Shown: in pieces, positions 1 through 64,000 of the stretch | Layout: every line of letters starts with the position of its first letter | Position numbering within the stretch: position 1 is the first letter of the stretch | NCBI GenBank assembly: GCA_963714795.1 | Contig: CAVQPS010000010.1 | Location: 385,002 to 449,001 of the forward strand | Direction: 5' to 3' | Origin: an uncultured Ignavibacteriales bacterium | GTDB taxonomy: Bacteria > Bacteroidota > Ignavibacteria > UBA10030 > SZUA-254 | DNA length: 64,000 bases | Made by a program: the position numbers and the translations under genes | The notes under the pieces: model-generated | Database searches by the model: none | Seen by the model: only the letters and a program-made list of their open reading frames with translations | Told to the model about the DNA's origin: nothing

Positions 1-1448
1 CCGGATTCGGCAAACCGGGCGACAAGAAAAAGAAGAATGAATTTGCTACACGCCGCGTGTGGGAATCGATTAAAGATCTTCGCTCCGTCGGAGTTATCCG
101 TGAAGATAAGGAAAAAAAGATCATTGAGATTGCAGAACCGATGGGAGTTGTTGCTGCTCTCATTCCATCGACAAATCCGACATCGACAGTTATGTTCAAG
201 GCAATCATTTCGGTGAAAGGACGTAACGGCATCGTTGCAAGTCCGCATCCGCGGGCCGCAAAATGTACAGGCGAAGCAATGCACGTTATCGCTCAAGCCG
301 CAGAAGCGGCAGGCGCACCGCAAGGTTTGATGGCATGTTTGAGTATGCCGACCATCGAAGCAACAAACGAGTTGATGAAGCACAAACTGGTTTCCATCAT
401 TCTTGCCACCGGCAGTAACCCGATGGTGCGATCGGCATATAGTTCAGGAAAACCGGCATACGGCGTCGGATCGGGAAATGTTCCGGCGTATATTGAGAAA
501 ACCGCCGACATCCGGAAAGCGGTTGCCGATGTCGTGTCCGGGAAAACATTCGATCTTGGTGTACTATGTTCGACGGAAGCGTCGGTTGTCGTCGATTCAG
601 CCGTCAAAAATATTGTCGTCGAAGAATTCAAACGAAGGCATTGTTATTTTGTCGAAGGCGAGGAAAAAGAAAAACTGAGCAGATTGATGTTTGATCAGCG
701 CGGCGGCATCAATCCGGATATGGTCGGAAAACCGGCAACATTCATTGCACAACATGCCGGCATCAATGCTCCGGCAGAGACAGAAGTATTGGTTGCCGAG
801 CTTCAGGATGTCGGGAGACAAACTCCCCTTTCGCGTGAAAAACTTTCACCGGTTCTTTCGTTCTATACTGTCGACAATTGGCGCGAAGGATGTGAACGAT
901 GTATCGAACTTCTCGAATTCGGCGGCATCGGACACACGATGGTCATCCATTCGATGGATGAAGACATCATCATGAAATTTGCGCTGGAGAAACCGGCTTT
1001 CCGGATTCTGGTCAATACGCAATCGGCACTCGGCGCCGTGGGATACACGAACGAATTGCTTCCCTCGTTGACGCTTGGTCCGGGAACATTCGGCGGATCG
1101 ATCATTTCGGAAAATGTATCGGCGAAACATATGTTCAATGTCAAACGGCTTGCGTTTGAAACACGTCCGATCAATCCTCCCAGCGGAACGGCGGTTCAGC
1201 AGCCGGCACAAAAACCTGAAATCAAACCGGCAATCAGTCACAATACTCCAACACCTGCACCGAAACCGGTTGGATCGAAATCATGGATTGAAGAAATCGA
1301 CGAACGCATTCGTCTGAAAGCGACCAACGCCCCGGTGAAACAACCCAAAGAAGAATCGCCAAGTTCGGTTCCATCAGGACAAAAATTGGGCAGCGGGATT
1401 ACCGAGGACGAGGTCGATAAAATCATTAAGGAATTTTCAAAACGCTGA
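1..1448 (+). CDS. CoA-acylating aldehyde dehydrogenase (acetaldehyde/propionaldehyde dehydrogenase), EutE/PduP family; 5' end lies outside the window; carries a C-terminal Pro-rich tail ending in an amphipathic helix
   Basis: The reading frame is open from position 3 with no stop, so the gene is partial. The motif GVVAALIPSTNPTSTV...ASPHPRAAK matches the EutE/PduP NAD/CoA-binding core. A catalytic-Cys region is seen at LCSTEAS. The last ~90 residues are Pro/Ala/Ser/Lys-rich and end in ITEDEVDKIIKEFSKR. Confidence 0.8.
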   Translation, partial: GFGKPGDKKKKNEFATRRVWESIKDLRSVGVIREDKEKKIIEIAEPMGVVAALIPSTNPTSTVMFKAIISVKGRNGIVASPHPRAAKCTGEAMHVIAQAAEAAGAPQGLMACLSMPTIEATNELMKHKLVSIILATGSNPMVRSAYSSGKPAYGVGSGNVPAYIEKTADIRKAVADVVSGKTFDLGVLCSTEASVVVDSAVKNIVVEEFKRRHCYFVEGEEKEKLSRLMFDQRGGINPDMVGKPATFIAQHAGINAPAETEVLVAELQDVGRQTPLSREKLSPVLSFYTVDNWREGCERCIELLEFGGIGHTMVIHSMDEDIIMKFALEKPAFRILVNTQSALGAVGYTNELLPSLTLGPGTFGGSIISENVSAKHMFNVKRLAFETRPINPPSGTAVQQPAQKPEIKPAISHNTPTPAPKPVGSKSWIEEIDERIRLKATNAPVKQPKEESPSSVPSGQKLGSGITEDEVDKIIKEFSKR

Positions 1449-1495
1449 TGGCACTATAATTCAATTATGGTGCTGCCAAATCATACCGAAATGCC

Positions 1496-1639
1496 AAACC
1501 GTTTCCAACGGTTTAGCATGCAAGCAAACCGATGAATCGGTTAGCGGTCGGTCGCGTTCACACAGCCCCTCGATAAATCGAGGGGCTGGATAAATCGAGG
1601 GGCTGGATAAATCGATGGGATAGATAAACCGAAGGGTTA
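1496..1639. repeat. REP-like element: three short hairpins followed by four degenerate tandem copies of a 17-bp unit (GATAAATCGAGGGGCTG)
   Basis: Hairpin 1 is aaaccgtt-tcca-acggttt at ~1496-1514. Hairpin 2 is aaccga-tgaa-tcggtt at ~1527-1543. Hairpin 3 is cccctcga-taaa-tcgagggg at 1566-1585. The tandem units lie at 1572-1588, 1589-1605 (identical), 1606-1622 and 1623-1639 (progressively degenerate). Confidence 0.6.
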
Positions 1640-1649
1640 AATCATTGCA

Positions 1650-2111
1650 ATGCGGGAGGCATTCATGGTACATTCATTCACGAAAATTTTCATCCATCTT
1701 GTTTGGTCGACAAAATTCCGGCAACCGTTTCTCACCGGCGAATTGCGGCCGACACTAAAAACACATATTGAAATGTATGCTAAAGAAAACAATATCCAGA
1801 TCGAATCGCTTGCCGTGCAGCCGGACCACGTTCATTTACTCATACAATTGCAAAGTGATCAACGCGTTGAAGATATCCCCAAGCTGCTGAAAGGAGAATC
1901 ATCGCATTGGCTCAATTCCCAAGACCTACTTTGTGTCAAATTTTCCTGGCAACGGGGTTATGGCGCTTTCTCGGTAAGTCCCGGCCATGTGGATCGGGTT
2001 CATAATTACATCCTTAATCAGGATGAGCACCATCGCACGAAACCTTTTTCGGAGGAGCTGCAAAATATTCTCGAAAAACATGGATTCACCATGCACGCCT
2101 CAGAAGATTAA
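1650..2111 (+). CDS. tnpA: IS200/IS605-family HUH Y1 transposase (TnpA), possibly REP-associated tyrosine transposase (RAYT); solitary, with no tnpB
   Basis: The HUH motif is present as HVHLLIQL and the catalytic Tyr region as RGYGAFSVS. The N-terminus FTKIFIHLVWSTKFRQP is typical of IS200 TnpA. Length is ~150 aa. The alternative start at 1665 (MVHSF) is also plausible. Confidence 0.8.
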   Translation: MREAFMVHSFTKIFIHLVWSTKFRQPFLTGELRPTLKTHIEMYAKENNIQIESLAVQPDHVHLLIQLQSDQRVEDIPKLLKGESSHWLNSQDLLCVKFSWQRGYGAFSVSPGHVDRVHNYILNQDEHHRTKPFSEELQNILEKHGFTMHASED

Positions 2112-2143
2112 CCAGTTGTTCAGAAAAAACCTAACGTGTTGTC

Positions 2144-2737
2144 ATGCCCTATAAGAAACTTCCGCGCTCATTCTATCTTCGTCCAACACTGACTGTTGCA
2201 AAAAATCTTCTTGGAAAATATTTTGTCCGAACCTTGGGCAAACAAACGCTGGTCGGAAAGATTGTCGAGGTTGAAGCATATCTCGGCAAGAAGGATCCTG
2301 CAAGTCATACGTACCGCGGTAAAACAAAACGGAATGAGGTCATGTTCAAAAAAGGCGGGCACCTTTATGTCTATTTTACGTACGGTATGCATTTTTGTGC
2401 GAATGTCGTTACAGAACAAGAAGGGATCGGACATGCAGTATTGCTGAGGGCTATCGAACCGGTTGAAGGAATTGATTTGATGAGAAAGAACAGAGGGTTT
2501 GCGACCGATAAGCCGGAAATAAATCTTACCAACGGACCGGCAAAATTATGTGAAGCGTTTGGCATAGCACGAAACGAGAACGGAACCGACCTCCTTGGCG
2601 TCAAAATCTTTATCACACCCGGCAAATCGATTTTGAAGAAACAAATTATTCAATCAACAAGGATCGGCATAAAAAAAGGCATTGAGAAACGATGGAGATT
2701 TTACATCAAAGGAAACCAGTTCGTTTCAAGACCCTAA
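2144..2737 (+). CDS. mpg: DNA-3-methyladenine glycosylase (Mpg/AAG family)
   Basis: The motifs [42 protein letters not shown] and [14 protein letters not shown] are characteristic of PF02245 alkyladenine glycosylases. Confidence 0.85.
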
Positions 2738-5608
2738 GATTTCAGCTCCTCTTTCAAAAATTGCCCTGTGTATGATTTCTTATTCTTCGCCACATCCTCC
2801 GGCGCGCCTTCAGCAACAATTTCTCCGCCGTTTTTTCCTCCTTCAGGACCGAGATCGATAACCCAGTCAGCAGTTTTGATGACATCGAGATTATGCTCGA
2901 TGACGATCACGGTGTTTCCTTTATCGACGAGCTTATCGAGCACCGATAACAACATCCGGATATCTTCGAAGTGCAATCCGGTTGTCGGTTCATCCAAAAT
3001 ATAGAGCGTCTTGCCGGTTCCGACTTTTGAAAGCTCCGTCGATAATTTCACACGCTGCGCTTCACCGCCGGAAAGTGTCGTTGCCTGCTGACCCAATCGA
3101 ATATATCCCAGCCCGACATCATACAACGTTTGCAATTTTCTCTGTGAGACTCGGAATCTCGCTGAAAAATTCAACCGCCTCCGCGACTGTCATATTCAAC
3201 ACATCGGCAATCGACTTTCCCTTATACAATATTTCCAGTGTTTCACGGTTATATCGTTTTCCCTTACAAACCTCACACAAGACATACACATCGGGCAGGA
3301 AATTCATTTCAATTTTTCGCACGCCGTCGCCCTCACATTCGTCACAACGACCGCCCTTTACATTGAAACTGAACCTTCCGACCTTGTAACCGCGTATCTT
3401 TGCTTCCGGCAGTTGTGAATACAAATCGCGAATGAATGTGAATAATCCCGTGTACGTTGAGGGATTGGAACGGGGCGTTCTTCCGATCGGTGACTGATCG
3501 ATATCGATCACTTTATCGATATAGGCAAGCCCGTCGATAGATTTGTACGGCAGAGGTATTTCTTTCGACTTAAAAAATTTTCTTGAAAGAATTCGATACA
3601 ATGTTTCGGAAATGAGACTCGATTTTCCGGAACCGCTCACTCCCGTGATGCAGACAAATGTGCCGAGCGGAATATTCAGCGTCAGTGATTTCAGGTTATT
3701 GCCGCGTGCACCAAGAAGAGAAATTGTATTTCCGTTTCCTTTGCGGCGCCGGTTGGGAATTTCAATCTTTTTCTTGCCCGACAAATACAAGGATGTATTG
3801 GATTCGATCCCCTGGTTCACACCGTTGCTCTTTTTTGAAATTTTCAACTGATTCGGCTTACCGGTCGCAACAACATGCCCGCCATGCTCGCCGGCGCCGG
3901 GACCGAGATCAACCAGAAAATCCGCACTCTGAATCATTTCCTTGTCATGTTCGACAACGATCACCGTATTTCCAAGGTCGCGGAGTTCTTTTAAGCTGTT
4001 GATAAGCTTGATGTTATCCCGTTGATGCAGGCCGATGCTCGGCTCATCCAGAATATACAGGACGCCGACAAGTTGTGATCCGATTTGCGTCGCGAGACGG
4101 ATGCGCTGACCTTCACCGCCGGAAAGTGTCCGTGCCGACCGATCAAGAGTCAGATAATCGAGACCGACATTCAAGAGAAAATGCAGTCGTTGAGTGATTT
4201 CTTTCAGAATTTGTTTGGCGATTTCTAACTGCCGGCTCGTCAGTTGCAACATTTCAAAGAAATCATATGCATCCCGGATCGAAAAGCCGACAACGTCGTT
4301 GATATTGAATGTCTTTTTAGATTTTGCATCGACCAATTTCACGGCAAGGCTTTCCCTGCGCAGCCGTCCTCCCTGACACAACTGGCACGGCTTGGTCGTC
4401 ATAAATGATTCAACCCATTGACGAATTCCTTCCGACGAAGTCTCATCGTAATAATGCTTGAGGACATTGATGATTCCGTCAAACCGCTGTTTGTATGTTA
4501 CGATCCTTCCGGTGGAATAGGTATACGGAATTTCAAATTTCTCATCTCCCCCGCCGTGAATCAGAAGATCGATGAACTGCCGGGAAAGTTTTTTGACGGG
4601 AGCGTTCAAATTGATATTGTATTTTTTGGATACTGCGCGAACCTGATTCCACAACCATGTTTCGCGCGGCGCGCCTAACGGTGCAAGCCCTTCCTGATTG
4701 ATCGAAAGGTTCGGATCGGGAAGAATCAGATCCATGTCGAAATCTTTCGTCTCACCGAGACCGCTGCACGTCGGGCAGGAGCCGTACGGTGAGTTGAACG
4801 AAAACGAATTCGGCGCCGGTTCATCGTAACTGATGCCGCAGTTCAAACAGGCAAGATGCTGGCTGAAGAGTTGATCCTCCTCGTTTTTTTCGATAATGAC
4901 AAGTCCGGAACCGATCCGCAATGCCGTTTCAATGGAATCGGCAATCCGGGAACGCATGTCGGACCGAACGACAAGCCGGTCAACGACCACTTCGATATTA
5001 TGGACTTTATATCTGTCGACCTGCATCCCCTTTCGAATTTCTTTTACTTCCCCGTCGACACGCACGCGGAGAAATCCGTCTTTGACGATCTCTTCAAACA
5101 ATTCCCGGTAATGACCTTTCCGACCGCGAATGATCGGCGCGAGGATCTGGATATTCGAATTTTCCGGGTATACCATTACGGCATCGATAATCTGGTCAAC
5201 CGATTGTTTCTGCACAACCCGACCGCAATTGTAACAATGCTGGATGCCGACGCGCGCGAAGAGCAAGCGGAGATAATCGTAAATTTCTGTCACCGTTCCG
5301 ACAGTCGAGCGGGGATTATGAGAAACGGTTTTCTGTTCGATGGAAATGGCGGGACTCAGACCTTCGATCTTATCGACATCTGGACGTTCCATGAGACCAA
5401 GAAACTGTCTGGCATAGGCGGAAAGACTCTCCACATACCGCCGCTGTCCTTCTGCGTAAATCGTATCAAACGCCAGGCTCGATTTTCCCGAGCCCGACAG
5501 TCCGGTAATGACGATCAACTGATCCCGCGGCATCTCAACGTCGATGTTCTTGAGATTGTGAACGCGGGCGCCTTTAACAATAAGTGTTTCTTGTTCCAAT
5601 GAAATCAC
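2734..5608 (-). CDS. uvrA: Excinuclease ABC subunit A (UvrA), split into two ORFs (5608..3119 and 3174..2734) by an apparent single-base frameshift near 3140-3160
   Basis: The N-terminal ORF has the first Walker A motif [13 protein letters not shown], zinc-finger Cys pairs and the second ABC module. The C-terminal ORF carries [30 protein letters not shown] and the Walker B motif [12 protein letters not shown]. The join point ...EFFSEIPS / RKLQTL... matches UvrA across a frame change. Confidence 0.85.
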
Positions 5609-5694
5609 GTGAATGGAAAGGAATAATAAAGGCGACGAATCTTTCGCCGCCTTGCTCTTTCAATGTATAAAACAGGCAAGAAAAATGCAAAACA

Positions 5695-6465
5695 TCATGT
5701 CGCACCAAACCGGCTTGCGTACATTTCCGTCACATATTTCAATGTCACGTTTCCGTTCGATTGATGTTTCAAAAAAATCTTCTTCAAACCGTCGACAATA
5801 AATTCATGACCGGGCTGACCCGGAGCAGGAATATAGGATGCGGACAAGAATCGTCCTTTCATTCCATCCCAATCGAGAATTTGATGGTTCGGCAATTCTT
5901 TCGATACAATTTCTTTCTGAGAAAAAAATTCACAAAGAGTTTTGATATCGATATTTTTATGATGAATTTTTCCATATTCGGGTGTTTCGCGACGGAGGAA
6001 TTCTTCCAGTTCGATATGAAACGGATCACCACTAATTACACGCGTATTCCAGACCAACACTACCCATCCGTTGGGTTTCAAAATCCGTTGAAACTCTCTC
6101 TTTGACAAAGATCGGTCAAACCAATGAAACGCCTGCGCTGAAATTATGAGATCGATACTATTCGACGATAAGGTCGTTCCCTCGGCACTGCCGTTGATAC
6201 TCACAAATTTTTGGTTACTGCTATATTGTTGTTCAGCAGCAATGCGCATGTTGGCATTCGGCTCGACGGCATAGACCTTCCGGAAATGCGGAAGTAAAAT
6301 CTCGGTCATAATTCCCGTTCCGGAACCGATATCAGCGACAATGCTTTCATCGTTCAGGCTGCAAATTTCTTTTATGACACCGATTAATTCTTCGGGATAA
6401 TTCGGCCTATATTTTCGATAATCATTGACCCTATTGGTAAATCGCTCTTTAGAATCGATCTTCAT
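5695..6465 (-). CDS. Class I SAM-dependent methyltransferase (Methyltransf_11-like)
   Basis: The SAM-binding motif I is present as VADIGSGTGIMTE. It is followed by an acidic residue after a beta-strand (YAVEP) and a post-II region IDLIISAQAFHW. Confidence 0.75.
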   Translation of the reverse strand: MKIDSKERFTNRVNDYRKYRPNYPEELIGVIKEICSLNDESIVADIGSGTGIMTEILLPHFRKVYAVEPNANMRIAAEQQYSSNQKFVSINGSAEGTTLSSNSIDLIISAQAFHWFDRSLSKREFQRILKPNGWVVLVWNTRVISGDPFHIELEEFLRRETPEYGKIHHKNIDIKTLCEFFSQKEIVSKELPNHQILDWDGMKGRFLSASYIPAPGQPGHEFIVDGLKKIFLKHQSNGNVTLKYVTEMYASRFGAT

Positions 6466-6509
6466 ACATCATTATTTTTATGGGGTTACTATGTTTTTTC
6501 ACATCGAAT

Positions 6510-8474
6510 TTAATCACCGGTGGTAAATGTGAGCGTATACGGATTATCCAAATGAACTCCTTCTTTCGTCTGAAGACCGGTAGAAATTGTTATGCTGTAC
6601 GTTGTGTTTGCCTGCAATGCGCCGCTGATATTGTACGTAAAAGAAGTTGTTCCGTAATTAAACGATCCGGGAATATTCGGGCCACTTGAGAACGCTCCTG
6701 CAACCGTTGAGGAATTAATATTACCATTCAGAGTGAATATGATTGAACTTAACGTTTTGGAAACACCCACACTTCCATTCGTCACCGATGTGGTTGTCAC
6801 TTGAAACGGTCCTGTCGAAAATGAAAATGAATAAGGACTGCTCAATCCGCCGCCGCCCGTTGACTGAAGTGTCGTCGGAATCGTCACGGAATAATTCGTA
6901 TTTTCCCCAAGCTCAGCAGTCGGGTGGAACGTAAAACTCGTGCTTCCTTCAAACGTTGAAATCCATCCCGGCACGGACGGTGTGATGATAAAATCATTCT
7001 GTATGCCGGTCGTATCGAGAGGTGCATCCACATTGACTGTGATCGTACTGTTCAACGCGATATTTCCCGTTCCGTCGACCGGCGTTGTCGACGTCACATT
7101 GACCGATGCTGTCGAAAACGAAAAGCTGTTCGGCAACGCCAGAGAATCACCGCTCTTCGAATGCAATCCGGATGAAAGCGTTACCATGTACGTCATATTG
7201 GCGCCGAATCCGTTCGATGGTACAAAAGAAAATACCGGCGAATCATTTTGCAATAACAATGTTCCGGGAATAGACGGAACGATCGAAAACGCTCCGCGCA
7301 CAGTTCCGGTATCGACATTATCGGTCAACGTCATCGTGATTCTTGAATTCAGCGCAATGTTGCCGCTTCCATCAGCCGGCGTACTTGTCGAAATTTGGAA
7401 TGGTATCGTCCTGAACGAAAAACTATACGGCTGAAACGGTGAACCGCCCTTTGATTTGAGTGAGTTCGATACGGAAATTGTATACAAAGTGTTCGTCATA
7501 AACCTCGTCCCCGGCTTGAATGAGAATGAGCTTCCACCGTACGCATAGATGAGGCTCCCGGCAATGGGAGGACTGATAGAAAATGCCGGAAAAACCGTGC
7601 TGGTATCGATTGGCGCAGTGAGAGAAATGGTAACCGAATTTGTCACCGGAACATTGATACTTGCATCTAATGGCGTGGTCGTTAAGACCCGGATTGTCGT
7701 TGTTGTAAATGACGATGAATACCCGTTTTGAAAATGATGTCCATACTTATCGTTGGCAGATGGATCTACGGTAACAGTATATTGCGTATCGTTGATTGCA
7801 TTTTTGAAACTATATTTGATAATGGTGGAATCGGGTCCCGGAAATCCCGGCGTATAAATCCATTGACCGGTAAGCGCCGGTGAAATGTGGATGAATTGAA
7901 AGAATGTAGAATCGACCGGGCTGTTCAATGTCAATGTAATCGTCGATGTGGTCCCGACTTCCGCTGTACCGGCAACGGGAGCCATCGAAATGACACGGAA
8001 ATATGGTTCGGGAGTGAATGTCATAGTGTATGCTGAACTGAAAACATTCCCGTTCACGTCGACGGCGCCGGAATCGACCGTCAGACTATACGGCTGGTTG
8101 ATCTTCCAAAGGAATTTATACAACGATCCACGTGCATCCAAAGGAGTGATCGTAAAGGCATTGGTATTTTGTACCGAAACACTCGTCGTATCCAATTGCA
8201 CGTCACCGAGTGAAGACGTCAGATGAAGTGCATGCTTCATGGAAGTTCTGTCCATGATTTTATTAAACCAAATCGTTACCCGATTTGTGTAGTCAAGGTA
8301 TGGTCCGACACTCTTGTTGGATGGATACGTGGTCATGACCAACGGCTTGATTGCCGGGTCTGTTAATGATTGGTACGATTCGCCGGCAGGACCGACAGGG
8401 CCATCCGATCCTTTACAATGAAACGCAATGAATGAACAGACAAGCACAAGTACTGCCGAAAGATAGTTTCGCAT
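6510..8474 (-). CDS. Surface lipoprotein with a short collagen-like Gly-X-Y segment and multiple SbsA/Big-like Ig-fold repeats (paralogue A)
   Basis: There is a signal peptide plus lipobox (AFHC). GPVGPAGE follows directly after the lipid-anchor Cys. The block SLTDP..KP...TYP...SVGPY...FNKIMDRT is conserved with the neighbouring paralogue. Repeated modules of ~100 aa of the type FSI.P.I.G are present. The protein is Ser/Thr-rich with no Cys after the signal peptide. Confidence 0.7.
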   Translation of the reverse strand: MRNYLSAVLVLVCSFIAFHCKGSDGPVGPAGESYQSLTDPAIKPLVMTTYPSNKSVGPYLDYTNRVTIWFNKIMDRTSMKHALHLTSSLGDVQLDTTSVSVQNTNAFTITPLDARGSLYKFLWKINQPYSLTVDSGAVDVNGNVFSSAYTMTFTPEPYFRVISMAPVAGTAEVGTTSTITLTLNSPVDSTFFQFIHISPALTGQWIYTPGFPGPDSTIIKYSFKNAINDTQYTVTVDPSANDKYGHHFQNGYSSSFTTTTIRVLTTTPLDASINVPVTNSVTISLTAPIDTSTVFPAFSISPPIAGSLIYAYGGSSFSFKPGTRFMTNTLYTISVSNSLKSKGGSPFQPYSFSFRTIPFQISTSTPADGSGNIALNSRITMTLTDNVDTGTVRGAFSIVPSIPGTLLLQNDSPVFSFVPSNGFGANMTYMVTLSSGLHSKSGDSLALPNSFSFSTASVNVTSTTPVDGTGNIALNSTITVNVDAPLDTTGIQNDFIITPSVPGWISTFEGSTSFTFHPTAELGENTNYSVTIPTTLQSTGGGGLSSPYSFSFSTGPFQVTTTSVTNGSVGVSKTLSSIIFTLNGNINSSTVAGAFSSGPNIPGSFNYGTTSFTYNISGALQANTTYSITISTGLQTKEGVHLDNPYTLTFTTGD

Positions 8475-8663
8475 AGGTTCCTCTAAGGTGATGGTAATAT
8501 CTACATCTTGACATAAATATCACATGCAGGGTTTAATCCCAAACCAAGTATTTTGTGTTAAATAAGTTTAACGGAAGGAAAATCTCGTCCAAATGTTCGA
8601 AAAAGGATTGATGGACTTACCGTAGCACTAAAGTATCAAACGAAGGAATGAAAAGCAAAGATT

Positions 8664-8704
8664 GGAGCAAAACCCTTGCGGAGGGTTTTCAGAGACCTCC
8701 GCAA
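8664..8704 (-). terminator. Rho-independent terminator downstream of the lipoprotein gene at 8717-10096 (stem also readable on the plus strand)
   Basis: There is a perfect 11-bp stem ccttgcggagg / cctccgcaagg with an 11-nt loop, flanked by T-runs on both strands. Confidence 0.6.
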
Positions 8705-8716
8705 GGTTTTACAATT

Positions 8717-10096
8717 CTAATTTCCCGTGGTAAATGAAAACGTGTAAGGAGTCTTCAGATATGCTCCGCTTTTTGACCGCATCGCGGTTGAAATTGTTGC
8801 TATGTACGTTGTGTTTGCCGAAAGCGGCAGGTTCGTTGTATAATAATAAAAGTAGTAACTTCCATCAGAATAACTAAGATAACCGCTGACTCCCGGGATG
8901 CTGAAAGCCGATTGTACGGTGCCAGTATCTATTTGAGCATTGAATGCAACTGACATCGAGGACAGGGACCTCGAAACTTCCGTAGTTCCGTTACCGGGAG
9001 AGGTCGATGTTACTGTAAATGGTTCGGTTCTGAATGAGAATACATAGGGAGACAAAAATTTTGTTCCATCTTTTGACCGCATCGAAGTATCAATAGTAAC
9101 TGTATAAAGCGTATCCGGAAGAAAACCACCGTTCGGATAAACGGAAAAGTAAGAATCTCCCTCATTATAATTAAAATAACCGGTAATCGCAGGATTAATT
9201 TTAAACGCGGATACGATGGAACCGGTATCAACACTACTCGTGAACTGAATCACTATTTCGTTAGACAACGAGACATTCGTACTGCCATTTTGAGGATTCG
9301 TATAACTCACTCGGAACGGTGTTGTTATAAATGTTGAAACAGACTGCTGTGGCAGGTAATGACCATCTTTGTCGTGTGCCGTCGTCATGACGGTAACTGT
9401 GTATGGTGTATTGGCGGCAAGCGGGGTCGATGAGATATAGTAAATTATTGTTGAATCACCGCAGCAGTTTTCTACCCATGTGCCGGGGACGTTTGGCGTC
9501 AGATGAATTGATGAAAATATGGATGTATCGACAGCACCGTTGAATGTCATTGAAATTTGAGCAGAAGTATAAACATTGGTTGCGCCATTTGCCGGCGAAA
9601 TGCTTCGAATTCGAAAATACGGTTCGGGCTTGAATGTCATGCTGTATGAAGGTGATAACGCATTACCATTGATATCTTTCGCCGATGAATCGATATTTAC
9701 GGTATAGGTCTTTCCGATCTTCCATTGATAGGAAAAAGAAAGACTGTCTATTGCATATGCAAAAAATAAATCACCTCCGACAGAATAAACAGTTGTTGTA
9801 TCGATATGAACTGTCGTACCCGGAGTTGTGAGTTTTATCGCACGCCGCAACAATGTTCTGTCCATAATTTTATTGAAACGAATCTGGAGCTGGTTGGTAA
9901 AGTAGGGATCATATGGACCAACACTATTCGCCGGCGGATACGTGTTGATGACTTTCGGCATGATGGACGGATCGGTCAACGACTCATCGCCCGGTCCGGC
10001 TGGACCCTGCGGACCGGCAGGACCTTGAATTTCTTTACAACTCAATATAAGAAACACCAAAATGAATATTGCCGCACAACAAATAATTTTTGTCAT
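8717..10096 (-). CDS. Surface lipoprotein with a collagen-like Gly-X-Y segment and Ig-like repeats (paralogue B)
   Basis: There is a signal peptide plus lipobox (ILSC). GPAGPQGPAGPGDE follows after the Cys. The block SLTDPSIMPKVINTYPPANSVGPY...IRFNKIMDRT is homologous to the paralogue at 6510-8474. Both end in F(T/S)FTTG(D/N). Confidence 0.7.
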   Translation of the reverse strand: MTKIICCAAIFILVFLILSCKEIQGPAGPQGPAGPGDESLTDPSIMPKVINTYPPANSVGPYDPYFTNQLQIRFNKIMDRTLLRRAIKLTTPGTTVHIDTTTVYSVGGDLFFAYAIDSLSFSYQWKIGKTYTVNIDSSAKDINGNALSPSYSMTFKPEPYFRIRSISPANGATNVYTSAQISMTFNGAVDTSIFSSIHLTPNVPGTWVENCCGDSTIIYYISSTPLAANTPYTVTVMTTAHDKDGHYLPQQSVSTFITTPFRVSYTNPQNGSTNVSLSNEIVIQFTSSVDTGSIVSAFKINPAITGYFNYNEGDSYFSVYPNGGFLPDTLYTVTIDTSMRSKDGTKFLSPYVFSFRTEPFTVTSTSPGNGTTEVSRSLSSMSVAFNAQIDTGTVQSAFSIPGVSGYLSYSDGSYYFYYYTTNLPLSANTTYIATISTAMRSKSGAYLKTPYTFSFTTGN

Positions 10097-10288
10097 GAAA
10101 CCCTCCAGCGGTTAAGTGACTTCAAACCTAACTATTACCTAACGGCAAGAACAGGGAAAACGAGATGTGATTCTACCCAATAGTTCAAAGGTACTGAACG
10201 GGAAACTGAAATGCAATTCCGTGACAAAAACCAGGGAAAACATATTGAATGGTGAAAAACGAAGGGGGTGTATATTGAAGAACTATGT

Positions 10289-11194
10289 CTACCCGAGTCT
10301 TTGCCGTTTATGCAAATACTCGAACAATGCAACATCGAACGGCGTTGCCGTATCGAGCAAGACATAATCGATATTGTGCTCGCGGCATTCTTTTTTAAGG
10401 GAATTAATGAAATGCTTCATTTCTTCCTGGTAGGCTTTCTGGATATGCCACGGCTGGGTCGTTAATTCTTCGGCGGTTTCCAGATCTTTGAAGACGGCAT
10501 CGCTGCCGAATGCAAAACTTCTCTCGAGGGGATCGAGGATCTGTATCACGATCACTTCGTTTTTTTTATGCCGGAAGTGCCGTAAAGCGCTCATCACCTC
10601 TTCCGGCTTATCGAAAAAATCACTTAAAATGATCACCAGTCCCCGTCGCTTAATCCGCTCGGCTATATTATGCAACGAGTTTGCCGTTCCGGTTTTATTG
10701 CCGGGCTTGAGTAATTCGAGCTGTCGCATGATTTCGCGCAAATATGTTTTTGTTGCATGCGGCGGCATGGAAAACCGGACCGTCTCGTCGTAAATGGTAA
10801 ATCCCACAGCGTCACGCTGCTGAACCATCAATTGTGCAAGCGCAGCACAGATAAACGAGGCATATTCGAGTTTTGTTAAACGATTCTCCGATGCAAACGA
10901 CATCGATTTGCTCGCATCGAGAATAAGATACGATTTGAGGTTGGTCTCTTCTTCAAATTGCTTGATGTAATACCGGTCGGTCTTGCCGTAAATTTTCCAA
11001 TCGATATGCCGGATCTCATCACCGGGCATGTATTGCCGGTGCTCGGCAAATTCAACACTGAAACCGTGATACGGACTTTTATGCAGACCGGTGATAAACC
11101 CTTCCACGACGAGACGTGCTACCAGCTCCATGTTGGAAAGTTTCGCGACAACATCGGGTTGAAGATATTTCCGGTAGTCCTGAACCGTTTCCAT
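10289..11194 (-). CDS. DUF58 domain protein (MoxR/VWA-associated family), with no adjacent MoxR ATPase
   Basis: The DUF58 signature is present as GFSVEFAEHRQYMPGDEIRHIDWKIYGKTDRYYIKQFEEE. It is followed by a VWA-like region with LILDASKSM. Confidence 0.8.
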   Translation of the reverse strand: METVQDYRKYLQPDVVAKLSNMELVARLVVEGFITGLHKSPYHGFSVEFAEHRQYMPGDEIRHIDWKIYGKTDRYYIKQFEEETNLKSYLILDASKSMSFASENRLTKLEYASFICAALAQLMVQQRDAVGFTIYDETVRFSMPPHATKTYLREIMRQLELLKPGNKTGTANSLHNIAERIKRRGLVIILSDFFDKPEEVMSALRHFRHKKNEVIVIQILDPLERSFAFGSDAVFKDLETAEELTTQPWHIQKAYQEEMKHFINSLKKECREHNIDYVLLDTATPFDVALFEYLHKRQRLG

Positions 11195-11201
11195 CAGGGC
11201 T

Positions 11202-11705
11202 TCATTTCTTTGTTTTTTGATCGGAAGAATCCGAGGTACTTACATTTTGCTGCAATGCCTGACCGGGATCTTTCCCCATGTTCTCCAGTTCAAATTTCGC
11301 GGATTGCGCCAGCTCATGATTCGGATATTGCTGCAGAAATGATTGATAAATGGCTTTGGCACTGTCGGTGTTATGAAGTTCGTTATTGAACATAAATCCT
11401 GAAAGGAACAACATCGTCGGCGCTTCTTTGCTATTCGGAAACATCGTATAATACCGCCGGTAGGTATGTAAAGCTTTCTGTTCATCTTTCATGTCGTTCG
11501 AATAAATCGTTGCCAGCTGTGAAAGCGAGCTTTCCGCGTACGCTACCGTGGGAAACCGATCGACAATTTCTTCGAACCGGTCGGAGGCAACAGTAAAATT
11601 TTTCTGCGATTCCGCTTCTTTTCCCTCGCTATACAATTGAGAATCGCTTTTGCGTGAACAGGATGATAATATGATCAAACAGATAAGAAATGAAAAATAT
11701 TTCAT
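11202..11705 (-). CDS. TPR-repeat lipoprotein
   Basis: It has a signal peptide plus lipobox (LSSC). Helical repeats match the TPR pattern (AYAESSLSQLATIYSNDMKDEQKALHTYRRYYTMFPNS...AKAIYQSFLQQYPNHELA). Confidence 0.6.
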   Translation of the reverse strand: MKYFSFLICLIILSSCSRKSDSQLYSEGKEAESQKNFTVASDRFEEIVDRFPTVAYAESSLSQLATIYSNDMKDEQKALHTYRRYYTMFPNSKEAPTMLFLSGFMFNNELHNTDSAKAIYQSFLQQYPNHELAQSAKFELENMGKDPGQALQQNVSTSDSSDQKTKK

Positions 11706-11794
11706 CGGATAATCTTTCTTTTGGTAAATTGTGAAATGGAGCTATCAAACAGTTACAATAAATTTACAAATTGCCGGACGAACAAGCAAAATCA

Positions 11795-13096
11795 TTACGA
11801 TCGTTTCAATGTCGCAACGAAAAATCCATCAGTACCGTGATGATGCGGCGTCAAGAGGGCAAAGGGCGATTCCGTTTCGGTGAATGAATGAATCGGTTGA
11901 GGAATAAGATCCCGATGGCGATCGATAAACGACTGAATAACAGTTTGATTTTCTTCGGCAAATAACGAACATGTCGCGTAGACCAGCGTTCCGCTCTGAT
12001 TAAGAAATCGGGAATCACTTTCCAGGATCTCTAACTGCATTTCGGCATAATGTTGCACGATAGATTCCGCAATCGACCATTTGAACGCCGGATTTCTCCG
12101 GATCGTACCGCTTCCACTGCACGGCGCATCGATTAGTACGAGATCGGCTTTACCGATAAAATTTTCCGGCTGCAATTCTTCCCGCACTACGGTCCGAATA
12201 ATGGAAATCCCCGCACGCTTTGCACGGCGTTCCAATTCCGCCAGACGTTTTCCATCGACGTCGACGGCAATAATTTCACCCTCGTTCTTCATGAGATCGG
12301 CAAGATGCAATGCTTTACCGCCGGCTCCCGCACAACTGTCGATGACGATGTTTCCCGGAAGAGGATTCGCAAGAAGGGAAACAATCTGACTTCCTTCTTC
12401 CTGCATTTCAAACCATCCATCTCTGAACGAAGATAACGATTGGCTGTTGAATCGTTTCTCCGCAATCAAACCGACCGGCGAGAGCTTGGCCGGTTCCGTA
12501 TTGATTCCTTCTTGCTGCAATCTCGCCCGACATTCTTCCCTGCTTGCTTTCATTGTATTCACACGCAGGGTGATCGGGGCCGGTTTGTTGAGTGCCTGGA
12601 GCAACGATTCGGTTTCCTGACCAAAACATTCACTCCATTCCGCGATCATCCAGTCCTGATAAGAATATTTGACGCCGAACCGCACCTCTTCCGTTTCCGT
12701 TTGAAGAAAATCTAAATTCGTGTGTTGATGAAGCCAGTCAAGATATATTGTGAGGTCATGGTTCGGGAACGAAGTTTTCCATAACGTCGGCGGAATGGTT
12801 ATCGCTTGTCCGTCAATGGCGGAATAGGCAGTAAGAACGGGAAGGTAACGCGCGTGCGGAGCGTTCAGGTCGGCACAGGCGGGATGCTCAATAAGAAATT
12901 GTTCAAGAAGCGTTTCTGCGAACCTGCGATGGCGAATAACGCCGAAGACTGTTCCTGCAATACAACGGCGGTCATGCGAACCCAAATATGTTCGGGCACG
13001 AAAGAATTCCGCTGTGAGTCGATCTGCAGGTTGCGTACTCTGATCGACCGTCTCCAGAAGTTCGAGGATATGACCGACCAAGGAAGAAGGGTTCAT
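11795..13096 (-). CDS. rsmB: 16S rRNA (cytosine-C5)-methyltransferase, RsmB/Sun (NOL1/NOP2) family
   Basis: The SAM motif is DSCAGAGGKALHLADL. The catalytic segments are DAPCSGSGTIRRNP and TLVYATCSL. The N-terminal region is NusB-like. Confidence 0.75.
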   Translation of the reverse strand: MNPSSLVGHILELLETVDQSTQPADRLTAEFFRARTYLGSHDRRCIAGTVFGVIRHRRFAETLLEQFLIEHPACADLNAPHARYLPVLTAYSAIDGQAITIPPTLWKTSFPNHDLTIYLDWLHQHTNLDFLQTETEEVRFGVKYSYQDWMIAEWSECFGQETESLLQALNKPAPITLRVNTMKASREECRARLQQEGINTEPAKLSPVGLIAEKRFNSQSLSSFRDGWFEMQEEGSQIVSLLANPLPGNIVIDSCAGAGGKALHLADLMKNEGEIIAVDVDGKRLAELERRAKRAGISIIRTVVREELQPENFIGKADLVLIDAPCSGSGTIRRNPAFKWSIAESIVQHYAEMQLEILESDSRFLNQSGTLVYATCSLFAEENQTVIQSFIDRHRDLIPQPIHSFTETESPFALLTPHHHGTDGFFVATLKRS

Positions 13097-14043
13097 ACTA
13101 ACACAACGGGCTCACGCATGTCGCTGTTCATAAATGCCCTTGCCATTTTCGGGGTATTATGAGCAATACCGAACTGTCCTTTGTTGTTCATGACGATAAC
13201 GCCGCCGTATCCCTCTGCCTTTTTTTGTAAAACCACGATCCCTTTTTCCGCTGCATCCTGGGAGTTGAAACCGTTTTGTTCCATCTGATCGATAATGGTT
13301 TTTGCAAGAACGACTTTAATAATAGCTTCTCCCCATCCTGTGACAGAAACTCCGCCTACTGAATTATCGGCGTACGTACCGGCTCCGATGATCGGCGAGT
13401 CCCCGACACGTCCCGGATATTTGTTTAATGTCCCGCCGGTCGATGTTCCGACACAGATATTTCCTTCGCTATCGAGCGAAACGGCACCGACGGTATCACT
13501 CGACTGACTCCATTTGCGGAATGCATCCTTCGAATTGAAATCCTCGCGGTGTTTGAGCATTTCCCAACGCTTCTGTTCCCGCGGAATAACCAGATCTTCA
13601 GGCCGGCACGCGGCAATATTATATTGCATCGCAAACCGTTCGGCACCTTCCCCGACGAGCATAACATGTTCGCTTTCTTCCAGCACTTTTCTTGCCAATG
13701 AGATCGGATTCCGGACGGTCCGGACTCCTGCAACTGCGCCGCAGCGGAACGTCTTGCCGTCCATCATACTCGCATCAAGCTCGACCTGACCGATCGCATT
13801 CAGATGGGCACCGCTCCCGGCATCAAACGTTTCGTCATCTTCGAGACTGCGGATGACCTTTTCAACGACATCAAGTGAACAAGCCCCCTGCTGCAACATT
13901 TTCCAGCCGATATTCAGCGCTGTTGAGCACCCGGATCGGTGGGCGGCGATTTCGCTTTCGGGAATATCCCACGCACCGCCGTGTACAATCAATGAAATCA
14001 TGAACAGAATAAGTGATAATGATAGTTTAAACCTAATTATCAT
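13093..14043 (-). CDS. Isoaspartyl peptidase / L-asparaginase (Ntn-hydrolase, plant-type asparaginase family), with a signal peptide
   Basis: The HGGAW motif is present. The autoproteolytic and nucleophile region is DTVGAVSLD (Thr). GAGTYADN and the glycine-rich loops are typical of IaaA. It has an N-terminal hydrophobic signal. Confidence 0.8.
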   Translation of the reverse strand: MIIRFKLSLSLILFMISLIVHGGAWDIPESEIAAHRSGCSTALNIGWKMLQQGACSLDVVEKVIRSLEDDETFDAGSGAHLNAIGQVELDASMMDGKTFRCGAVAGVRTVRNPISLARKVLEESEHVMLVGEGAERFAMQYNIAACRPEDLVIPREQKRWEMLKHREDFNSKDAFRKWSQSSDTVGAVSLDSEGNICVGTSTGGTLNKYPGRVGDSPIIGAGTYADNSVGGVSVTGWGEAIIKVVLAKTIIDQMEQNGFNSQDAAEKGIVVLQKKAEGYGGVIVMNNKGQFGIAHNTPKMARAFMNSDMREPVVLV

Positions 14044-14263
14044 AACATACTAAAAAACGACAAGAGAATCAATGAAGGAATAAACGCGGTACTGGCTCAA
14101 TTTGAACTGCGTTGAGATTGCTTCGGCACTACGTGCCTCGCAAAGACGACTTTTTTGCTTGAAATATTTCAAACTGACCCACTATCAAAAACGGAAGGTG
14201 AAATAACAATAAAAATCCCGACCACCGCCAACAGGCAGCAGCCGGGATTATTGTTAGGTTCTA

Positions 14264-15403
14264 TTATTGAAGGACATTAATGTTTTTCTTCGCACACATA
14301 TCTCTCAGAACCTTGGGCCACACGGTCACACTCACTTCACCGAGATGTGCCTTCTGCAAAAGCAACATGCAGGTTCTGGCTTGCCCGATGCCGCCGCCGA
14401 CGCTGAGCGGAATTTCATCGTTCAAGATTGCCTTGTGATACGGGAGCTTCATAAAGTCCAACTGTTTCGACATCTCAAGCTGCATCTTCAACGTTTCTTT
14501 TGTAACGCGGATGCCCATCGACGTCAATTCGTGACGACGTTTGGTAACAGGATTCCACACGAGAATATCGCCGTTGAGTCCATGCATGAGCTTGCCGTTT
14601 TTCTTGATTGTCGGGGTTACCCAATCATCATAATCCGCCGCTCGCATTTCGTGCGGGTAGCCGTCTTCCAATGGCCAGCCGATACCAAGAATAAATACCG
14701 CCGGATATTTTTGAAGAATGGCGGTCTCGCGGGCTTTGCGCGGCAGGTCCGGATACATGTCGAGAATTTCTTCGGCATGCAGGAACATTAACTCATCCGG
14801 CAACGGAGGATTTTTCGTTTTATTCAATTTCGGAAATTCGGAACGGACAAACGTGTCTGCGCCTTTAATGACTTTCCAGATTTTCCGGATAACATCTTTC
14901 AGGAAATCGAGATTGCGTTGATCTGCCGTCATGACTCGTTCCCAATCCCACTGATCGACGTACGCGCTGTGATCGTGATCGAGAAAATAATCTTTACGCA
15001 CGGCACGCATATCGGTGATGAGTCCTTCGCCGGCCTTCATACCGAACTGCTTCAGGGCAACGCGTTTCCATTTTGTCGCCGCCTGAACCACCTGCGCATC
15101 GATCGGATGTTTATTGTAATCGTTTGTGATATGAAACTGCACCGGCGTACGCGAACCGTCGCGATCGAGCATATCGTTCACACCGCTTTCCACATCGACA
15201 ATCAGAGGAACTTCGACGCGGATGAGGTTCAATTCCTTGCACATATGATCTTCGATATATCTCTTGACCGCCGTGAGAGCAACCTGCGTTTCTTTCGGGT
15301 TCAAACATGACGTGTAATCATTGGGAAGAACTTTTTCCAGATCTTCATAATTACCGATACCGGGTCCTGCGAGATCAGCTTTTTTCGTAGACATTACGGT
15401 CAT
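14264..15403 (-). CDS. asnA: Aspartate--ammonia ligase (asparagine synthetase A)
   Basis: AsnA is matched closely along its length. The matching segments include SAYVDQWDWERVM, DMYPDL, VFILGIGWPLEDG..HEMRAADYDDW, HGLNGDILVWNP, ELTSMGIRV and GGGIGQARTCMLLLQ. Confidence 0.85.
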   Translation of the reverse strand: MTVMSTKKADLAGPGIGNYEDLEKVLPNDYTSCLNPKETQVALTAVKRYIEDHMCKELNLIRVEVPLIVDVESGVNDMLDRDGSRTPVQFHITNDYNKHPIDAQVVQAATKWKRVALKQFGMKAGEGLITDMRAVRKDYFLDHDHSAYVDQWDWERVMTADQRNLDFLKDVIRKIWKVIKGADTFVRSEFPKLNKTKNPPLPDELMFLHAEEILDMYPDLPRKARETAILQKYPAVFILGIGWPLEDGYPHEMRAADYDDWVTPTIKKNGKLMHGLNGDILVWNPVTKRRHELTSMGIRVTKETLKMQLEMSKQLDFMKLPYHKAILNDEIPLSVGGGIGQARTCMLLLQKAHLGEVSVTVWPKVLRDMCAKKNINVLQ

Positions 15404-15596
15404 CTCCTTTCAGTGATGTTCATGAGGTCTATCTCAAAAAATTGTTACGAATAGGTTGAAGTTAATTCGGGTAAGAACGCTGAAAACAGGCGGTGAACAT
15501 TGTTCACCGGAAGCTCTTGTGATGAAGAAATGTACAGTAAAGTACAAAATTATGGAGTCATAGTCAATTGGTCTGGTAGAAACGGATTTTTATATA

Positions 15597-15630
15597 ACAA
15601 AAAGGCACCGGAGAAATCCGATGCCTTTTA
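15597..15630 (-). terminator. Rho-independent terminator after clpB
   Basis: A hairpin aaaaggcaccgga-gaaa-tccgatgcctttt with one mismatch lies immediately 3' of the clpB stop and is followed by a T-tract on the minus strand. Confidence 0.5.
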
Positions 15631-15651
15631 CAATTCGAATTACACGAATTT

Positions 15652-18291
15652 TCAAACCACCGGTTGTGGTTGAGTTTTCTTGACAAACTCAATCAAACCG
15701 CGGTTATTCAATTCGACGACAACCGTATCGCCTTCGGTGAATTCTCCGGCAAGCAGTCGTTCGGATAATTTGTTGACGATATATTTTTGGATGACCCGCT
15801 TCAACGGTCGGGCACCAAGAGTCGGATCGTAGCCCAACTTGGCAACCCAATCTTTCGCCTCTTCCGTTATCTCCAGCGTCATTCGTTTCCCTTCCAGCAT
15901 ATGCTTGACGCGGTTCAACTGAAGATCGACCACCTTGCGAAGCTCTTCCCGGTTGAGCAGTTTGAACAGAATGATCTCATCTATTCTATTGAGAAATTCC
16001 GGTCGAACCGATTGCCGGAGCATTTCAAACAATGCAACACGCAACTCTCCGTACACTTTTTCCAATTCACCGTTACTGCCGACTTCCGCGCCAAGCCGAT
16101 CCTGGATAAGCTGCGAGCCGAGATTCGACGTCATGATGATGATCGTATTCTTGAAATTTACGGTCCTCCCTTTATTATCGGTCAACCTGCCGTCATCGAG
16201 CAGTTGCAGCAATAAATTGAAAACTTCCGGATGCGCTTTTTCAATTTCATCGAGTAGCACAACCGAATACGGTTTCCGCCGAACGGCTTCCGTCAGTTGC
16301 CCGCCTTCTTCGTAACCGACATATCCCGGCGGCGCACCGATCAGGCGCGAGACGGAAAATTTTTCCATATACTCGCTCATGTCGATACGGATCAACGCGT
16401 TTTCGTCATTAAATAAATATTCCGCAAGCGCGCGCGCCAGCTCGGTTTTGCCGACGCCGGTCGTTCCGAGGAAAATAAATGAGCCGATCGGGCGCTTTTC
16501 ATCCTGTAACCCCGCACGGCTCCGCCGGATGGCATCACTGATTGCATGAACCGCTTCTTCCTGATCGACAATCCGTTCATGCAAACGGTCTTCGAGGTGG
16601 AGAAGTTTCGAACGCTCGCTTTCCAGCATGCGGCTCACCGGAATGCCTGTCCAACGTCCGACAATTTCCGCGATATCCTCAGCATCGACTTCTTCCTTCA
16701 GCATTTTTTTATCTTTTTGAACGGCGGCAAGCTGCGCACCGGCTGCTTTCAACTGTTTCTCCAGCGACGTAATAACTCCATACCGGAGCTCTGCCACTTT
16801 TGCAAGATTTCCGTCCCGCTCGTTACGGTCTGCTTCTGCTTTAACGTTTTCAATTTCTTCTTTCATCCGGCGCATCGACTTGATAAAATCTTTTTCATTC
16901 AGCCAGTGAGCCCGTAGGCCGCTACGCTGCTGGTTTAATTCGGCAAGCTCACGCTGAATCTGGTCGGCACGAGCGGTCGTATCTTCTCCCTTTTCACGAA
17001 GAACAGCTTCACGCTCAATTTCAAGCTGTTTGATCCGTCGTTCCACCTCATCCAATTCTTCCGGCATCGAATCGATCTCGATGCGTAATTTTGATGCGGC
17101 TTCATCGACAAGATCGATTGCTTTGTCAGGCAAAAACCGATCGCTGATGTAGCGATAACTCAATTGTGCGGCCGCCACGATCGCGCCGTCGGTAATGCGC
17201 ACGCCGTGATGCACTTCGTACCGTTCTTTCAAGCCGCGTAAAATGGAAACGGTCTCCTCCACACTCGGCTCGTCAACCAGTACCGGCTGGAATCGCCGTT
17301 CGAGCGCGGGATCTTTCTCGATATATTTCCGGTATTCATCGATTGTCGTCGCACCGATAGCACGCAGTTCGCCTTTTGCAAGCGCCGGCTTGAGCATGTT
17401 GGCGGCATCGACAGCACCCTGCGCCGCACCCGCGCCGATGAGCGTATGCAATTCATCGATGAAAAGAATAATTTCCCCTTCCGACTCCGTAACTTCTTTG
17501 AGAAGCGCTTTCAACCGCTCTTCGAATTGCCCACGAAAACTGGTACCGGCAACCAATGCGCCCATATCGAGAGCAATGATACGTTTCGATTTCAGATTTT
17601 CCGGGACATCACCCTGGATAATGCGATGCGCAAGTCCTTCGGCTATTGCCGTTTTCCCGACCCCCGGTTCGCCGATCAGTACCGGATTATTTTTCGTTCT
17701 CCGCGAAAGAACCTGCAAGACGCGGCGGATTTCTTCATCACGACCGATCACCGGGTCGAGTTTTCCCTTGCGCGCGAGTTCGTTCAAATCGCGGCCGAAA
17801 CGCTCTAACGATTGATATTTTTCTTCCGGCGTTTGATCCGTTACCCGCTGGGTTCCACGGACATCTTTCAATGCTTTATAAATTTCTTCTTTCGTTACGC
17901 CCTGATCGTTCAATAATTGTGTTGCGGGAGATTTGACGGACAATATGCCCAGCAATAAATGTTCCGTGCTCACATAATCATCATGCAATAAAGTCGTTTC
18001 TTTCAAGGAAGCTTCAAAAAGCTGGTTGATTGCCTGACTCAAAAATTGATTTCCGACACTCGCACCGGTGACTTTCGGCAGCTTTTCGATTGCTTCATTG
18101 ATTTTAATTTTTATGTAGCCGACATTCGCCCCGACTTTTTGCAGAATAGGAAGGACAACTCCCTGACTATCCTGCACCAGTGCAGCAAGCAAATGTTCCG
18201 GCTCAATCGATTGATTGTTGTAGCTCGCAGCAATTTCCTGTGCGTTCTGCACCGCTTCCTGCGATTTAATTGTAAATTTATTGAAGTTCAT
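15652..18291 (-). CDS. clpB: ATP-dependent chaperone ClpB (Hsp100 disaggregase)
   Basis: It has a Clp_N domain. There are two AAA+ modules with Walker A motifs GEPGVGKT and GTTGVGKT, a long middle coiled-coil and a C-terminal D2-small domain. Length is 879 aa. Confidence 0.95.
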
Positions 18292-18568
18292 AGTTGTCTC
18301 GTTTCTGTTCCTGATCGTTCAGGGAAAGAACCCCATTAGGTTTTTTATTTTTCCCTGATTCCTGTTCTTCCATCTTCTTTCCGGCTTTTTCTTCTACGAC
18401 GACTTCGACTGCTTCCTGTTTGTCTCTTGGTTGAAAATCATGAAATGCGGTCAGAGTTGCAATTCCGGATCGCCGATTGGAGAATTTTCCGGAAGCGATG
18501 GCAAACACCAAGCTCACTGCCAATAATATCAAAACACACCAAACAATAAAGTCAGTCATAAAATTCAA
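18278..18568 (-). CDS. Hypothetical small membrane protein (one N-terminal TM helix plus a charged Lys/Glu-rich tail)
   Basis: It is the only ORF in the 370-bp dnaK-clpB spacer. It overlaps the clpB start by 14 nt. I recognised no homology, so coding status is uncertain. Confidence 0.3.
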
Positions 18569-18664
18569 CCCTAAAACATCAAAGCCGCTTCAGTATTGTA
18601 TGACCAACACATCGGCGGCTTTGGATATTCTCATCGCCGACTCGCGCGTTCGGCATCGATATGA

Positions 18665-20617
18665 TTATTTCTTATCTTTGTCGTCCACGACTTCGAAGGA
18701 AGCATCCTCAACGGCCTTACCGTCTGATTTCTTTTGCTCACTACCGGAAGACCCTTGCGCACCGCCCGGAGGAGGTTGCTGACCACCCTGAGCGCCCGGC
18801 TGTCCGGCAGCGGTAGCCGCCTGGTACATCGCACCGGAAGCTTCGTTCCATGCTGTGTTCAATGTCTCCATCTTCGCTTTGATGTCCCCTATGTTGCTGG
18901 ATTTAATTGCAGCATCGAGTCCATCGGCAGCCGATTCGACTTTCGATTTCATTTCGGACGGCATCTTGTCGCCGAATTCCTTCATCTGCTTGCGCGTCTG
19001 GAAGACAAGGTTGTCGGCTTGATTTTTTGTATCGACTTCCTCACGCCGTTTTTTATCATCTGCCGTATGCGCGGCAGCATCCTGTTTCATCTTATCGACT
19101 TCTTCCTTGCTTAAGCCGCTTGACGATGTGATGCGGATGCTCTGTTCTTTGCTCGTCGCTTTATCCTTCGCCATCACATGCAGTAAACCGTTCGCATCGA
19201 TATCGAATATTACCTCAACCTGCGGGACACCTCGCGGCGCCGGCGGAATTCCGTCGAGATGAAATCGTCCCAGCGTCCGGTTATCGGTTGCCATCGGGCG
19301 TTCGCCCTGCAAGATGTGAATTTCAACGGACGGCTGACTATCCGATGCCGTTGAAAAGATCTCGCTCTTCTTCGTGGGGATCGTCGTGTTGGCAGTAATC
19401 ATCGGTGTCATCACACCGCCAAGTGTTTCGATGCCGAGCGTTAACGGTGTCACGTCGAGCAACAGGACATCGGAAACATCACCGGAAAGCACGCCGCCCT
19501 GAATTGCCGCACCGACTGCGACAACTTCATCCGGGTTCACGCCTTTGTGTCCTTCTCTGCCGAAAATATCTTTTACCAATTGCTGCACGCGTGGTACACG
19601 CGTCATACCGCCGACAAGAATGACCTCATCGATCTGATTCGTGCTCAGTCCGGAATCGCGAATCGCCTTTTCGACCGGCGGAACACACTTTTGAACGAGA
19701 TGTTCTACCAGTTGTTCGAATTTTGCACGCGTGATGGTCAGGTTCAAATGTTTCGGACCATCGGCTGTGGCGGTAATGAACGGAAGGTTCACTTCCGTCT
19801 GCAATAATTGCGAAAGCTCCATCTTTGCTTTCTCTGCAGCTTCACGCATACGCTGCAACGCCATCGGGTCTTTGCGCAGATCGACGCCTTCCTGTCTCTT
19901 GAATTCGTCAGCGATATAGTCGAGTAAACATTGATCAAAATTATCGCCGCCGAGATGTGTATCGCCGTTCGTCGATTTCACTTCGAACACGCCGTCGCCA
20001 AGTTCGAGAATGGAAATATCGAACGTGCCGCCGCCGAGATCGAATACGGCAACTTTCGAATCTTTATGTTTCTTATCAAGTCCGTAGGCAAGAGCCGCGG
20101 CCGTCGGCTCGTTGATAATGCGCCGAACGTTCAAGCCGGCAATTTCGCCTGCTTCTTTCGTTGCCTGCCGTTGTGCATCGTTAAAATACGCAGGAACGGT
20201 AATCACCGCCTCGGTGATTTTCGTGCCGAGATAATCTTCTGCAGTCTGTTTCATCTTTTGTAAAATCATCGCGCTGATTTCCGGCGGCGAATACATCCTG
20301 TCGCCGATCTGCACGCGGGCAGTATTGTTCTCGCCCTGCACGACTTTATACGGAACGAGTTTCATTTCTTCACTCACTTCATTATAAAATCGTCCCATGA
20401 AACGCTTGATCGAGAAGATCGTGTTTTGCGAATTCGTGATTGCCTGCCGCTTCGCCGCTTGCCCGACCAGACGTTCACCGCTTTTCGCAAATCCGACGAT
20501 TGAGGGAGTGGTTCGCGCTCCTTCCGAGTTTGCGATCACAACAGGATCGGTCCCTTCCATCACAGCAACAACAGAGTTCGTCGTTCCCAAATCGATTCCA
20601 ATTATTTTTCCAGCCAT
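18665..20617 (-). CDS. dnaK: Molecular chaperone DnaK (Hsp70)
   Basis: The N-terminus is [19 protein letters not shown]. The motifs DLGGGTFD and [11 protein letters not shown] are present and the C-terminus ends in EVVDDKDKK. Start is assigned to the ATG at 20617, which lies 9 nt after an AAGGAG Shine-Dalgarno site. The ORF could extend to 20656. Confidence 0.95.
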
Positions 20618-20890
20618 TGTCATTTTCTCCTTTTGCAATAATATAGTGTCCGGCAAATACTTTTACCGGATCAATACTTTATTTTAGAACTATAACCTAC
20701 AATGCCCATGCCAACGATTTTTTAAAAAAGATTTCGATTTTAATGCATTTTGAATGATTCTTAAAAATCTGCCTGATGAGGATTGCTGTCAGCATGTCAG
20801 AAACGACCAAAAATACTGACATTAAGCCGATTTTCTTGACAGAAGTCGTGCCTTGACTTTGGGTAGGTTTTTCGCTACCATCAGAGCGTT

Positions 20891-21664
20891 ATGAACGAGA
20901 AAGAAATCCGACCGTACATCCTCACGCAGATGTTTGGAAAAAAGATTTTTGCATTTGATGTCCTGGATTCAACCAATGTCAAAGCAAAATCGCTGGCTCT
21001 CGATAACGTCCCGGAAGGAACAGTCGTTATCACCGATAACCAGATAGCCGGAAAAGGAAGATTAGGAAGAACATGGAGTTCGGAAGCAGGAAAGAACCTG
21101 ACATTTTCCGTCATCATTCGCCCGCGGATTGCTTCTCAACATCTCGGAATTCTTTCCCTGTATGCCGGCGTTTCCATCGCACGTGCAATATCACAACTGA
21201 CCAATAAGACTGTTCGCTGTAAATGGCCCAACGATATTCTTCTGAATAAGAAGAAGGTGTGCGGAATTTTATCGGAATCTATCATCTCGAACAGTTCACT
21301 AACTCCCGTGATTATCGGCATCGGCATCAATATTAATCAAAGAGATTTTTCTTCCGAACTTCACGGGAAAGCCACATCGTTGGCAATCGAAACCGGAAGA
21401 GAATTCGACCGCTGGACAATTCTCGCCGAAATATTGCAGGAAATGGAAACGAGCTATGCCGACATTCAGGCGGGTTCATTCGACACAATTCTACGACAAT
21501 GGACAGAATATAGTTCATTCATCGGTCAACCGGTCAGCATCGACCAGCACGGAACGATTGTCCACGGTATCGCTTCTCATGTTGCAGCTGACGGAGGACT
21601 GGTCATTCGCTCGAACGGCAAGGAAGTAAAAATTCTTGCCGGTGATGTAACAATCACTTCTTGA
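20891..21664 (+). CDS. birA: Biotin--[acetyl-CoA-carboxylase] ligase, group I (no N-terminal HTH)
   Basis: The motifs GKGRLGRTWSSEAGKNLTFS, KWPNDILLNKKKVCGIL and a C-terminal SH3-like domain are present. Confidence 0.85.
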   Translation: MNEKEIRPYILTQMFGKKIFAFDVLDSTNVKAKSLALDNVPEGTVVITDNQIAGKGRLGRTWSSEAGKNLTFSVIIRPRIASQHLGILSLYAGVSIARAISQLTNKTVRCKWPNDILLNKKKVCGILSESIISNSSLTPVIIGIGININQRDFSSELHGKATSLAIETGREFDRWTILAEILQEMETSYADIQAGSFDTILRQWTEYSSFIGQPVSIDQHGTIVHGIASHVAADGGLVIRSNGKEVKILAGDVTITS

Positions 21665-21675
21665 AAGATCATTTT

Positions 21676-22452
21676 ATGATTCTTGCCATCGACATCGGAA
21701 ACACGAATACTCATGCGGCAATTTTTCAGAAAAATAAAATCCTTGCCGAGTTGCGATTTGCCAGTCATCGCGAACGGACACCGGATGAAGTGTGGCTGTA
21801 TCTCAAATCTTTTTTTGACGGTAAAACAATTTCCGTCAAACAGATCGAGGGCATCGTCATCAGTTCCGTCGTCCCTGCAATCACGGAGGCTTACTCTCAG
21901 GCAGCAAAACTTCATATTCATCACACACCTGTTGTTGTCAGCGGCACGCTCGATATCGGCATGGCAATTCAGTACGACGATCCTGCAACCCTCGGTGCCG
22001 ATCGGATTTGCGCGGCGGTTGCTGCCTTTCAACGGTATGGCGGACCATCGATCATCATCGATTTCGGAACTGCAACCACCTTCGATGCCGTTTCCAAGAA
22101 GGGAGAATTTTTAGGCGGGGTCATTGCGCCGGGAATTCAAACCGCAGCAACGGAACTTTTCCGGAAAACCAGCCAGCTCACCAATGTGGCTCTTCAGTTT
22201 CCAGCCAATGTTCTCGGCAACAATACCGTTGCGTGTATGCAATCGGGCGTTCTCTTCGGAGCTGTCGAAGCAACCGACGGCATGATCAGGCGCATTAAAC
22301 GTGTCGTGGGAAAGCATGCAATCGTTGTTGCAACGGGAGGGTTTGCACCATTGATTTCAGAATTAAGTCATGAAATCAAATACATCCAGCCGACACTCGT
22401 TCTGGAAGGGGCGAGATTAATTTTCGAACATTCACGCCGGAAGAAAAAATAA
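21676..22452 (+). CDS. coaX: Type III pantothenate kinase
   Basis: The N-terminus is MILAIDIGNTNTHAAIF. The motifs GADRICAAVAA and IIIDFGTATTFD are present. The ORF is open from a TTG at 21661, but the ATG at 21676 gives the canonical start. Confidence 0.85.
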   Translation: MILAIDIGNTNTHAAIFQKNKILAELRFASHRERTPDEVWLYLKSFFDGKTISVKQIEGIVISSVVPAITEAYSQAAKLHIHHTPVVVSGTLDIGMAIQYDDPATLGADRICAAVAAFQRYGGPSIIIDFGTATTFDAVSKKGEFLGGVIAPGIQTAATELFRKTSQLTNVALQFPANVLGNNTVACMQSGVLFGAVEATDGMIRRIKRVVGKHAIVVATGGFAPLISELSHEIKYIQPTLVLEGARLIFEHSRRKKK

Positions 22453-22472
22453 CGATCGGCTTCGCTTCGTAT

Positions 22473-22510
22473 AAAACAAAAGAGCATCCCGCGGGATGCT
22501 CTTTTTCATT
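22473..22510. terminator. Bidirectional rho-independent terminator between the convergent genes coaX and nuoN
   Basis: A perfect palindrome agagcatcccg/cgggatgctct spans 22481-22502. It is flanked by aaaacaaa upstream and ttttcattt downstream. Confidence 0.65.
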
Positions 22511-22526
22511 TATCCTGGACGATCGA

Positions 22527-24029
22527 TTATCGTACGCCGAAAATAGAAACCGACGCTTGAGCGAATTCAATGAGGGGACCGAAATACAACCCGATGAGAA
22601 GTATCGGAATCACCAAAATCAAAAGGACGATAACCTGCGAGACCGAAAATGAAATGGGTGATGTCGATTCCGGCGGACCGCTTAAGAACATATTTTTCAA
22701 GATGCGGACATAATAATAGAGCGAGACAACGCTGTTCAGCACACCGACAATGGCAAGCCAGATCCATTTCGCATTGATCAAAGCCGCAAAGATATAAAGT
22801 TTACCGATAAAGCCGGCCGTCGGAGGAATACCGGTTAACGAAAGAAGAAAAATGGTCATGACGACGCCGGCAAAAGGTGAACGATATCCCAGCCCTTTAT
22901 AGGAATCGATATCTTCACTGCCGATTTTATCCGCAATCAGCATCACGAGATAGAATGCGCCGAGGTTCATAAAGAGGTAAACGGAAAAATAGACCATGAC
23001 CGCCGCGATACCCTCATTACTCAAAACGACAACACCCAAAAGCATATAACCTGCGTGAGCGATGCTGGAATAGGCAAGCAGCCGTTTCAAATTCTGCTGC
23101 CAAATAGCGACGAGGTTACCGAGTGTCATCGTCAGAACCGCGATGATGGCTAACACTTGATTCCATTCAAACCCGTGGAAGATTGCCCACATGCCCGGGG
23201 CAAGATTGCCGACCGCCGGATCAAAAAATGCCACTTTAAAAAATCGAATCATCATGGCAAAACCGGCCGCTTTCGATGCAACGGAAAGAAATGCCGTTAC
23301 GGTGATCGGTGCGCCTTCATACACATCGGGCGTCCAGAAATGGAACGGCGCCGCGGATATTTTATATCCGAAACCGGCAATAATGAAAATACCGGAGACG
23401 ATAAGGGCAAGAATATTGACATCCCCTGCCATCAATGCCCTGTTGATGCCGTAAATATCGACAGCACCGGTCAGTCCGTACATCCAGGAAATGCCATACA
23501 ACATCAATCCGGAGGAAACTGCACCATAGATAACGTACTTCAACGATGCTTCACTCGAATCGTTTTCATCTTTCATAAATCCGGCAAGGATGTATGAACT
23601 GATGCTCGTCAGTTCGAGAGCAATGTACATCATCAAGAGATTGCTCGCTCCGGTCATGAGGAACATACCGAGGGTTAACGATACGAGCAGGGCGTAATAT
23701 TCACCGAGATGCCGTTTACCGGTCTGCAATTCTTTCGATTGCAAAGAAAATATCATGACCAGGAAACTGCTTGCGAGAATGATGAATTTGAAAAAGATAG
23801 AAAATCCATCCACGGCAAACATCTGGAAGAAAATCGAGCTGGGTGTTCCGGAAGATTGTTCGACGACAAAATACGCGGTCACGATCAATCCGGCAATAGC
23901 AATCCCCGCAGAAATTTGTGCGCGCGTTCCCTTCAGAAAGAGATCGACGAGAATCAGCACACAAAATGTAACCGCGAGAGTCGTTTCCGGCCGAAGCAGT
24001 GTAACACTATTGAGGATTTGATCAAGCAT
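22527..24029 (-). CDS. nuoN: NADH-quinone oxidoreductase subunit N
   Basis: It is a 500-aa polytopic antiporter-like subunit. It is the last gene of the nuo operon and has typical NuoN/ND2 segments. Confidence 0.9.
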   Translation of the reverse strand: MLDQILNSVTLLRPETTLAVTFCVLILVDLFLKGTRAQISAGIAIAGLIVTAYFVVEQSSGTPSSIFFQMFAVDGFSIFFKFIILASSFLVMIFSLQSKELQTGKRHLGEYYALLVSLTLGMFLMTGASNLLMMYIALELTSISSYILAGFMKDENDSSEASLKYVIYGAVSSGLMLYGISWMYGLTGAVDIYGINRALMAGDVNILALIVSGIFIIAGFGYKISAAPFHFWTPDVYEGAPITVTAFLSVASKAAGFAMMIRFFKVAFFDPAVGNLAPGMWAIFHGFEWNQVLAIIAVLTMTLGNLVAIWQQNLKRLLAYSSIAHAGYMLLGVVVLSNEGIAAVMVYFSVYLFMNLGAFYLVMLIADKIGSEDIDSYKGLGYRSPFAGVVMTIFLLSLTGIPPTAGFIGKLYIFAALINAKWIWLAIVGVLNSVVSLYYYVRILKNMFLSGPPESTSPISFSVSQVIVLLILVIPILLIGLYFGPLIEFAQASVSIFGVR

Positions 24030-24049
24030 TGGAATTCATCATAATCGAA

Positions 24050-25639
24050 TTAATGGACAAGCATTGAGACTGCACCGCTTTTATTGATAACATCGACAAG
24101 CGTATTGACTGCCGACGTCATAAGATTAATAGCAGGCGACGGATAAATGCCGAGAAAAATGACGATTACGGCAAGAGGAACAAGCGTGAATAATTCTCTT
24201 CCGTTGATATCGGGAAGCGATTTCCATTTTTCCGGAATCGTTCCAAGGAACACACGTTGCAGTGTCCAGAGCATATACGCCGCAGTGAGAATAATGCCGA
24301 GCGTCGATGCAATCGTAATCGAGCGGATCGCTTCCGATTGAAATGCACCGAGGAATGAAAATGCTTCACTGATAAAACCGCTGAGCCCGGGCAAGCCGAG
24401 TGCAGCGAAAAATGCAATCGTCATAATGCCGGCGTACTTCGGCATCTGGTTCATCAAGCCGCCGAACTCGTTCAACCCCCGCGTATGTGCACGATCATAA
24501 ATCACGCCGACAATCAAGAAGAGCATTGCGGTGATCGTTCCGTGATTGAACATTTGAAATATGGCGCCGGTAATTCCCTGCGTGTTCAGAGATGCAATGC
24601 CAAGGATGACAATGCCCATATGACTGATACTCGAATACGCGATTAATTTTTTGAAATCATCCTGCGCCATGGCGCAAAGCGCTCCATACACTATATTAAT
24701 GAATCCAAGAATCGCCAGTGGCACCTGATAATGCAAGGCTGCATCGGGGAACATCGGTAAACTGACGCGAAGAAGGCCGTAGGTTCCCATCTTCAACAGC
24801 ACGCCGGCAAGAATAACGCTGATTGCCGTCGGGGCTTCGACGTGTGCGTCCGGAAGCCACGTATGAAAAGGAAATATCGGGACTTTGATCGCAAACCCGA
24901 TAAACAATGCGATGAACGCAACATATCTCCACGATGTATTGAACCCTCCGAGTAAAGAATTCGCATCGAAGTTTGCCGGATTCATCATAGCAAGCATGTT
25001 GAACGTATGCATTTTTTCTCCCGTTGCCGGGTCAACCACGCTCACACTGAAGTACAATGCCAGCAACGCCAGCAGCATCAATACGCTGCCGAACAGTGTA
25101 TAGAGGAAAAATTTTATTGCCGCATATTCACGCCTCGGACCGCCCCAAACGCCGATCAGGAAATACATCGGGAGAAGCATCAGTTCCCAGAACACGTAGA
25201 AGAGGAAGAAATCGAGCGAAACGAAAACTCCCATCATCCCGGCATCGAGCAGCAGAAGGAGAGCAAAATAACCCTTCAATGATTTCTCGATTCCCCACGA
25301 TGCAAACACTGCGACGAATGAAATCAGTGCCGTCAGAATAACCATCAACACGCTCAAACCGTCGATCCCGATAAAATAATCGATATGCACACGACCGAAC
25401 CAGGCAACCGATTTAATATCGATCCACGATGCTTTCTCGACAAATTGGAATCCTTCCTGCGTATTGATGCCCGCCATGCCACGATTAAAATTCATGTAGA
25501 TAACAGCAGCAAGAACTACTTGCGCTCCGGCAATGAAAGCGGCAGTCCAACGAAATGCGTTCTTATTCTCTTTCGGAAGAAGAAGAACGATAATCATCCC
25601 AATGATCGGGAGAAACGTGATCCACGTTAAAACGCCCAT
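24050..25639 (-). CDS. nuoM: NADH-quinone oxidoreductase subunit M
   Basis: It is a 529-aa antiporter-like subunit with NuoM/ND4-type conserved blocks (WLPDAHVEAPT, FLLQ...). Confidence 0.9.
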   Translation of the reverse strand: MGVLTWITFLPIIGMIIVLLLPKENKNAFRWTAAFIAGAQVVLAAVIYMNFNRGMAGINTQEGFQFVEKASWIDIKSVAWFGRVHIDYFIGIDGLSVLMVILTALISFVAVFASWGIEKSLKGYFALLLLLDAGMMGVFVSLDFFLFYVFWELMLLPMYFLIGVWGGPRREYAAIKFFLYTLFGSVLMLLALLALYFSVSVVDPATGEKMHTFNMLAMMNPANFDANSLLGGFNTSWRYVAFIALFIGFAIKVPIFPFHTWLPDAHVEAPTAISVILAGVLLKMGTYGLLRVSLPMFPDAALHYQVPLAILGFINIVYGALCAMAQDDFKKLIAYSSISHMGIVILGIASLNTQGITGAIFQMFNHGTITAMLFLIVGVIYDRAHTRGLNEFGGLMNQMPKYAGIMTIAFFAALGLPGLSGFISEAFSFLGAFQSEAIRSITIASTLGIILTAAYMLWTLQRVFLGTIPEKWKSLPDINGRELFTLVPLAVIVIFLGIYPSPAINLMTSAVNTLVDVINKSGAVSMLVH

Positions 25640-25708
25640 GGTTACAAATTCCTTCCAGTAAACAGCATATTATTCATAGTGATTTTAAAAACAGTTATGT
25701 CGCCGGTA

Positions 25709-27955
25709 CTATTTCAAAAAAACGAACATCAGAATCATCATGCCGAGCAAAACCAGGGCAATGTACGATTGCACTCTTCCGGTTTGAAGTTTTCTCATCA
25801 CGGCACCGGTAAACCCCGAAGAAAGTGCAACACCGTTCACAAGACCGTCGACAACATACTTATCGAAACCGCCCGCACCGGACCAGAAGAAAAATAATGT
25901 CAGCCCGCCGGTGAGTATCGCCATCAGAATTGCGCTGACAAACGATTGCTGCATCCAGAACCATTCGCCGATCCAAAACGCAACCAAACCTGCAACGATA
26001 ACGCCGACAATAAGAAATGCCGTTGCACTGAATCGCTTCCCTTTTGCATGCGCGTCATAGCCGAACACAACGGCGATTGTCCAGCTTGCGACGCCGTTCA
26101 CAAAACCGTCGACGACATACGTATCAAACCATCGGAGAGCACGCGTCAATGCAAGCGTTCCGCCGACAACAACGGCGCCGTACAATTCGTCGAAATACCA
26201 CTTGTTCAATAAAAATTTATAGAGACCGTTCAGGCGTGCGGCCCAGGCGTCGGCGTCAATCTTCTTCCAATAATATGTGACAAAGGCAAGAAGCATACCA
26301 AGTCCGGCAACCAGCAGCGAAAGTATCATCGCAGTATAATGTGCCTGATGATGTGCTTCTTCGAAGACTTCATTGCTTGCTGCCTGCACGGAAGCGGGCA
26401 CCACCGATACTGGCCGTTCGACGGCGTGTGCAAACCAGCCGTTACCTGCATCGATCGGATTGTTCGAATAGAAAATAAAAATACTGAGGGTTGCAAAAAC
26501 AACCAGGGGAATCGTCATCGTCTTGGGAGATTCATGAAGATGTTCGAAACGATGATCATCGACATGTTTTCCGAAAAATGTCAGGATAACCATGCGAAAC
26601 ATATAAAATGCAGTCAACCCGGCAACGAAGAAACCGATAATGGGAATAAGGTAATGTCCGGTCAATTGGCCGAATGCCAGCGTCCCGGCAAGAATCGAAT
26701 CTTTACTCAAAAATCCCGATGTCAGCGGCACACCGCTGATCGCCAGCGTAAACATCAGGAACGTATAAAACGTCACGGGCATTTTCTTTCTCAAGCCGCC
26801 CATATTGCGGATGTCCTGCGCATCGGTATGATGATCATTCTGGTGATGTAATGCATTGTGCATCGCGTGAATGACGGAACCGGATCCAAGAAACAATCCC
26901 GCTTTGAACATTGCGTGCGTAACCAAATGGAAAAATCCGGCAGTATACGCACCGACACCAAGTCCCAACACCATATAACCGAGCTGGGAAATCGTCGAGT
27001 AGGCAAGAACTTTTTTAATATCGTTTTGTGCGATGGCAATGGTTGCGGAAATAAATGCCGTAATGGCACCGATATATGCAATCACGAGCAATGCATCGGC
27101 GGTCATCATCGGAAACGTACGAGCGATAAGATAGACGCCTGCGGCAACCATGGTCGCGGCATGAATCAACGCGCTCACCGGCGTCGGACCTTCCATTGCA
27201 TCGGGAAGCCAGACGTGCAGAGGAAACTGAGCCGATTTTCCTATCGCTCCGCAGAAGACTAAGATTCCTGCAGCGGTCAACCATGCTTCACTGCCCATCG
27301 GAATGTGCCCGCTGCCGATGGCACTGAAAATCTCCTGGAAGCCGAACGTGTGAAATGTTAAATAGAGAATCATGATGCCGGTAAACATGCCGACGTCGCC
27401 GATGCGGTTGACAATAAATGCCTTCTTCGATGCATTTGCCGCGGATTGTTTTTCGTACCAATGTCCAATCAGAAGATACGAGCTCAATCCTACCAATTCC
27501 CACCCGACGTACATCGTGAAGAAATTACTTGTCAGAACAATCATCAGCATCGAAAACGTAAAAATGCCGAGGTATGCAAAATACCGCGAGTACCGGACAT
27601 CGCCGTGCATGTAACCGATGGAAAACAGATGCACAAGCGAGCTCACCAACGTTACCACGACCAGCATGATGGCCGAGAGGTTATCGATCGTCAATCCTAA
27701 ATTGACCTGAAGCGAACCAATCACCGGCACAGCACCGAACGAAAGCCATTGGAATGTATAATTGATCGGCCCTTCGATCGATAATTTCTGCACCAACATG
27801 ATAACGGAAAGGATCAAACAAACAAAAAGAATCGATGTGCCGAACCAATCGCCCTGCCGCGGGAATCGCTTCCCGAAGAAAATCAGAACGACAAAACTCA
27901 ATAGCGGAAGAAGGAGAATTGCAACGGCAAACTGTATCAAGATTTCGGGCGACAA
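25709..27955 (-). CDS. nuoL: NADH-quinone oxidoreductase subunit L, extended to 748 aa with a duplicated C-terminal motif
   Basis: The NuoL/ND5 core is present (WLPDAMEGPTPVSALIHAATMV). The C-terminal FD.YVVDG.VNGVA motif occurs twice (FDTYVVDGFVNGVA and FDKYVVDGLVNGVA), separated by extra TM segments. Confidence 0.9.
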   Translation of the reverse strand: MSPEILIQFAVAILLLPLLSFVVLIFFGKRFPRQGDWFGTSILFVCLILSVIMLVQKLSIEGPINYTFQWLSFGAVPVIGSLQVNLGLTIDNLSAIMLVVVTLVSSLVHLFSIGYMHGDVRYSRYFAYLGIFTFSMLMIVLTSNFFTMYVGWELVGLSSYLLIGHWYEKQSAANASKKAFIVNRIGDVGMFTGIMILYLTFHTFGFQEIFSAIGSGHIPMGSEAWLTAAGILVFCGAIGKSAQFPLHVWLPDAMEGPTPVSALIHAATMVAAGVYLIARTFPMMTADALLVIAYIGAITAFISATIAIAQNDIKKVLAYSTISQLGYMVLGLGVGAYTAGFFHLVTHAMFKAGLFLGSGSVIHAMHNALHHQNDHHTDAQDIRNMGGLRKKMPVTFYTFLMFTLAISGVPLTSGFLSKDSILAGTLAFGQLTGHYLIPIIGFFVAGLTAFYMFRMVILTFFGKHVDDHRFEHLHESPKTMTIPLVVFATLSIFIFYSNNPIDAGNGWFAHAVERPVSVVPASVQAASNEVFEEAHHQAHYTAMILSLLVAGLGMLLAFVTYYWKKIDADAWAARLNGLYKFLLNKWYFDELYGAVVVGGTLALTRALRWFDTYVVDGFVNGVASWTIAVVFGYDAHAKGKRFSATAFLIVGVIVAGLVAFWIGEWFWMQQSFVSAILMAILTGGLTLFFFWSGAGGFDKYVVDGLVNGVALSSGFTGAVMRKLQTGRVQSYIALVLLGMMILMFVFLK

Positions 27956-27959
27956 ATTC

Positions 27960-28268
27960 CTATTCCTTTAGTTTATTGATTTCATCCACATTCACAGTGT
28001 GGAAGCGCTGATAAATATTCAGCACGATCGCCAGCGCGATGGCGGCTTCAGCGGCAGCAAGAATAATAACGAACACCGCGATCGCCTGTCCGTCCAGTTT
28101 CATTCCGCCGTACCGTGCGAACGCGATAAAATTGATATTGGCGGAATTCAAGATCAACTCGATGCCCATCAGTACGAGAATTGCATTCCGGCGAGTGACG
28201 ACGCCGTACAATCCCAATGAAAAGAGAATCGCGCTGATGATAAGATAATGTGTGAGACCAACCTGCAT
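27960..28268 (-). CDS. nuoK: NADH-quinone oxidoreductase subunit K
   Basis: It is a 102-aa three-helix subunit. The conserved Glu-containing segment is LMGIELILNSANINFIAFA. Confidence 0.9.
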   Translation of the reverse strand: MQVGLTHYLIISAILFSLGLYGVVTRRNAILVLMGIELILNSANINFIAFARYGGMKLDGQAIAVFVIILAAAEAAIALAIVLNIYQRFHTVNVDEINKLKE

Positions 28269-28337
28269 ATCAATTCAAAAGTTAAAAGTCAAAAGTAAAA
28301 ATGAAAAAGTCAAAATGAAAAAATCAAAAAAACCATT

Positions 28338-28856
28338 TTATTTCTTACCGACTGAGAACTTATCTTTTCGGGCAATCATTGCCGCTCCGATTAACGCCAC
28401 AAGCAAGACGATGGATGCAACTTCAAACGGCAGTGAATATGTCGTGACAAATAATTCGCCGAGAGAATTTGCCGTGGATTGCGGAGCGGGAATACCCTCG
28501 ACGATTTTCCAATCGGTCAGGTACACGATCGCACACAAAAAAGGTGCAAAAACGCCGATGATCAACAGCAACGCGGGCATCGTTTGCAATGTGCCGGTTT
28601 TCATATCGACGCTGATAACTTTATTCGTCAACATCACGCCAAAGAGCAACAGGACCAAAATACCGCCGACATAAATCAGTACCTGCGCGACGGCAATAAA
28701 ATCGGCATTCAGCAAAACGTAAATTCCCGCCACACCGAAAAAAGTGAACAACAACGAAAACGCCGAGTAAATAATATTTTTTGAAAAGACGACAATAATG
28801 CCGGAGCCAATGGTGATGATCGCAAAAAAGTAAAATATGATATCGTAAAAGTTCAT
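28338..28856 (-). CDS. nuoJ: NADH-quinone oxidoreductase subunit J
   Basis: It is 172 aa. The NuoJ/ND6-like N-terminus is FYFFAIITIGSGIIVVFSKNIIYSAFSLL. Confidence 0.85.
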   Translation of the reverse strand: MNFYDIIFYFFAIITIGSGIIVVFSKNIIYSAFSLLFTFFGVAGIYVLLNADFIAVAQVLIYVGGILVLLLFGVMLTNKVISVDMKTGTLQTMPALLLIIGVFAPFLCAIVYLTDWKIVEGIPAPQSTANSLGELFVTTYSLPFEVASIVLLVALIGAAMIARKDKFSVGKK

Positions 28857-29467
28857 GACGGTTTTGGAGGAGTTGATGCCGGTGGAGCGTCGGGCGGTTT
28901 TACGGCCGGTGTTGCCGGAGCGGCAGCTTTTGCAGCGGCAGCAGCTTGCGCGGCAGCGGCTTTTTTCGCCGCTTGTTCTTTTTCGTATTCCGCAGCGCGC
29001 GCTTTGATATCGACAACTTCAGCCGGCGTTACTGCCGCATAATTATAAATAAGATTATGCCGGTCGTATTCGGAAAACTCATACACGTCGGTCATTTTGA
29101 TACATTCCGTCGGACAGGGATACACGCAAAGTCCGCAATAACAACATTTCGCAATATCGATATCGAATTCCGTCACCCACAGCCGCTTCTTCTGCCCTGT
29201 CGAAGTCATTCCCAAATCATCCGTCGGGAGTGATTTAATGGTTTCGATTTTAAAACAATTCACGGGACATGCCATATCGCACTGGAAGCAGCCGATACAA
29301 TCGTCCATATTGACATATAACCGGTTGCGCGCGCGTTCCGGCAATTTCAATTTCACGTCGGGATATTGGATTGTTACGGCAGGCGTGAAGAGATGCTTGA
29401 ACGTAATCTTCATGCCGACGAGCACGGTCCAGATTCCTTGAAAAATATCTTTAAAATATTGTTTCAT
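28853..29467 (-). CDS. nuoI: NADH-quinone oxidoreductase subunit I (2x[4Fe-4S] ferredoxin-like), with an Ala/Pro-rich C-terminal tail
   Basis: Two CxxCxxCxxxCP motifs are present (CIGCFQCDMACP and CCYCGLCVYPCP). The C-terminus is EQAAKKAAAAQAAAAAKAAAPATPAVKPPDAPPASTPPKPS. Confidence 0.9.
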   Translation of the reverse strand: MKQYFKDIFQGIWTVLVGMKITFKHLFTPAVTIQYPDVKLKLPERARNRLYVNMDDCIGCFQCDMACPVNCFKIETIKSLPTDDLGMTSTGQKKRLWVTEFDIDIAKCCYCGLCVYPCPTECIKMTDVYEFSEYDRHNLIYNYAAVTPAEVVDIKARAAEYEKEQAAKKAAAAQAAAAAKAAAPATPAVKPPDAPPASTPPKPS

Positions 29468-29473
29468 TGTCCG

Positions 29474-30493
29474 TTAAAGGATCATCCATAATCCGACGCC
29501 GAGGACGCACACAAACGCCCACGGTATCAATACTTTCCAAGCCACATACATCAATTGATCGACGCGCAGGCGCGGCAATGTCCATCGCAGCCACATCTGC
29601 ACAAATACGAAGAACATTCCTTTCGACAAAAACCAGAACATACCGAAAATGGGACCGCTCAGGAAATCGCCGAACGGACTGTTCCATCCGCCGAGGAATA
29701 ATGTCGCACCGATTGCCGATACGGCAAACATGTTCGCATATTCCGCGAGGAAGAAGAGTGCAAATTTCATCCCGCTGTATTCGGTATGATATCCCGCGAC
29801 AAGCTCCGATTCCGCTTCCGGAATATCGAACGGCGTGCGGTTCGTTTCCGCAAGAGACGAGACAAAATAAATGATAAAGGCAACGAACACAAACGGAAAT
29901 TTCTGAAAGACGTACCAATTCCAGAACCAGCCGGTTTGTGCCTGATTGATTTGCTGAAGATTGAGCGATCCGGCAATCATCACAACGGCAAGCAGTGCAA
30001 GTGCAGTCGGAATTTCGTAACTGATAATTTGTGCGGCCGAGCGCAATGCGCCGAACAACGACCATTTGTTATTTGACGACCAGCCCGCCATGAGAATTCC
30101 TACAACAACGAGCGATGAGACGGCAATAATATAAAAAAGACCGACATTGATGTTGCTTCCGATAAACCCGCTGCTGAACGGGATTGCGGCAAATGTTGCA
30201 TACGAACCGATGAACACGACAAATGGGGCAAGAAGATGGAGTTTCTTATCGGCAGCGGCGGGAACGATATCTTCTTTCTGAATCAGCTTCAGAATATCGG
30301 CAATAGTTTGCGCCCAGCCATGCCACCCACCGGCACGCATCGGTCCGAGACGGTCCTGCATGTGGGCAGATACTTTCCGCTCAAGCCATACTGCGCCCAG
30401 AGCGTACGGAACGATCCACAACAGAGGCACGAACGCCATGATGATGTACGTCAGCAGATCACAGTGGAGAATATCGTTTAACAATTGTTCCAT
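29474..30493 (-). CDS. nuoH: NADH-quinone oxidoreductase subunit H
   Basis: The NuoH/ND1 signature is present ([34 protein letters not shown]). Confidence 0.9.
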
Positions 30494-30496
30494 AAA

Positions 30497-31669
30497 TTAT
30501 CTGTCGACCTCCCCAAGCACGATATCGGTACTGCCTGCGATAGCAACGATATCGGCAATCATATAACCGCGGCAAACTTCCGGCAGAACGCTCAAGTTGA
30601 CAAACGACGGTGAACGTCCTTTCACGCGGTACGGGCTCGCTGTTCCGTCACTGACAATATAATATCCGATTTCTCCGCGGGCAGATTCGGTACGAACGTA
30701 CAGATCGCCGGCATTCGGGCGAATCCGTTTCGGAATTGCCGAGTGCACATCGCCGTCGGGAATTTGCTCCAGCGCTTGTTCTATAATATTAATGCTTTGT
30801 TCCATTTCCCGCATGCGCACCATATACCGGTTCCAGCAATCACCGACTACGCCGACGTCACCTTTCCCAACCTGCACTTCCCACTGAAATTTATTATACA
30901 CCGAGTACGGATCATCGCGCCGCAAATCCCAATTCACGCCGGAACCGCGCAGCATCGGACCGGAACAGGCGTACGCAATTGCCACGTCGGCAGGTAAAAT
31001 TCCGACATTTGCCGTACGCTTGATGAAAATATCGTTGTACGATAAAAGGTCATTAAATTCTTTGATGTTCGGCCGGAAGTATTTGCAGAATGCTTTGGCT
31101 TTATCGATAAACCCGGGCGGAAGATCGTGCGAAACGCCGCCGATCCAGATATAATTATAGAGTAATCGTGCACCGCATGTTGTTTCGAACAGATCGAGAA
31201 TACGTTCGCGGTCACGGAACATAAAGAGAAACGGCGTAAACGCTCCGATATCGAGACCGTATGTTCCGAGAGCAATCAAGTGCGAGGCGATACGCTGTAA
31301 TTCGAGCATAATCACGCGAATGTATTCCACGCGTTCGGGAACCTGGATACCAAGAAGCCGTTCTGCGCCAAGAACAAAGCCATATTCCATATTCATTGCA
31401 GCACAGTAATCCAGCCGGTCGCAGTACGGAATAACCTGCTGATAATTCGTCATGGCTTCACAATGTTTTTCGAAACAACGATGAAGATAACCGATATGAG
31501 GAATAACCTCAACAACGATTTCACCATCAACAACAAGCTCGAGCCGAAGCACACCATGGGTTGACGGATGTTGCGGACCCATATTGATGATCATCTCTTC
31601 GGTACGAAGAGTGCGGCCGTTCGATGTTTTCACTATTGGATGAGATGTTTCGAACATTTCAGAATGCAA
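30497..31669 (-). CDS. nuoD: NADH-quinone oxidoreductase subunit D (49 kDa)
   Basis: The motifs MIINMGPQHPSTHGVLRL and a C-terminal RSPSF are present. Confidence 0.9.
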   Translation of the reverse strand: MHSEMFETSHPIVKTSNGRTLRTEEMIINMGPQHPSTHGVLRLELVVDGEIVVEVIPHIGYLHRCFEKHCEAMTNYQQVIPYCDRLDYCAAMNMEYGFVLGAERLLGIQVPERVEYIRVIMLELQRIASHLIALGTYGLDIGAFTPFLFMFRDRERILDLFETTCGARLLYNYIWIGGVSHDLPPGFIDKAKAFCKYFRPNIKEFNDLLSYNDIFIKRTANVGILPADVAIAYACSGPMLRGSGVNWDLRRDDPYSVYNKFQWEVQVGKGDVGVVGDCWNRYMVRMREMEQSINIIEQALEQIPDGDVHSAIPKRIRPNAGDLYVRTESARGEIGYYIVSDGTASPYRVKGRSPSFVNLSVLPEVCRGYMIADIVAIAGSTDIVLGEVDR

Positions 31670-31671
31670 AA

Positions 31672-32151
31672 TTAATACGGAACTTTCATGCCCTGGTAAA
31701 ACTCCGGCACTTTATAATCTTTTCGCAACGGATGCCCATCCCAATCTTCCGGTAACAGCATGCGCCGCAAATCGGGATGACCGATAAATTTTATACCGAT
31801 GAGATCATATGCTTCGCGTTCATGCCAGTTTGCCGTAGGCCAGATCGAGGAAACCGACGGCACTTCCGGTTTATCGGCAGGCACTTCCACCTTCAGGGTG
31901 ATTTTATGCCGATGCTGCATCGAAGAAAGATGATAGACGACACTGAGAATATTCTTTCCATTATCGACACCGCTCAGGCACATCAGATAATCAAACAGCA
32001 ATTCCGGATCCTGCCGAAGTGTCGTTGCAATTTCTTTGATAGAAGAGGCCGAAACTTTTAAACATGGCTCGAGAACTCCTTCAATTTTCACGTCAAGAAT
32101 TTTGTCGGAGAACTGCGCTTTGAGTTTTTCGGAAATCTGTTGAGGGGTCAT
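31672..32151 (-). CDS. nuoC: NADH-quinone oxidoreductase subunit C (30 kDa)
   Basis: NuoC-type segments are present (DYLMCLSGVDNG, PTANWHEREAYDLIGIKFIGHPDLRR). Confidence 0.85.
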   Translation of the reverse strand: MTPQQISEKLKAQFSDKILDVKIEGVLEPCLKVSASSIKEIATTLRQDPELLFDYLMCLSGVDNGKNILSVVYHLSSMQHRHKITLKVEVPADKPEVPSVSSIWPTANWHEREAYDLIGIKFIGHPDLRRMLLPEDWDGHPLRKDYKVPEFYQGMKVPY

Positions 32152-32157
32152 TGGATA

Positions 32158-32649
32158 TCAGGCGGTCTTTTTGACGGAGCTATGCTGACGAATTTTATCC
32201 TGCAGTTTCAGCAATCCTTCGATCAACGCTTCGGGACGCGGAGGACAACCGGGAACGTAGACATCGACCGGAATCACGCGATCGACACCCTTCAAAACGT
32301 GGTAACCATGTTCCCAATACGGTCCGCCGCAATTGGAACAGCTTCCCATCGAAATGACATATCTCGGTTCCGACATCTGATCATAGAGCCGTTTGATCCG
32401 GCTTGCCATTTTCAACGTCACCGTACCGGCAACAATCATAACATCGGATTGGCGCGGCGTGGCACGGAAAAAGATCCCGAACCGATCGAGATCGTAATGC
32501 GAAGCACCGGTTGCCATCATTTCGATAGCGCAACAGGCGAGACCGAACTGCATTCCCCAAAGAGATGAAAGACGTGCCCAATTGAGCAAGTTATCAAGCG
32601 AGGTAATGACGACGTTGCTGTTATTGAATTCTTTATCTAATAATCCCAT
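32158..32649 (-). CDS. nuoB: NADH-quinone oxidoreductase subunit B (20 kDa, PSST)
   Basis: The N2 cluster ligands are present ([33 protein letters not shown]). Confidence 0.9.
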
Positions 32650-32653
32650 ACAA

Positions 32654-33103
32654 TTATACCGGAACTTCTTTTTGCTGTGGTTGATCTTCGATTGTGAACG
32701 ATGAATGGTGTTTGAGTATTTCCGGTTCCGGCTTATCCCAATCCAGATCGCCTTTCACCCAGACATGGGCGTATCCGACAAGCAGAATAGCAAGGAAGAT
32801 CAGCATTTCGACAAAAGCATACATGCCGAGATTTTTATAGACGAGTGCCCAGGGAAAGAGGAATATAATTTCCACGTCAAAGAGGAGAAAAATCAGCGCG
32901 ACAACATAAAAACGAATGTTGAACCGCACCCAGGAATCGCCGACAGGCTCTTCACCGCATTCGTACGTAGTTAATTTATTGGGATACCAGCGTTTCGGTC
33001 GGATCAGCCACGCGAAAACAAGACCGCCAGCAACAAAAATTGCGCTGACAATGAAGAAGATAAACACGCGTCCGAATTCAGTGAGCATGACCAGCGTTCG
33101 CAA
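32654..33103 (-). CDS. nuoA: NADH-quinone oxidoreductase subunit A
   Basis: The NuoA/ND3 motifs are present ([40 protein letters not shown]). It is the first gene of the operon. Confidence 0.85.
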
Positions 33104-33392
33104 TGAGAATTGAACTATCTTTTTTTCAGCATCGGAATATAGAAAGAAATAGATTGAAAGTCAAAAAATTTCATAAAGAAAAAATTATATAATGATACCG
33201 CGACGTCAATCGATGTTCAGGAAGAATTTCTGGATTTTTATTATTTCGCACAGTATCTCTATTGTGAGTAGACATCGGCAGGATCCTCGGTTTCCGGCAT
33301 CACCTCCCAGGTTGGAATACCGCACCTATTTGATGCTTTTGGGGGCCGTCAACGAGCTTTTCACAAAAAAAATTTTCGGAATGAAACCGGTG

Positions 33393-33941
33393 TTACGAAG
33401 GATCCCACTCTGTTTCTGAAAAATTACTCAAGGCATTACTGTAACGGGCAAGTACAAACAGAAAATCGGAAAGCCGGTTGAGATAGATGACGGGATTTTT
33501 CCCGATGGATGGTTCGACCTGAGCGAGGTGGACGACAATGCGTTCGGCGCGGCGGCATACCGTGCGCGCAAAATGGACCATTGCCGATGTGCGGCTCCCA
33601 CCGGGAAGAATAAATTTCTTCAGGGGAGTAAGGTGAGATTCCAGCCCGTCAATATTTTTTTCGATTCGACCAATGTGCGATTCCTGAATACGCTGGATAG
33701 GAGACGTTGGTCTTTCTTCGGGCGTTGCCAGATCTGCACCAAGTGTAAACAGATCATGCTGCAATTCATCAAAAAACAGATCGAGTTCTTTAACGGTGTT
33801 CAACGAACGGCAAACCCCGATGACACTGTTTAATTCATCCACCGTACCGTACGCATCGATGCGCAGGGAATTTTTCGGTACGCGCTTTCCACCGTACAGA
33901 GATGTCTCTCCCGCATCTCCCGTTTTTGTGTATATCTTCAT
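33393..33941 (-). CDS. ATP:cob(I)alamin adenosyltransferase, PduO-type (MMAB family)
   Basis: The N-terminus is MKIYTKTGDAGETSLYGGKRVPKNSLRIDAYGTVDELNS. The length of 182 aa fits a PduO-type N-terminal domain. Confidence 0.8.
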   Translation of the reverse strand: MKIYTKTGDAGETSLYGGKRVPKNSLRIDAYGTVDELNSVIGVCRSLNTVKELDLFFDELQHDLFTLGADLATPEERPTSPIQRIQESHIGRIEKNIDGLESHLTPLKKFILPGGSRTSAMVHFARTVCRRAERIVVHLAQVEPSIGKNPVIYLNRLSDFLFVLARYSNALSNFSETEWDPS

Positions 33942-33978
33942 GAGTACTTAGAGAAAGGTATTGGGAAAAACTTCAGAA

Positions 33979-35259
33979 TCAGTTACAGGAAAATATCCGG
34001 AGGACAACACCAAAGATGCCGACAACCGTCACGTCAAATCCCGTGTGGGAATATATGCACAGAATTTGATTCGGAATATTGAGTGATTGCTGCACCCAGG
34101 TAGCCCCCCCATCATTGGTATGCAGTAATAAGCCGTAAGCGCCGGCAGCAAACCCTTTATTGGAATCTGCAAACGAAACCGTATAGAACCAATTATACAC
34201 ACCGGACGGTGTGACTGTCCATGATGAACCGCCGTTTGTTGTACGAATAATCGTACCGTTGTCGCCAACAGCTGTTGCTGTGTTGGGGTTCACCATTGCA
34301 ACTGAGTACAATACATTGGCTCCTGCGCTATTCTGTTTCACCCAATCCAATCCTCCGTCAGTGGTCCACAGAATTGTTCCCTCGCTTCCTGAGACGACGC
34401 CGTTATTGGTGCCTGAAAAAGAAACCGAATATAAATTAGTGCCGACCCCTGAAGTTGCCTGAAGCCACAAACTTCCGCCATCGGTCGTCCGCAGAATCCT
34501 ACCTCCATCACCAACGGCAACCCAACTGTTTGATCCCAGGTATGCTATAGAATTCAGAGTGCTTTTCGTGCCGCTCGTTTGCGACGCCCACGTAGCACCT
34601 TCATCATCGGTTCGCAGGATAGTTCCATTCGCACCGACCGTCATACCGGTCGTCCCATGAACGCTGATAAAAGCCAGATTTTGTCCCGTTCCGCTCGCCA
34701 CCGAATCCCATGAAACACCGGCATCGGTAGTTTTGAGGATAAGACCGGCAGTCCCCACAATAAGTCCATCGGAGTTATCAAAAAATGCAGCTCCGTAAAG
34801 GTCATTATAAAATCCGCTCTTTTGTTTACCGACCGAATCAAACGGTGTCGTGGCAAAGGCAATGTTCGAGTAGAAAGAACGACCGATTTTATTATCCGCG
34901 TATACACGATAATTATAGGTATTGCCGCAAAGCAATCCTGCGTCATTATAGACAGTCACTGATCCGGACGTACTGTCGATAATCTGCCACAACGTATCAG
35001 GGGTCATTTCTCGTTCGATGACAAACCAGTTAGCAATTCGGGATGTGTCGATCCAATCAAGTTCAATAGTAGAGAGTGAAGTCGATTTCGCTTTAAGATA
35101 CGCGGGTGCACCGGGAGGCCGATATGTGTTGACCGGCGGGGGTATAAACGGCGATTTCTGCGACTCAGTAGGGCTTGCAACTTTACATGAATTGAAAAGC
35201 GCTATTGCAGCGAGAATAAAAAAAACGAGAAGACGATATTTTGCTCGATATGATTTCAA
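33979..35259 (-). CDS. Lipoprotein with a fibronectin type III-like domain and a BNR/Ycf48-like beta-propeller
   Basis: It has a signal peptide plus lipobox (LFNSC). An FN3-like segment (STIELDWIDTS...YNYRVYADN) is present. At least six repeats of the type T.DGG.SW / T.DGG.TW indicate a BNR/Asp-box-related propeller. Confidence 0.6.
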   Translation of the reverse strand: MKSYRAKYRLLVFFILAAIALFNSCKVASPTESQKSPFIPPPVNTYRPPGAPAYLKAKSTSLSTIELDWIDTSRIANWFVIEREMTPDTLWQIIDSTSGSVTVYNDAGLLCGNTYNYRVYADNKIGRSFYSNIAFATTPFDSVGKQKSGFYNDLYGAAFFDNSDGLIVGTAGLILKTTDAGVSWDSVASGTGQNLAFISVHGTTGMTVGANGTILRTDDEGATWASQTSGTKSTLNSIAYLGSNSWVAVGDGGRILRTTDGGSLWLQATSGVGTNLYSVSFSGTNNGVVSGSEGTILWTTDGGLDWVKQNSAGANVLYSVAMVNPNTATAVGDNGTIIRTTNGGSSWTVTPSGVYNWFYTVSFADSNKGFAAGAYGLLLHTNDGGATWVQQSLNIPNQILCIYSHTGFDVTVVGIFGVVLRIFSCN

Positions 35260-35348
35260 ACAAACATCTTCATCTGATAATGAGAAAATATTTCATTAGG
35301 TGTATGCATAAAAAAAACCGTAAACCCCATTTTCGTACGAAGGACGGG

Positions 35349-36737
35349 CTAACTCTTCTTTCCATTATTCATAAAACGGGGCAGTTCATTATAAAAATAG
35401 GCAACCGTTCTTATGCCGCCGTAAAAATTATTGAGACAGATAAATTCATCAGGCGCATGAGCGTTTTCATCCGGAACGCCGAATCCCAGCAACACGGTAT
35501 CGAGTCCGAGAATTTCCTTGAATTGCACGACAATCGGAATCGAACCGCCTTCACGTTGAAACAACGGTTTCTTGCCGAATCCTTTTTCCAATGCCGATGC
35601 TGCCGCTTGAACTCCGGGACTATCCATCGGCGTAATCGCCGGTTCCCCGCCATGAAGATATCGAATGGAAATTTGAACTGTCGATGGGGCAATTTTCTTA
35701 ATATACTTTTCAAAAAGTTTTGAAATTTTGGTTGAGTTTTGGTCAGGCACCAATCGCATGGATATTTTCGCTGACGCCTTGGAAGGAAGAACGGTCTTGG
35801 CTCCATCCCCCGTAAATCCTCCCCAGATACCGTTGCACTCTAAGGTCGGGCGCACCCACAACCGTTCAAGTGTCGTAAATCCTTTTTCACCGTACAATTT
35901 TTTTACGCCCAACTCTTTTGCATAACGCGCATCGTTCCAGGGAAGTTTTTTTAACGCGGCGCGTTCACGACCGGAAACCACACGGACATCCTGATAAAAT
36001 CCGGGAATGGTCACGCGCCCGTTTTTATCATGAAGCCGCGCGATAATTTCCGCGAGCACCTGCACCGGATTGTGAACCGAACCGCCGAACGAGCCGGAAT
36101 GTAAATCCTTATTCGGACCGACGACATCAACTTCCATATAGGAAAGCCCGCGCAGGCCGTAACAAACGGACGGAACACCTTTTGCAAACATCGACGTATC
36201 GGAAATCAGCACAAGATCCGATTTCAACAACGACCGGTGTTCCCGTACAAAAAGATCGAGATGTTCACTGCCGATTTCTTCTTCGCCTTCAATAATGAAT
36301 TTTATGTTGATCGGGAGTTTGCCGGTATTTTTTAAAAATGCTTCGATACCTTTGAGATGGATGAATACCTGCCCTTTGTCATCAGCGGACCCGCGGGCAT
36401 ACAAGTTGCCGTCCCGCTCCGTCGCTTCAAACGGCGGCGTGGTCCAGAGTTCAATCGGATCAACCGGCTGAACATCGTAATGCCCGTAGATCAGGAGTGT
36501 CGGTTTGCCCGGCGCCTGCAACCAATCTGCATACACGATCGGATGACCTGCCGTAGAAAAAATCTGTACGTTTTGCATCCCGATTGTTTTGAGATGATCG
36601 GTGATCCATTCTGCACAGCGTTTTATATCGGGTACGTTTTCCGGATTCGTGCTGACGCTGGGAATCGCGAGGAGTGTTTTTAATTCATCTAAATATCGAC
36701 TGCTATTTTGTTCAATGTATTTGAGAATGCGTTCCAT
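35349..36737 (-). CDS. M20/M25/M40-family metallopeptidase (dipeptidase / deacylase-like)
   Basis: The metal-binding motifs are present as GHYDVQP, ARGSADDKG and EGEEEIGS. The C-terminus is HAPDEFI. Confidence 0.75.
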   Translation of the reverse strand: MERILKYIEQNSSRYLDELKTLLAIPSVSTNPENVPDIKRCAEWITDHLKTIGMQNVQIFSTAGHPIVYADWLQAPGKPTLLIYGHYDVQPVDPIELWTTPPFEATERDGNLYARGSADDKGQVFIHLKGIEAFLKNTGKLPINIKFIIEGEEEIGSEHLDLFVREHRSLLKSDLVLISDTSMFAKGVPSVCYGLRGLSYMEVDVVGPNKDLHSGSFGGSVHNPVQVLAEIIARLHDKNGRVTIPGFYQDVRVVSGRERAALKKLPWNDARYAKELGVKKLYGEKGFTTLERLWVRPTLECNGIWGGFTGDGAKTVLPSKASAKISMRLVPDQNSTKISKLFEKYIKKIAPSTVQISIRYLHGGEPAITPMDSPGVQAAASALEKGFGKKPLFQREGGSIPIVVQFKEILGLDTVLLGFGVPDENAHAPDEFICLNNFYGGIRTVAYFYNELPRFMNNGKKS

Positions 36738-36913
36738 ACTTTTGTGTCAAATGAAGGTAACGAACAAAACGAATTGATGTTATATCTGAAGTGTAAATCA
36801 ATATAATAAAGCCAAAAGGGAGTTGCAAGTTAAACTTTAGGCATGATTTTTGTGTATTATCTTTGTAAAATCGACCCAAATATTGAAAATGGCCGATGTT
36901 TTGAGTATCTTAC

Positions 36914-37762
36914 TTGACAAGTATTTTCATTTTTGATATGCGCACGCTTATAAGCATAATAGAAATATTACTCCCTGTTCTTTACTTCAGCACGATTTGG
37001 GCATATGCACGTGCCTTTTTTAGCGGGGTTAAAACTGCCGAATCCCTGAAAACGCCGCTTTTGTATTCGACTGTCATTCTTCATTTTTTGTACATCATAC
37101 TCAGGACAACGGAATACGACCATCCGCCGATAACATCCGTCTTCGAAATTCTTTCTCTCATCGCATTTACAATTGCCGTTGTGTATACGTTCATCGAGTT
37201 CAAAACGAAAAATACATCGACCGGTTACTTCATTCTCATTATTCCCTTTTTCTTTCAAATTATTTCATCGCTGTTCATCAAAGAGAATTCGGAAGTCCCT
37301 GCACTCCTGCGCAGTAATCTTCTTGGTTTTCATGTCACGAGCGCGCTGCTGGGTTACGCGGCAATTACGATTTCCGCTGTATACGGGTTTCTCTATCTCA
37401 TGCTATACCATAATATTAAATCGAGTCAATTCGGATTGATTTATAACCGACTGCCGAATTTGGAAATGCTCGAACGGATGAGTTTTACGGCAACGGTATT
37501 CGGATTCCTGTTGCTCACCGTGGCAATCGTGGTCGGGCTTGTCTGGATGCCGAAAGTCTTCGGCAATATCCCGTACACCGATCCCAAATTATTCGGTACG
37601 ATCGCTATCTGGCTGATTTACGCCGTTGGACTCACGGCAAAGAAAGCAGCTCGCTGGCAAGGAAAGCGCATTATCGTGTTATCGATGTTCGGTTTTGCCA
37701 TCGCGATGTTCTCGATGACGATCATCAATATCTTTTTGAGCGGGTTCCATAAATTTTTCTGA
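36914..37762 (+). CDS. Cytochrome c assembly protein family membrane protein (HemX/CcsA-like) upstream of hemA
   Basis: It is polytopic, with 8 predicted TM helices. A CcsA-like tryptophan-rich region is GLVWMP...AIWLIYAVGL. Its position immediately 5' of hemA mirrors Bacillus hemAXCDBL. The start could be 36914 or the ATG at 36938. Confidence 0.65.
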   Translation: MTSIFIFDMRTLISIIEILLPVLYFSTIWAYARAFFSGVKTAESLKTPLLYSTVILHFLYIILRTTEYDHPPITSVFEILSLIAFTIAVVYTFIEFKTKNTSTGYFILIIPFFFQIISSLFIKENSEVPALLRSNLLGFHVTSALLGYAAITISAVYGFLYLMLYHNIKSSQFGLIYNRLPNLEMLERMSFTATVFGFLLLTVAIVVGLVWMPKVFGNIPYTDPKLFGTIAIWLIYAVGLTAKKAARWQGKRIIVLSMFGFAIAMFSMTIINIFLSGFHKFF

Positions 37763-37811
37763 CGATGACGCACAATTTACTCATACGGATTTTTACATGC
37801 CGGACTTGTCC

Positions 37812-39086
37812 ATGAATATTTTCTGTCTTGGCATCAGTCATCATACGGCGCCTGTCGGGATACGCGAGAAACTCTGGTTCTCTGCGGAAGAAATCCCTTC
37901 GGCGCTATCATCGTTGCATGAAAAATATATGCAGGAACTTGTACTGATTTCCACATGCAACCGGACTGAGCTGTATTACGTTCCGCGTGACACCGGTTGG
38001 AACGGAACACCGCTCTGGAAAATTCTTACCAGTTACAAGACCAACACACAGGAAGTCGGCGAAGCTCATTTTTATTCCTTGTCGGCAAAAGATGCGGTAC
38101 AACATTTATTCGATGTTGCATCGGGAACCGATTCGATGGTTCTCGGCGACGTTCAGATTCTGAACCAGATGAAAGAAGCATTTACGCTGGCGCAGGAACA
38201 ACACTGCACGGGAACGTTGATGAATCGTTTATTTCATACGACGTTCCATGTCGGAAAACGGGCACGGGCGGAAACGGAAATCGGCGAAGGCGCCGTTTCG
38301 GTCAGCTACGCAGCGGCGGAATTAGCATCCAAAATTTTCGGAGACCTCACAAAACGAACAGCGCTTCTTATCGGCGCCGGAGAAACCGGCATGCTTACCG
38401 CCAAGCATTTAACAAGCCGCAACCTTGGAACATTATTATTGACAAACCGAACCCGTTCCAGAGCAGAAGAGCTGGTCTCCCAGCTCGGCGGACGCGTTGT
38501 CGATTTCGATCGGATGACCACCGAACTTCCGCTGGTCGATATCGTTATCACTTCCGTTGAAGCACCGACGCATATTCTATCCGCCGGCGATATCCGCCAG
38601 ACAATGAAACAGCGGGGAAATAAACCGCTGTTCATCATCGATATCGGGGTACCGCGGAATGTCGATCCGGCAGTTAATCAAATCGGAAATGTGTTCCTCC
38701 ACGATATCGACGCACTCAACCATATTATTGATCAAAATCTTGCTCACCGGAAAGCGGAAGTTCCGAAGATAGAACAGATTGTCCGGGATGAATTTGAACA
38801 ATTTCAATTATGGCACGATGGACTCGAGGTTACACCGACAATTCAACAACTCCGGGAACAATTCGAACTTATTCGCCATGAAGAGGTCGGGAAACATTTG
38901 CATCATTTCCCCACCGACAAACAGGAAGAAATCGAAATCCTCACGAAACGCATCGTGAATAAAATTCTTCATACACCCATGGTCAACCTCAAAATCGGCG
39001 ACAATGAATCCGGCAAGGATGAAACCCGCGCCAAAGTTTCCATTGTCCGGAGTTTATTCGGACTGGATAAAAAACAACGGTCATGA
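37812..39086 (+). CDS. hemA: Glutamyl-tRNA reductase
   Basis: The N-terminus is MNIFCLGISHHTAPVGIREK. The catalytic Cys is in LISTCNRTELY. An NADPH-binding segment (LLIGAGETGMLTAKHL) is present. The ORF is open from 37797, and the ATG at 37812 gives the canonical N-terminus. Confidence 0.9.
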   Translation: MNIFCLGISHHTAPVGIREKLWFSAEEIPSALSSLHEKYMQELVLISTCNRTELYYVPRDTGWNGTPLWKILTSYKTNTQEVGEAHFYSLSAKDAVQHLFDVASGTDSMVLGDVQILNQMKEAFTLAQEQHCTGTLMNRLFHTTFHVGKRARAETEIGEGAVSVSYAAAELASKIFGDLTKRTALLIGAGETGMLTAKHLTSRNLGTLLLTNRTRSRAEELVSQLGGRVVDFDRMTTELPLVDIVITSVEAPTHILSAGDIRQTMKQRGNKPLFIIDIGVPRNVDPAVNQIGNVFLHDIDALNHIIDQNLAHRKAEVPKIEQIVRDEFEQFQLWHDGLEVTPTIQQLREQFELIRHEEVGKHLHHFPTDKQEEIEILTKRIVNKILHTPMVNLKIGDNESGKDETRAKVSIVRSLFGLDKKQRS

Positions 39087-40054
39087 AGAATTCACAACAA
39101 TCGATCGTCATCGGAACGCGCGGCAGTCAGCTTGCACTCTGGCAGGCAAACTGGGTGAAACAGGAATTGAACACTCATTTTCGTCATCTGCATGTCGAAA
39201 TTCAGATCATCAAAACAACGGGCGACAAAATTCTCGATTCGCCCCTTTCCGCAATCGGTGATAAAGGACTATTCACGAAAGAAATTGAACACGCCCTGTT
39301 GGAACATACAATAGATGTCGCCGTTCACAGCTTGAAAGATCTTCCCACCATGTTACCTGCCGGGTTGAAAATCGGTGCGATTTCAAAACGGGAAGATGTT
39401 CGCGATGTGTTTATCAGTCATCCCGACAAACCGTACAAGCGATTCGACGATGTTCCGCCGGATGCAGCTATTGCAACGGGAAGCCTGAGAAGAAAATGCC
39501 AATTGATGAGTATGAGACCCGGCCTTCGCATTATCGATCTTCGCGGAAATCTCAATACCCGTTTTGCAAAACTTGAACATTCCGATTGGGACGGGATGAT
39601 TCTCGCACGCGCCGGTGTCGTGAGACTCGGTTTCAAACAGCGTATTACACAGGTGTTGCCGATCGAACAGATGATGCCGGCAGTCGGTCAGGGAGCAATC
39701 GGCATCGAAATCCGGGAACATGATCCTGCGGTTGAAAAATTTCTTGAACCACTTGCAAGCCGCGCGGCAACGATCGCAACAACCGGTGAACGGGCGTTTC
39801 TCCGGTTCCTCGAAGGCGGATGTCAGGTTCCGATCGGTGCCTACGGTCGCATCGCACGCGGAGAATTTTTGCTCGACGCCATGATCGGCAGTCTCGACGG
39901 CAAGAAGATTGTACGCGGTAAAGCCCGCGGGACACCCGACCGTTCGGAAGAACTCGGCAAGCATCTTGCCGAAACATTGTATTCGGGCGGCGGAAAAGAA
40001 ATTCTTGAACAAATCCGATCCGTACCGGCAATAAAATCTTCAGCCGCCGGATAA
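39083..40054 (+). CDS. hemC: Hydroxymethylbilane synthase (porphobilinogen deaminase)
   Basis: The N-terminus is IVIGTRGSQLALWQA. The cofactor-binding segments LKDLP and GACGIE-like GQGAIGIE are present. Its ATGA start overlaps the hemA stop. Confidence 0.9.
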   Translation: MKNSQQSIVIGTRGSQLALWQANWVKQELNTHFRHLHVEIQIIKTTGDKILDSPLSAIGDKGLFTKEIEHALLEHTIDVAVHSLKDLPTMLPAGLKIGAISKREDVRDVFISHPDKPYKRFDDVPPDAAIATGSLRRKCQLMSMRPGLRIIDLRGNLNTRFAKLEHSDWDGMILARAGVVRLGFKQRITQVLPIEQMMPAVGQGAIGIEIREHDPAVEKFLEPLASRAATIATTGERAFLRFLEGGCQVPIGAYGRIARGEFLLDAMIGSLDGKKIVRGKARGTPDRSEELGKHLAETLYSGGGKEILEQIRSVPAIKSSAAG

Positions 40055-40081
40055 ATTTTTCGATACACCAACTCCACCTTT

Positions 40082-40876
40082 GTGAACGACGATAAACCGT
40101 TGACCGGAAAAACAATCCTTATTACCCGCGCTGAGCATCAGGCGGGCGATTTCGTCAATTTGATCATACAGCGGGGGGGTACACCGGTTGTGTTTCCGAC
40201 AATTCAAATCCTTCCGCCCGATTCGTGGGACTCCTGCGACCGTGCGCTACAGGGATTGTATATGTACGATGGAATTATTTTCACCAGTTCCAACGGGGTC
40301 GATTGTTTTTTCCGACGATGCACGGAAAAGTCAATTCCTAAAGCGGATCTTCAATCCAAACAAGTCTTCGTTGTCGGTGAAAAGACAAAACAGGCAACGG
40401 AAAAAGCAGGCCTGTCCGTAGCCATGATGCCTGAAAAATTTACAGCATCGGATCTTTCCAGACAACTCGAACAGCAGGATCTTCACGGCAAAACGTTTCT
40501 TTTCCCACGTGGAAATCTTGGCAGCAACGTTCTGGCTGACAACTTGAAGCTTCTCGGAGCCGGCATCGATTCCGTGATTGTATACAAAACCGAGAAGCCG
40601 AATACCGAGCATATTGACAAGATCCGTTTATTGCTTGAACAAAAAAAAATCGACGTCCTCAGCTTTACGAGTTCTTCGACATTCAATAATTTTACTGCGC
40701 TGTTTTCAAAACAAGAGATGAAATCGTTCTGCACCACGGCACGGATTGCAGTCATCGGGCCGGTCACGGCAAAGACAGTTGAATCGTTCGGTTTAAATGT
40801 CGATATTATACCATCGGTTTCTACCACATCCGCATTGGTAGAAGCCATCGAAGAATTTTTTCAATCGAACAGATAA
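40082..40876 (+). CDS. hemD: Uroporphyrinogen-III synthase (GTG start)
   Basis: It has the HEM4 fold with the pattern LTGKTILITRAEHQAGDF...TPVVFPTIQI. Its position between hemC and hemE supports the call. The start codon is uncertain and could be GTG at 40082 or a TTG slightly downstream. Confidence 0.75.
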   Translation: MNDDKPLTGKTILITRAEHQAGDFVNLIIQRGGTPVVFPTIQILPPDSWDSCDRALQGLYMYDGIIFTSSNGVDCFFRRCTEKSIPKADLQSKQVFVVGEKTKQATEKAGLSVAMMPEKFTASDLSRQLEQQDLHGKTFLFPRGNLGSNVLADNLKLLGAGIDSVIVYKTEKPNTEHIDKIRLLLEQKKIDVLSFTSSSTFNNFTALFSKQEMKSFCTTARIAVIGPVTAKTVESFGLNVDIIPSVSTTSALVEAIEEFFQSNR

Positions 40877-40892
40877 GACCGGACTCGTATTC

Positions 40893-41936
40893 ATGACGAA
40901 TGATATTTTTTTACAGGCACTCCTTCGAAAACCAACCGCACGCACACCGGTATGGATGATGCGGCAAGCCGGTCGATATTTACCGGAATACCGCGCCATC
41001 CGTGAAAAAGTGGATTTCCTGACATTATGCAAAACACCGGAACTTGCTGCAGAAGTGACGATACAACCTGTCGATATCGTGGATGTGGATGCGGCGATAA
41101 TCTTTTCCGACATACTTGTCGTTCCCGAAGCAATGGGAATGCATTTGATTATCGAGGAAGGAAAGGGCGGACCGCAATTTCCGGCACCTCTCCGGACCGA
41201 ACATGCAATCGCATCACTTGTCAATCCCGACCCGAACGACCGGTTGAAATTCGTGATGGATGCTCTCCGGCTGACACGTAAAAATTTAAACGGCAGAGTT
41301 CCCCTCATCGGTTTTTCAGGATCACCATGGACACTGGCTGCATACATGGTTGAAGGCCACGGTTCGAGAAATTTCAGATACATCAAGGAACTGATTTACA
41401 ACGAACCGAAACTCGCTCATAAACTCCTGGAAAAACTTGCCGGAACCGTTGCCGCGTATCTCTCCGCACAAATTGCAGCCGGCGCACAGGCAGTTCAAAT
41501 ATTCGATACGTGGGGCGGAATTCTGACACGTGATGCGTTTCAGGAATTTTCATTACGATATATCCGGCAGGTGATCGCCGAAACCAAAACCAACGGAGCA
41601 CCGATCATTGTGTTTTGTAAAGATTGCGGGCACTCGCTCGATGCAATTGCAGCAAGCGGCTGTCAGGCAGTCGGGTTGGACTGGACAACCGATATCGGCG
41701 ATGCGCGTCGCTCGGTTGGCAATATCGTTGCACTTCAGGGAAATATGGATCCGACAATGTTATATGCGCGGCCGGAACGGATTCGTGAAGAAGTGAAATC
41801 GATCCTTAAAAAATTCGGCAAAGGCAGCGGGCATATTTTCAATCTCGGGCATGGTATTTTACCCGACATTCCGGTTGATCATGCAAAAGAATTCATCCGC
41901 GCAGTGAAAGAAGAAAGTCAACCATATCATAACTAA
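40893..41936 (+). CDS. hemE: Uroporphyrinogen decarboxylase
   Basis: The N-terminus is PVWMMRQAGRYLPEYRAIRE. The motifs DAAIIFSDILVVPEAMG and FDTWGGIL are present. Confidence 0.9.
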   Translation: MTNDIFLQALLRKPTARTPVWMMRQAGRYLPEYRAIREKVDFLTLCKTPELAAEVTIQPVDIVDVDAAIIFSDILVVPEAMGMHLIIEEGKGGPQFPAPLRTEHAIASLVNPDPNDRLKFVMDALRLTRKNLNGRVPLIGFSGSPWTLAAYMVEGHGSRNFRYIKELIYNEPKLAHKLLEKLAGTVAAYLSAQIAAGAQAVQIFDTWGGILTRDAFQEFSLRYIRQVIAETKTNGAPIIVFCKDCGHSLDAIAASGCQAVGLDWTTDIGDARRSVGNIVALQGNMDPTMLYARPERIREEVKSILKKFGKGSGHIFNLGHGILPDIPVDHAKEFIRAVKEESQPYHN

Positions 41937-41967
41937 TCGTTCATCATTCATTATTTAGGAGATCATC

Positions 41968-42390
41968 ATGGCGGACAAAAAAGCATTGATTCAAGGTTTG
42001 AATGAAGACTTAGCCAATGAGCTGGGCGCTTCCATCCTGTACCTCTATCAAACTTCCACTGCCGTGGGATGGGATGGAGAAGAACTTCGTGAATTCCTTT
42101 CAGCGGAAATTACCGGTGAAATGCAGCATGCAATTTTTTTAGCGGAAAAAATCGCTTCGCTCGGCGGAAAACCGACAACAGAACCGCGCCAGCATAAGAG
42201 TCCGAAAGACGTTAAGAACATGCTCAAGTATGATTTAAAGATGGAACGCGAAGCCGTTGAAAACTACAGACTGCGCGCCATTCAAGCCGAAGAAGCCGGT
42301 GAATTCGGTCTCAAAATTAAACTCGAAGAATTGATCGTCGACGAAACAAGTCATGCCGAACAGATCGAACGTATTCTCAAAGGTATGTAA
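41968..42390 (+). CDS. Bacterioferritin-like / ferritin-like diiron protein (140 aa) embedded in the heme operon
   Basis: The Bfr-type four-helix pattern is LNEDLANELGASILYL...EITGEMQHAIFLAEKIASLGGKP...DLKMEREAVENY...DETSHAEQIERIL. An AGGAG Shine-Dalgarno site lies 6 nt upstream. Confidence 0.7.
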   Translation: MADKKALIQGLNEDLANELGASILYLYQTSTAVGWDGEELREFLSAEITGEMQHAIFLAEKIASLGGKPTTEPRQHKSPKDVKNMLKYDLKMEREAVENYRLRAIQAEEAGEFGLKIKLEELIVDETSHAEQIERILKGM

Positions 42391-43345
42391 CATTCAATTC
42401 GTGACGGCGGAAATAAAAACTCCCGCCGGCATTTTTTCAAACAATCACAATTACGTCACGCAATCCTTGCTTCGTACACAAACACAAGATTATTTCAAAT
42501 CTCTTCAAGACAAGATTTGCAAAAACCTGGAAGCGGTTGACGGATCATCCCGGTTTTCCGAAGATTCATGGTCGCATCAGAACGGCGGCGGCGGAAGAAG
42601 CCGTGTGCTTCAGAACGGCGGCGTGTTTGAAAAAGCCGGAGTCAATTATTCCGCGGTCGACAGTATTCTTTCGGACCGAATCGCAGAACGGATGAACGTG
42701 CAACCGCAATCGATTTTTGCAACCGGCATCTCCCTCGTACTCCACCCGTTCAGCCCGATGATACCGACCGTTCACATGAATCTGAGATATCTCGAACTCG
42801 CAAGTGGCGATGCATGGTTTGGCGGGGGAATCGATCTCACACCATATTATCTCTTTGATGACGATGCGAAACATTTCCACCGGACATTAAAAACAGTTTG
42901 CGATACATATGATCCCGATCGGTATTCTCGCTTCAAGCAATGGTGTGATGAATATTTTACGATCAAACACCGCAATGAAACGCGCGGCATCGGCGGAATT
43001 TTTTTTGATTACCACCGGGACGATCTGAAGCGTTTTTTTTCTTTTATTCAGGATGTCGGTAATAATTTTCTGGATAGCTATCTTCCCATCGTCAAGCGGC
43101 GAACAGCGGAACCATGGGGCGAACGTGAAAAACAGTGGCAGCTTGTCCGTCGCGGGCGGTATGTCGAATTCAATTTATTGTATGATCGCGGAACGCTGTT
43201 CGGTTTGGAAACAGGCGGACGAACCGAATCCATTTTGATGTCGCTCCCTCCCGCGGCAAACTGGATATACGATCTCCGGATCGAACCGGCATCACGGGAA
43301 GAACGTCTTATGAAGATTCTTCAACATCCTCAATCCTGGATATGA
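42353..43345 (+). CDS. hemF: Oxygen-dependent coproporphyrinogen-III oxidase
   Basis: The motifs SWSHQNGGGGRSRVLQNGGVFEKAGVN, YVEFNLLYDRGTLFGLETGGRTESILMSLPP and a C-terminal W are present. The start is uncertain. The ATG at 42353 overlaps the upstream gene by 38 nt, and an in-frame GTG at 42401 is an alternative. Confidence 0.85.
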   Translation: MPNRSNVFSKVCNIQFVTAEIKTPAGIFSNNHNYVTQSLLRTQTQDYFKSLQDKICKNLEAVDGSSRFSEDSWSHQNGGGGRSRVLQNGGVFEKAGVNYSAVDSILSDRIAERMNVQPQSIFATGISLVLHPFSPMIPTVHMNLRYLELASGDAWFGGGIDLTPYYLFDDDAKHFHRTLKTVCDTYDPDRYSRFKQWCDEYFTIKHRNETRGIGGIFFDYHRDDLKRFFSFIQDVGNNFLDSYLPIVKRRTAEPWGEREKQWQLVRRGRYVEFNLLYDRGTLFGLETGGRTESILMSLPPAANWIYDLRIEPASREERLMKILQHPQSWI

Positions 43346-44421
43346 ATGCAGACCGAAATATTGCCGTCGTCCTTTTTCAACTTGGCGGACCCGATTCACT
43401 GGAAGCAGTCGAACCGTTTTTGTATAATCTTTTTTGCGACCCGGATATCATTAACTTTCCCGGAGCTTTCCTCGCACGAAAAGCATTGGCGCGTTTCATT
43501 TCCAGACGCCGCTCCCTTAAAGTTGTCGACCACTACAAAGAAATCGGCGGCAAATCTCCCATTGTCGATTTGACAAACGCTCAGGCATCGGCACTCGAGC
43601 AAAAACTTAATACGATGGTCAAAGCGAAAGTCTTTGTCGCAATGCGTTACTGGCATCCGTTAACACAGGAAGTGATCGCCGAACTCAAGAAAAAACAATA
43701 TTCAAATATCGTCCTGCTTCCGCTCTATCCTCAATTTTCCAAGGCGACGACAATTTCCAGCATGAAGGAATGGAGCCGGCAGTGTAAAATCCATAATTTT
43801 GTCGGTACTCTCGAATCTTCGATCTGCTGTTATTACAATCACCCGCTCTATATCGAAGCGATCGTGGAGAATATCAATCGTATCTATCAGAAATTTTCTC
43901 ATCTGAATCCGCACGATGTCGACCTGATTTTTAGCGCTCACGGAGTTCCGGTCAGTCTTATAAACGAAGGCGATCCATACCAACTGCACATCCAGGAAAC
44001 CGTCCGCCTCGTTGTGGAAAAAGGACAATGGCAATCGCCGCACCGTCTCTGCTTCCAGAGTAAAGTCGGACCGGCAGAATGGCTGAAGCCTTCTCTCGAC
44101 ACAACAGTTCACGAGCTTGCCGCCGGTGGCAGGAAATATCTTCTCGTCATTCCGATTGCATTTGTCACCGAGCATATCGAAACTCTTCACGAAATTAATA
44201 TTGAAACACGTGCAGAGGCCGGCCAACTCGGCGTCAAGCAATTTGAAATGATGCCTGCTCTCAACACTCATCCGAAATTCATAGAATGTCTTGCCGATAT
44301 TGTGATGAAAAAAGTGAACAACACTTCGATCGAACTCGGCTCATGCCGGCAAGCGATAACGCTCTATGATCAAAAGAAGCCGACAATTCTTTGTCCATTT
44401 TGGAATTCGTCGAGACAATAA
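43342..44421 (+). CDS. hemH: Ferrochelatase
   Basis: The N-terminus is IAVVLFQLGGPDSLEAVEPFLYNLFCDPDII. The motifs SAHGVP and a C-terminal HxxxE-like region are present. Its ATGA start overlaps the hemF stop. Confidence 0.9.
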   Translation: MNADRNIAVVLFQLGGPDSLEAVEPFLYNLFCDPDIINFPGAFLARKALARFISRRRSLKVVDHYKEIGGKSPIVDLTNAQASALEQKLNTMVKAKVFVAMRYWHPLTQEVIAELKKKQYSNIVLLPLYPQFSKATTISSMKEWSRQCKIHNFVGTLESSICCYYNHPLYIEAIVENINRIYQKFSHLNPHDVDLIFSAHGVPVSLINEGDPYQLHIQETVRLVVEKGQWQSPHRLCFQSKVGPAEWLKPSLDTTVHELAAGGRKYLLVIPIAFVTEHIETLHEINIETRAEAGQLGVKQFEMMPALNTHPKFIECLADIVMKKVNNTSIELGSCRQAITLYDQKKPTILCPFWNSSRQ

Positions 44422-44424
44422 CGA

Positions 44425-45822
44425 ATGGAGAATATTTCAAAACATATTGTCGTCGTGGGGGCCGGAATTTCCGGCCTGTGCACTGCATATTGGTTGAAAA
44501 AACGCGGGTTCAATGTCACCGTTTTTGAAGCCGACAGCGAACCGGGCGGAACGATGAAGACAATTCGCAGGGGTGGCTGGTTAATTGAAACCGGACCGAA
44601 CAGCGCACTCGAAACGACGCCGTTACTTCGCGAATTATTCGACCAACTGGAAATCACCGATCAGCGTCTCTACGCCGATGATGCCGCTTCGAAAAGGTTT
44701 ATTGTCAGGAACAGCATGTTGAATGTCTTACCGATGGGTTTGGGGTCATTTCTTTCGACCCGGCTCTGGTCGGTCGGCGGAAAATTACGTCTGCTGAAAG
44801 AACCGTTCATCAAAAAAGCATTGAAGGAAGAATCGATCGCTGAATTTGTCACACGCCGTTTGGGAAAAGAATTTCTCGACTATGCAATTAACCCGTTTGT
44901 TGCGGGCGTCTATGCGGGAAGTCCGGAAAAACTATCCGTCCGGTTTGCCTTTCCGAAATTATACGCACTGGAAGCAAATTACGGAGGCCTGATGAAAGGA
45001 ACAATCAAATCCCGCCGAGAGCGAAAGAAACGAAAAGAAATTGCCAAAGACCGGGCGCGTTTATTTTCATTCTCCAACGGTATGCAGACATTGCCGAATC
45101 GTCTTGCGGAAGCTCTGGGTGATTCTCTCCGATTATCCACTCAGGTTGAACATATCATTCCGATGCGAGCCGGTCGTTATCCGAAGTATACAATCTCGAT
45201 TACGAACAATTCTATTCGAACTTCAGTCGACGCGGATGCAGTTGTGCTCAGCACTCCAGCATATGCCGCTTCAAACATCATCCGGCCGATCGATCCGGAA
45301 ATGGCTTCCATGCTCGATGCTATTTATTATCCTCCGGTTGCGGAAATATTTCTTGGTTTCAAACATGATCAAATCCGGCGGCGATTGGATGGATTCGGTT
45401 TTCTTGTTCCTGAAGTCGAAAAGAAAAATATTCTCGGCTGCATCTGGTCGTCATCATTGTTTCCGGACCGGGCTCCGACCGGATATGTTGCACTGACGTC
45501 ATTCGTCGGCGGCTCGCGCCAACCCGGCCTTGTGGACTCCACCGACGCGAAGCTGATGGAAATCGTCATGGACGATTTGCGGTCATTGATGGGAATCGAT
45601 GGGATGCCTGCGCTGGTAAAAATCGTCCGCTGGAAGAGTGCCATCCCGCAATACAATGTCGGTTACGGCATGACTATCAAAGCAATCGAACGATTCGAAC
45701 AAAATTATCGCGGCACGTTCTTATGCAGTAATTATCGCGGAGGAATTGCGGTCGGGGATTGCGTGATGAACGCGGAAAAAACAGTTCAGACCGTTATGGA
45801 ATATCTTGCCGGCAGCTTATAA
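44425..45822 (+). CDS. hemY: FAD-dependent protoporphyrinogen oxidase (HemY/PgoX type)
   Basis: The FAD GxGxxG motif is present as VVVGAGISGLCTAY. The region EADSEPGGTMKT...GWLIETGPNS and the flavin amine-oxidase fold length of 465 aa fit. It is the last gene of the hem string. Confidence 0.85.
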   Translation: MENISKHIVVVGAGISGLCTAYWLKKRGFNVTVFEADSEPGGTMKTIRRGGWLIETGPNSALETTPLLRELFDQLEITDQRLYADDAASKRFIVRNSMLNVLPMGLGSFLSTRLWSVGGKLRLLKEPFIKKALKEESIAEFVTRRLGKEFLDYAINPFVAGVYAGSPEKLSVRFAFPKLYALEANYGGLMKGTIKSRRERKKRKEIAKDRARLFSFSNGMQTLPNRLAEALGDSLRLSTQVEHIIPMRAGRYPKYTISITNNSIRTSVDADAVVLSTPAYAASNIIRPIDPEMASMLDAIYYPPVAEIFLGFKHDQIRRRLDGFGFLVPEVEKKNILGCIWSSSLFPDRAPTGYVALTSFVGGSRQPGLVDSTDAKLMEIVMDDLRSLMGIDGMPALVKIVRWKSAIPQYNVGYGMTIKAIERFEQNYRGTFLCSNYRGGIAVGDCVMNAEKTVQTVMEYLAGSL

Positions 45823-45824
45823 TT

Positions 45825-46742
45825 CTACGGTACGCGTTTCAACCAGATTTCTTTCCACATAAAACAATTGTTCCGCGGGCAACTGCGATGCGAGCTCCCG
45901 TCACAATTCGTGTTATCGAGCAGAACCGTATTCTGAATCCTTTGCATTTTCCCGGTTGCTTCAAGAATAATGCGATCCACCGGCAGGGCAACATGAAATT
46001 GCTTTCCGCAAAACGCATGCATTTCCGGTGAAAATTCCATTCCTTTGTTTCTTCCGGTTTCATTCAAGGTCGCGGCGATTTCTTCCTTGCTCTTGACTTC
46101 AATAACTTCACCGGCGCGAAGATCCAATGATACATCCGGGGTTTTCGTGAGCGTTCCGCGCAGCATGCCATATTCCGGTTTGCCGAACGTCCGTTGAACT
46201 TTATTATACAAAACGATCGCCAGCGTTCGTATAACATGCCCGATCGAAACATGCCCGAAACGATAATCATTAACATACTGACTTATCTTCCACCAGGGAA
46301 GATCGTATGTGGCCCGGGATAATTCCGTCGACTGACAAAAATATGTTTCGGCATCCACTTTTGTTTTTAGCCGTATTCCGGAATCATCATTCTCAATTTT
46401 TGCCGGTGACAATTCTCTTTCCGCAACACGCTCCAGCCATGCTTCTTTCCAGAAAATCAAACATGCCCGCTGACAGCCATGGTGTGATGCGCCGTTGCAC
46501 CGAATGTTTTCAAGAAACACCGCGTTGCTCATGCCGCGAACGCCCGCCAGTTCAACGCACGTTTTTTCTGCACGTTTATAAACACGAAAAGTTTTGCCGC
46601 AATACTCGCGCATCTCCGGCATAAACGGCAACAGATCAAGCGTACTTTGATCGTCGAGTGTCCGGAGAATCTCACGAAACGGTTTTACACGGACAACGTC
46701 ACCGGTTCGAAGATGAAGCTTCTGTTGAATATCTGATTTCAT
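45825..46742 (-). CDS. Uncharacterised protein with two tandem ~140-aa modules, each carrying a conserved C-x-G-x-SH-x-x-C-x-R ... FWKE.WL.RV motif
   Basis: Half 1 (residues ~10-110) and half 2 (~205-305) align. The shared positions are L..GDVVRVK...EI..TL, F.PEM...CGK.F.V, C.G.SH..C.R and WKE.WL.RV. It is an intact 305-aa ORF whose stop lies 2 nt from the hemY stop. Confidence 0.55.
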   Translation of the reverse strand: MKSDIQQKLHLRTGDVVRVKPFREILRTLDDQSTLDLLPFMPEMREYCGKTFRVYKRAEKTCVELAGVRGMSNAVFLENIRCNGASHHGCQRACLIFWKEAWLERVAERELSPAKIENDDSGIRLKTKVDAETYFCQSTELSRATYDLPWWKISQYVNDYRFGHVSIGHVIRTLAIVLYNKVQRTFGKPEYGMLRGTLTKTPDVSLDLRAGEVIEVKSKEEIAATLNETGRNKGMEFSPEMHAFCGKQFHVALPVDRIILEATGKMQRIQNTVLLDNTNCDGSSHRSCPRNNCFMWKEIWLKRVP

Positions 46743-46995
46743 AAATACAATTTCTTTTTGGAAAACGGATTGATCAAATCCAAAAACGCAATATATTCAA
46801 AATGAAAGACAACCGTTGTGATTTGCCGTACATTTCATATTTGAGAAATTGATGAAAAAATATACCAAATCCTAAAGCGGTAGTCAAGAAATCCTCTTTT
46901 GCTTGAATAATTCGTTCATGCATTTTTCCGAAAAAATTTGTACATTGACATCAATAAACTTCCCCCTTCAATTTCACTTTTTCATGGAGCACAAT

Positions 46996-48369
46996 ATGGT
47001 CAATATTCCTGCGCCTACGTCAACAGGGCAGAAAACGAGTCCTCCCGCGGCCAGCAAACAATCAATCACTATTATCGACAATCGAACGGGCAAACAATAC
47101 GAAATTCCCATTGAACATGAAACGATTCGTGCGATCGACCTCCGGCAAATCAAAGTCAATGCCGATGATTTCGGTTTGATGACATACGATCCCGCCTTCA
47201 TGAACACGGCGGCCTGCAAGAGCAAGATCACGTTCATCGATGGTGATAAGGGAATTCTTCGATACCGCGGGTATCCGATTGAACAACTTGCCGAAAAAAG
47301 TACGTTTCTTGAAACAGCATATCTCATTATCTACGGAGAACTGCCTGCAAAGTCGCAAGCCGAAGATTGGACGAACAATATCATGATGCACACGCTGATT
47401 CATGAAAATGTCAAAAAATTTGTCGACGGTTTTCATTATGATGCTCATCCGATGGGGATGCTGGTCAGTTCCGTTGCGGCGCTTTCGACATTTTACACCG
47501 ATGCAAAACATATCAATGATCCTGAATCACGGACAAAACAGATTTACCGTCTCGTTGGCAAAATGCCGACGCTCGCCGCATTTGCATTCCGGCACAGCGT
47601 CGGACGACCGTACGTTTATCCCGACAATGAATTGAGTTATGCCGGAAATTTTCTCAGCATGCTGTTCAAGATGACGGAGATTCGATACAAGGTCAATCCG
47701 GTTCTCGAACATGCCCTTGACGTGCTTTTCATCCTCCATGCCGATCACGAACAAAATTGCAGTACGAGCGCGATGCGCAACGTCGGCAGTTCACAGGTCG
47801 ATCCGTACTCTGCCACAGCCGCTGCCGCGGCCGCGTTATACGGACCGTTACATGGCGGAGCGAACGAAGCGGTTCTCGAAATGCTCGATGGAATCGGAAG
47901 CAAAAATAATATCCCCGAATTCATCAAGTCGGTGAAAGAAGGCAAAGGAAAGTTGATGGGATTCGGACATCGTGTTTATAAGAATTATGACCCGCGGGCA
48001 AAAGTCATCAAGCGTCTTGCCGATGAAGTTTTCGAAGTCACCGGTCGAAACCCGAAATTAGACATTGCACTGGAACTGGAACGCATTGCACTGGAAGACG
48101 AATATTTCATCAAACGAAAACTGTATCCCAACGTCGATTTTTATTCCGGATTGATTTACCAGGCAATGGGATTTCCGGTGGAGATGTTCCCTGTCTTGTT
48201 TGCCATCGGCCGCACGCCGGGCTGGGTTGCCCAATGGCAGGAAATGCTTCTCGATCCCGACCAAAAAATCGCACGTCCCCGGCAGATTTATCTGGGCAGC
48301 GATACCCGTGATTATATCATGATGGGCAAGCGCGATGACGTACAGAAAGAGAACAAAACCGGGGCATAA
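46996..48369 (+). CDS. gltA: Citrate synthase (type II)
   Basis: The motifs GYPIEQLAE, HADHEQNCSTSAMR, MGFGHRVYKNYDPRAKVIKRL and YPNVDFYSGLIYQAMG are present. Start is assigned to the ATG at 46996, which follows a GGAG 6 nt upstream. The ORF is open from 46903. Confidence 0.9.
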   Translation: MVNIPAPTSTGQKTSPPAASKQSITIIDNRTGKQYEIPIEHETIRAIDLRQIKVNADDFGLMTYDPAFMNTAACKSKITFIDGDKGILRYRGYPIEQLAEKSTFLETAYLIIYGELPAKSQAEDWTNNIMMHTLIHENVKKFVDGFHYDAHPMGMLVSSVAALSTFYTDAKHINDPESRTKQIYRLVGKMPTLAAFAFRHSVGRPYVYPDNELSYAGNFLSMLFKMTEIRYKVNPVLEHALDVLFILHADHEQNCSTSAMRNVGSSQVDPYSATAAAAAALYGPLHGGANEAVLEMLDGIGSKNNIPEFIKSVKEGKGKLMGFGHRVYKNYDPRAKVIKRLADEVFEVTGRNPKLDIALELERIALEDEYFIKRKLYPNVDFYSGLIYQAMGFPVEMFPVLFAIGRTPGWVAQWQEMLLDPDQKIARPRQIYLGSDTRDYIMMGKRDDVQKENKTGA

Positions 48370-48404
48370 TAAACCATGAACGGAAATCATCCGAAACGGT
48401 CTCC

Positions 48405-49319
48405 TTGAGCGAAAGCGTAATTCTCGTCCTTTTTAATGTATTTATTCTTCTGATGCTGGCGTTGGATTTGGGAATCGTCCAGCGAAAAGCACATTTTCCC
48501 GCAATGAAGGAAGCAATCGGCTGGTCGGCAGTCTGGATCAGCCTCGCATTGCTTTTTGATATTTTTATCTGGTACGACCTCGGCCCGACGAAGGCGCTTG
48601 AATTCCTCACCGGTTATATTGTCGAACAGGCACTTTCCGTCGACAACGTCTTCGTCTTCATCGTGATCTTTACATATTTTGCAGTTCCGAAAGAAAGTCA
48701 GCACAAAGTATTGTTCTGGGGAATTCTGGGAGCGATAGTTTTTCGCGCGACCTTCATTGTGCTCGGTGTTTCTCTCGTTGCAAAATTCCACTGGATTTTG
48801 TATGCACTCGGCGCGTTTCTTGTCTTCACCGCAATCAAACTTGCCCTCCAGGAAGAAACACAGGTCGATCCGGAGCGAAATCCGTTCGTTCGCTATGCCC
48901 GAAAAATCTTTCCGCTTACCGATCGGTATCACGAATCGAAATTCTTCGTCACGAATAACGGAACAAGATTTGCCACGCCGCTCTTTCTCGTCCTTGTCAT
49001 GATCGAAACAACCGATATTGCGTTTGCCACCGATTCCATTCCTGCAATTTTTGCAATCACACGCGACACCATTATCATTTATACATCGAATATTTTTGCC
49101 ATTCTTGGATTGCGATCGCTCTACTTTGTCGTGTCCGGAATGATGAAAGAATTTCGTTATTTGAAATACGGTTTGTCGGTCGTGCTCGCTTTTATCGGGA
49201 TAAAAATGTTGATTGAACCGTTTTTGGGAATCCCTATCTCCTATTCACTCCTGTCAATTTTCGGCACTCTTGCAATTGCGGTAATCGCTTCCATCATCGC
49301 CGATAAGAAAACGGTATGA
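48405..49319 (+). CDS. TerC/Alx-family integral membrane protein
   Basis: The characteristic pattern is ALSVDNVFVFIVIF ... ETTDIAFATDSIPAIFAIT ... IFAILGLRSLYF, with ~8 TM helices. Confidence 0.8.
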   Translation: MSESVILVLFNVFILLMLALDLGIVQRKAHFPAMKEAIGWSAVWISLALLFDIFIWYDLGPTKALEFLTGYIVEQALSVDNVFVFIVIFTYFAVPKESQHKVLFWGILGAIVFRATFIVLGVSLVAKFHWILYALGAFLVFTAIKLALQEETQVDPERNPFVRYARKIFPLTDRYHESKFFVTNNGTRFATPLFLVLVMIETTDIAFATDSIPAIFAITRDTIIIYTSNIFAILGLRSLYFVVSGMMKEFRYLKYGLSVVLAFIGIKMLIEPFLGIPISYSLLSIFGTLAIAVIASIIADKKTV

Positions 49320-49774
49320 AACGACATCCGGCGTTTGTCGCCCTTTCTCAGGAACATCACGATGGATTACTTCTTGCAACGCGGCTGCAGCAGGGATCGA
49401 ACGCTCTCCTTCGATTATGGTCGCATGATCTTCACTGGCAGTCGGAATATGTCATAAAATTTTTCGATGATAATCTCCGCCAGCACTTTTCCGTTGAAGA
49501 AGAGATCGTTTTCCCGGTTGCCCGGCAATATCTTCCCGACGATTCCGGTATGGTTCAGAAATTGGTTGACCAGCACAACGACATGAGATCGATTGCAGAA
49601 TCTCTCCGCCTTCCGGCCGAAGAAAAACTGCAGAATTTGCTGACACAATTCGGAAAAATCCTCGAAGCACATATCCGCATCGAAGAACGGGAATTCTTTC
49701 CATTGTGTGAGGCACGAATTCCCGAAGAACAAATACGGGCATTGGGCAAACGAATCAACGAACAATTGAAATAA
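49316..49774 (+). CDS. Hemerythrin HHE cation-binding domain protein
   Basis: The His/Glu pattern is H..E.HD.LL ... HFSVEEEIVFP ... HIRIEEREFFP. Length is 152 aa. Its ATGA start overlaps the TerC stop. Confidence 0.7.
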   Translation: MKRHPAFVALSQEHHDGLLLATRLQQGSNALLRLWSHDLHWQSEYVIKFFDDNLRQHFSVEEEIVFPVARQYLPDDSGMVQKLVDQHNDMRSIAESLRLPAEEKLQNLLTQFGKILEAHIRIEEREFFPLCEARIPEEQIRALGKRINEQLK

Positions 49775-49780
49775 CCTGCC

Positions 49781-50587
49781 ATGCGATTGATATCGAACAG
49801 TATAGGAACTGAATATACGGTACAAGGGCCGCGCACCGGCTTGCCGGTCATACTGATTCACGGTTTTCCGTTCAGCAAGGAAATGTGGAAACCACAGGTC
49901 GATGCACTCGGAAAGGAATTTTACCTTGTCACGTATGATATCCGCGGGCACGGAGCGAGTGATGCCGGCGACGGACAATACTCCATCGAGTTATTCGTCG
50001 ACGACCTGATTGCACTCATGGACCACTTAAAAATTTCCCGTGCCATTGCGGCGGGACTTTCGATGGGCGGATATATTGCGTTACGTGCAATCGAACGGCA
50101 CCCCGATCGCTTTCGCGGACTCGTCCTGTGCGATACAAAAAGCGAAGCGGATAACAATGAAGGAAAAATCCGCCGAATGGCGCAAGTCAAAATCATTAAA
50201 ACTGACGGTTTGCAAAGCTTTGCCGCCGGGTTTCTCAAAAATATTTTTTATGAAAAGACATTTCAGAAAAACCCGGGAGCGGTCGAACTCATTCGAAACG
50301 TCATCGATTCTTCCAATCCGCTTGCCGTTACCGGAACGTTACTTGCGCTTGCCGCACGCACCGATACGACATCGACACTGTATCTGATAAAAGTTCCGAC
50401 ATTAATTCTCGTCGGCAAACATGACACGACGACGCCTCCCTCCGCCGCCAACGCGATGAAAGAAAAAATCCCCAACGCAGCGCTTTATATCATTAACAAT
50501 GCCGGCCATCTGAGCAACCTTGAAAATCCGGAAGATTTTAACAAGCATCTCCTGGAATATTTATTGAAATTAAAAGCAGAACGGTAA
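49781..50587 (+). CDS. Alpha/beta-fold hydrolase
   Basis: An oxyanion motif (ILIHGFPFS), the nucleophile elbow (GLSMGG) and a C-terminal His (AGHLSNLENPE) are present. Confidence 0.75.
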   Translation: MRLISNSIGTEYTVQGPRTGLPVILIHGFPFSKEMWKPQVDALGKEFYLVTYDIRGHGASDAGDGQYSIELFVDDLIALMDHLKISRAIAAGLSMGGYIALRAIERHPDRFRGLVLCDTKSEADNNEGKIRRMAQVKIIKTDGLQSFAAGFLKNIFYEKTFQKNPGAVELIRNVIDSSNPLAVTGTLLALAARTDTTSTLYLIKVPTLILVGKHDTTTPPSAANAMKEKIPNAALYIINNAGHLSNLENPEDFNKHLLEYLLKLKAER

Positions 50588-50667
50588 GAAACCGAACTCC
50601 CCGATTTGAAGTTGAAACGGGAGTTTGGTACATTTGTATTATCACTTGAACACGAAAGGAATCCCAC

Positions 50668-51681
50668 ATGCACAGCATTGAAAAATCTCCACCCGACATA
50701 AACACACAAACCGAACCGCGATTCTTCCAACGACTTCGCCGAACGCGGATGACTGCAGCACTCCGGTCGATGGTACGTGAAACGGAACTGTCAAAAAATG
50801 ATTTTATCTATCCCATGTTCGTCTATCCGGGAACGAAAGTAAAGAAAGAAATTTCTTCAATGCCCGGAATCTTTCAGTTATCGATCGATGAGATCGTTCG
50901 GGAATGTGTGGAGGTGAAAAAATTAGGAATTCCCGCCGTGATCCTGTTCGGCATTCCGGAACATAAAGATGAGGTCGGCAGTGAGGCGTACAACGATCTC
51001 GGCATCGTCCAGCGCGCAATCCGTTCGATCAAGAAAGAAGTGCCGGAACTTGTCGTCATCACCGATGTCTGTTTATGCGAATACACATCGCACGGTCACT
51101 GCGGGATTGTCAATGGTGATGAAATCGTGAACGATGCCTCGATCGAACTTCTTGCACAGGAAGCGCTCACCCACGCCCAAGCCGGCGCGGATATGGTTGC
51201 ACCGTCGGATATGTTCGACGGGCGGGTCGGTGCCATCCGTGCAATTCTCGATGAACATAAATTTCATAACATACCGATCATGGCATACGCGGCAAAATAT
51301 GCCTCCGGATTTTACGGTCCATTCCGTGAAGCTGCCGAAAGCACGCCGAAGTTCGGTGATCGCCGATCGCATCAAATGGATCCGGCAAATTCCGATGAAG
51401 CGTTACGCGAAGTGCAAGCAGACATCGACGAGGGAGCCGATATCGTCATGGTCAAGCCGGCGATGCCGTATCTTGACATCATCCGCCGCGTCAAAGACAC
51501 ATTTCAAATGCCGACGGCGGCATACAACGTGAGCGGTGAATATTCCATGGTGAAAGCCGCTGCCCGGCTCGGCTGGATCGACGAACAACGCGTGATGATG
51601 GAATTGCTGACCGGCATCAAACGTGCCGGGGCGGATATGATCCTCACCTATTTTGCAAAAGACGCCGCAAAATTACTGTAA
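50668..51681 (+). CDS. hemB: Porphobilinogen synthase (delta-aminolevulinate dehydratase)
   Basis: The N-terminus is [29 protein letters not shown]. The metal-site region [14 protein letters not shown], the active-site Lys region [11 protein letters not shown] and the C-terminal [10 protein letters not shown] are present. Confidence 0.9.
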
Positions 51682-51746
51682 TGAGGTTCCACCAGCTAAA
51701 TACTTTTTTTTCCTTTTGACTTTTTCTTTTTTACTTTCTGAATGGA

Positions 51747-53042
51747 ATGAAAACGACAAAAAAATCGGAAAAACTTTTTCACCGTGCACAGAAACATATT
51801 CCGGGAGGAGTGAATTCTCCCGTCCGCGCTTTTAAATCGGTCGGCATCAATCCGATATTTATCCAACGCGGAAAAGGAGCATACCTGTGGGACGTTGATG
51901 GAAACAAATACATCGATTACGTCGGTTCCTGGGGACCGATGATCCTGGGACATGCTCATCCGGAAATCTTGAAAGCCATTCAGCAAGCCATGAAATCCGG
52001 AACAAGTTTCGGCGCACCGACGGAACTGGAAGTAAAAATGGCGGAGTTGATAACGACGATGGTCCCGTCGATCGAAATTGTCCGCATGGTCAACTCCGGA
52101 ACGGAAGCAACGATGAGCGCCATCCGGCTTGCACGTGCCTATACCGGCAAAGATAAAATCATCAAGTTTGAAGGTTGCTATCACGGGCATGGCGATTCGT
52201 TCCTTATCAAAGCCGGGTCAGGTGCGGCAACATTCGGAGTTCCCGACAGTCCCGGTGTTCCGAAAGCTCTTGCCGCCGAAACGTTGAATGCCCGTTATAA
52301 CGATATCAGTTCTGTCCGAAAACTTGTTGCAGATTTCCCGTCACAGATTGCAGCGATCATCGTCGAACCGGTTGTCGGAAATATGGGATGCGTTCCTCCA
52401 AAAGCCGGTTTCCTCAAGAACCTTCGCGAATTATGCACGGAGCAGAAAATCATTTTCATTATGGATGAAGTGATGACCGGATTCCGGCTTGCACCCGGCG
52501 GCGCACAGGAACTCTATCATATTACGCCTGACCTGACGACATTGGGAAAAATTATCGGCGGCGGACTTCCGGTGGGTGCGTACGGCGGAAAAAAGGAAAT
52601 CATGCAGATGGTTTCGCCGAGCGGACCGATGTATCAGGCAGGAACACTGTCCGGCAATCCACTTGCAATGGCGGCCGGTTACACATTGCTTTCAATTCTT
52701 TTGAAGAACAAATCGATCTATAAAGCTCTCGAGCAACGATCTGCCATACTGGAAAACGGTATCCGTGAAAACATGGATTCGCTCGGAATGTCATGGACGT
52801 TAAATCGTGTCGGATCGATGTTCACGCTATTTTTTTCCGATAAACCGGTAGCTAATTTTGATGATGCAAAAACATCGGATACGTCGAAGTTTGCCGCATA
52901 CTTCCGATCAATGCTGGAGCAGGGAATCTATCTCCCGCCTTCACAATTTGAAGCCGCGTTTCTTTCAGCAAGCCATACAGCATCTGATATTGAAAAAACT
53001 ATCAAGGCAAACAAGAAAGCGTTAAAATCAGTACAAAAGTAA
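51747..53042 (+). CDS. hemL: Glutamate-1-semialdehyde 2,1-aminomutase
   Basis: The motifs [17 protein letters not shown] and [19 protein letters not shown] are present. A PLP-lysine region ([18 protein letters not shown]) is present. Confidence 0.9.
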
Positions 53043-53060
53043 TCTCGTTGGTATTGCTAT

Positions 53061-53099
53061 AAAAAAAAACGCCATCTCGTTTGAGACGGCGTTTTTTTT
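53061..53099. terminator. Bidirectional rho-independent terminator between hemL and the convergent lipoprotein gene
   Basis: An A9 run is followed by the stem acgccatctc-gttt-gagacggcgt (9 of 10 bp) and then a T8 run. Confidence 0.75.
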
Positions 53100-53117
53100 G
53101 TTACCTGATGAATCCTT

Positions 53118-55166
53118 TTATCCTCCGATTCTTCCCGGAATCGTCGTTGAGGGTTGACCTCCGCCGTTACTATTCGGACTATTAATCGTGATCACCACGG
53201 AAGCGGGAATTGAAATATTTCCAAAACCACCCTGAGTCTGATCCACTACATCGAACCAGAAATCTGTTGTCCCGGGTCCTTTCTCCATCGTATCACCCAA
53301 CAAAATATTTGTATTGCCATTGACGGTCAGATTGATCTGGGTTCCGCTGGGAGGAGTGTATTGTAACGTAACAGTAATGCTTGTCCCTGATGCCAGCGGA
53401 TGACCAAACTCGTCGGTAATATGATAATTGATTCTTCCGGAACTTCCGCCACTTGGCACAAAGAACGAGTCCGCATTGATTATTGGAAAAAGAGGTGCCG
53501 TTGTGAACAGAACGATAGTCGAATCGAAAACAGTAACTCCATTTTGCCCAAGCGTGGTAGCAAAGACCTTAGCCCAGCCATGACCGTCCGGCGAATTAAA
53601 CAGTAGACCGATCGACGCATCAAACGGCAACGGGTTACCGCTGTATAAATTAACGGTAGCATGACTTGTCGGATCCGTAAATCCGGACGCATCGATGACA
53701 CCACCGGTAGTATTAAAATATACGGCAGTATTTGTTCTGACAGGATTGCTGTATTTATCGCCGACTTGAACAGTGATAGCGTCGGTCTTGTCCAAGTAAT
53801 CATATGCAGGGAAATTATGTTGGAAGGGTGCTACGTCGAAATGCACCTGATCCGGCAACCCCGCATTGACCGTGAGAAGAACAGGAGTCGACTGTACCAG
53901 AGCCCCATCCGATTTTCGGTAGAGCCATGCCCATAATTGCAGAACACCGGACACCGTCCCGCTATTGATAATAGTTGCCACGCGTCCCGAGGCGTTGGTC
54001 AGTGCAGCTGATGGTGACACGTACGCTCCGCCCGATACCGGCGTTCCAACAATTTTAAAATATACCGAATCCTGATGATCGATATCGATCGGGAATCCTA
54101 ACGAATCACGCACTTCCCACGTAATGATGGATGATTCTATTCCCCCGACGCCATAGACCGCAATTTGATTGTTGCTAAGACTAATAAGCGCGATTGAATG
54201 AGCTTCTCCGGTTCCGGAATCGCGTACGACGCCGGTGGTCGTGTCCCGAACAAGAGTGATATTTTGATACGTTGGACTGCCGGCCTGGAAAGTAAGGTTA
54301 AACGTTTGCGACAGATATCCGTTTTTTATAACCTTCAATCCTGCCGGTAACGAAGCCAGACCTTTCAGGTCGATAGAGAACAAATACGACCCATCGGTGG
54401 CACTCAAAACGCTGTCGGTCACCAATGCTGATGTCAGTATGAGACTTGCATTTATGACCGGTTGGTTTGACGATGCGTCAAGCACGCGACCGAGCACCTG
54501 ACCAACGGTTGAACCCTGATCGACCTGCATCAGGAGATTGCCGAGGTTTGTCGTTTGCCCCTTGTGGGCTTCATACGTCAATTGTTTTGTTTTAAATCCT
54601 GTCTTGCTTACGGTGACAGAAACGGGCAGCGAATCTCTATCGACAAGATTCACCGGAAGTATGAACATACCATCAATCGATGTTACCACCTGATCGGAAA
54701 ATCCGGGAACGGCATAAATAACAGTCGAACCGCGCAGCGGATAGAGTGTAGCGCTATCACGAACAGTTCCGCTTAATACGGCATAGGTACTCAGATCGAC
54801 CGTAAGTTGGATGGGCAACGTTAATTGACTATTGCCAACCATTACGAATGTGGTTGCATACACCAGATATCCTTGTTTTTTCACCGTAATTGTTGTTTGC
54901 ACGGAATCACTGGCTTGATTATACTCAAAACCGAAGGTGCCATTTGCATCCGTATGAGTGGAATCAACCGATCCGCCGGAATTACGGAAGACAGTGGCAT
55001 TAAAAACCGGAATTCCGGTCGACACATCGGTTACGGTACCGTTAATGTCTGCTTTAATCGACAAGGTATTGGAATTTCCAGTCGTGGCTGGCGGCAAATC
55101 CTTGCAACTCCACAAACCGAATGTAAAAGCTGCAACGAGCAGAACAACGAATATTCTAGAGTTCAT
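53118..55166 (-). CDS. Large surface lipoprotein with repeated carboxypeptidase-regulatory-like (transthyretin-like) beta-sandwich domains; last gene of the pilus operon
   Basis: It has a signal peptide plus lipobox (GLWSC). At least four modules of ~90 aa begin G.V.D (GTVTDVSTGIPVFNATVF, LSGTVRDSATLYPLRGSTVIY, VLGRVLDASSNQPVINASLIL, TTGVVRDSGTGEAHSIAL). The C-terminal half is Thr/Ser/Gly-rich. Confidence 0.6.
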   Translation of the reverse strand: MNSRIFVVLLVAAFTFGLWSCKDLPPATTGNSNTLSIKADINGTVTDVSTGIPVFNATVFRNSGGSVDSTHTDANGTFGFEYNQASDSVQTTITVKKQGYLVYATTFVMVGNSQLTLPIQLTVDLSTYAVLSGTVRDSATLYPLRGSTVIYAVPGFSDQVVTSIDGMFILPVNLVDRDSLPVSVTVSKTGFKTKQLTYEAHKGQTTNLGNLLMQVDQGSTVGQVLGRVLDASSNQPVINASLILTSALVTDSVLSATDGSYLFSIDLKGLASLPAGLKVIKNGYLSQTFNLTFQAGSPTYQNITLVRDTTTGVVRDSGTGEAHSIALISLSNNQIAVYGVGGIESSIITWEVRDSLGFPIDIDHQDSVYFKIVGTPVSGGAYVSPSAALTNASGRVATIINSGTVSGVLQLWAWLYRKSDGALVQSTPVLLTVNAGLPDQVHFDVAPFQHNFPAYDYLDKTDAITVQVGDKYSNPVRTNTAVYFNTTGGVIDASGFTDPTSHATVNLYSGNPLPFDASIGLLFNSPDGHGWAKVFATTLGQNGVTVFDSTIVLFTTAPLFPIINADSFFVPSGGSSGRINYHITDEFGHPLASGTSITVTLQYTPPSGTQINLTVNGNTNILLGDTMEKGPGTTDFWFDVVDQTQGGFGNISIPASVVITINSPNSNGGGQPSTTIPGRIGG

Positions 55167-55223
55167 AAGTTAAGTTCCTTGGAAATAAAGTGAATTCAGT
55201 GTTCATAAAAAATCTAATTGCCG

Positions 55224-56471
55224 TCATTTCTTTTCGTATTCTTTTTTTAAATCTTTTCTTTTGGCATCAATTAATTCCTGCTGACTGAACCTATTCACCA
55301 TACGTCCGCGAATCGGTTGCGATAATTCCGCTTTGAGCAAAATGATCAGTTCAGTCTTGATTTTTTCCGTATTTTCCGAGCCAAAGACATACCGAAGACC
55401 AAAAAACCACCAGGGTAAATCTTTCAAAACCGGAACACCTTCCCGCGTTTCCTGATCCGATGTGGTATATAACCCACCAATAACCGTTTCTTCGCCGTCA
55501 TACAAAAGGGCATGTGTTTCCACCATTGTTTTATCTATTTCCGGGCCCACGACTCCTACATCGGCTGAACTTTGCTCAACCCTTACCTGGAGATAAATAA
55601 AACTTGTATCCGCTTGCGTATAAACTGTCGGTGTAACCTTGATAATGGTACCTGTTTGTACTTGCGTATTTATAGAATTTCCTGCAACGTCTTTTGTCAC
55701 AATAAAAATACTTTTACCGATCTGAATATATCCTTCCTTGCCGTTACGAACGACCAATTCCGGACTGGTAATAACTTCGCCAAGTTGGTTGGAGCCGAAA
55801 AATTTTACCAACGCGTCAATATTGGCAAATGTAAATTCCGGAGGCGATGAAATAATACCGAGTGCCTTATCAAGAGAAGGACTCGTTGACGTGGGCGGAA
55901 TCGGAGACGTTGTGTCGCCCTTCGAAATGCCGGCACTATTGTAGAAATTCATCGCGGGCTCTTTCGATTTTGATCGGAAGAAATCCCAGCTGATGCCGTA
56001 GCTTTGCAACTTATCAAGGTTCGTTGAAAAGAACGCCGCTGAAATTTTCACATCTTTTGCATCAAGCGTCGGCGGGGGTTCCGAAGGAGTTGAAGAACCG
56101 ACAGGACCGCCGGTTGTTGTCGGCGTGGCTCCGGCCTGCATGATGCGAATATAATCCGCCTCTTCCGTGAACGTCAAGCCGTTTCGCGCAAGAATGATTT
56201 CCAGCGCATCACGCCAATGTTGATTGACGATATAGACACCGATCGGGTTCGTTCGTTTTTCCAGATCGATGATAATTTTTCCGGCGAATTGTTTGCTTAA
56301 TTCTCCGATCACCAACAGCGCCTGATCCATGCGCATCGTCGAATCAAGTGAAACGATTTCCTGGGGATTAACATACCCCTTTGTTCGCATTCGGTCATCA
56401 CGCGACTGCCCGAACGTTCCCGAAACACAGGAAATGAACAAGAACAAAACTACGATATAGTGCTTTTTCAT
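55224..56471 (-). CDS. pilQ: Secretin-family outer-membrane channel (PilQ/GspD-like), short form of 415 aa
   Basis: The C-terminal secretin signature is VIGGLYTTSDQETREGVPVLKDLPWWFFGLRYVFG...ELIILLKAEL. An N-terminal secretin_N-like domain is present. It has a signal peptide and no AMIN repeats. Confidence 0.65.
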   Translation of the reverse strand: MKKHYIVVLFLFISCVSGTFGQSRDDRMRTKGYVNPQEIVSLDSTMRMDQALLVIGELSKQFAGKIIIDLEKRTNPIGVYIVNQHWRDALEIILARNGLTFTEEADYIRIMQAGATPTTTGGPVGSSTPSEPPPTLDAKDVKISAAFFSTNLDKLQSYGISWDFFRSKSKEPAMNFYNSAGISKGDTTSPIPPTSTSPSLDKALGIISSPPEFTFANIDALVKFFGSNQLGEVITSPELVVRNGKEGYIQIGKSIFIVTKDVAGNSINTQVQTGTIIKVTPTVYTQADTSFIYLQVRVEQSSADVGVVGPEIDKTMVETHALLYDGEETVIGGLYTTSDQETREGVPVLKDLPWWFFGLRYVFGSENTEKIKTELIILLKAELSQPIRGRMVNRFSQQELIDAKRKDLKKEYEKK

Positions 56472-56489
56472 GGATACTCCGTGATAATA

Positions 56490-57374
56490 TTACTTAACAG
56501 GTTGACCAACGCGAATTGTGAGTTCGTAGCGTTCTGCCACGCCTCCTTTATTTAATAAACATTCTACTTTTCCTTCGTTCGGAAGAATGCGCGTTACATA
56601 ACCCAGATAAACTTTATCGCCTTCTTCCAACGTGCGAGATTTCTGATTTTGATCGATAATAAATGCTTTCCCGGGAATAACCGCTTTCAGATCCGACCGT
56701 TCAATTTCAATTTCATCGGCTTGGGGTGGAGGAATTTCATGCAGAATCAAAGGAGAAAACGGATTCGACGTCAATGTGGCGGCAACGGTATTGATTTGCC
56801 CCGGAGCATTATTTAATTCCGCAATCGACGAATAGTACGCCTGCAATTCCATTTCAAACAGGACAAGAATTTTTGTATCATTACCTTCTTTACTTTTTGA
56901 TTCGTATCCCCGAAGGCTCAGGTTGGAAATTTTAAACAACCGGCGCCCGCTTTCCGTGTACCAGATAAATTTATAGAGATTACTGAAGGGCGCCTCACCT
57001 TTCAGCGAGTAGACATTGTAACCGAAGTTTCCAAAATCATGGGGACCGACAAATGTCAGATCCATTTTCACTTCGCCGCTGACATCCATCGTGTTGCTCA
57101 GATAGCCGTACGTTTCCCCGGTGATGTCTTTTTGCGGAACATCTTTATTGCGGGTTTCCCAATGCTTTTTAATCGCATCGAGTTGTGCCGATGTTGTATT
57201 GTATTGATTTGCCAGATCGGGCGTGTTCTGCAATTCAATTTCAATTCTTTTGATCTCAGCATCGGTTGTCTTGAGCTGTTTGGGCAGAGAAAAGAACATA
57301 AGAAACGAACCCAGGCTGAGAATCACCGCAAGAGTTATCCCGAGAATAATCGTATTTCGAATTATATATGACAC
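56490..57374 (-). CDS. PilO/PilP-like type IV pilus alignment-subcomplex protein (bitopic)
   Basis: It has an N-terminal TM helix, a coiled-coil segment and a periplasmic domain. Its position between the PilM-PilN fusion gene and pilQ matches pilMNOPQ gene order. Sequence similarity is weak. Confidence 0.45.
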   Translation of the reverse strand: MSYIIRNTIILGITLAVILSLGSFLMFFSLPKQLKTTDAEIKRIEIELQNTPDLANQYNTTSAQLDAIKKHWETRNKDVPQKDITGETYGYLSNTMDVSGEVKMDLTFVGPHDFGNFGYNVYSLKGEAPFSNLYKFIWYTESGRRLFKISNLSLRGYESKSKEGNDTKILVLFEMELQAYYSSIAELNNAPGQINTVAATLTSNPFSPLILHEIPPPQADEIEIERSDLKAVIPGKAFIIDQNQKSRTLEEGDKVYLGYVTRILPNEGKVECLLNKGGVAERYELTIRVGQPVK

Positions 57375-57405
57375 AGGTATCTCCGAGTAATAAGATTGTT
57401 AATTG

Positions 57406-58986
57406 TTATTGTGCCGCGCCGTTTTTTCCGGATTTTTCCGGCTGTGGCGGAATCGATATCACAAAATTATACACCGGCGGTACTTTTTCACGAATTTCTT
57501 TTACTTCGACTTTCGTCAGCGTTGCGTTATCGAATAATGCCGCAATCCGGGGAATACGTCCGCGATATAATGCGTACCCCTGAACGCTCATTGCACCGCC
57601 GCCGAGGGATTTAATTTCCGTGATCCAAACCGCGCCGAGGTCTTCAACGCCTTTTGTCAATTGGGCTATCGTCCGGTTCCACCGGTCGGCCCCCGGTACA
57701 AGCGAATCGTACACAGCCAATGCTTTATTGTAACGCGTAATCTGGTCGTTCAAGTTGGAGATCGCCACTTTCAATTTTTCATTCTCATCCACTTTGTCCT
57801 GAAGCTGTTCCAGTGTGTGCTTTTTTGTCCTTACGTCCTTCTGCATGTTTCCATACCGGGTTGTAAAATAAAACGTTGCAAGGAACACGAGAACCAAAAG
57901 AACATAGCCATGCCAGGCAAGTTTGAATGTACGCTGGCCTTCGCGCACAGCTTCCGGCAATAAATTAACCTGATAAAATCCCGGATGATTCTCGTCCAAT
58001 GCTCTCCATGCGGTAGAAATTGCAACCGCAAATTCCGGAATAAGCTCCTGCTGTTCCGGTGAAAGAGCGCTGGCATCCAGGTAAGGCGTTTTTAAATATT
58101 GAACATCCACTTCGGGCAACTGTTCGCGGATAAATTCGTCAAAGCCGATACGCCGGCTTTCTCCGGCAAGAAGCACTTTATCGATTCTCGGAATTCCCAT
58201 ATTATCCTGCTCGAGAAGAAGACGGCTGTATACCGTATTCTGAATACTCGGAGAATCATAACCTTCCCCGAGCACAGGAGCAAAGTGAAAGAATTCCGTC
58301 CCCTTCATAAAAATTAATCTGGTAAATTCAACGCCCACATAAATAATCGTGGTGATTTCGTCGGCTGAAAATCCATAATTCGCCCGGGCAAGGTTCATCA
58401 ATGCAATATCCGCAATTTCGATCAGGGCAATTCGCGGCAAACGCTTTCCCAAAAACGGTTTAATTTCTTCCAGAGCACTTAACATGCTTGTCCCGTCTTC
58501 CCGAACGACGCAGACGAGATTCTTCTCGGCAGAATAAAAGAAATCAATGGCATCCAGCGGCGGTTGAACTGAACGAACGTTGCGTAACTCATTCACAACT
58601 TGCTGTTTTAGTTTTTTCCCTTTCAGTCCGAAATCACTTTCCAGAATATGGTAGTAAATGCTCGGCTCGGCAATGGCATAACTAAGGACATATTGGGAAA
58701 TCGGATACTTCGACAACAACCCGAGGAGAATATTGTTATTATCCCCCACTGCCTCTTCTTGCGATGCCCCGCCTGTATTCAGCGCAAATGTTTCACCGCC
58801 CCCGCTCAAATTGTCAACCTCTGTATTTAGCTGCTGGCGATCTTCCAATTTCCGCGCAAGCGCGACTGAATGGAGTTCGTCGATGTAGATATGACCTTTT
58901 TTTAACGAAAGCTTGGCAAGCTTGAGATCTAATCCATCAACAAATATGCCTACCGATGTATTTTTATTTCCCCTGAGTGATGACAT
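57406..58986 (-). CDS. Fused PilM (actin-like ATPase fold) plus PilN (TM and coiled-coil) type IV pilus assembly protein
   Basis: The N-terminal ~340 aa carry PilM-like segments such as VGIFVDGLDLKLAKL. A single TM helix (WHGYVLLVLVFLATFYF) follows. A PilN-like coiled-coil and periplasmic domain complete the protein. Total length is 526 aa. Confidence 0.6.
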   Translation of the reverse strand: MSSLRGNKNTSVGIFVDGLDLKLAKLSLKKGHIYIDELHSVALARKLEDRQQLNTEVDNLSGGGETFALNTGGASQEEAVGDNNNILLGLLSKYPISQYVLSYAIAEPSIYYHILESDFGLKGKKLKQQVVNELRNVRSVQPPLDAIDFFYSAEKNLVCVVREDGTSMLSALEEIKPFLGKRLPRIALIEIADIALMNLARANYGFSADEITTIIYVGVEFTRLIFMKGTEFFHFAPVLGEGYDSPSIQNTVYSRLLLEQDNMGIPRIDKVLLAGESRRIGFDEFIREQLPEVDVQYLKTPYLDASALSPEQQELIPEFAVAISTAWRALDENHPGFYQVNLLPEAVREGQRTFKLAWHGYVLLVLVFLATFYFTTRYGNMQKDVRTKKHTLEQLQDKVDENEKLKVAISNLNDQITRYNKALAVYDSLVPGADRWNRTIAQLTKGVEDLGAVWITEIKSLGGGAMSVQGYALYRGRIPRIAALFDNATLTKVEVKEIREKVPPVYNFVISIPPQPEKSGKNGAAQ

Positions 58987-59015
58987 ATGCTACATATCCT
59001 CGTTGTGTGCTAAAA

Positions 59016-60245
59016 TTAATCCCCTGACGGCGTTAGATTAAGAATTTGTTGCAATCTCCGTTTATTATTTGCAAAATTCATTGCTGTTTCCAAAGTAATC
59101 TTCTTCGCAAGATATAATCGTTTTAAGTCCTGTTCCATCGTGATCATACCCAGATCGCCGGATTCCGACATCATCTGATAAATCTCGCCGGTGTTATTAT
59201 TTTTTATCGCTGCGCGAACCGACGGCGACGCCACCATAATTTCTTTTACCAATACGCGTTTTTTATCCAGGCTGGGAACAAGCTTTTGTGACATCACACA
59301 TTGGATAATGTCGGCAAGACGGTTCCGAACCCGTTCCTGTTCGATCGGCGGAACTTCACCGATGATACGGTCGATACTTTCCACTGCAGACGAAGTATGG
59401 AGTGTCGAAAAAACTTTATGGCCGCTATCAGTTACTTCGAGGGCAGTAAGAATCGTATCGGGATCACGCAACTCGCCGATGACGATGATATCAGGATCCT
59501 GCCGTAATGATTGAACGGTACCTTCTTTAAACGACAAAACATCCCGTCCGACTTCACGGTGCCTGATAATGCACCGATCCGATTTGTGCACATATTCGAT
59601 CGGAGCCGCAATGATCACACAATGTGCATCAACGGAATGGTTATTGGCGTCAATAATACTGTCAAGCGTCGAACTTTTTCCGGAACCGGTAATCCCGGTG
59701 ACCAGGATAAGACCTTCTTTGGTATGAGCAAGACTAACGATGCGAGTCACATTCGCATGTAATTCAAGACTCCTGTACGGACGAACGACTGCGTTGATTG
59801 CCCGCATGTTGAGAGCAATCTGGTCCAAATCGAAATATGCATCGGCACGGAACCGATGCATTTGATCGTTCTGAAAAATCGTGTACGAGAAATCAAGATT
59901 TCGATTTTCATACAAAAATTGACGCTGGCGTTCAAGAAGAATAGTATGAATGAGAACATTCGTTTCATCAAACGTAAAGACCGGGATCGTCAGATCGGGT
60001 TTTTTTGAACCATGAATGCGATACCAAATTTTTCCTTGAGAACCAAAGCCACCCAAATCGATATCCGAAGCAGTAATCTCAAACATTTTCAAGAGGAAGC
60101 CGTCAAACATTCGTTTAATGATTACGCGTTCCTCTTGTGATTGACGTGAAACGAGATCGCCAATAAGCATTTGTCGCTCGACCCCGTATGCCGTTTCGGG
60201 GATGTTAGCAACCATTTGTCTTATTATTGATACTGCTTCGTCCAT
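59016..60245 (-). CDS. pilT: Type IV pilus retraction ATPase PilT/PilU family, with a ~60-aa N-terminal extension
   Basis: The Walker A motif is GITGSGKSSTL, the Asp box is IIAAPIEYVH and the Walker B/His box region is DIIVIGELRD...TLHTSSAVESIDRI. Length is 409 aa. Confidence 0.8.
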   Translation of the reverse strand: MDEAVSIIRQMVANIPETAYGVERQMLIGDLVSRQSQEERVIIKRMFDGFLLKMFEITASDIDLGGFGSQGKIWYRIHGSKKPDLTIPVFTFDETNVLIHTILLERQRQFLYENRNLDFSYTIFQNDQMHRFRADAYFDLDQIALNMRAINAVVRPYRSLELHANVTRIVSLAHTKEGLILVTGITGSGKSSTLDSIIDANNHSVDAHCVIIAAPIEYVHKSDRCIIRHREVGRDVLSFKEGTVQSLRQDPDIIVIGELRDPDTILTALEVTDSGHKVFSTLHTSSAVESIDRIIGEVPPIEQERVRNRLADIIQCVMSQKLVPSLDKKRVLVKEIMVASPSVRAAIKNNNTGEIYQMMSESGDLGMITMEQDLKRLYLAKKITLETAMNFANNKRRLQQILNLTPSGD

Positions 60246-60568
60246 TTTACTCGTTTTTATTTTGTTTCAAGTCAAACTTTAGATAACCGATTAAAAACCC
60301 TTATATTCTTGGCGTCAAATATATGCAAAAGTTCCGCTGTTGTCAAACCATCTTATTAATTAAAACCTTCCAAATTCTCCTAATTGCAAAAAATCTTCAA
60401 AAACGAATGGAATTGAGGATTTTTAAAAAGTAATTGATTCTCGTCCTTTTCCATTTTAAGAGTATTTGAGCGCAAACTTCTCGATTTATCCGTTTTAAAA
60501 TTCCTGATAAATTATCTCAAATTCTCTAATTTTGCAACCATGCTGTGAGGACAATCAACATTGTGAAA

Positions 60569-62356
60569 TTAATCTTCCATAGTCGTCGAAATAATTTCTT
60601 CCATCGTCGTTACGCCCTGCAGCATGCGTTCCATTCCGGACCGACGGAGAGTCCACATACCATCTTTCGACGCCTGATCCCTGATGGCATTTTCATCGAC
60701 ATCAGAACCGGAGCTTACGATTATTTGCTTAATCTCCTTTGTAAAATAGAGCGCTTCATGAATAGCCGCGCGGCCCTTCCATCCATTATTACATTTGTCG
60801 CAACCGACGGGGCCATAGAGAGTTGTATTCGCCAACATTTCTTCCGTGAATCCAAATTTCAAGTAGATTTGTTTATCCTTTTCGTTTAACGTCAGCGGTT
60901 TTTTACAAATCTCGCAGAGCGTACGTATAAGCCGTTGAGCAACGACGATATTAATTGCGTATGCGATAAGAAATGGTTCGACTCCCATTTTATATAACCG
61001 GGAGACTGCGCTGGGAGCATCGTTGGTGTGCAACGTGGAAAATGTCAGATGGCCTGTGTTGGCAAGTTTGATAGCAATTTCTGCCGTTGCTTTATCGCGC
61101 ATTTCACCGACCAAAACAATATCCGGATCGTGACGTAAGATACCGCGGATGGCTTCTTCAAAATTCATTTTGGACCCGATTTTTAGCTGACGGGCTCCTT
61201 TAATAATATATTCTACCGGGTCTTCGACTGTCAGGACATTGACGGTCGGGTCGATAACCTGATGAAGCGCGGCAATCAATGTCGTACTTTTTCCACTCCC
61301 TGTCGGTCCGGTAAGAATGATGATACCCTGTGGTCGCGAAATCGCTTTATTAAAAAAGTCCTTTGCCGGTCCCTGAAGGCCGAGTTTATTCAAATCCGTG
61401 ATGACTTTACGATCGTCCAGTACACGAATGACAACACTTTCGAATTTATGTCGATACTCCAATCCAACAATCGGCATAATAGAAACACGAAACCGGATCT
61501 GATGGCCATCAATTAAACGCTGGATATAACCATCCTGAGACATTTCACGTTCGAACCGATCGACATTTCTTGACCGATCTTTGATTACTGCCGCAACGGC
61601 TTCCGGCATCGTGTTTTCCTGAACGTGCCAAATTTTCAGATTGCCGTCAACACGAAAATAAAATTCTGTCCGATTGCCTTCTTTGCCAACGACATGTATA
61701 TCACTCGCCCCTTGTCTGACTGCCTCAACGAGTGCTCCCTCAATTAAATTAACTAATGCACTCTTGCTTATTTCATTTTCAAGAACTTCCTCATCGAGAG
61801 CCGAATCGTCTTCGGATGAATTAATGACAACATCGGCATCCGCTAACAGTTTGAGAAATTCATTCTGGAGCGGTATCACTTTTTCTATGAGGGACTGAAA
61901 ATCTTTCAGCCGGCAGTAGCACACCTCATATTTTTTTACTCCAAAATTGCGAGCAATTGAAGGGATATTACGATCGGTAGGATCGGCGGCAATAAGAATA
62001 AGTTTATCGGTCTGTTTTTCATCAAACCGAAGCGGTAGTACTTTTATTTGAATTAACAGGTCACGATAAATATCCGGAAGCGCATCGACATATTTTTTAA
62101 TAAATTCAATGCGTGCGTCGTCGATAACTTCGTCATTCAGATAAACCTCACGGAACGCGTAGAGGTTCGCGACTTCGCGAAACACGAGGTCGTGATCGAC
62201 GCTAAAATCAGTGACAAGAATCTGACCGAGATTCCGTCGATTTTTTTTATCTTCGGCTTCCCGTACATGCAGAGACTTTTCCAAAGTCTCGTAATCGATT
62301 ATACCTTTTTTTAGAAGTGTATATCCGATCTTATCAGTAATGTCAATATCAGCCAT
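60569..62356 (-). CDS. pilB: Type IV pilus assembly / type II secretion ATPase PilB/GspE family
   Basis: The Walker A motif is GPTGSGKSTTL. The region DIVLVGEMRD, the tetracysteine motif CEICKKP...CDKC and an N-terminal GSPII_E_N-like domain are present. Length is 595 aa. Confidence 0.85.
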   Translation of the reverse strand: MADIDITDKIGYTLLKKGIIDYETLEKSLHVREAEDKKNRRNLGQILVTDFSVDHDLVFREVANLYAFREVYLNDEVIDDARIEFIKKYVDALPDIYRDLLIQIKVLPLRFDEKQTDKLILIAADPTDRNIPSIARNFGVKKYEVCYCRLKDFQSLIEKVIPLQNEFLKLLADADVVINSSEDDSALDEEVLENEISKSALVNLIEGALVEAVRQGASDIHVVGKEGNRTEFYFRVDGNLKIWHVQENTMPEAVAAVIKDRSRNVDRFEREMSQDGYIQRLIDGHQIRFRVSIMPIVGLEYRHKFESVVIRVLDDRKVITDLNKLGLQGPAKDFFNKAISRPQGIIILTGPTGSGKSTTLIAALHQVIDPTVNVLTVEDPVEYIIKGARQLKIGSKMNFEEAIRGILRHDPDIVLVGEMRDKATAEIAIKLANTGHLTFSTLHTNDAPSAVSRLYKMGVEPFLIAYAINIVVAQRLIRTLCEICKKPLTLNEKDKQIYLKFGFTEEMLANTTLYGPVGCDKCNNGWKGRAAIHEALYFTKEIKQIIVSSGSDVDENAIRDQASKDGMWTLRRSGMERMLQGVTTMEEIISTTMED

Positions 62357-62410
62357 TCCACCATCTCCAAAGTGATAATCCCTATATCCGAGAATGACTC
62401 CGCCGGCATA

Positions 62411-63763
62411 TTAGCCGCCACCGGGAGCCGAACTCGGATGGAACGTTGCCGTTTCCGAAGAAACAAGTGTCAGCAACGTTAATACAACCATGATGATCAT
62501 GCTAATCCACAACTGTATGAAATCGATTGCGTTTCGCATCTTATAGCTTGTTTCCCGTTCATAATATTCCGCAAGTTGCAGAGCGGTATGTTTCACCGTT
62601 CCGGTTTCAGCACCGGAATGAAAACGGGAAATTGCCGTTCTGGTAAACACGCCGGAGGCCTCGAATGCTTCCGTGATGCCGGCACCTTTTTCAACCATCA
62701 TTGGAACTGCGATGGTTTTTATCTGATGTTCCATATATTTGTTCCCGCACGCTTCAGCCGCCATTTTAATGACATCGATATTTTCACCTGCCCCGCTGTA
62801 CAAAGCATAAAATACCCGGCAAAATATTTCAATGGCTGTTTTATGCAAGAGGTTACCCATGACCGGCAATTTCCAAAAATACTTATCACGAAGAAATTGT
62901 CCGCGTTCGGTTGTCAAAAACCTGGCAAGAAATAATGAAGGCACCAAAACGGCAATAAGAATAACAATATAATTGGCTTGCAAGAAGTAACTCAATTTCA
63001 GGGTAGCATTGGTCATGGGAAATTGTTCCATTGGAACTTTCAGCTGAACAAAAATTTCTGCCATGCTGGGAAAAATAAATCCTACGTAATAGAGACATGC
63101 CCCGAAAAGCGCTATCAAAGTCACAACCGGCATGATTAAGGCACTCTTCAGGTTCTTACGGAATTCCGCCTGACGTTCGAGAAACTTAGCAGTACTGTCA
63201 TAAATTTCTGCCATGTTTCCGCTCTTGGAAGCAAGACCTAACATATGAGCGGTGAATTTTCCGAACACCGCTTCTTGCTTGACAAACACTTTTTCACTGT
63301 CTTTTCCTTGCTTCAACTCATTATTAATTTCGCGTAAACTGTCGCGCATGACACTGTTTTCAACGTCATTGACCAACAACTGCAGAATTTCATTGAACGG
63401 CAATTTCTGCCGAATTAAATCCGCGCTGACGCGGACAAATGTCACTATTTCCGCGGTCGGAGGTTTCATTCTGAAATTGAACGGTTTTTTCTTTACGCTC
63501 AGGACCCGGAAGCCCATCTTCGAAAGTGCATCCTGCACTTCTTCTTTGGTAAAAGCCTTCTGCTCGCCCAACAGAGGTTTTTCCGTTCCGCGCTGTACTT
63601 TATATAAGAATGTGGCACGAGGCAGGACGCGCAATAATTTAAATTTCCGCTGCGTCGCCATCGTCTGCGCTTTTTGTTTTGCCGTACGCGTGTTTTCCGC
63701 TTCAATAACTCCTTGAACGGCTTTACCCGCCAGCGACAACCCCTCGACTCTAAATTCAGCCAT
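62411..63763 (-). CDS. pilC: Type IV pilus platform protein PilC/GspF family
   Basis: There are two T2SSF domains with 3-4 TM helices. A conserved loop is present (FPSMAEIF...P). Confidence 0.8.
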   Translation of the reverse strand: MAEFRVEGLSLAGKAVQGVIEAENTRTAKQKAQTMATQRKFKLLRVLPRATFLYKVQRGTEKPLLGEQKAFTKEEVQDALSKMGFRVLSVKKKPFNFRMKPPTAEIVTFVRVSADLIRQKLPFNEILQLLVNDVENSVMRDSLREINNELKQGKDSEKVFVKQEAVFGKFTAHMLGLASKSGNMAEIYDSTAKFLERQAEFRKNLKSALIMPVVTLIALFGACLYYVGFIFPSMAEIFVQLKVPMEQFPMTNATLKLSYFLQANYIVILIAVLVPSLFLARFLTTERGQFLRDKYFWKLPVMGNLLHKTAIEIFCRVFYALYSGAGENIDVIKMAAEACGNKYMEHQIKTIAVPMMVEKGAGITEAFEASGVFTRTAISRFHSGAETGTVKHTALQLAEYYERETSYKMRNAIDFIQLWISMIIMVVLTLLTLVSSETATFHPSSAPGGG

Positions 63764-64000
63764 ACCACATCTCCAGGTTTATGTACATTTCTTTTTCTCT
63801 TTTTAATCGATGAAACAGAGTATATTTCAAAGCCGAAATAATGTAGAGACGGATTCTACAAAAAACAACAGACGTGTGAGATAGGCAATACCTTTTCAGA
63901 TAAGTGCCATAATTATTCAAACGTTCGGTTTTCATCTTTATCGAAATCCTTTAAATACCGCAACAATTTCCGGGACATCTTTCATCATAATTCTTTATCA

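Follow-up and report, generated by a model that had tools for sequence, protein, structure and literature searches.

Chains of Big_5-type beta-sandwich modules occur in the S-layer proteins SbsA, SbsB and SbsC of Geobacillus and Sap of B. anthracis, which are secreted by monoderm cells, have SLH/SCWP-binding attachment and self-assemble into lattices. SusE and SusF, too, consist of beta-sandwich domains in a row, and lipoproteins of their type, from a related phylum group, carry a short signal directly behind the N-terminal lipid-modified Cys. This signal, the Bacteroidetes LES, decides surface exposure and reads K-(D/E)2 or Q-A-(D/E)2 (PMC5080379). In M. tuberculosis LdtMt2 a membrane-anchored tandem Big_5 spacer bears a catalytic domain at its tip, and its BIg domains A and B have been identified as Big_5 (PMC3605043). 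Pro-rich Gly-X-Y triplets without hydroxyproline are found in Scl1/Scl2 of Streptococcus, BclA of Bacillus and Bucl of Burkholderia, which are cell-surface proteins with tens of triplets, a trimerising globular domain and an LPXTG or other anchor.

The locus described here lies in a window of 64,000 nucleotides from an uncultured Ignavibacteriales bacterium and encodes two proteins, W459 and W654, that share Big_5 arrays with the S-layer proteins and LdtMt2, and Gly-X-Y triplets with the collagen-like proteins. In contrast to the S-layer proteins they are diderm lipoproteins with a lipid anchor, a Gly-Pro-X tether and no wall-binding domain, and unlike LdtMt2 they are without any non-Ig domain. 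Compared with Scl1/Scl2, BclA and Bucl, just three to six triplets stand in this family between the lipid anchor and the Ig domains. The tether is like the LES in its position and loosely negative charge, but its motif is C-x-(G-P-X)3-4 and not an acidic cluster, and no Sus-like TonB-dependent transporter is located nearby. The window is core chromosome, with the nuo operon and haem biosynthesis, and the relevant features are as follows.

5695-6465 (-), SAM-dependent methyltransferase gene, 44 bp downstream of W654 (Pfam Methyltransf_11)
6456-8600 (no strand), segment with W654 and its upstream spacer, missing in relative L142 (blastn collinearity, gene table)
6510-8474 (-), W654 gene (ORF; 654 aa; signal peptide, Cys20, tether, six Big_5)
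6513-8003 (-), W654 D2-D6 (domain identity matrix, coordinates checked)
6513-6806 (-), W654 D6, counterpart of W459 D4 (45% identity)
6807-7103 (-), W654 D5, extra middle module
7104-7400 (-), W654 D4, extra middle module
7401-7694 (-), W654 D3 (43% identity to W459 D3)
7695-8003 (-), W654 D2 (41% identity to W459 D2)
8004-8369 (-), W654 D1, first Big_5, orthologous to W459 D1 (Pfam E 4.7e-9; 48% identity)
8370-8414 (-), W654 tether, aa 21-35, K-GSDGPVGPAGES-YQ, with the Gly-X-Y run at 8376-8411
8475-8716 (-), 242-bp spacer between W459 and W654, with a cassette junction at 8578-8600
8578-10290 (no strand), segment with W459, its upstream spacer and terminator, missing in L143 and L144 (blastn collinearity, gene tables)
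8667-8712 (-), intrinsic-terminator hairpin 3' of W459, with a GC-rich core stem of 11 bp and TTTT behind it
8717-10096 (-), W459 gene (ORF; 459 aa; signal peptide, Cys20, tether, four Big_5)
8720-9019 (-), W459 D4, distal Big_5, mosaic and variable (per-domain dN/dS)
9020-9316 (-), W459 D3, Big_5 (Pfam, domain comparison)
9317-9619 (-), W459 D2, Big_5 (Pfam; also a weak fold-level CopC match)
9620-9982 (-), W459 D1, first Big_5 (Pfam Big_5 E 1.3e-9 for this piece alone)
9983-10036 (-), W459 tether, aa 21-38, KEIQ-GPAGPQGPAGPG-DE, with the Gly-X-Y run at 9989-10024
10037-10039 (-), W459 Cys20 codon
10040-10096 (-), W459 signal peptide, aa 1-19, lipobox I-L-S before Cys20 (read from sequence)
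10289-11194 (-), DUF58/vWA-like gene, conserved upstream neighbour (Pfam DUF58 1.8e-49)
11202-11705 (-), YfiO/BamD-like TPR lipoprotein gene, conserved neighbour (Pfam YfiO 2.2e-11; C-SRKSD...)

Both adjacent minus-strand ORFs named in a preliminary description of this DNA are present, and their status as tandem paralogues is confirmed by 40% identity across the whole 459-aa protein (E 2e-102). For W459 252 homologues were found, and W654 has a 93% orthologue, P0231. The lipid-anchor Cys is invariant in alignments A1-A4. A lipoprotein signal had been claimed for both proteins, and this stands for W459 with its canonical lipobox ILSC. The lipobox of W654, AFHC, has His at position -1 (Asn in the 93% orthologue), a residue unusual there for signal peptidase II, and because of this atypical lipobox lipidation of W654 is likely but not certain. 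The W654 gene is preceded by an AGAGGA ribosome-binding site inside the spacer. The strong hairpin terminator noted earlier behind the upstream copy was reproduced with RNAfold at -25.5 kcal/mol (z = -4.68), and 0/200 shuffles were as stable.

Big_5 (PF13205) is the sole Pfam family of both proteins, with four stretches in W459 and six in W654, and AlphaFold2 predicted four beta-sandwiches in W459 (pLDDT 90.6) and six in W654 (pLDDT 88.5), in agreement with the Ig-fold arrays first described. Only the tether of W459 and residues 17-31 of W654, its tether region, fall below pLDDT 50. The sandwiches are linked by Pro-containing connectors of 2-3 residues, each module ends F-x-F/T-x-T, and the extra modules of W654 (D4, D5) are internal in the domain identity matrix. 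A conserved N-terminal block, SLTDP...FNKIMD, had been regarded as a separate element and is instead the first Big_5 domain, which covers model positions 4-103 of 105 (E 1e-9). W459 D1 holds most of the family's invariant residues (SLTDP...RFNKIMD...PEP), and in the family alignment 22 columns are at least 90% conserved in D1 versus 7-14 in D2-D4. Similarly, the C-terminal F(T/S)FTTG is present but is simply the strand with which the final Big_5 domain ends. Pfam and NCBIfam searches of both proteins gave no T9SS C-terminal domain, as stated before, and no other domain family, including SLH and other wall-binding or lattice modules. Nothing pointed to an enzyme: a catalytic domain and NCBIfam matches were lacking, and the proteins are Ig-fold arrays, not members of a periplasmic enzyme family. 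The best Foldseek matches were S-layer Ig arrays (4aq1, 4uj6, 4uic, 9g93, 6hhu), and the LdtMt2 domains were strong fold matches as well (3vyn, 4hu2, others). The Big_5 proteins themselves are of an ordinary kind.

Behind the Cys, W459 reads C20-KEIQ-GPAGPQGPAGPG and W654 reads C20-K-GSDGPVGPAGES, each with four Gly-X-Y triplets. These are the sole Pro-rich runs of at least four triplets among the six-frame ORFs of the window, and when the residues of each protein were shuffled, at least four triplets with at least two Pro arose anywhere in just 0.1-0.25% of trials. Absence of the runs from orthologues would have refuted the first description; the collagen-like run is real and kept in orthologues, with at least three triplets in 118/184 family N-termini. 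Family tethers are 10-22 residues long; those with the run have 3-6 triplets (mode 4) and the consensus C-[K/R/E]-(G-P-X)3-4; the first Gly is at Cys+3 in 88 of the 118 Gly-X-Y tethers and the X position is Pro in 90-94% of triplets 1-2. About one third of the family (66/184) carries an unrelated 10-14-residue linker in place of the run, which is therefore not indispensable for the protein. No segment of the family is better conserved than the tether, whose mean pairwise identity is 59% against 38-44% for the folded domains, the former value being partly inflated by low-complexity Gly/Pro composition and by the mostly Gly-X-Y-type sequences chosen for alignment A1. Alongside K/R/E at +2, an acidic residue stands between +2 and +5 in 83-86% of the family's tethers, whether these have Gly-X-Y or not, and W459 (K-E-I-Q) and W654 (K-G-S-D) have one each. 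Since most tethers have a single acidic residue and zero is the commonest net charge, they do not conform to the LES consensus. Four triplets are far below the length of any self-standing triple helix known to us and, without hydroxyproline, too short for the tether to be a collagen domain by itself; Pfam Collagen was not matched by W459 or W654 and nothing indicated a true collagen domain.

The motif C-x-(G-P-X)3-4 behind a lipobox Cys was found in 44 lipoprotein-type metagenome matches of at least 17 unrelated clusters, including MtrC/MtrF-like cytochromes, a trypsin-like peptidase and a metallo-beta-lactamase-fold protein; as the scan demanded the motif, these numbers document breadth across families and not frequency per genome. 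All members (119/119) of the MtrC-like cytochrome family have the tether. The MtrC/MtrF-like sequences are from Ignavibacteriaceae, Ignavibacteriales and Bacteroidota MAGs, and the gene of the tethered cytochrome closes a porin-cytochrome-like cluster. The lipoprotein cytochrome encoded by such clusters in Shewanella is exposed at the cell surface. The outer-membrane lipoprotein cytochromes of the MtrC/OmcA type are not homologous to W459 and W654 and differ in fold and function, and with an identical tether in the MtrC/MtrF-like family they are used here solely as evidence on the class of lipoprotein that the tether marks. The adjacent YfiO/BamD-like lipoprotein, an internal control, was without the tether in 19/19 orthologues, as were about 30 further lipoproteins of these loci, and the 425 kb of Ignavibacteriota loci yielded no further tethered family. 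Longer runs, of 10-19 triplets, occur in other lipoproteins that begin in the same way, and these pass the Pfam Collagen model or come close to it (L135 with 34.3 bits; L101, L075, L052). The short Gly-Pro-X tether, a conserved and apparently undescribed motif, recurs in many lipoproteins from Ignavibacteria-like bacteria that are unrelated to each other. Gly-X-Y triplets beside a lipid anchor had been called uncommon, which does not hold in this lineage; that many unrelated lipoprotein families have the tether in common had been overlooked.

Named homologues of the Big_5 lipoproteins are all from Ignavibacteria, Ignavibacteriales, Kryptonia or Bacteroidota MAGs, and as far as named records go the family is restricted to Ignavibacteriota/Bacteroidota MAGs, with taxonomic statements limited by assembly and binning labels because all homologues come from MAGs. 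In about 17 of the 21 genome loci, 1-3 family genes stand in one core slot with the order YfiO-like TPR lipoprotein, DUF58, Big_5 genes, uvrA. This is a fixed core-genome slot and not an accessory island. The DUF58 gene adjoins the Big_5 gene(s) in 18/21 loci with 68-87% identity, and the methyltransferase is present in the three closest relatives and missing from the slot in more distant loci.

Three close relatives with about 90% DNA identity show three states: both genes, the 459 form only or the 654 form only. L142 carries 51 bp where the 6456-8600 segment would be, and the breakpoints of the two alternative deletions fall at the spacer's cassette junction, 8578-8600 (alignment A5). One copy seems sufficient, as sister genomes hold just one of the two forms. 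Family identity is 38-55% where neighbours reach 70-87%. Pairwise dN/dS was 0.34 for W459, against 0.02-0.19 in the comparison, and 0.095 for W654, and both genes are by these values under purifying selection. The distal domain D4 of W459 has 69% amino acid identity to the closest relative and a dS of 0.575, versus 90-96% and 0.07-0.13 in D1-D3. What varies is how many copies and how many modules there are, together with the distal domain, which is mosaic. The family had been called diversifying, a description that is weakly supported given the purifying selection.

We give about an even chance to the reading that W459 and W654 are Ig rods of the outer membrane, probably exposed at the surface, and that their tether serves across the lineage for sorting or as a spacer. 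It is somewhat unlikely that the rod instead points into the periplasm, anchored in the outer membrane's inner leaflet or in the inner membrane, as a structural spacer or scaffold with a plain Pro-rich flexible linker, possibly acting jointly with the DUF58/vWA-like protein and the BamD-like lipoprotein. Such a role is consistent with the core-genome location and with the YfiO-like and DUF58 genes as close, conserved neighbours, the intergenic gaps in other loci being as small as about 35 bp. It is also consistent with the housekeeping-like purifying selection on W654 and with LdtMt2, one of the top fold matches, in which Big_5 domains act as a spacer between membrane and peptidoglycan. A plain linker should, however, not be the best-conserved segment, locked at Cys+3 across unrelated families. 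BamD-like lipoproteins are periplasmic in characterised BAM systems, and it is the adjacent BamD-like lipoprotein that lacks the tether (0/19), which is universal in the MtrC-like cytochrome of the porin-cytochrome cluster. A variable, recombining distal domain and changing copy and module numbers are also more typical of exposed proteins.

Quite improbable is an arrangement of three lipid-anchored chains, side by side at the membrane, in which the (G-P-X)3-6 runs wind into a short triple helix, and trimeric rods could tile in an S-layer-like manner. The runs are strictly G-P-X with Pro at the helix-favouring X position, their fixed distance from the anchor would set the register, and lipid tails stabilise short collagen-model peptides in peptide amphiphiles. 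With the lipoproteins of the same start and 10-19 triplets, near or above the Pfam Collagen threshold, the runs therefore form a continuum that extends to real collagen stalks. To our knowledge, though, 3-6 triplets (mode 4) without hydroxyproline are far shorter than any bacterial collagen shown to fold; W459 and W654 do not match Pfam Collagen, about one third of the family has the unrelated linker, and neither a trimerisation domain behind the tether nor an SLH, lattice or wall-binding module was found. Although SbsB, SbsC and Sap belong to the best fold matches, these are generic matches of Ig arrays with TM-scores of about 0.2. A metal-binding or enzymatic periplasmic protein, e.g. a CopC-like copper chaperone, is hardly credible. 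Pfam CopC does match W459 D2 (26.4 bits, cut-off 23.3), several long homologues have a precomputed PF04234 match and one bears the name 'methionine-rich copper-binding protein CopC' (JGI annotation), but only one Ig-fold module inside the chain is matched, and its Big_5 score is far better. The Cu(II) site of CopC depends on a free His at the mature N-terminus, and an internal domain has none to offer. With 2 Met and 3 His, D2 is rich in neither residue; the lack of a catalytic domain and of any NCBIfam match also argues against this role.

As surface-exposed rods, W459 and W654 would be anchored in the outer membrane via Cys20 after signal peptidase II cleavage and acylation and would project stiffly, most likely from the cell surface, to a length of about 15 nm with four modules or 22 nm with six. 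D1, which lies next to the membrane and is the family-defining and most conserved folded module, probably docks to a putative conserved envelope partner, and reach would be set by the number of middle modules. W459 and W654 are probably functionally redundant length variants, because either alone is kept in sister genomes. An adhesin or S-layer function, as proposed earlier, is no more than a candidate; the distal module, as the variable end exchanged by recombination, would be the part that meets the environment, to bind, to shield or to mediate adhesion between cells or of cells to surfaces. The tether may be a lineage-wide N-terminal lipoprotein module that serves as an extended polyproline-II-like spacer and/or a surface-export signal, which in the latter role would be analogous to the Bacteroidetes LES at the same position.

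The adjacent minus-strand genes W459 and W654 encode predicted Big_5 Ig-like domain lipoproteins of a known kind, and the tandem paralogy claimed for them in the preliminary description holds. In BLASTP, W459 aligned over its whole length with residues 1-455 of W654 (40% identity, E 2e-102), and a second alignment was shifted by two modules. The two genes are separated by a spacer of 242 bp, and the strong hairpin terminator reported between them was recovered there (−25.5 kcal/mol, z = −4.7); the terminator scan had chosen a weaker hairpin overlapping it, and the real one was defined by RNAfold. Except for a GGAGG-type ribosome-binding site before each gene, no obvious common motif was seen in the two upstream regions, and a scan for sigma-70 promoters was uninformative, giving 10 sites versus 9.3 expected.

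Features of the window
1650-2111 (+): Y1_Tnp gene (IS200/REP-associated tyrosine transposase-like)
2735-5608 (−): uvrA, split by a frameshift near 3119-3150
5695-6465 (−): class I SAM methyltransferase gene, between the Big_5 genes and uvrA
6510-8474 (−): W654, probable lipoprotein of 654 aa, Big_5 modules D1-D6
8667-8712: hairpin terminator within the 242-bp spacer
8717-10096 (−): W459, lipoprotein of 459 aa, Big_5 modules D1-D4
22527-32649 (−): complete-looking NADH:quinone oxidoreductase (nuo) operon
36914-43345 (+): haem cluster GluTR, HemC, HemD, HemE and coproporphyrinogen oxidase, preceded by a cytochrome c assembly protein

In Pfam, Big_5 (PF13205, cut-off 23.6) scored 166.3 bits over four stretches of W459 and 225.9 bits over six stretches of W654. 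AlphaFold2 with family alignments predicted four beta-sandwiches for W459 (pLDDT 90.6) and six for W654 (88.5), joined by connectors of 2-3 residues. In these single-chain models pLDDT fell below 50 only at residues 20-35 of W459 and 17-31 of W654, that is, at the end of the signal peptide and in the tether, the short Gly-X-Y segment right after the lipid-anchor Cys20. The Ig-fold arrays noted earlier were thereby upheld, all modules being beta-strand, and Foldseek against the PDB matched generic Ig arrays (SbsB, SbsC, Sap, the Big_5 spacer domains of LdtMt2, and titin). Searched against PDB sequences, the family profile yielded marginal Ig-domain matches to TssM and nothing stronger. Module by module, the two proteins show positional orthology, W654 D1, D2, D3 and D6 corresponding to W459 D1, D2, D3 and D4 with 48, 41, 43 and 45% identity, respectively; W654 D4 and D5 are extra middle modules, and old (~40% identical).

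The preliminary description was confirmed as a set of observations and supported in part as an interpretation: the Ig arrays, the collagen-like runs and the lack of a T9SS tail stood, and the conserved N-terminal block as a separate element did not. That block, SLTDP...RFNKIMD...PEP, matches Big_5 over its full length when taken alone (E 1e-9, model 4-103 of 105; 39.2 and 37.4 bits for the two N-terminal blocks) and is therefore domain 1. All modules end alike, and the C-terminal F(T/S)FTTG(D/N) is simply the closing strand of the final Big_5 module; no Por_Secre_tail (TIGR04183 / PF18962 or type B) was found in Pfam or NCBIfam. Pfam and NCBIfam contained no enzymatic domain for either protein, NCBIfam gave no match, and Pfam Collagen (PF01391) gave none at E ≤ 0.1 for the four triplets of each. 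No SLH or SCWP-binding wall-anchoring module was present, Pfam giving Big_5 alone. By these searches the two proteins are neither collagen-like proteins nor T9SS cargo nor SLH-type S-layer proteins. A CopC copper protein (PF04234) was also considered, from a weak match of 26.4 bits on W459 D2 (3 His, 2 Met), and rejected. In CopC the mature protein's N-terminal His builds the Cu site together with His/Met ligands; since D2 is internal it has no free N-terminal His, and the match is a resemblance at fold level only.

Both signal peptides are basic, then hydrophobic, and end at Cys20. The lipobox rule applied (PROSITE PS51257) was [LIVMFWSTAG]2-[LIVMFYSTAGCQ]-[AGS]-C after a basic n-region and a hydrophobic h-region. 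The W459 lipobox (L-I-L-S-C20) is canonical and fits the rule; that of W654 (I-A-F-H-C20, window 8415-8420) departs from it at −1, where His is unusual for signal peptidase II. This position is Asn in the 93% orthologue and Ser or Gly in more distant ones, yet the Cys is invariant across every family alignment, so W654 is probably, though not certainly, a signal peptidase II substrate with an atypical lipobox. After the Cys, W459 reads KEIQ-GPAGPQGPAGPG-DE and W654 reads K-GSDGPVGPAGES-YQ; the tether lipopeptides are written as Pam3Cys-KGPEGPAGPPGES and Pam3Cys-KEIQGPAGPQGPAGPGDE. Among all six-frame ORFs of the 64-kb window, runs of at least four Gly-X-Y triplets with Pro occur in these two tethers only, and residue shuffles of W459 and W654 produced such a run anywhere in 0.1-0.25% of trials. 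The Bacteroidetes lipoprotein export signal (LES) is K-(D/E)2 or Q-A-(D/E)2, immediately following the lipidated Cys (PMC5080379). Its strict consensus, which is that of Bacteroidetes and may not be that of Ignavibacteriota, is unmatched by W459 (C-K-E-I-Q) and W654 (C-K-G-S-D), each with Lys at +2 and one acidic residue.

W459 has 252 homologues at E < 1e-5, all named sources being Ignavibacteria, Ignavibacteriales, Kryptonia, "Chlorobiaceae" or Bacteroidota MAGs, and they are annotated as "Ig-like domain-containing protein" or hypothetical. With a profile built on the first 160 residues, 161 clusters (50% identity level) were matched at E ≤ 1e-30, and the number rose to 554 at E ≤ 1e-10. Scanning species-representative genomes for the family gave 21 loci, all MAGs; because the scan patterns were made from 11 closer sequences and are narrow, the lack of a cultured genome among them is weak evidence. 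The number of modules per protein ranges from 3 to at least 8, and D1 is the most conserved folded domain across the family.

The collagen-like run is not absent in the orthologues: of the 184 family N-termini in which a Cys and D1 can be recognised, 118 carry at least three Gly-X-Y triplets. The first Gly lies at Cys+3 in 88 of these 118, in triplets 1 and 2 the X residue is Pro in 90-94% of cases, and the modal number of triplets is four (range 3-8). The other 66 members have an unrelated linker of 10-14 residues, such as CKETDTIYEPVN. K, R or E at +2 and an acidic residue in +2..+5 are found in 83-86% of both Gly-X-Y and non-Gly-X-Y tethers. In a 34-sequence family alignment the Cys and tether form the best-conserved segment, with a mean pairwise identity of 59% (inflated by low-complexity composition and by the choice of sequences) versus 38-44% for the folded domains.

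A tether specific to the Big_5 family, as suggested by the 24 of 24 tethered lipoproteins in the 21 loci and the window that were members, was overturned by a scan of metagenome contigs for DNA encoding C-x-G-P-E-G-P-x-G-P-x-G, which gave at least 120 loci. Among the matches listed, 44 of 121 lie directly after a lipoprotein signal peptide; these listed lipoprotein-type matches include 4 Big_5 family members and fall into at least 17 clusters (17 among those listed) that are unrelated beyond the tether.

Clusters of tethered lipoproteins
MtrC/MtrF-like multihaem cytochromes: at least 16 loci (L024, L035, L037, L042, L045, L049, L051, L056, L060, L061, L063, L067, L112, L114, L119, L137)
150-aa family: at least 9 loci
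Trypsin-like peptidase
Metallo-beta-lactamase-fold protein
Multihaem cytochrome with CarboxypepD_reg domain

Where named, records of the tethered MtrC/MtrF-like family (~375 aa, 5-haem) come from MAGs of Ignavibacteriaceae, Ignavibacteriales and Bacteroidota, and one is labelled Mariniphaga sp. All 119 members examined carry the tether C-[K/E]-(G-P-X)3-8, and in 117 its first Gly stands at +3. An MtrC-like gene is also located at 8001-9194 of the loci L145/L146. In one gene cluster the tethered 5-haem lipoprotein comes last, after a 4-haem cytochrome, an OMP-like protein of 430 aa that has a signal peptide and a C-terminal Phe, a 14-haem cytochrome and a 6-haem lipoprotein; the predicted layout is that of a porin-cytochrome conduit. 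In the Shewanella conduit the lipoprotein cytochrome is the surface-exposed part. Ignavibacteria are known to encode porin-cytochrome conduits (PMC7399161).

Several small proteins have tethers of 10-19 triplets at or near the Pfam Collagen model. Such lipoproteins (L135, L101, L034, L098, L075, L052), in which small beta-rich heads or a metallo-beta-lactamase fold follow and of which some are high-GC, may be genuine lipid-anchored collagen stalks. An abundant human-gut collagen-like family, PCGVELDFAIPRGNPGPAGPRGPIG-CQGPEGPQGPEGPQ..., was found at L026, L031, L032, L038, L041, L044 and at least ~50 other loci; its GPEGPQ repeat number is highly variable, it has an internal Cys, its members are not lipoproteins, and it appears in the results solely because it matched the search pattern. 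Across 425 kb of Ignavibacteriota loci, the motif is absent from ~30 predicted lipoproteins besides the BamD-like one. No description of a lipobox Cys with a G-P-X motif was found in the literature searched, which was incomplete, so this is absence of evidence only, and searches on collagen-like with lipoprotein, lipobox or Ignavibacteria found nothing relevant.

The gene order of the window is kept in about 17 of the 21 loci, as DnaK - ClpB - (AsnA) - Asparaginase_2 - RsmB - YfiO/BamD-like TPR lipoprotein - DUF58 - [Big_5 genes] - UvrA. The slot between the DUF58 gene and uvrA holds one to three Big_5 lipoprotein genes of 344-874 aa, and identity to the window proteins in syntenic loci is 70-87% for the neighbours versus 38-55% for the Big_5 proteins. 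Given also the nuo operon and the haem biosynthesis cluster, which place this region in the core chromosome, the family is a fast-evolving occupant of a fixed core-genome slot and no island. Tandem triplets of family members occupy the slot in L009 (10001-13658), L010 (9971-14605; 770, 390 and 364 aa, three-module short forms included) and L014 (1-4407).

Other features of the neighbourhood vary between relatives. The SAM methyltransferase gene, which follows W654 after 44 bp and no intervening terminator, is also present in the three closest relatives and missing from more distant syntenic loci, and it evolves fast (87-89% aa identity, dN/dS 0.16-0.19). The Y1_Tnp gene has the same position in the close-relative contigs L142 and L143, and looks domesticated or stable rather than recently mobile. 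Synteny is lost upstream of Asparaginase_2 in L142 (1-5900 versus window 14104-16000), where it has DDE_Tnp_IS1-like, HTH_17 and small unknown genes, and the window and L143 have AsnA and ClpB. The split uvrA results from a 1-bp insertion relative to L142, the ORF ending after 829 aa with the last ~128 aa in another frame (957 aa in the relatives' UvrA); it is a pseudogene or else an error of sequencing or assembly.

Three relative contigs with ~90-92% flank DNA identity to the window showed, with the window itself, three states of the slot.

Slot occupancy in the window and its closest relatives
Window: [459][654]
L142: [459] only; window 6456-8600 replaced by 51 bp
L143 and L144: [654] only; window 8578-10290 missing

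The two deletion breakpoints both fall in the spacer, a short way past the terminator and no more than 24 bp apart. W459 has an 88% orthologue (P0001), and the orthologues of W654 are P0231 (93%), then eight-module forms at 46-47%. A recent tandem duplication was rejected, the paralogues being just 40% identical with separate orthologues and the extra modules of W654 being old (~40%). The simplest reading of these sequences is an ancestral pair with reciprocal loss, since the paralogues are old and each has its own orthologues, and such loss would imply that either form alone is sufficient. Pairwise dN/dS was 0.34 for W459, 0.095 for W654 and 0.02-0.13 for DUF58, UvrA, Asparaginase_2, the TPR lipoprotein and RsmB. 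No sign of positive selection was seen, pairwise dN/dS being below 1 in every domain. W459 D4 (8720-9019) is only 69% identical in amino acids to L142 11081-11380, with dS 0.575, versus 90-96% and dS 0.07-0.13 for D1-D3. As the divergence comes with high dS, this suggests that the tip module was exchanged by recombination rather than diversified by positive selection.

At an assumed ~4 nm for each Ig module, W459 and W654 would form outer-membrane-anchored rods of ~15 and ~22 nm, in which D1 may dock to a conserved partner and the distal module may face the environment, the two proteins being putative redundant length variants. The rods probably sit on the cell surface, by analogy with the MtrC-like cytochromes carrying the same tether. 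The main rival is a periplasmic scaffold linked to the DUF58 protein and the BamD-like lipoprotein encoded beside the slot. Characterised homologues of the latter face the periplasm; its 19 orthologues all begin C-S-R-K-S-D and none has the tether. Among known systems, the nearest functional analogues are the Big_5 spacer of LdtMt2, the LES-bearing multi-beta-sandwich surface lipoproteins of Bacteroidetes, and the Ig-array S-layer proteins SbsB and SbsC, which share the fold but are anchored differently. A literature search on Big_5/PF13205 found nothing beyond LdtMt2.

For the tether, a sorting and/or spacer element is favoured over a collagen helix. Its length is defined, with a modal four triplets in two unrelated families, and does not scale like that of a stalk, and it occupies the exact position of the Bacteroidetes export signal (PMC5080379). 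The K/R/E at +2 and the acidic residue within +2..+5, kept by both tether types, argue in the same direction. A short collagen-like trimer would explain the strict G-P-X composition, could have its register fixed from the membrane, and has relatives with 10-19 triplets, but it is less favoured because four triplets without hydroxyproline are too short for a triple helix alone. To our knowledge every self-standing triple helix is far longer.

Taken alone, the gene pair is ordinary, consisting of uncharacterised and unsurprising Ig-repeat lipoproteins. What is new, as read from the predicted proteins, is a short Gly-Pro-X run, position-locked and of defined length, on at least 17 unrelated lipoprotein clusters including cytochromes of the extracellular-electron-transfer type. 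Interest rests mainly on the generality and conservation of this tether and on the either-or cassette behaviour of the locus. We propose, very tentatively and with more doubt than confidence, that C-[K/R/E]-(G-P-X)3-4 at +3 could be an undescribed sorting or assembly signal for a lipoprotein subclass of Ignavibacteriota and neighbouring FCB lineages, acting either as an LES counterpart that sends these Ig rods, the MtrC-like cytochromes and similar proteins to the surface or as a membrane-nucleated mini-collagen that trimerises them, with W459 and W654 as model cargo and the either-or slot as a natural length-variation system for a surface rod. If a lipid-nucleated triple helix is formed, the tether would be the shortest natural collagen module known. 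As far as we know, delivery of lipoproteins to the surface has been described in outline only, in Bacteroidia and a small number of further groups, Ignavibacteriota not being among them, and a simple, transplantable motif would make the question directly testable. The motif would also sharpen predictions of the surface proteome in this environmental phylum, which is abundant and mostly uncultured, for example as to which multihaem cytochromes are extracellular.

Follow-up and report, generated by a model that had tools for sequence, protein, structure and literature searches.

A conserved type IVa-like pilus locus in Ignavibacteria with a PilM-PilN fusion and predicted pilins outside the usual signature

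Does a cluster of pilus assembly genes with a fused PilM-PilN protein, a short secretin and no pilin gene encode a type IV pilus machine, and if so, which subunit does it assemble? The question is raised by a 64,000-nucleotide stretch of DNA from an uncultured Ignavibacteriales bacterium (hereafter, the window), for which an earlier reading made from the letters alone (the sequence-only reading) had described an atypical type IV pilus operon. An ORF check of the window recovered all seven minus-strand ORFs that it had called, with the same boundaries, and the order of the seven genes is kept in 80 related Ignavibacteria/Bacteroidota genomes. The description as an atypical type IV pilus locus stands. 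The features are as follows (window positions).

62411-63763, minus strand: pilC, inner-membrane platform protein, 450 aa (PF00482 T2SSF in two stretches, E = 4.5e-27)
60569-62356, minus strand: pilB, extension ATPase, 595 aa (PF00437, E = 1.6e-100)
60246-60568, minus strand: pilB-pilT spacer, 323 nt, with a sigma-70-like promoter at 60346-60318
59016-60245, minus strand: pilT, retraction ATPase, 409 aa (TIGR01420, 322.8 bits, above the cut-off of 319.1)
57406-58986, minus strand: PilM-PilN fusion ORF, 526 aa
57979-58986, minus strand: PilM-like actin-fold domain (Foldseek), approximately residues 1-336, with a disordered insert at 50-79
57955-57966, minus strand: NLLP motif at the PilM/PilN junction, residues 341-344, conserved in 22 homologues
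57406-57954, minus strand: PilN part, residues 345-526, with a transmembrane helix, a long coiled coil and an alpha/beta core
56490-57374, minus strand: 294-aa ORF, PilO plus a C-terminal beta domain
56805-57374, minus strand: PilO-like part of the 294-aa protein, approximately residues 1-190, with a transmembrane helix, coiled coil and core
56490-56732, minus strand: beta-rich C-terminal domain of the 294-aa protein, approximately residues 215-294, in the position of PilP
55224-56471, minus strand: short secretin, 415 aa (PF00263, E = 1.7e-28, residues 227-383)
53118-55166, minus strand: outer-membrane lipoprotein, 682 aa (lipobox LWSC, Cys21; PF13620 in three stretches, E = 1.1e-18)

Conservation of the locus and its machine components

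Across the 80 genome loci the synteny reads pilin, pilC, pilB, a gap, pilT, the PilM-PilN gene (MN), the PilO gene (OP), pilQ and the lipoprotein gene. It is retained even where the MN protein is only 48% identical, and hemL often adjoins it. Pfam and NCBIfam searches of the window proteins support T2SSF, T2SSE/PilB, PilT, Secretin without AMIN, and CarboxypepD_reg. Pfam did not detect PilM, PilN or PilO in the window proteins; these were recognised by fold search and family profiles. We consider it probable that the region codes for the greater part of a retractile, type IVa-like pilus machine which is vertically conserved across Ignavibacteria, with an alignment complex made of two fusion proteins, a pilin gene just outside the window, leader-free pilins, and a lipoprotein that acts as an accessory or adhesin.

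The pilC product scores 1e-37 against the PilC and GspF NCBIfam models, under their equivalog cut-offs; its relatives share 68-89% identity, and their genes are invariably found between the pilin genes and pilB. The pilB product reaches 419 bits against TIGR02538 (type IV-A PilB; equivalog cut-off 675) and 380 bits against GspE, also under the cut-off, and has a weak MshEN match at residues 96-160. PilT residues 50-395 align to positions 5-341 of the TIGR01420 profile, and the alignment to Aquifex PilT (2ewv, 2gsz) begins at residue 51-53 (E = 1e-67). The N-terminal extension previously put at about 60 aa is real and conserved, aligning from residue 1 in relatives, but these alignments shorten it to about 45 aa. 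The gap between pilB and pilT, given before as 324 bp, is present and measures 323 nt. Its promoter-like sequence (TTGACA-17-TATATT) agrees with the sigma-70 consensus at 11 of 12 positions, which is a consensus match only.

The fusion of PilM and PilN in a single 526-aa protein was confirmed by a PilM fold, a PilN profile match and the NLLP motif. In a Foldseek search of the PDB, the PilM domain of the AF2 model (pLDDT 79.3 for the fusion) best matched PilM of P. aeruginosa (5eq6, E = 1.9e-15), Thermus (2ych) and Myxococcus (3jc8_Ma), with FtsA ranked next and GspL 36th (E = 2e-6). Within the motif, N341 and P344 are invariant in the 22 homologues and L342/L343 are at least 90% conserved; we take this linker to correspond to INLLP, the conserved N-terminal peptide through which PilN binds PilM (structure 2ych). 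In the model, the PilN part forms a helix (345-429) followed by a strand-strand-helix-strand-strand arrangement. Family profile A2 matches Myxococcus PilN (3jc8_Na, E = 5.6e-4, residues 339-478), and residues 338-465 match the NCBIfam Amuc_1101 PilM-like family (8.5e-10). We rejected a missing stop or other assembly artefact as the source of the fusion, as 467 homologues were found (those of full length listed at about 510-545 aa, with a few shorter fragments that lie on short contigs) and a single ORF is conserved at nearly all of the 80 loci, down to the 48% identity given above.

The neighbouring 294-aa protein had been read as "PilO/P-like". The PilO half stands: family profile A6 (74 sequences) matches Myxococcus PilO (3jc8_Oa, E = 2.3e-6, residues 11-164), and distant members of the family have sub-threshold matches to PF04350 PilO and T2SSM_b. 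The PilP half failed every sequence test. The C-terminal beta domain has no PilP Pfam match, no signal against E. coli GspC in hhalign, and as its sole match a weak one to the C-terminus of DotF/IcmG (NCBIfam E = 9.9e-6; PDB profile E = 0.25). Gene order nevertheless suggests a PilP-like role for this domain, and the locus has no separate PilP lipoprotein gene between pilO and pilQ. Distant homologues carry LysM or SH3 modules inserted ahead of the C-terminal domain, and one has an appended AMIN domain.

The secretin consists of a signal peptide, an N0-like domain (with a weak STN match at residues 76-112), a Pro/Thr-rich linker, one N-domain and the secretin core. The short form without AMIN reported earlier for the window recurs in relatives: no AMIN domain was matched in the secretin, and ORF calls in 72 relatives span 392-474 aa (median 419), or about 403-425 aa with over-extended starts discounted. 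PDB sequence matches to GspD and PilQ cover the core only, with GspD slightly better. A lipoprotein nature of the secretin was considered and rejected because the cysteine in the signal peptide of the window protein is not kept in relatives.

Pilin genes and the prepilin peptidase question

The sequence-only reading was literally correct that the window contains no pilin gene, but this is an effect of the window edge, which stops short of one. We extended the locus with L001, an independent contig that is 100% identical to the window over 701 overlapping bases (window 63300-64000).

63764-64000, minus strand: part of the spacer between the pilin gene and pilC (full spacer 386 nt), continued upstream on L001
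64150-64527 (window-equivalent; L001 2776-3153), minus strand: pilin-fold gene, 125 aa, 386 nt upstream of pilC

The gene ends 150 nt past the window edge, and lack of a pilin does not characterise this pilus system. A 59-aa ORF called within the spacer has no support and is probably spurious. The 125-aa family has no Pfam or NCBIfam match, and in a high-confidence model the protein adopts the fold of type IV pilins, in which a long N-terminal helix packs against a four-stranded sheet. On the strength of this model the protein is the predicted filament subunit. Most relatives with enough upstream sequence have one to four or more copies before pilC, often in tandem, and thousands of entries list family members as hypothetical. 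Of 108 pilin genes, 31 have a sigma-54-like motif upstream, compared with 40 of 6481 background windows.

Annotation tools detect pilins by their Gly(-1)/Glu5 signature and, to our knowledge, all characterised type IV filament systems need this signature together with a prepilin peptidase. The N-terminus of the ignavibacterial family is invariant (MGQQQLLLIILG..., also given as MGQQQLLLIILGVI...) and follows the start pattern MG(Q/S/T)QQLLL. The class III signature (a short, basic, Gly-terminated leader followed by Phe/Met at +1 and Glu at +5) was not found in the family, and phmmer with E. coli GspG found no GspG-like pilin in 1.37 Mb (window plus loci). An in-frame stop occurs at most 8 codons upstream of the start in 91 of the 108 pilin genes, and an SD-like AGGAG lies 4-20 nt upstream of the start in 73. 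The start codon is therefore well supported; the leader can be no longer than "MG", and Glu5 is lacking.

Between pilB and pilT, 44 relatives carry a three-gene module which is missing at the window's site and at approximately 16 loci with a genuine pilB. From their N-terminal helices and position, we regard the three genes as candidate minor pilins. Their N-termini read M-x-x-G-Q5, M-x-V-M-L-D6 or M-G-K/R. None of the three classes has a normal prepilin leader; Gly precedes a polar residue and hydrophobic helix in 34 of 40 members of the first, and the second has no Gly before the helix. Profiles of these candidates gave nothing significant against the PDB.

A phmmer search with E. coli GspO combined with a motif scan of 1.37 Mb (the window plus locus surroundings) detected no prepilin peptidase (Peptidase_A24) in the 64-kb window or in the flanks (up to 10 kb on each side) of the 80 loci. 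A 2013 report on Melioribacter roseus likewise described pilus assembly genes and found neither pilA nor pilD, and a pilin family with no normal leader may account for both apparent absences in cultured Melioribacter. We tentatively propose that Ignavibacteria assemble a retractile type IV pilus whose pilins are made with no cleavable class III leader (major MGQQQ..., candidate minor MxxGQ..., MxVMLD... and MG(K/R)...), in which Gln5, or Asp6 in one candidate minor class, would stand in for Glu5. With no leader to remove and with these substitutions, assembly may need neither a prepilin peptidase nor N-methylation. We know of no other type IV filament system that is independent of the PilD family, and this would be the first if the proposal is true.

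The machine and pilins could be as described and the pilins still be ordinary substrates, cut after Gly2 (Gly4 in the first candidate minor class) by an A24 peptidase whose gene lies elsewhere in the genome. Cleavage at Gly2 could produce a mature N-terminal Gln (+1), possibly cyclised. Cyclised N-terminal Gln occurs in some archaeal pilins. We think such processing rather unlikely. It accords with the Gly directly before the polar residue and hydrophobic helix in the major pilin and in most of the first minor class. We know of no precedent, however, for a two-residue uncharged leader. The second minor class offers no Gly for cleavage, and only without cleavage does Gln fall at position 5 in both the major pilin and the first minor class. 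MSH-type systems also have no peptidase in the locus and borrow one (PMC6668835), and one Ignavibacteriales genome is reported to have Geobacter-like canonical pilins (PMC7399161), so a peptidase may exist in some members; against ordinary processing stand the 80 loci with no peptidase within 10 kb and the missing pilD of M. roseus.

The lipoprotein encoded after pilQ

The lipoprotein gene lies directly downstream of pilQ at all 62 informative loci, so the pairing noted in the window holds in relatives. Among the 62 loci whose flanks are long enough, its start lies within 400 bp of pilQ in 58 and no more than about 830 bp away in the remaining four. The protein had been credited with at least four carboxypeptidase-regulatory-like repeats. 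CarboxypepD_reg repeats are indeed present, but there are three (starting near residues 41, 130 and 223), and the C-terminal ~370 aa form a conserved Ig-like core of Big_1/Invasin_D3 type. Of 22 orthologues, 19 match Big_1 (best 4e-14) and 18 match Invasin_D3, and precomputed Pfam assignments agree. Orthologue length ranges from 371 to 2545 aa.

The export signal of Bacteroidota lipoproteins is a Lys or polar residue after Cys+1 followed by two acidic residues (PMC5080379). At positions +2 to +6 after the cysteine, 51 of 55 orthologues have at least one acidic residue and 18 of 55 at least two; in the window protein (CKDLPP) there is one. By this count the surface-export signal may be present in only about one third of orthologues.

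The variable length and Ig-like repeats would suit a surface protein or adhesin better than a pilotin. We regard as doubtful the alternative that the lipoprotein is a periplasm-facing pilotin or stabiliser which targets or anchors the secretin in the outer membrane. The invariable position of its gene straight after pilQ would suit such a function, as would a secretin without AMIN and the absence of the strict surface-export signal from the window protein and most orthologues. The protein does not belong to the known pilotin families, however: it is not small (~120 aa) and has only beta-sandwich domains, with no TPR or PulS/AspS-like fold. The largest forms, if extended, are estimated to reach far beyond the width of the periplasm, and together with the secretin the lipoprotein diverges fastest (at L004, 48% identity compared with 75% for PilMN), as would be expected of an exposed protein.

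Proposed machine and comparison with known systems

In our preferred reading, a cytoplasmic PilM ring would be tethered to PilO via the transmembrane helix and coiled coil of PilN, and the C-terminal domain of the PilO fusion would reach the N0 domain of the secretin, replacing a separate PilP lipoprotein. The lipoprotein, presumably co-transcribed after pilQ, would be an outer-membrane and probably surface-facing accessory or adhesin, with the Ig-like C-terminal core as its working part and the N-terminal beta-sandwich repeats as a variable-length spacer. The machine would probably serve adhesion, twitching or DNA uptake. We regard the cluster as a variant of the type IVa pilus machine not described before, and possibly a prepilin-peptidase-independent one.

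Ignavibacteria are abundant in sediments, groundwater and bioreactors. A whole bacterial class appears to keep a PilB/PilT/PilC/PilMN/PilO/PilQ machine with pilins outside the usual signature, which provides a concrete and testable candidate for peptidase-independent assembly. The cluster also illustrates compaction of the alignment complex into two fusion proteins and adds a secretin-linked Ig-repeat lipoprotein to the pilus accessories, and the sequence models can now be used to find pili in Ignavibacteria.

Improbable in our judgement is that the cluster serves mainly for secretion, as a type II-like endopilus that arose from type IVa pili and has the lipoprotein as its cargo, as pullulanase PulA is the cargo of the Klebsiella Pul system. 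The similar scores of the PilB and GspE models and the slightly greater closeness of the secretin core to GspD point in this direction, as does the constant linkage of the lipoprotein to the secretin gene. Such a derivation has been proposed for the Bacteroidetes "T2SS" (Cytophaga hutchinsonii CHU_3191-3201), which is type IVa-derived and divergent, with PilM/N/O/P-like parts that escape Pfam (PMC5553014, PMC6668835), and which Denise et al. place in the type IVa clade. It belongs to the same superphylum, and its PilM/N/O/P-like parts are missed by Pfam as in the ignavibacterial cluster. The Cytophaga cluster, however, has a Peptidase_A24 and a BLAST-findable GspG but no PilT, the reverse of the ignavibacterial cluster on all three counts, and is thus a different system. 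A bona fide PilT lies inside the operon at every locus, above the family cut-off in the window, and the tandem arrangement of the pilin genes, with sigma-54-like promoters, is typical of major pilins.

The PilM-PilN fusion resembles GspL of type II secretion, which combines an actin-like domain, one transmembrane helix and a periplasmic ferredoxin-like domain in one protein. However, PilM structures rank first (E = 1e-15) and GspL far below, phmmer with E. coli GspL found nothing in the window and loci, the PilN-type NLLP is kept and PilT is present. The pilus-like cluster Amuc_1098-1102 of Akkermansia also has a long PilM-like protein with a transmembrane and PilN-like segment. The window proteins match Amuc_1101 (8.5e-10) and Amuc_1098 (3.4e-8) partially, with scores of 38 and 32 bits against cut-offs of 650 and 750 and a 415-aa secretin against a profile of ~805. 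Membership of these families was rejected on scores so far under the cut-offs.

Secretin pilotins and partners (the PilF/PilW/Tgl TPR lipoproteins, PulS/AspS and TsaP) are likewise secretin-linked, and the pilQ-adjacent protein shares an outer-membrane lipoprotein nature with them. It differs in having no TPR, LysM or PulS-like domain, in being 5 to 20 times the size of PulS-type proteins, and in its CarboxypepD_reg and invasin-type Ig domains of variable copy number.

In comparison with the type IVa machine of Myxococcus xanthus, Pseudomonas aeruginosa and Thermus thermophilus, the ignavibacterial cluster has PilM and PilN in one polypeptide, a PilO with a C-terminal domain and no separate PilP, a secretin without AMIN, an extra Ig-repeat lipoprotein after pilQ, and a PilT extended by about 45 aa; its pilins lack the Gly(-1)/Phe1/Glu5 signature and have a leader of at most two residues, and no PilD lies in or near the locus. 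PilB, PilT, PilC, PilM, PilN, PilO and the secretin are common to both, as are the order M-N-O-(P)-Q, the NLLP peptide of PilN, the pilin fold, and sigma-54-like promoters upstream of the pilin genes.

Conservation of the pilus gene cluster

All seven minus-strand ORFs that a sequence-only reading of the window had assigned to an atypical pilus operon (53118-63763) were recovered at the positions claimed for them. Pfam and NCBIfam searches of the cluster proteins identified T2SSF in two stretches of PilC, T2SSE in PilB (Pfam, E 1.6e-100) and TIGR01420 in PilT (NCBIfam, 322.8 bits; cut-off, 319.1). Pfam gave no match for either the 526-aa or the 294-aa protein. The secretin is short and AMIN-less, as had been described: it is 415 aa long with PF00263 at residues 227-383 and a weak STN/N0 match, and AMIN was not found in the Pfam and NCBIfam searches. 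The possibility that the secretin is a lipoprotein was rejected, as the signal-peptide Cys of the window protein varies among relatives.

A scan of species-representative genomes identified 212 relatives, and we retrieved 80 loci. An independent Logan contig found via the PilC protein (L001) overlaps the window by 701 bases at 100% identity and extends past the window end. The synteny comparison called for by the sequence-only reading was carried out using tblastn with the window proteins. The order pilin(s), pilC, pilB, variable gap, pilT, PilM-PilN, PilO fusion, secretin and lipoprotein was conserved in almost every locus with enough flanking sequence, and in many relatives a convergent hemL lies next to the lipoprotein gene. 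This order is kept down to 48% PilM-PilN identity. The class therefore inherits the cluster vertically, and its origin as an island or as an assembly artefact is rejected. The lipoprotein and secretin are its fastest-diverging components. Melioribacter roseus presumably carries the same pilus cluster.

The neighbours of the cluster are housekeeping genes for heme biosynthesis, citrate synthase and TerC. The flanking heme set (window 36914-53042) includes GluTR, HemD, URO-D, coproporphyrinogen oxidase, ferrochelatase and an amine-oxidase-type protein, and by our own reading also hemB and hemL. A 305-aa ORF between the heme genes and citrate synthase (45825-46742, minus strand) had no match in Pfam, and a run of multi-transmembrane ORFs at 22527-33103 looks like a nuo operon. 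No tRNA genes were found in the window, and Rfam at gathering thresholds returned no match across the whole window and L001.

The PilM-PilN and PilO fusion proteins

The 526-aa protein is a true end-to-end fusion of PilM and PilN, bearing out the sequence-only reading: an actin-like PilM fold and a PilN profile match occur in one ORF. An AlphaFold2 model built with 22 homologues (pLDDT 79.3) assigns residues 1-330 to an actin-like domain, which a disordered insert interrupts at 50-79; a helix at 345-429 and a small alpha/beta domain come next. A Foldseek search of the PDB with this model placed Pseudomonas aeruginosa PilM first (5eq6, E 1.9e-15), followed by Thermus and Myxococcus PilM and then FtsA, with GspL only at rank 36. 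The family profile gave a match to Myxococcus PilN at residues 339-478 (E 5.6e-4), and the junction between the two parts carries an invariant or nearly invariant N341-L-L-P344, which corresponds to the conserved N-terminal peptide through which PilN binds PilM. The architecture therefore resembles that of GspL, although the sequence and fold are nearer to PilM and PilN. We identified 467 homologues, the named ones all from Ignavibacteria or Bacteroidota. The listed full-length homologues are approximately 510-545 aa, and a few others are fragments on short contigs. A missing stop codon or other assembly artefact was rejected as the origin of the fusion because independent assemblies, and nearly all 80 genome loci, contain the ORF at full length.

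A search of 1.84 billion representative proteins returned 301 family members of the 294-aa protein, nearly all approximately 280-300 aa and aligning end to end. A 74-sequence profile of this family matched Myxococcus PilO over residues 11-164 (E 2.3e-6). The sole resemblance of the C-terminal ~80 residues is a weak one to the C-terminus of DotF/IcmG; in a profile search of PDB sequences, DotF alone was returned (E 0.25-0.36). This domain had no PilP match in Pfam, and hhalign gave no match to Escherichia coli GspC or GspM. We describe the 294-aa protein as PilO joined to a domain in the PilP position, the PilP half of the label being the inferred one.

Distant homologues of this protein (P0342, P0373, P0360, P0348 and P0386) carry extra modules or a fusion. 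In some of them, LysM or SH3 modules separate the PilO part from the C-terminal domain, and others append an AMIN domain. In a system with an AMIN-less secretin, this is consistent with a bridge across the periplasm close to peptidoglycan. One 888-aa protein apparently combines PilM, PilN and the PilO-fusion protein in one chain.

A leader-poor pilin family and candidate minor pilins

The statement that no pilin gene lies in the window is literally true but uninformative about the system. Only 237 nt upstream of pilC fall inside the window, so the absence of a pilin from it says little, and L001 carries a pilin-fold gene just past the edge. This unrecognised, leader-poor pilin family, sitting just outside the coordinates of the sequence-only reading, is the most interesting part of the system. 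Two features are relevant here:

L001 2776-3153 (window-equivalent 64150-64527, beyond the window end): 125-aa pilin-fold ORF, ending 386 nt upstream of pilC
Window 60318-60346, minus strand: near-consensus sigma-70-type promoter, TTGACA-17-TATATT (11 of 12 consensus positions), upstream of pilT and within the pilB-pilT gap

The 125-aa ORF begins MGQQQLLLIILGVIIVGIAIAVGI, and MGQQQLLLIILG is the invariant N-terminus of its family. Most relatives whose sequence reaches far enough beyond pilC have upstream genes that begin with this N-terminus; the fetched loci contain 108 such genes, generally in tandem and numbering one to four at each locus. Clustering at 90% identity divides the family into 3524 clusters. 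Not one of them is annotated as a pilin, members being named "hypothetical" apart from one "PulG" label, and the family had no match in Pfam or NCBIfam. Residues 1-38 are almost invariant. The AlphaFold2 model (pLDDT 91.9) places a helix at residues 2-55 on a four-stranded sheet, and its single credible Foldseek match is the minor pilin PilV.

An in-frame stop lies within eight codons upstream of the start in 91 of the 108 pilin genes, and 73 have an AGGAG-like motif 4-20 nt upstream. The start codon is secure, so the precursor "leader" is limited to two residues or fewer and Glu is absent from +5 in either register. Many classical pilA genes have sigma-54 promoters. For 31 of the 108 pilin genes, the 200 nt upstream contain a sigma-54-like TGGYAY-N5-TTGY motif, compared with 40 of 6481 background windows; in L001 it reads TGGCATGGCGGTTGT, ending 76 nt before the ATG. 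The sigma-70-type match upstream of pilT suggests two transcription units, one of pilin-pilC-pilB and the other running from pilT through the lipoprotein gene.

A 59-aa ORF called over the pilC start (window 63756-63935, minus strand; L001 3368-3547) is probably spurious, having neither homology support nor pilin-like features. Upstream of the pilin, L001 also encodes a 665-aa protein (455-2452) with CarboxypepD_reg repeats and a type IX secretion sorting-type C-terminal tail, which has a FlgD_ig match and the motif NYPNPFNPST. It has partial matches in five relatives' loci (L004, L008, L012, L014 and L037) and adjoins the pilin gene in only a few close relatives.

In 44 loci the pilB-pilT gap is approximately 2.6 kb and holds three genes (e.g., L003 4278-6511 and L053 6157-8582), on the opposite strand in L028 and L031. 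The gap is short in the window (323 nt) and in about 16 loci with a genuine pilB, and the module is missing there; tblastn and a motif scan did not find it elsewhere in the window. Each of the three products begins with a hydrophobic, pilin-like helix. The first class (~165-205 aa) starts M-x-x-G-Q5 in 37 of 40 sequences, the second (~190-215 aa) starts M-x-V-M-L-D6 in 30 of 40, and the third (~340-450 aa) starts M-G-K/R with no polar residue near position 5. Searches of Pfam and NCBIfam gave nothing beyond a sub-threshold DUF4900 match, and profile searches of PDB sequences gave no significant match (best, Thermus pilin TTHA1219, E 0.46), so these proteins are pilins only putatively. In the canonical pattern, Glu5 is retained by GspH/I/J-type minor pilins and missing from the large GspK-type subunit; the candidate classes mirror this, with two polar-residue classes and a large one without.

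In the second class there is no Gly after which cleavage could occur, and the major pilin (MGQQQ) and first class share Gln5 only if they are uncleaved. This favours a leaderless reading, in which the pilins have no cleavable class III leader and Gln5 replaces Glu5. Literature searches found nothing relevant on leaderless pilins, nor the motif MGQQQL or the term "PilD-independent". A prepilin peptidase was not found in the 64-kb window by a motif scan or by a scan of multi-transmembrane ORFs followed by Pfam, nor by phmmer with E. coli GspO in 1.37 Mb (the window and 81 loci). E. coli GspG likewise had no phmmer match in this set, indicating that a canonical pilin is absent from the window and 81 loci. 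We advance independence from the peptidase as a tentative hypothesis, since the search covered the window and these loci and one Ignavibacteriales MAG has been reported with Geobacter-like pilins (PMC7399161).

The secretin-linked lipoprotein and comparison with known systems

The lipoprotein gene is conserved next to pilQ in relatives: in all 62 informative loci it starts within approximately 830 bp of the pilQ stop, and in 58 of them within 400 bp. A recognisable lipobox is present in 55 of 59 orthologues. CarboxypepD_reg repeats are present in the 682-aa window protein as had been proposed, but there are three (starting near residues 41, 130 and 223) rather than four or more. They are followed by an Ig-like core of approximately 370 aa; among 22 orthologues, this core matched Big_1 in 19 (best 4e-14) and Invasin_D3 in 18. 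Most of the distant orthologues consist of one N-terminal repeat and the core (~490 aa), and giant forms of 1855-2545 aa occur in three loci (L028 12674-20311, L031 14322-21464 and L008 13848-19415). The L028 and L031 proteins have the conserved core at their C-terminal end, and the L031 gene is apparently split or frameshifted near its start.

K/N/T/Q then D/E commonly follow the lipid-modified Cys. The experimentally defined Bacteroidota surface-export signal requires two acidic residues (PMC5080379), and these are present in only 18 of 55 orthologues. The reading we favour, which is quite possibly correct, is that of an accessory protein or adhesin in the outer membrane that probably faces the cell surface. 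Our second choice, a less likely one, is a pilotin or stabiliser in the periplasm. The protein belongs to none of the known pilotin families. 

The Akkermansia Amuc_1098-1102 families are only remotely related to the ignavibacterial system. The Cytophaga/Bacteroidetes "T2SS" encodes an A24 peptidase and a recognisable GspG but no PilT, and identity with that system was rejected on gene content. A type IVa pilus has pilins with a class III signature, AMIN domains, a separate PilP and a prepilin peptidase, whereas the ignavibacterial pilins lack the signature, the secretin lacks AMIN domains, the cluster has no separate PilP and no peptidase was found in or near the locus. To judge from its genes, the system operates in the manner of a type IVa pilus, with most of the defining parts of that machine.
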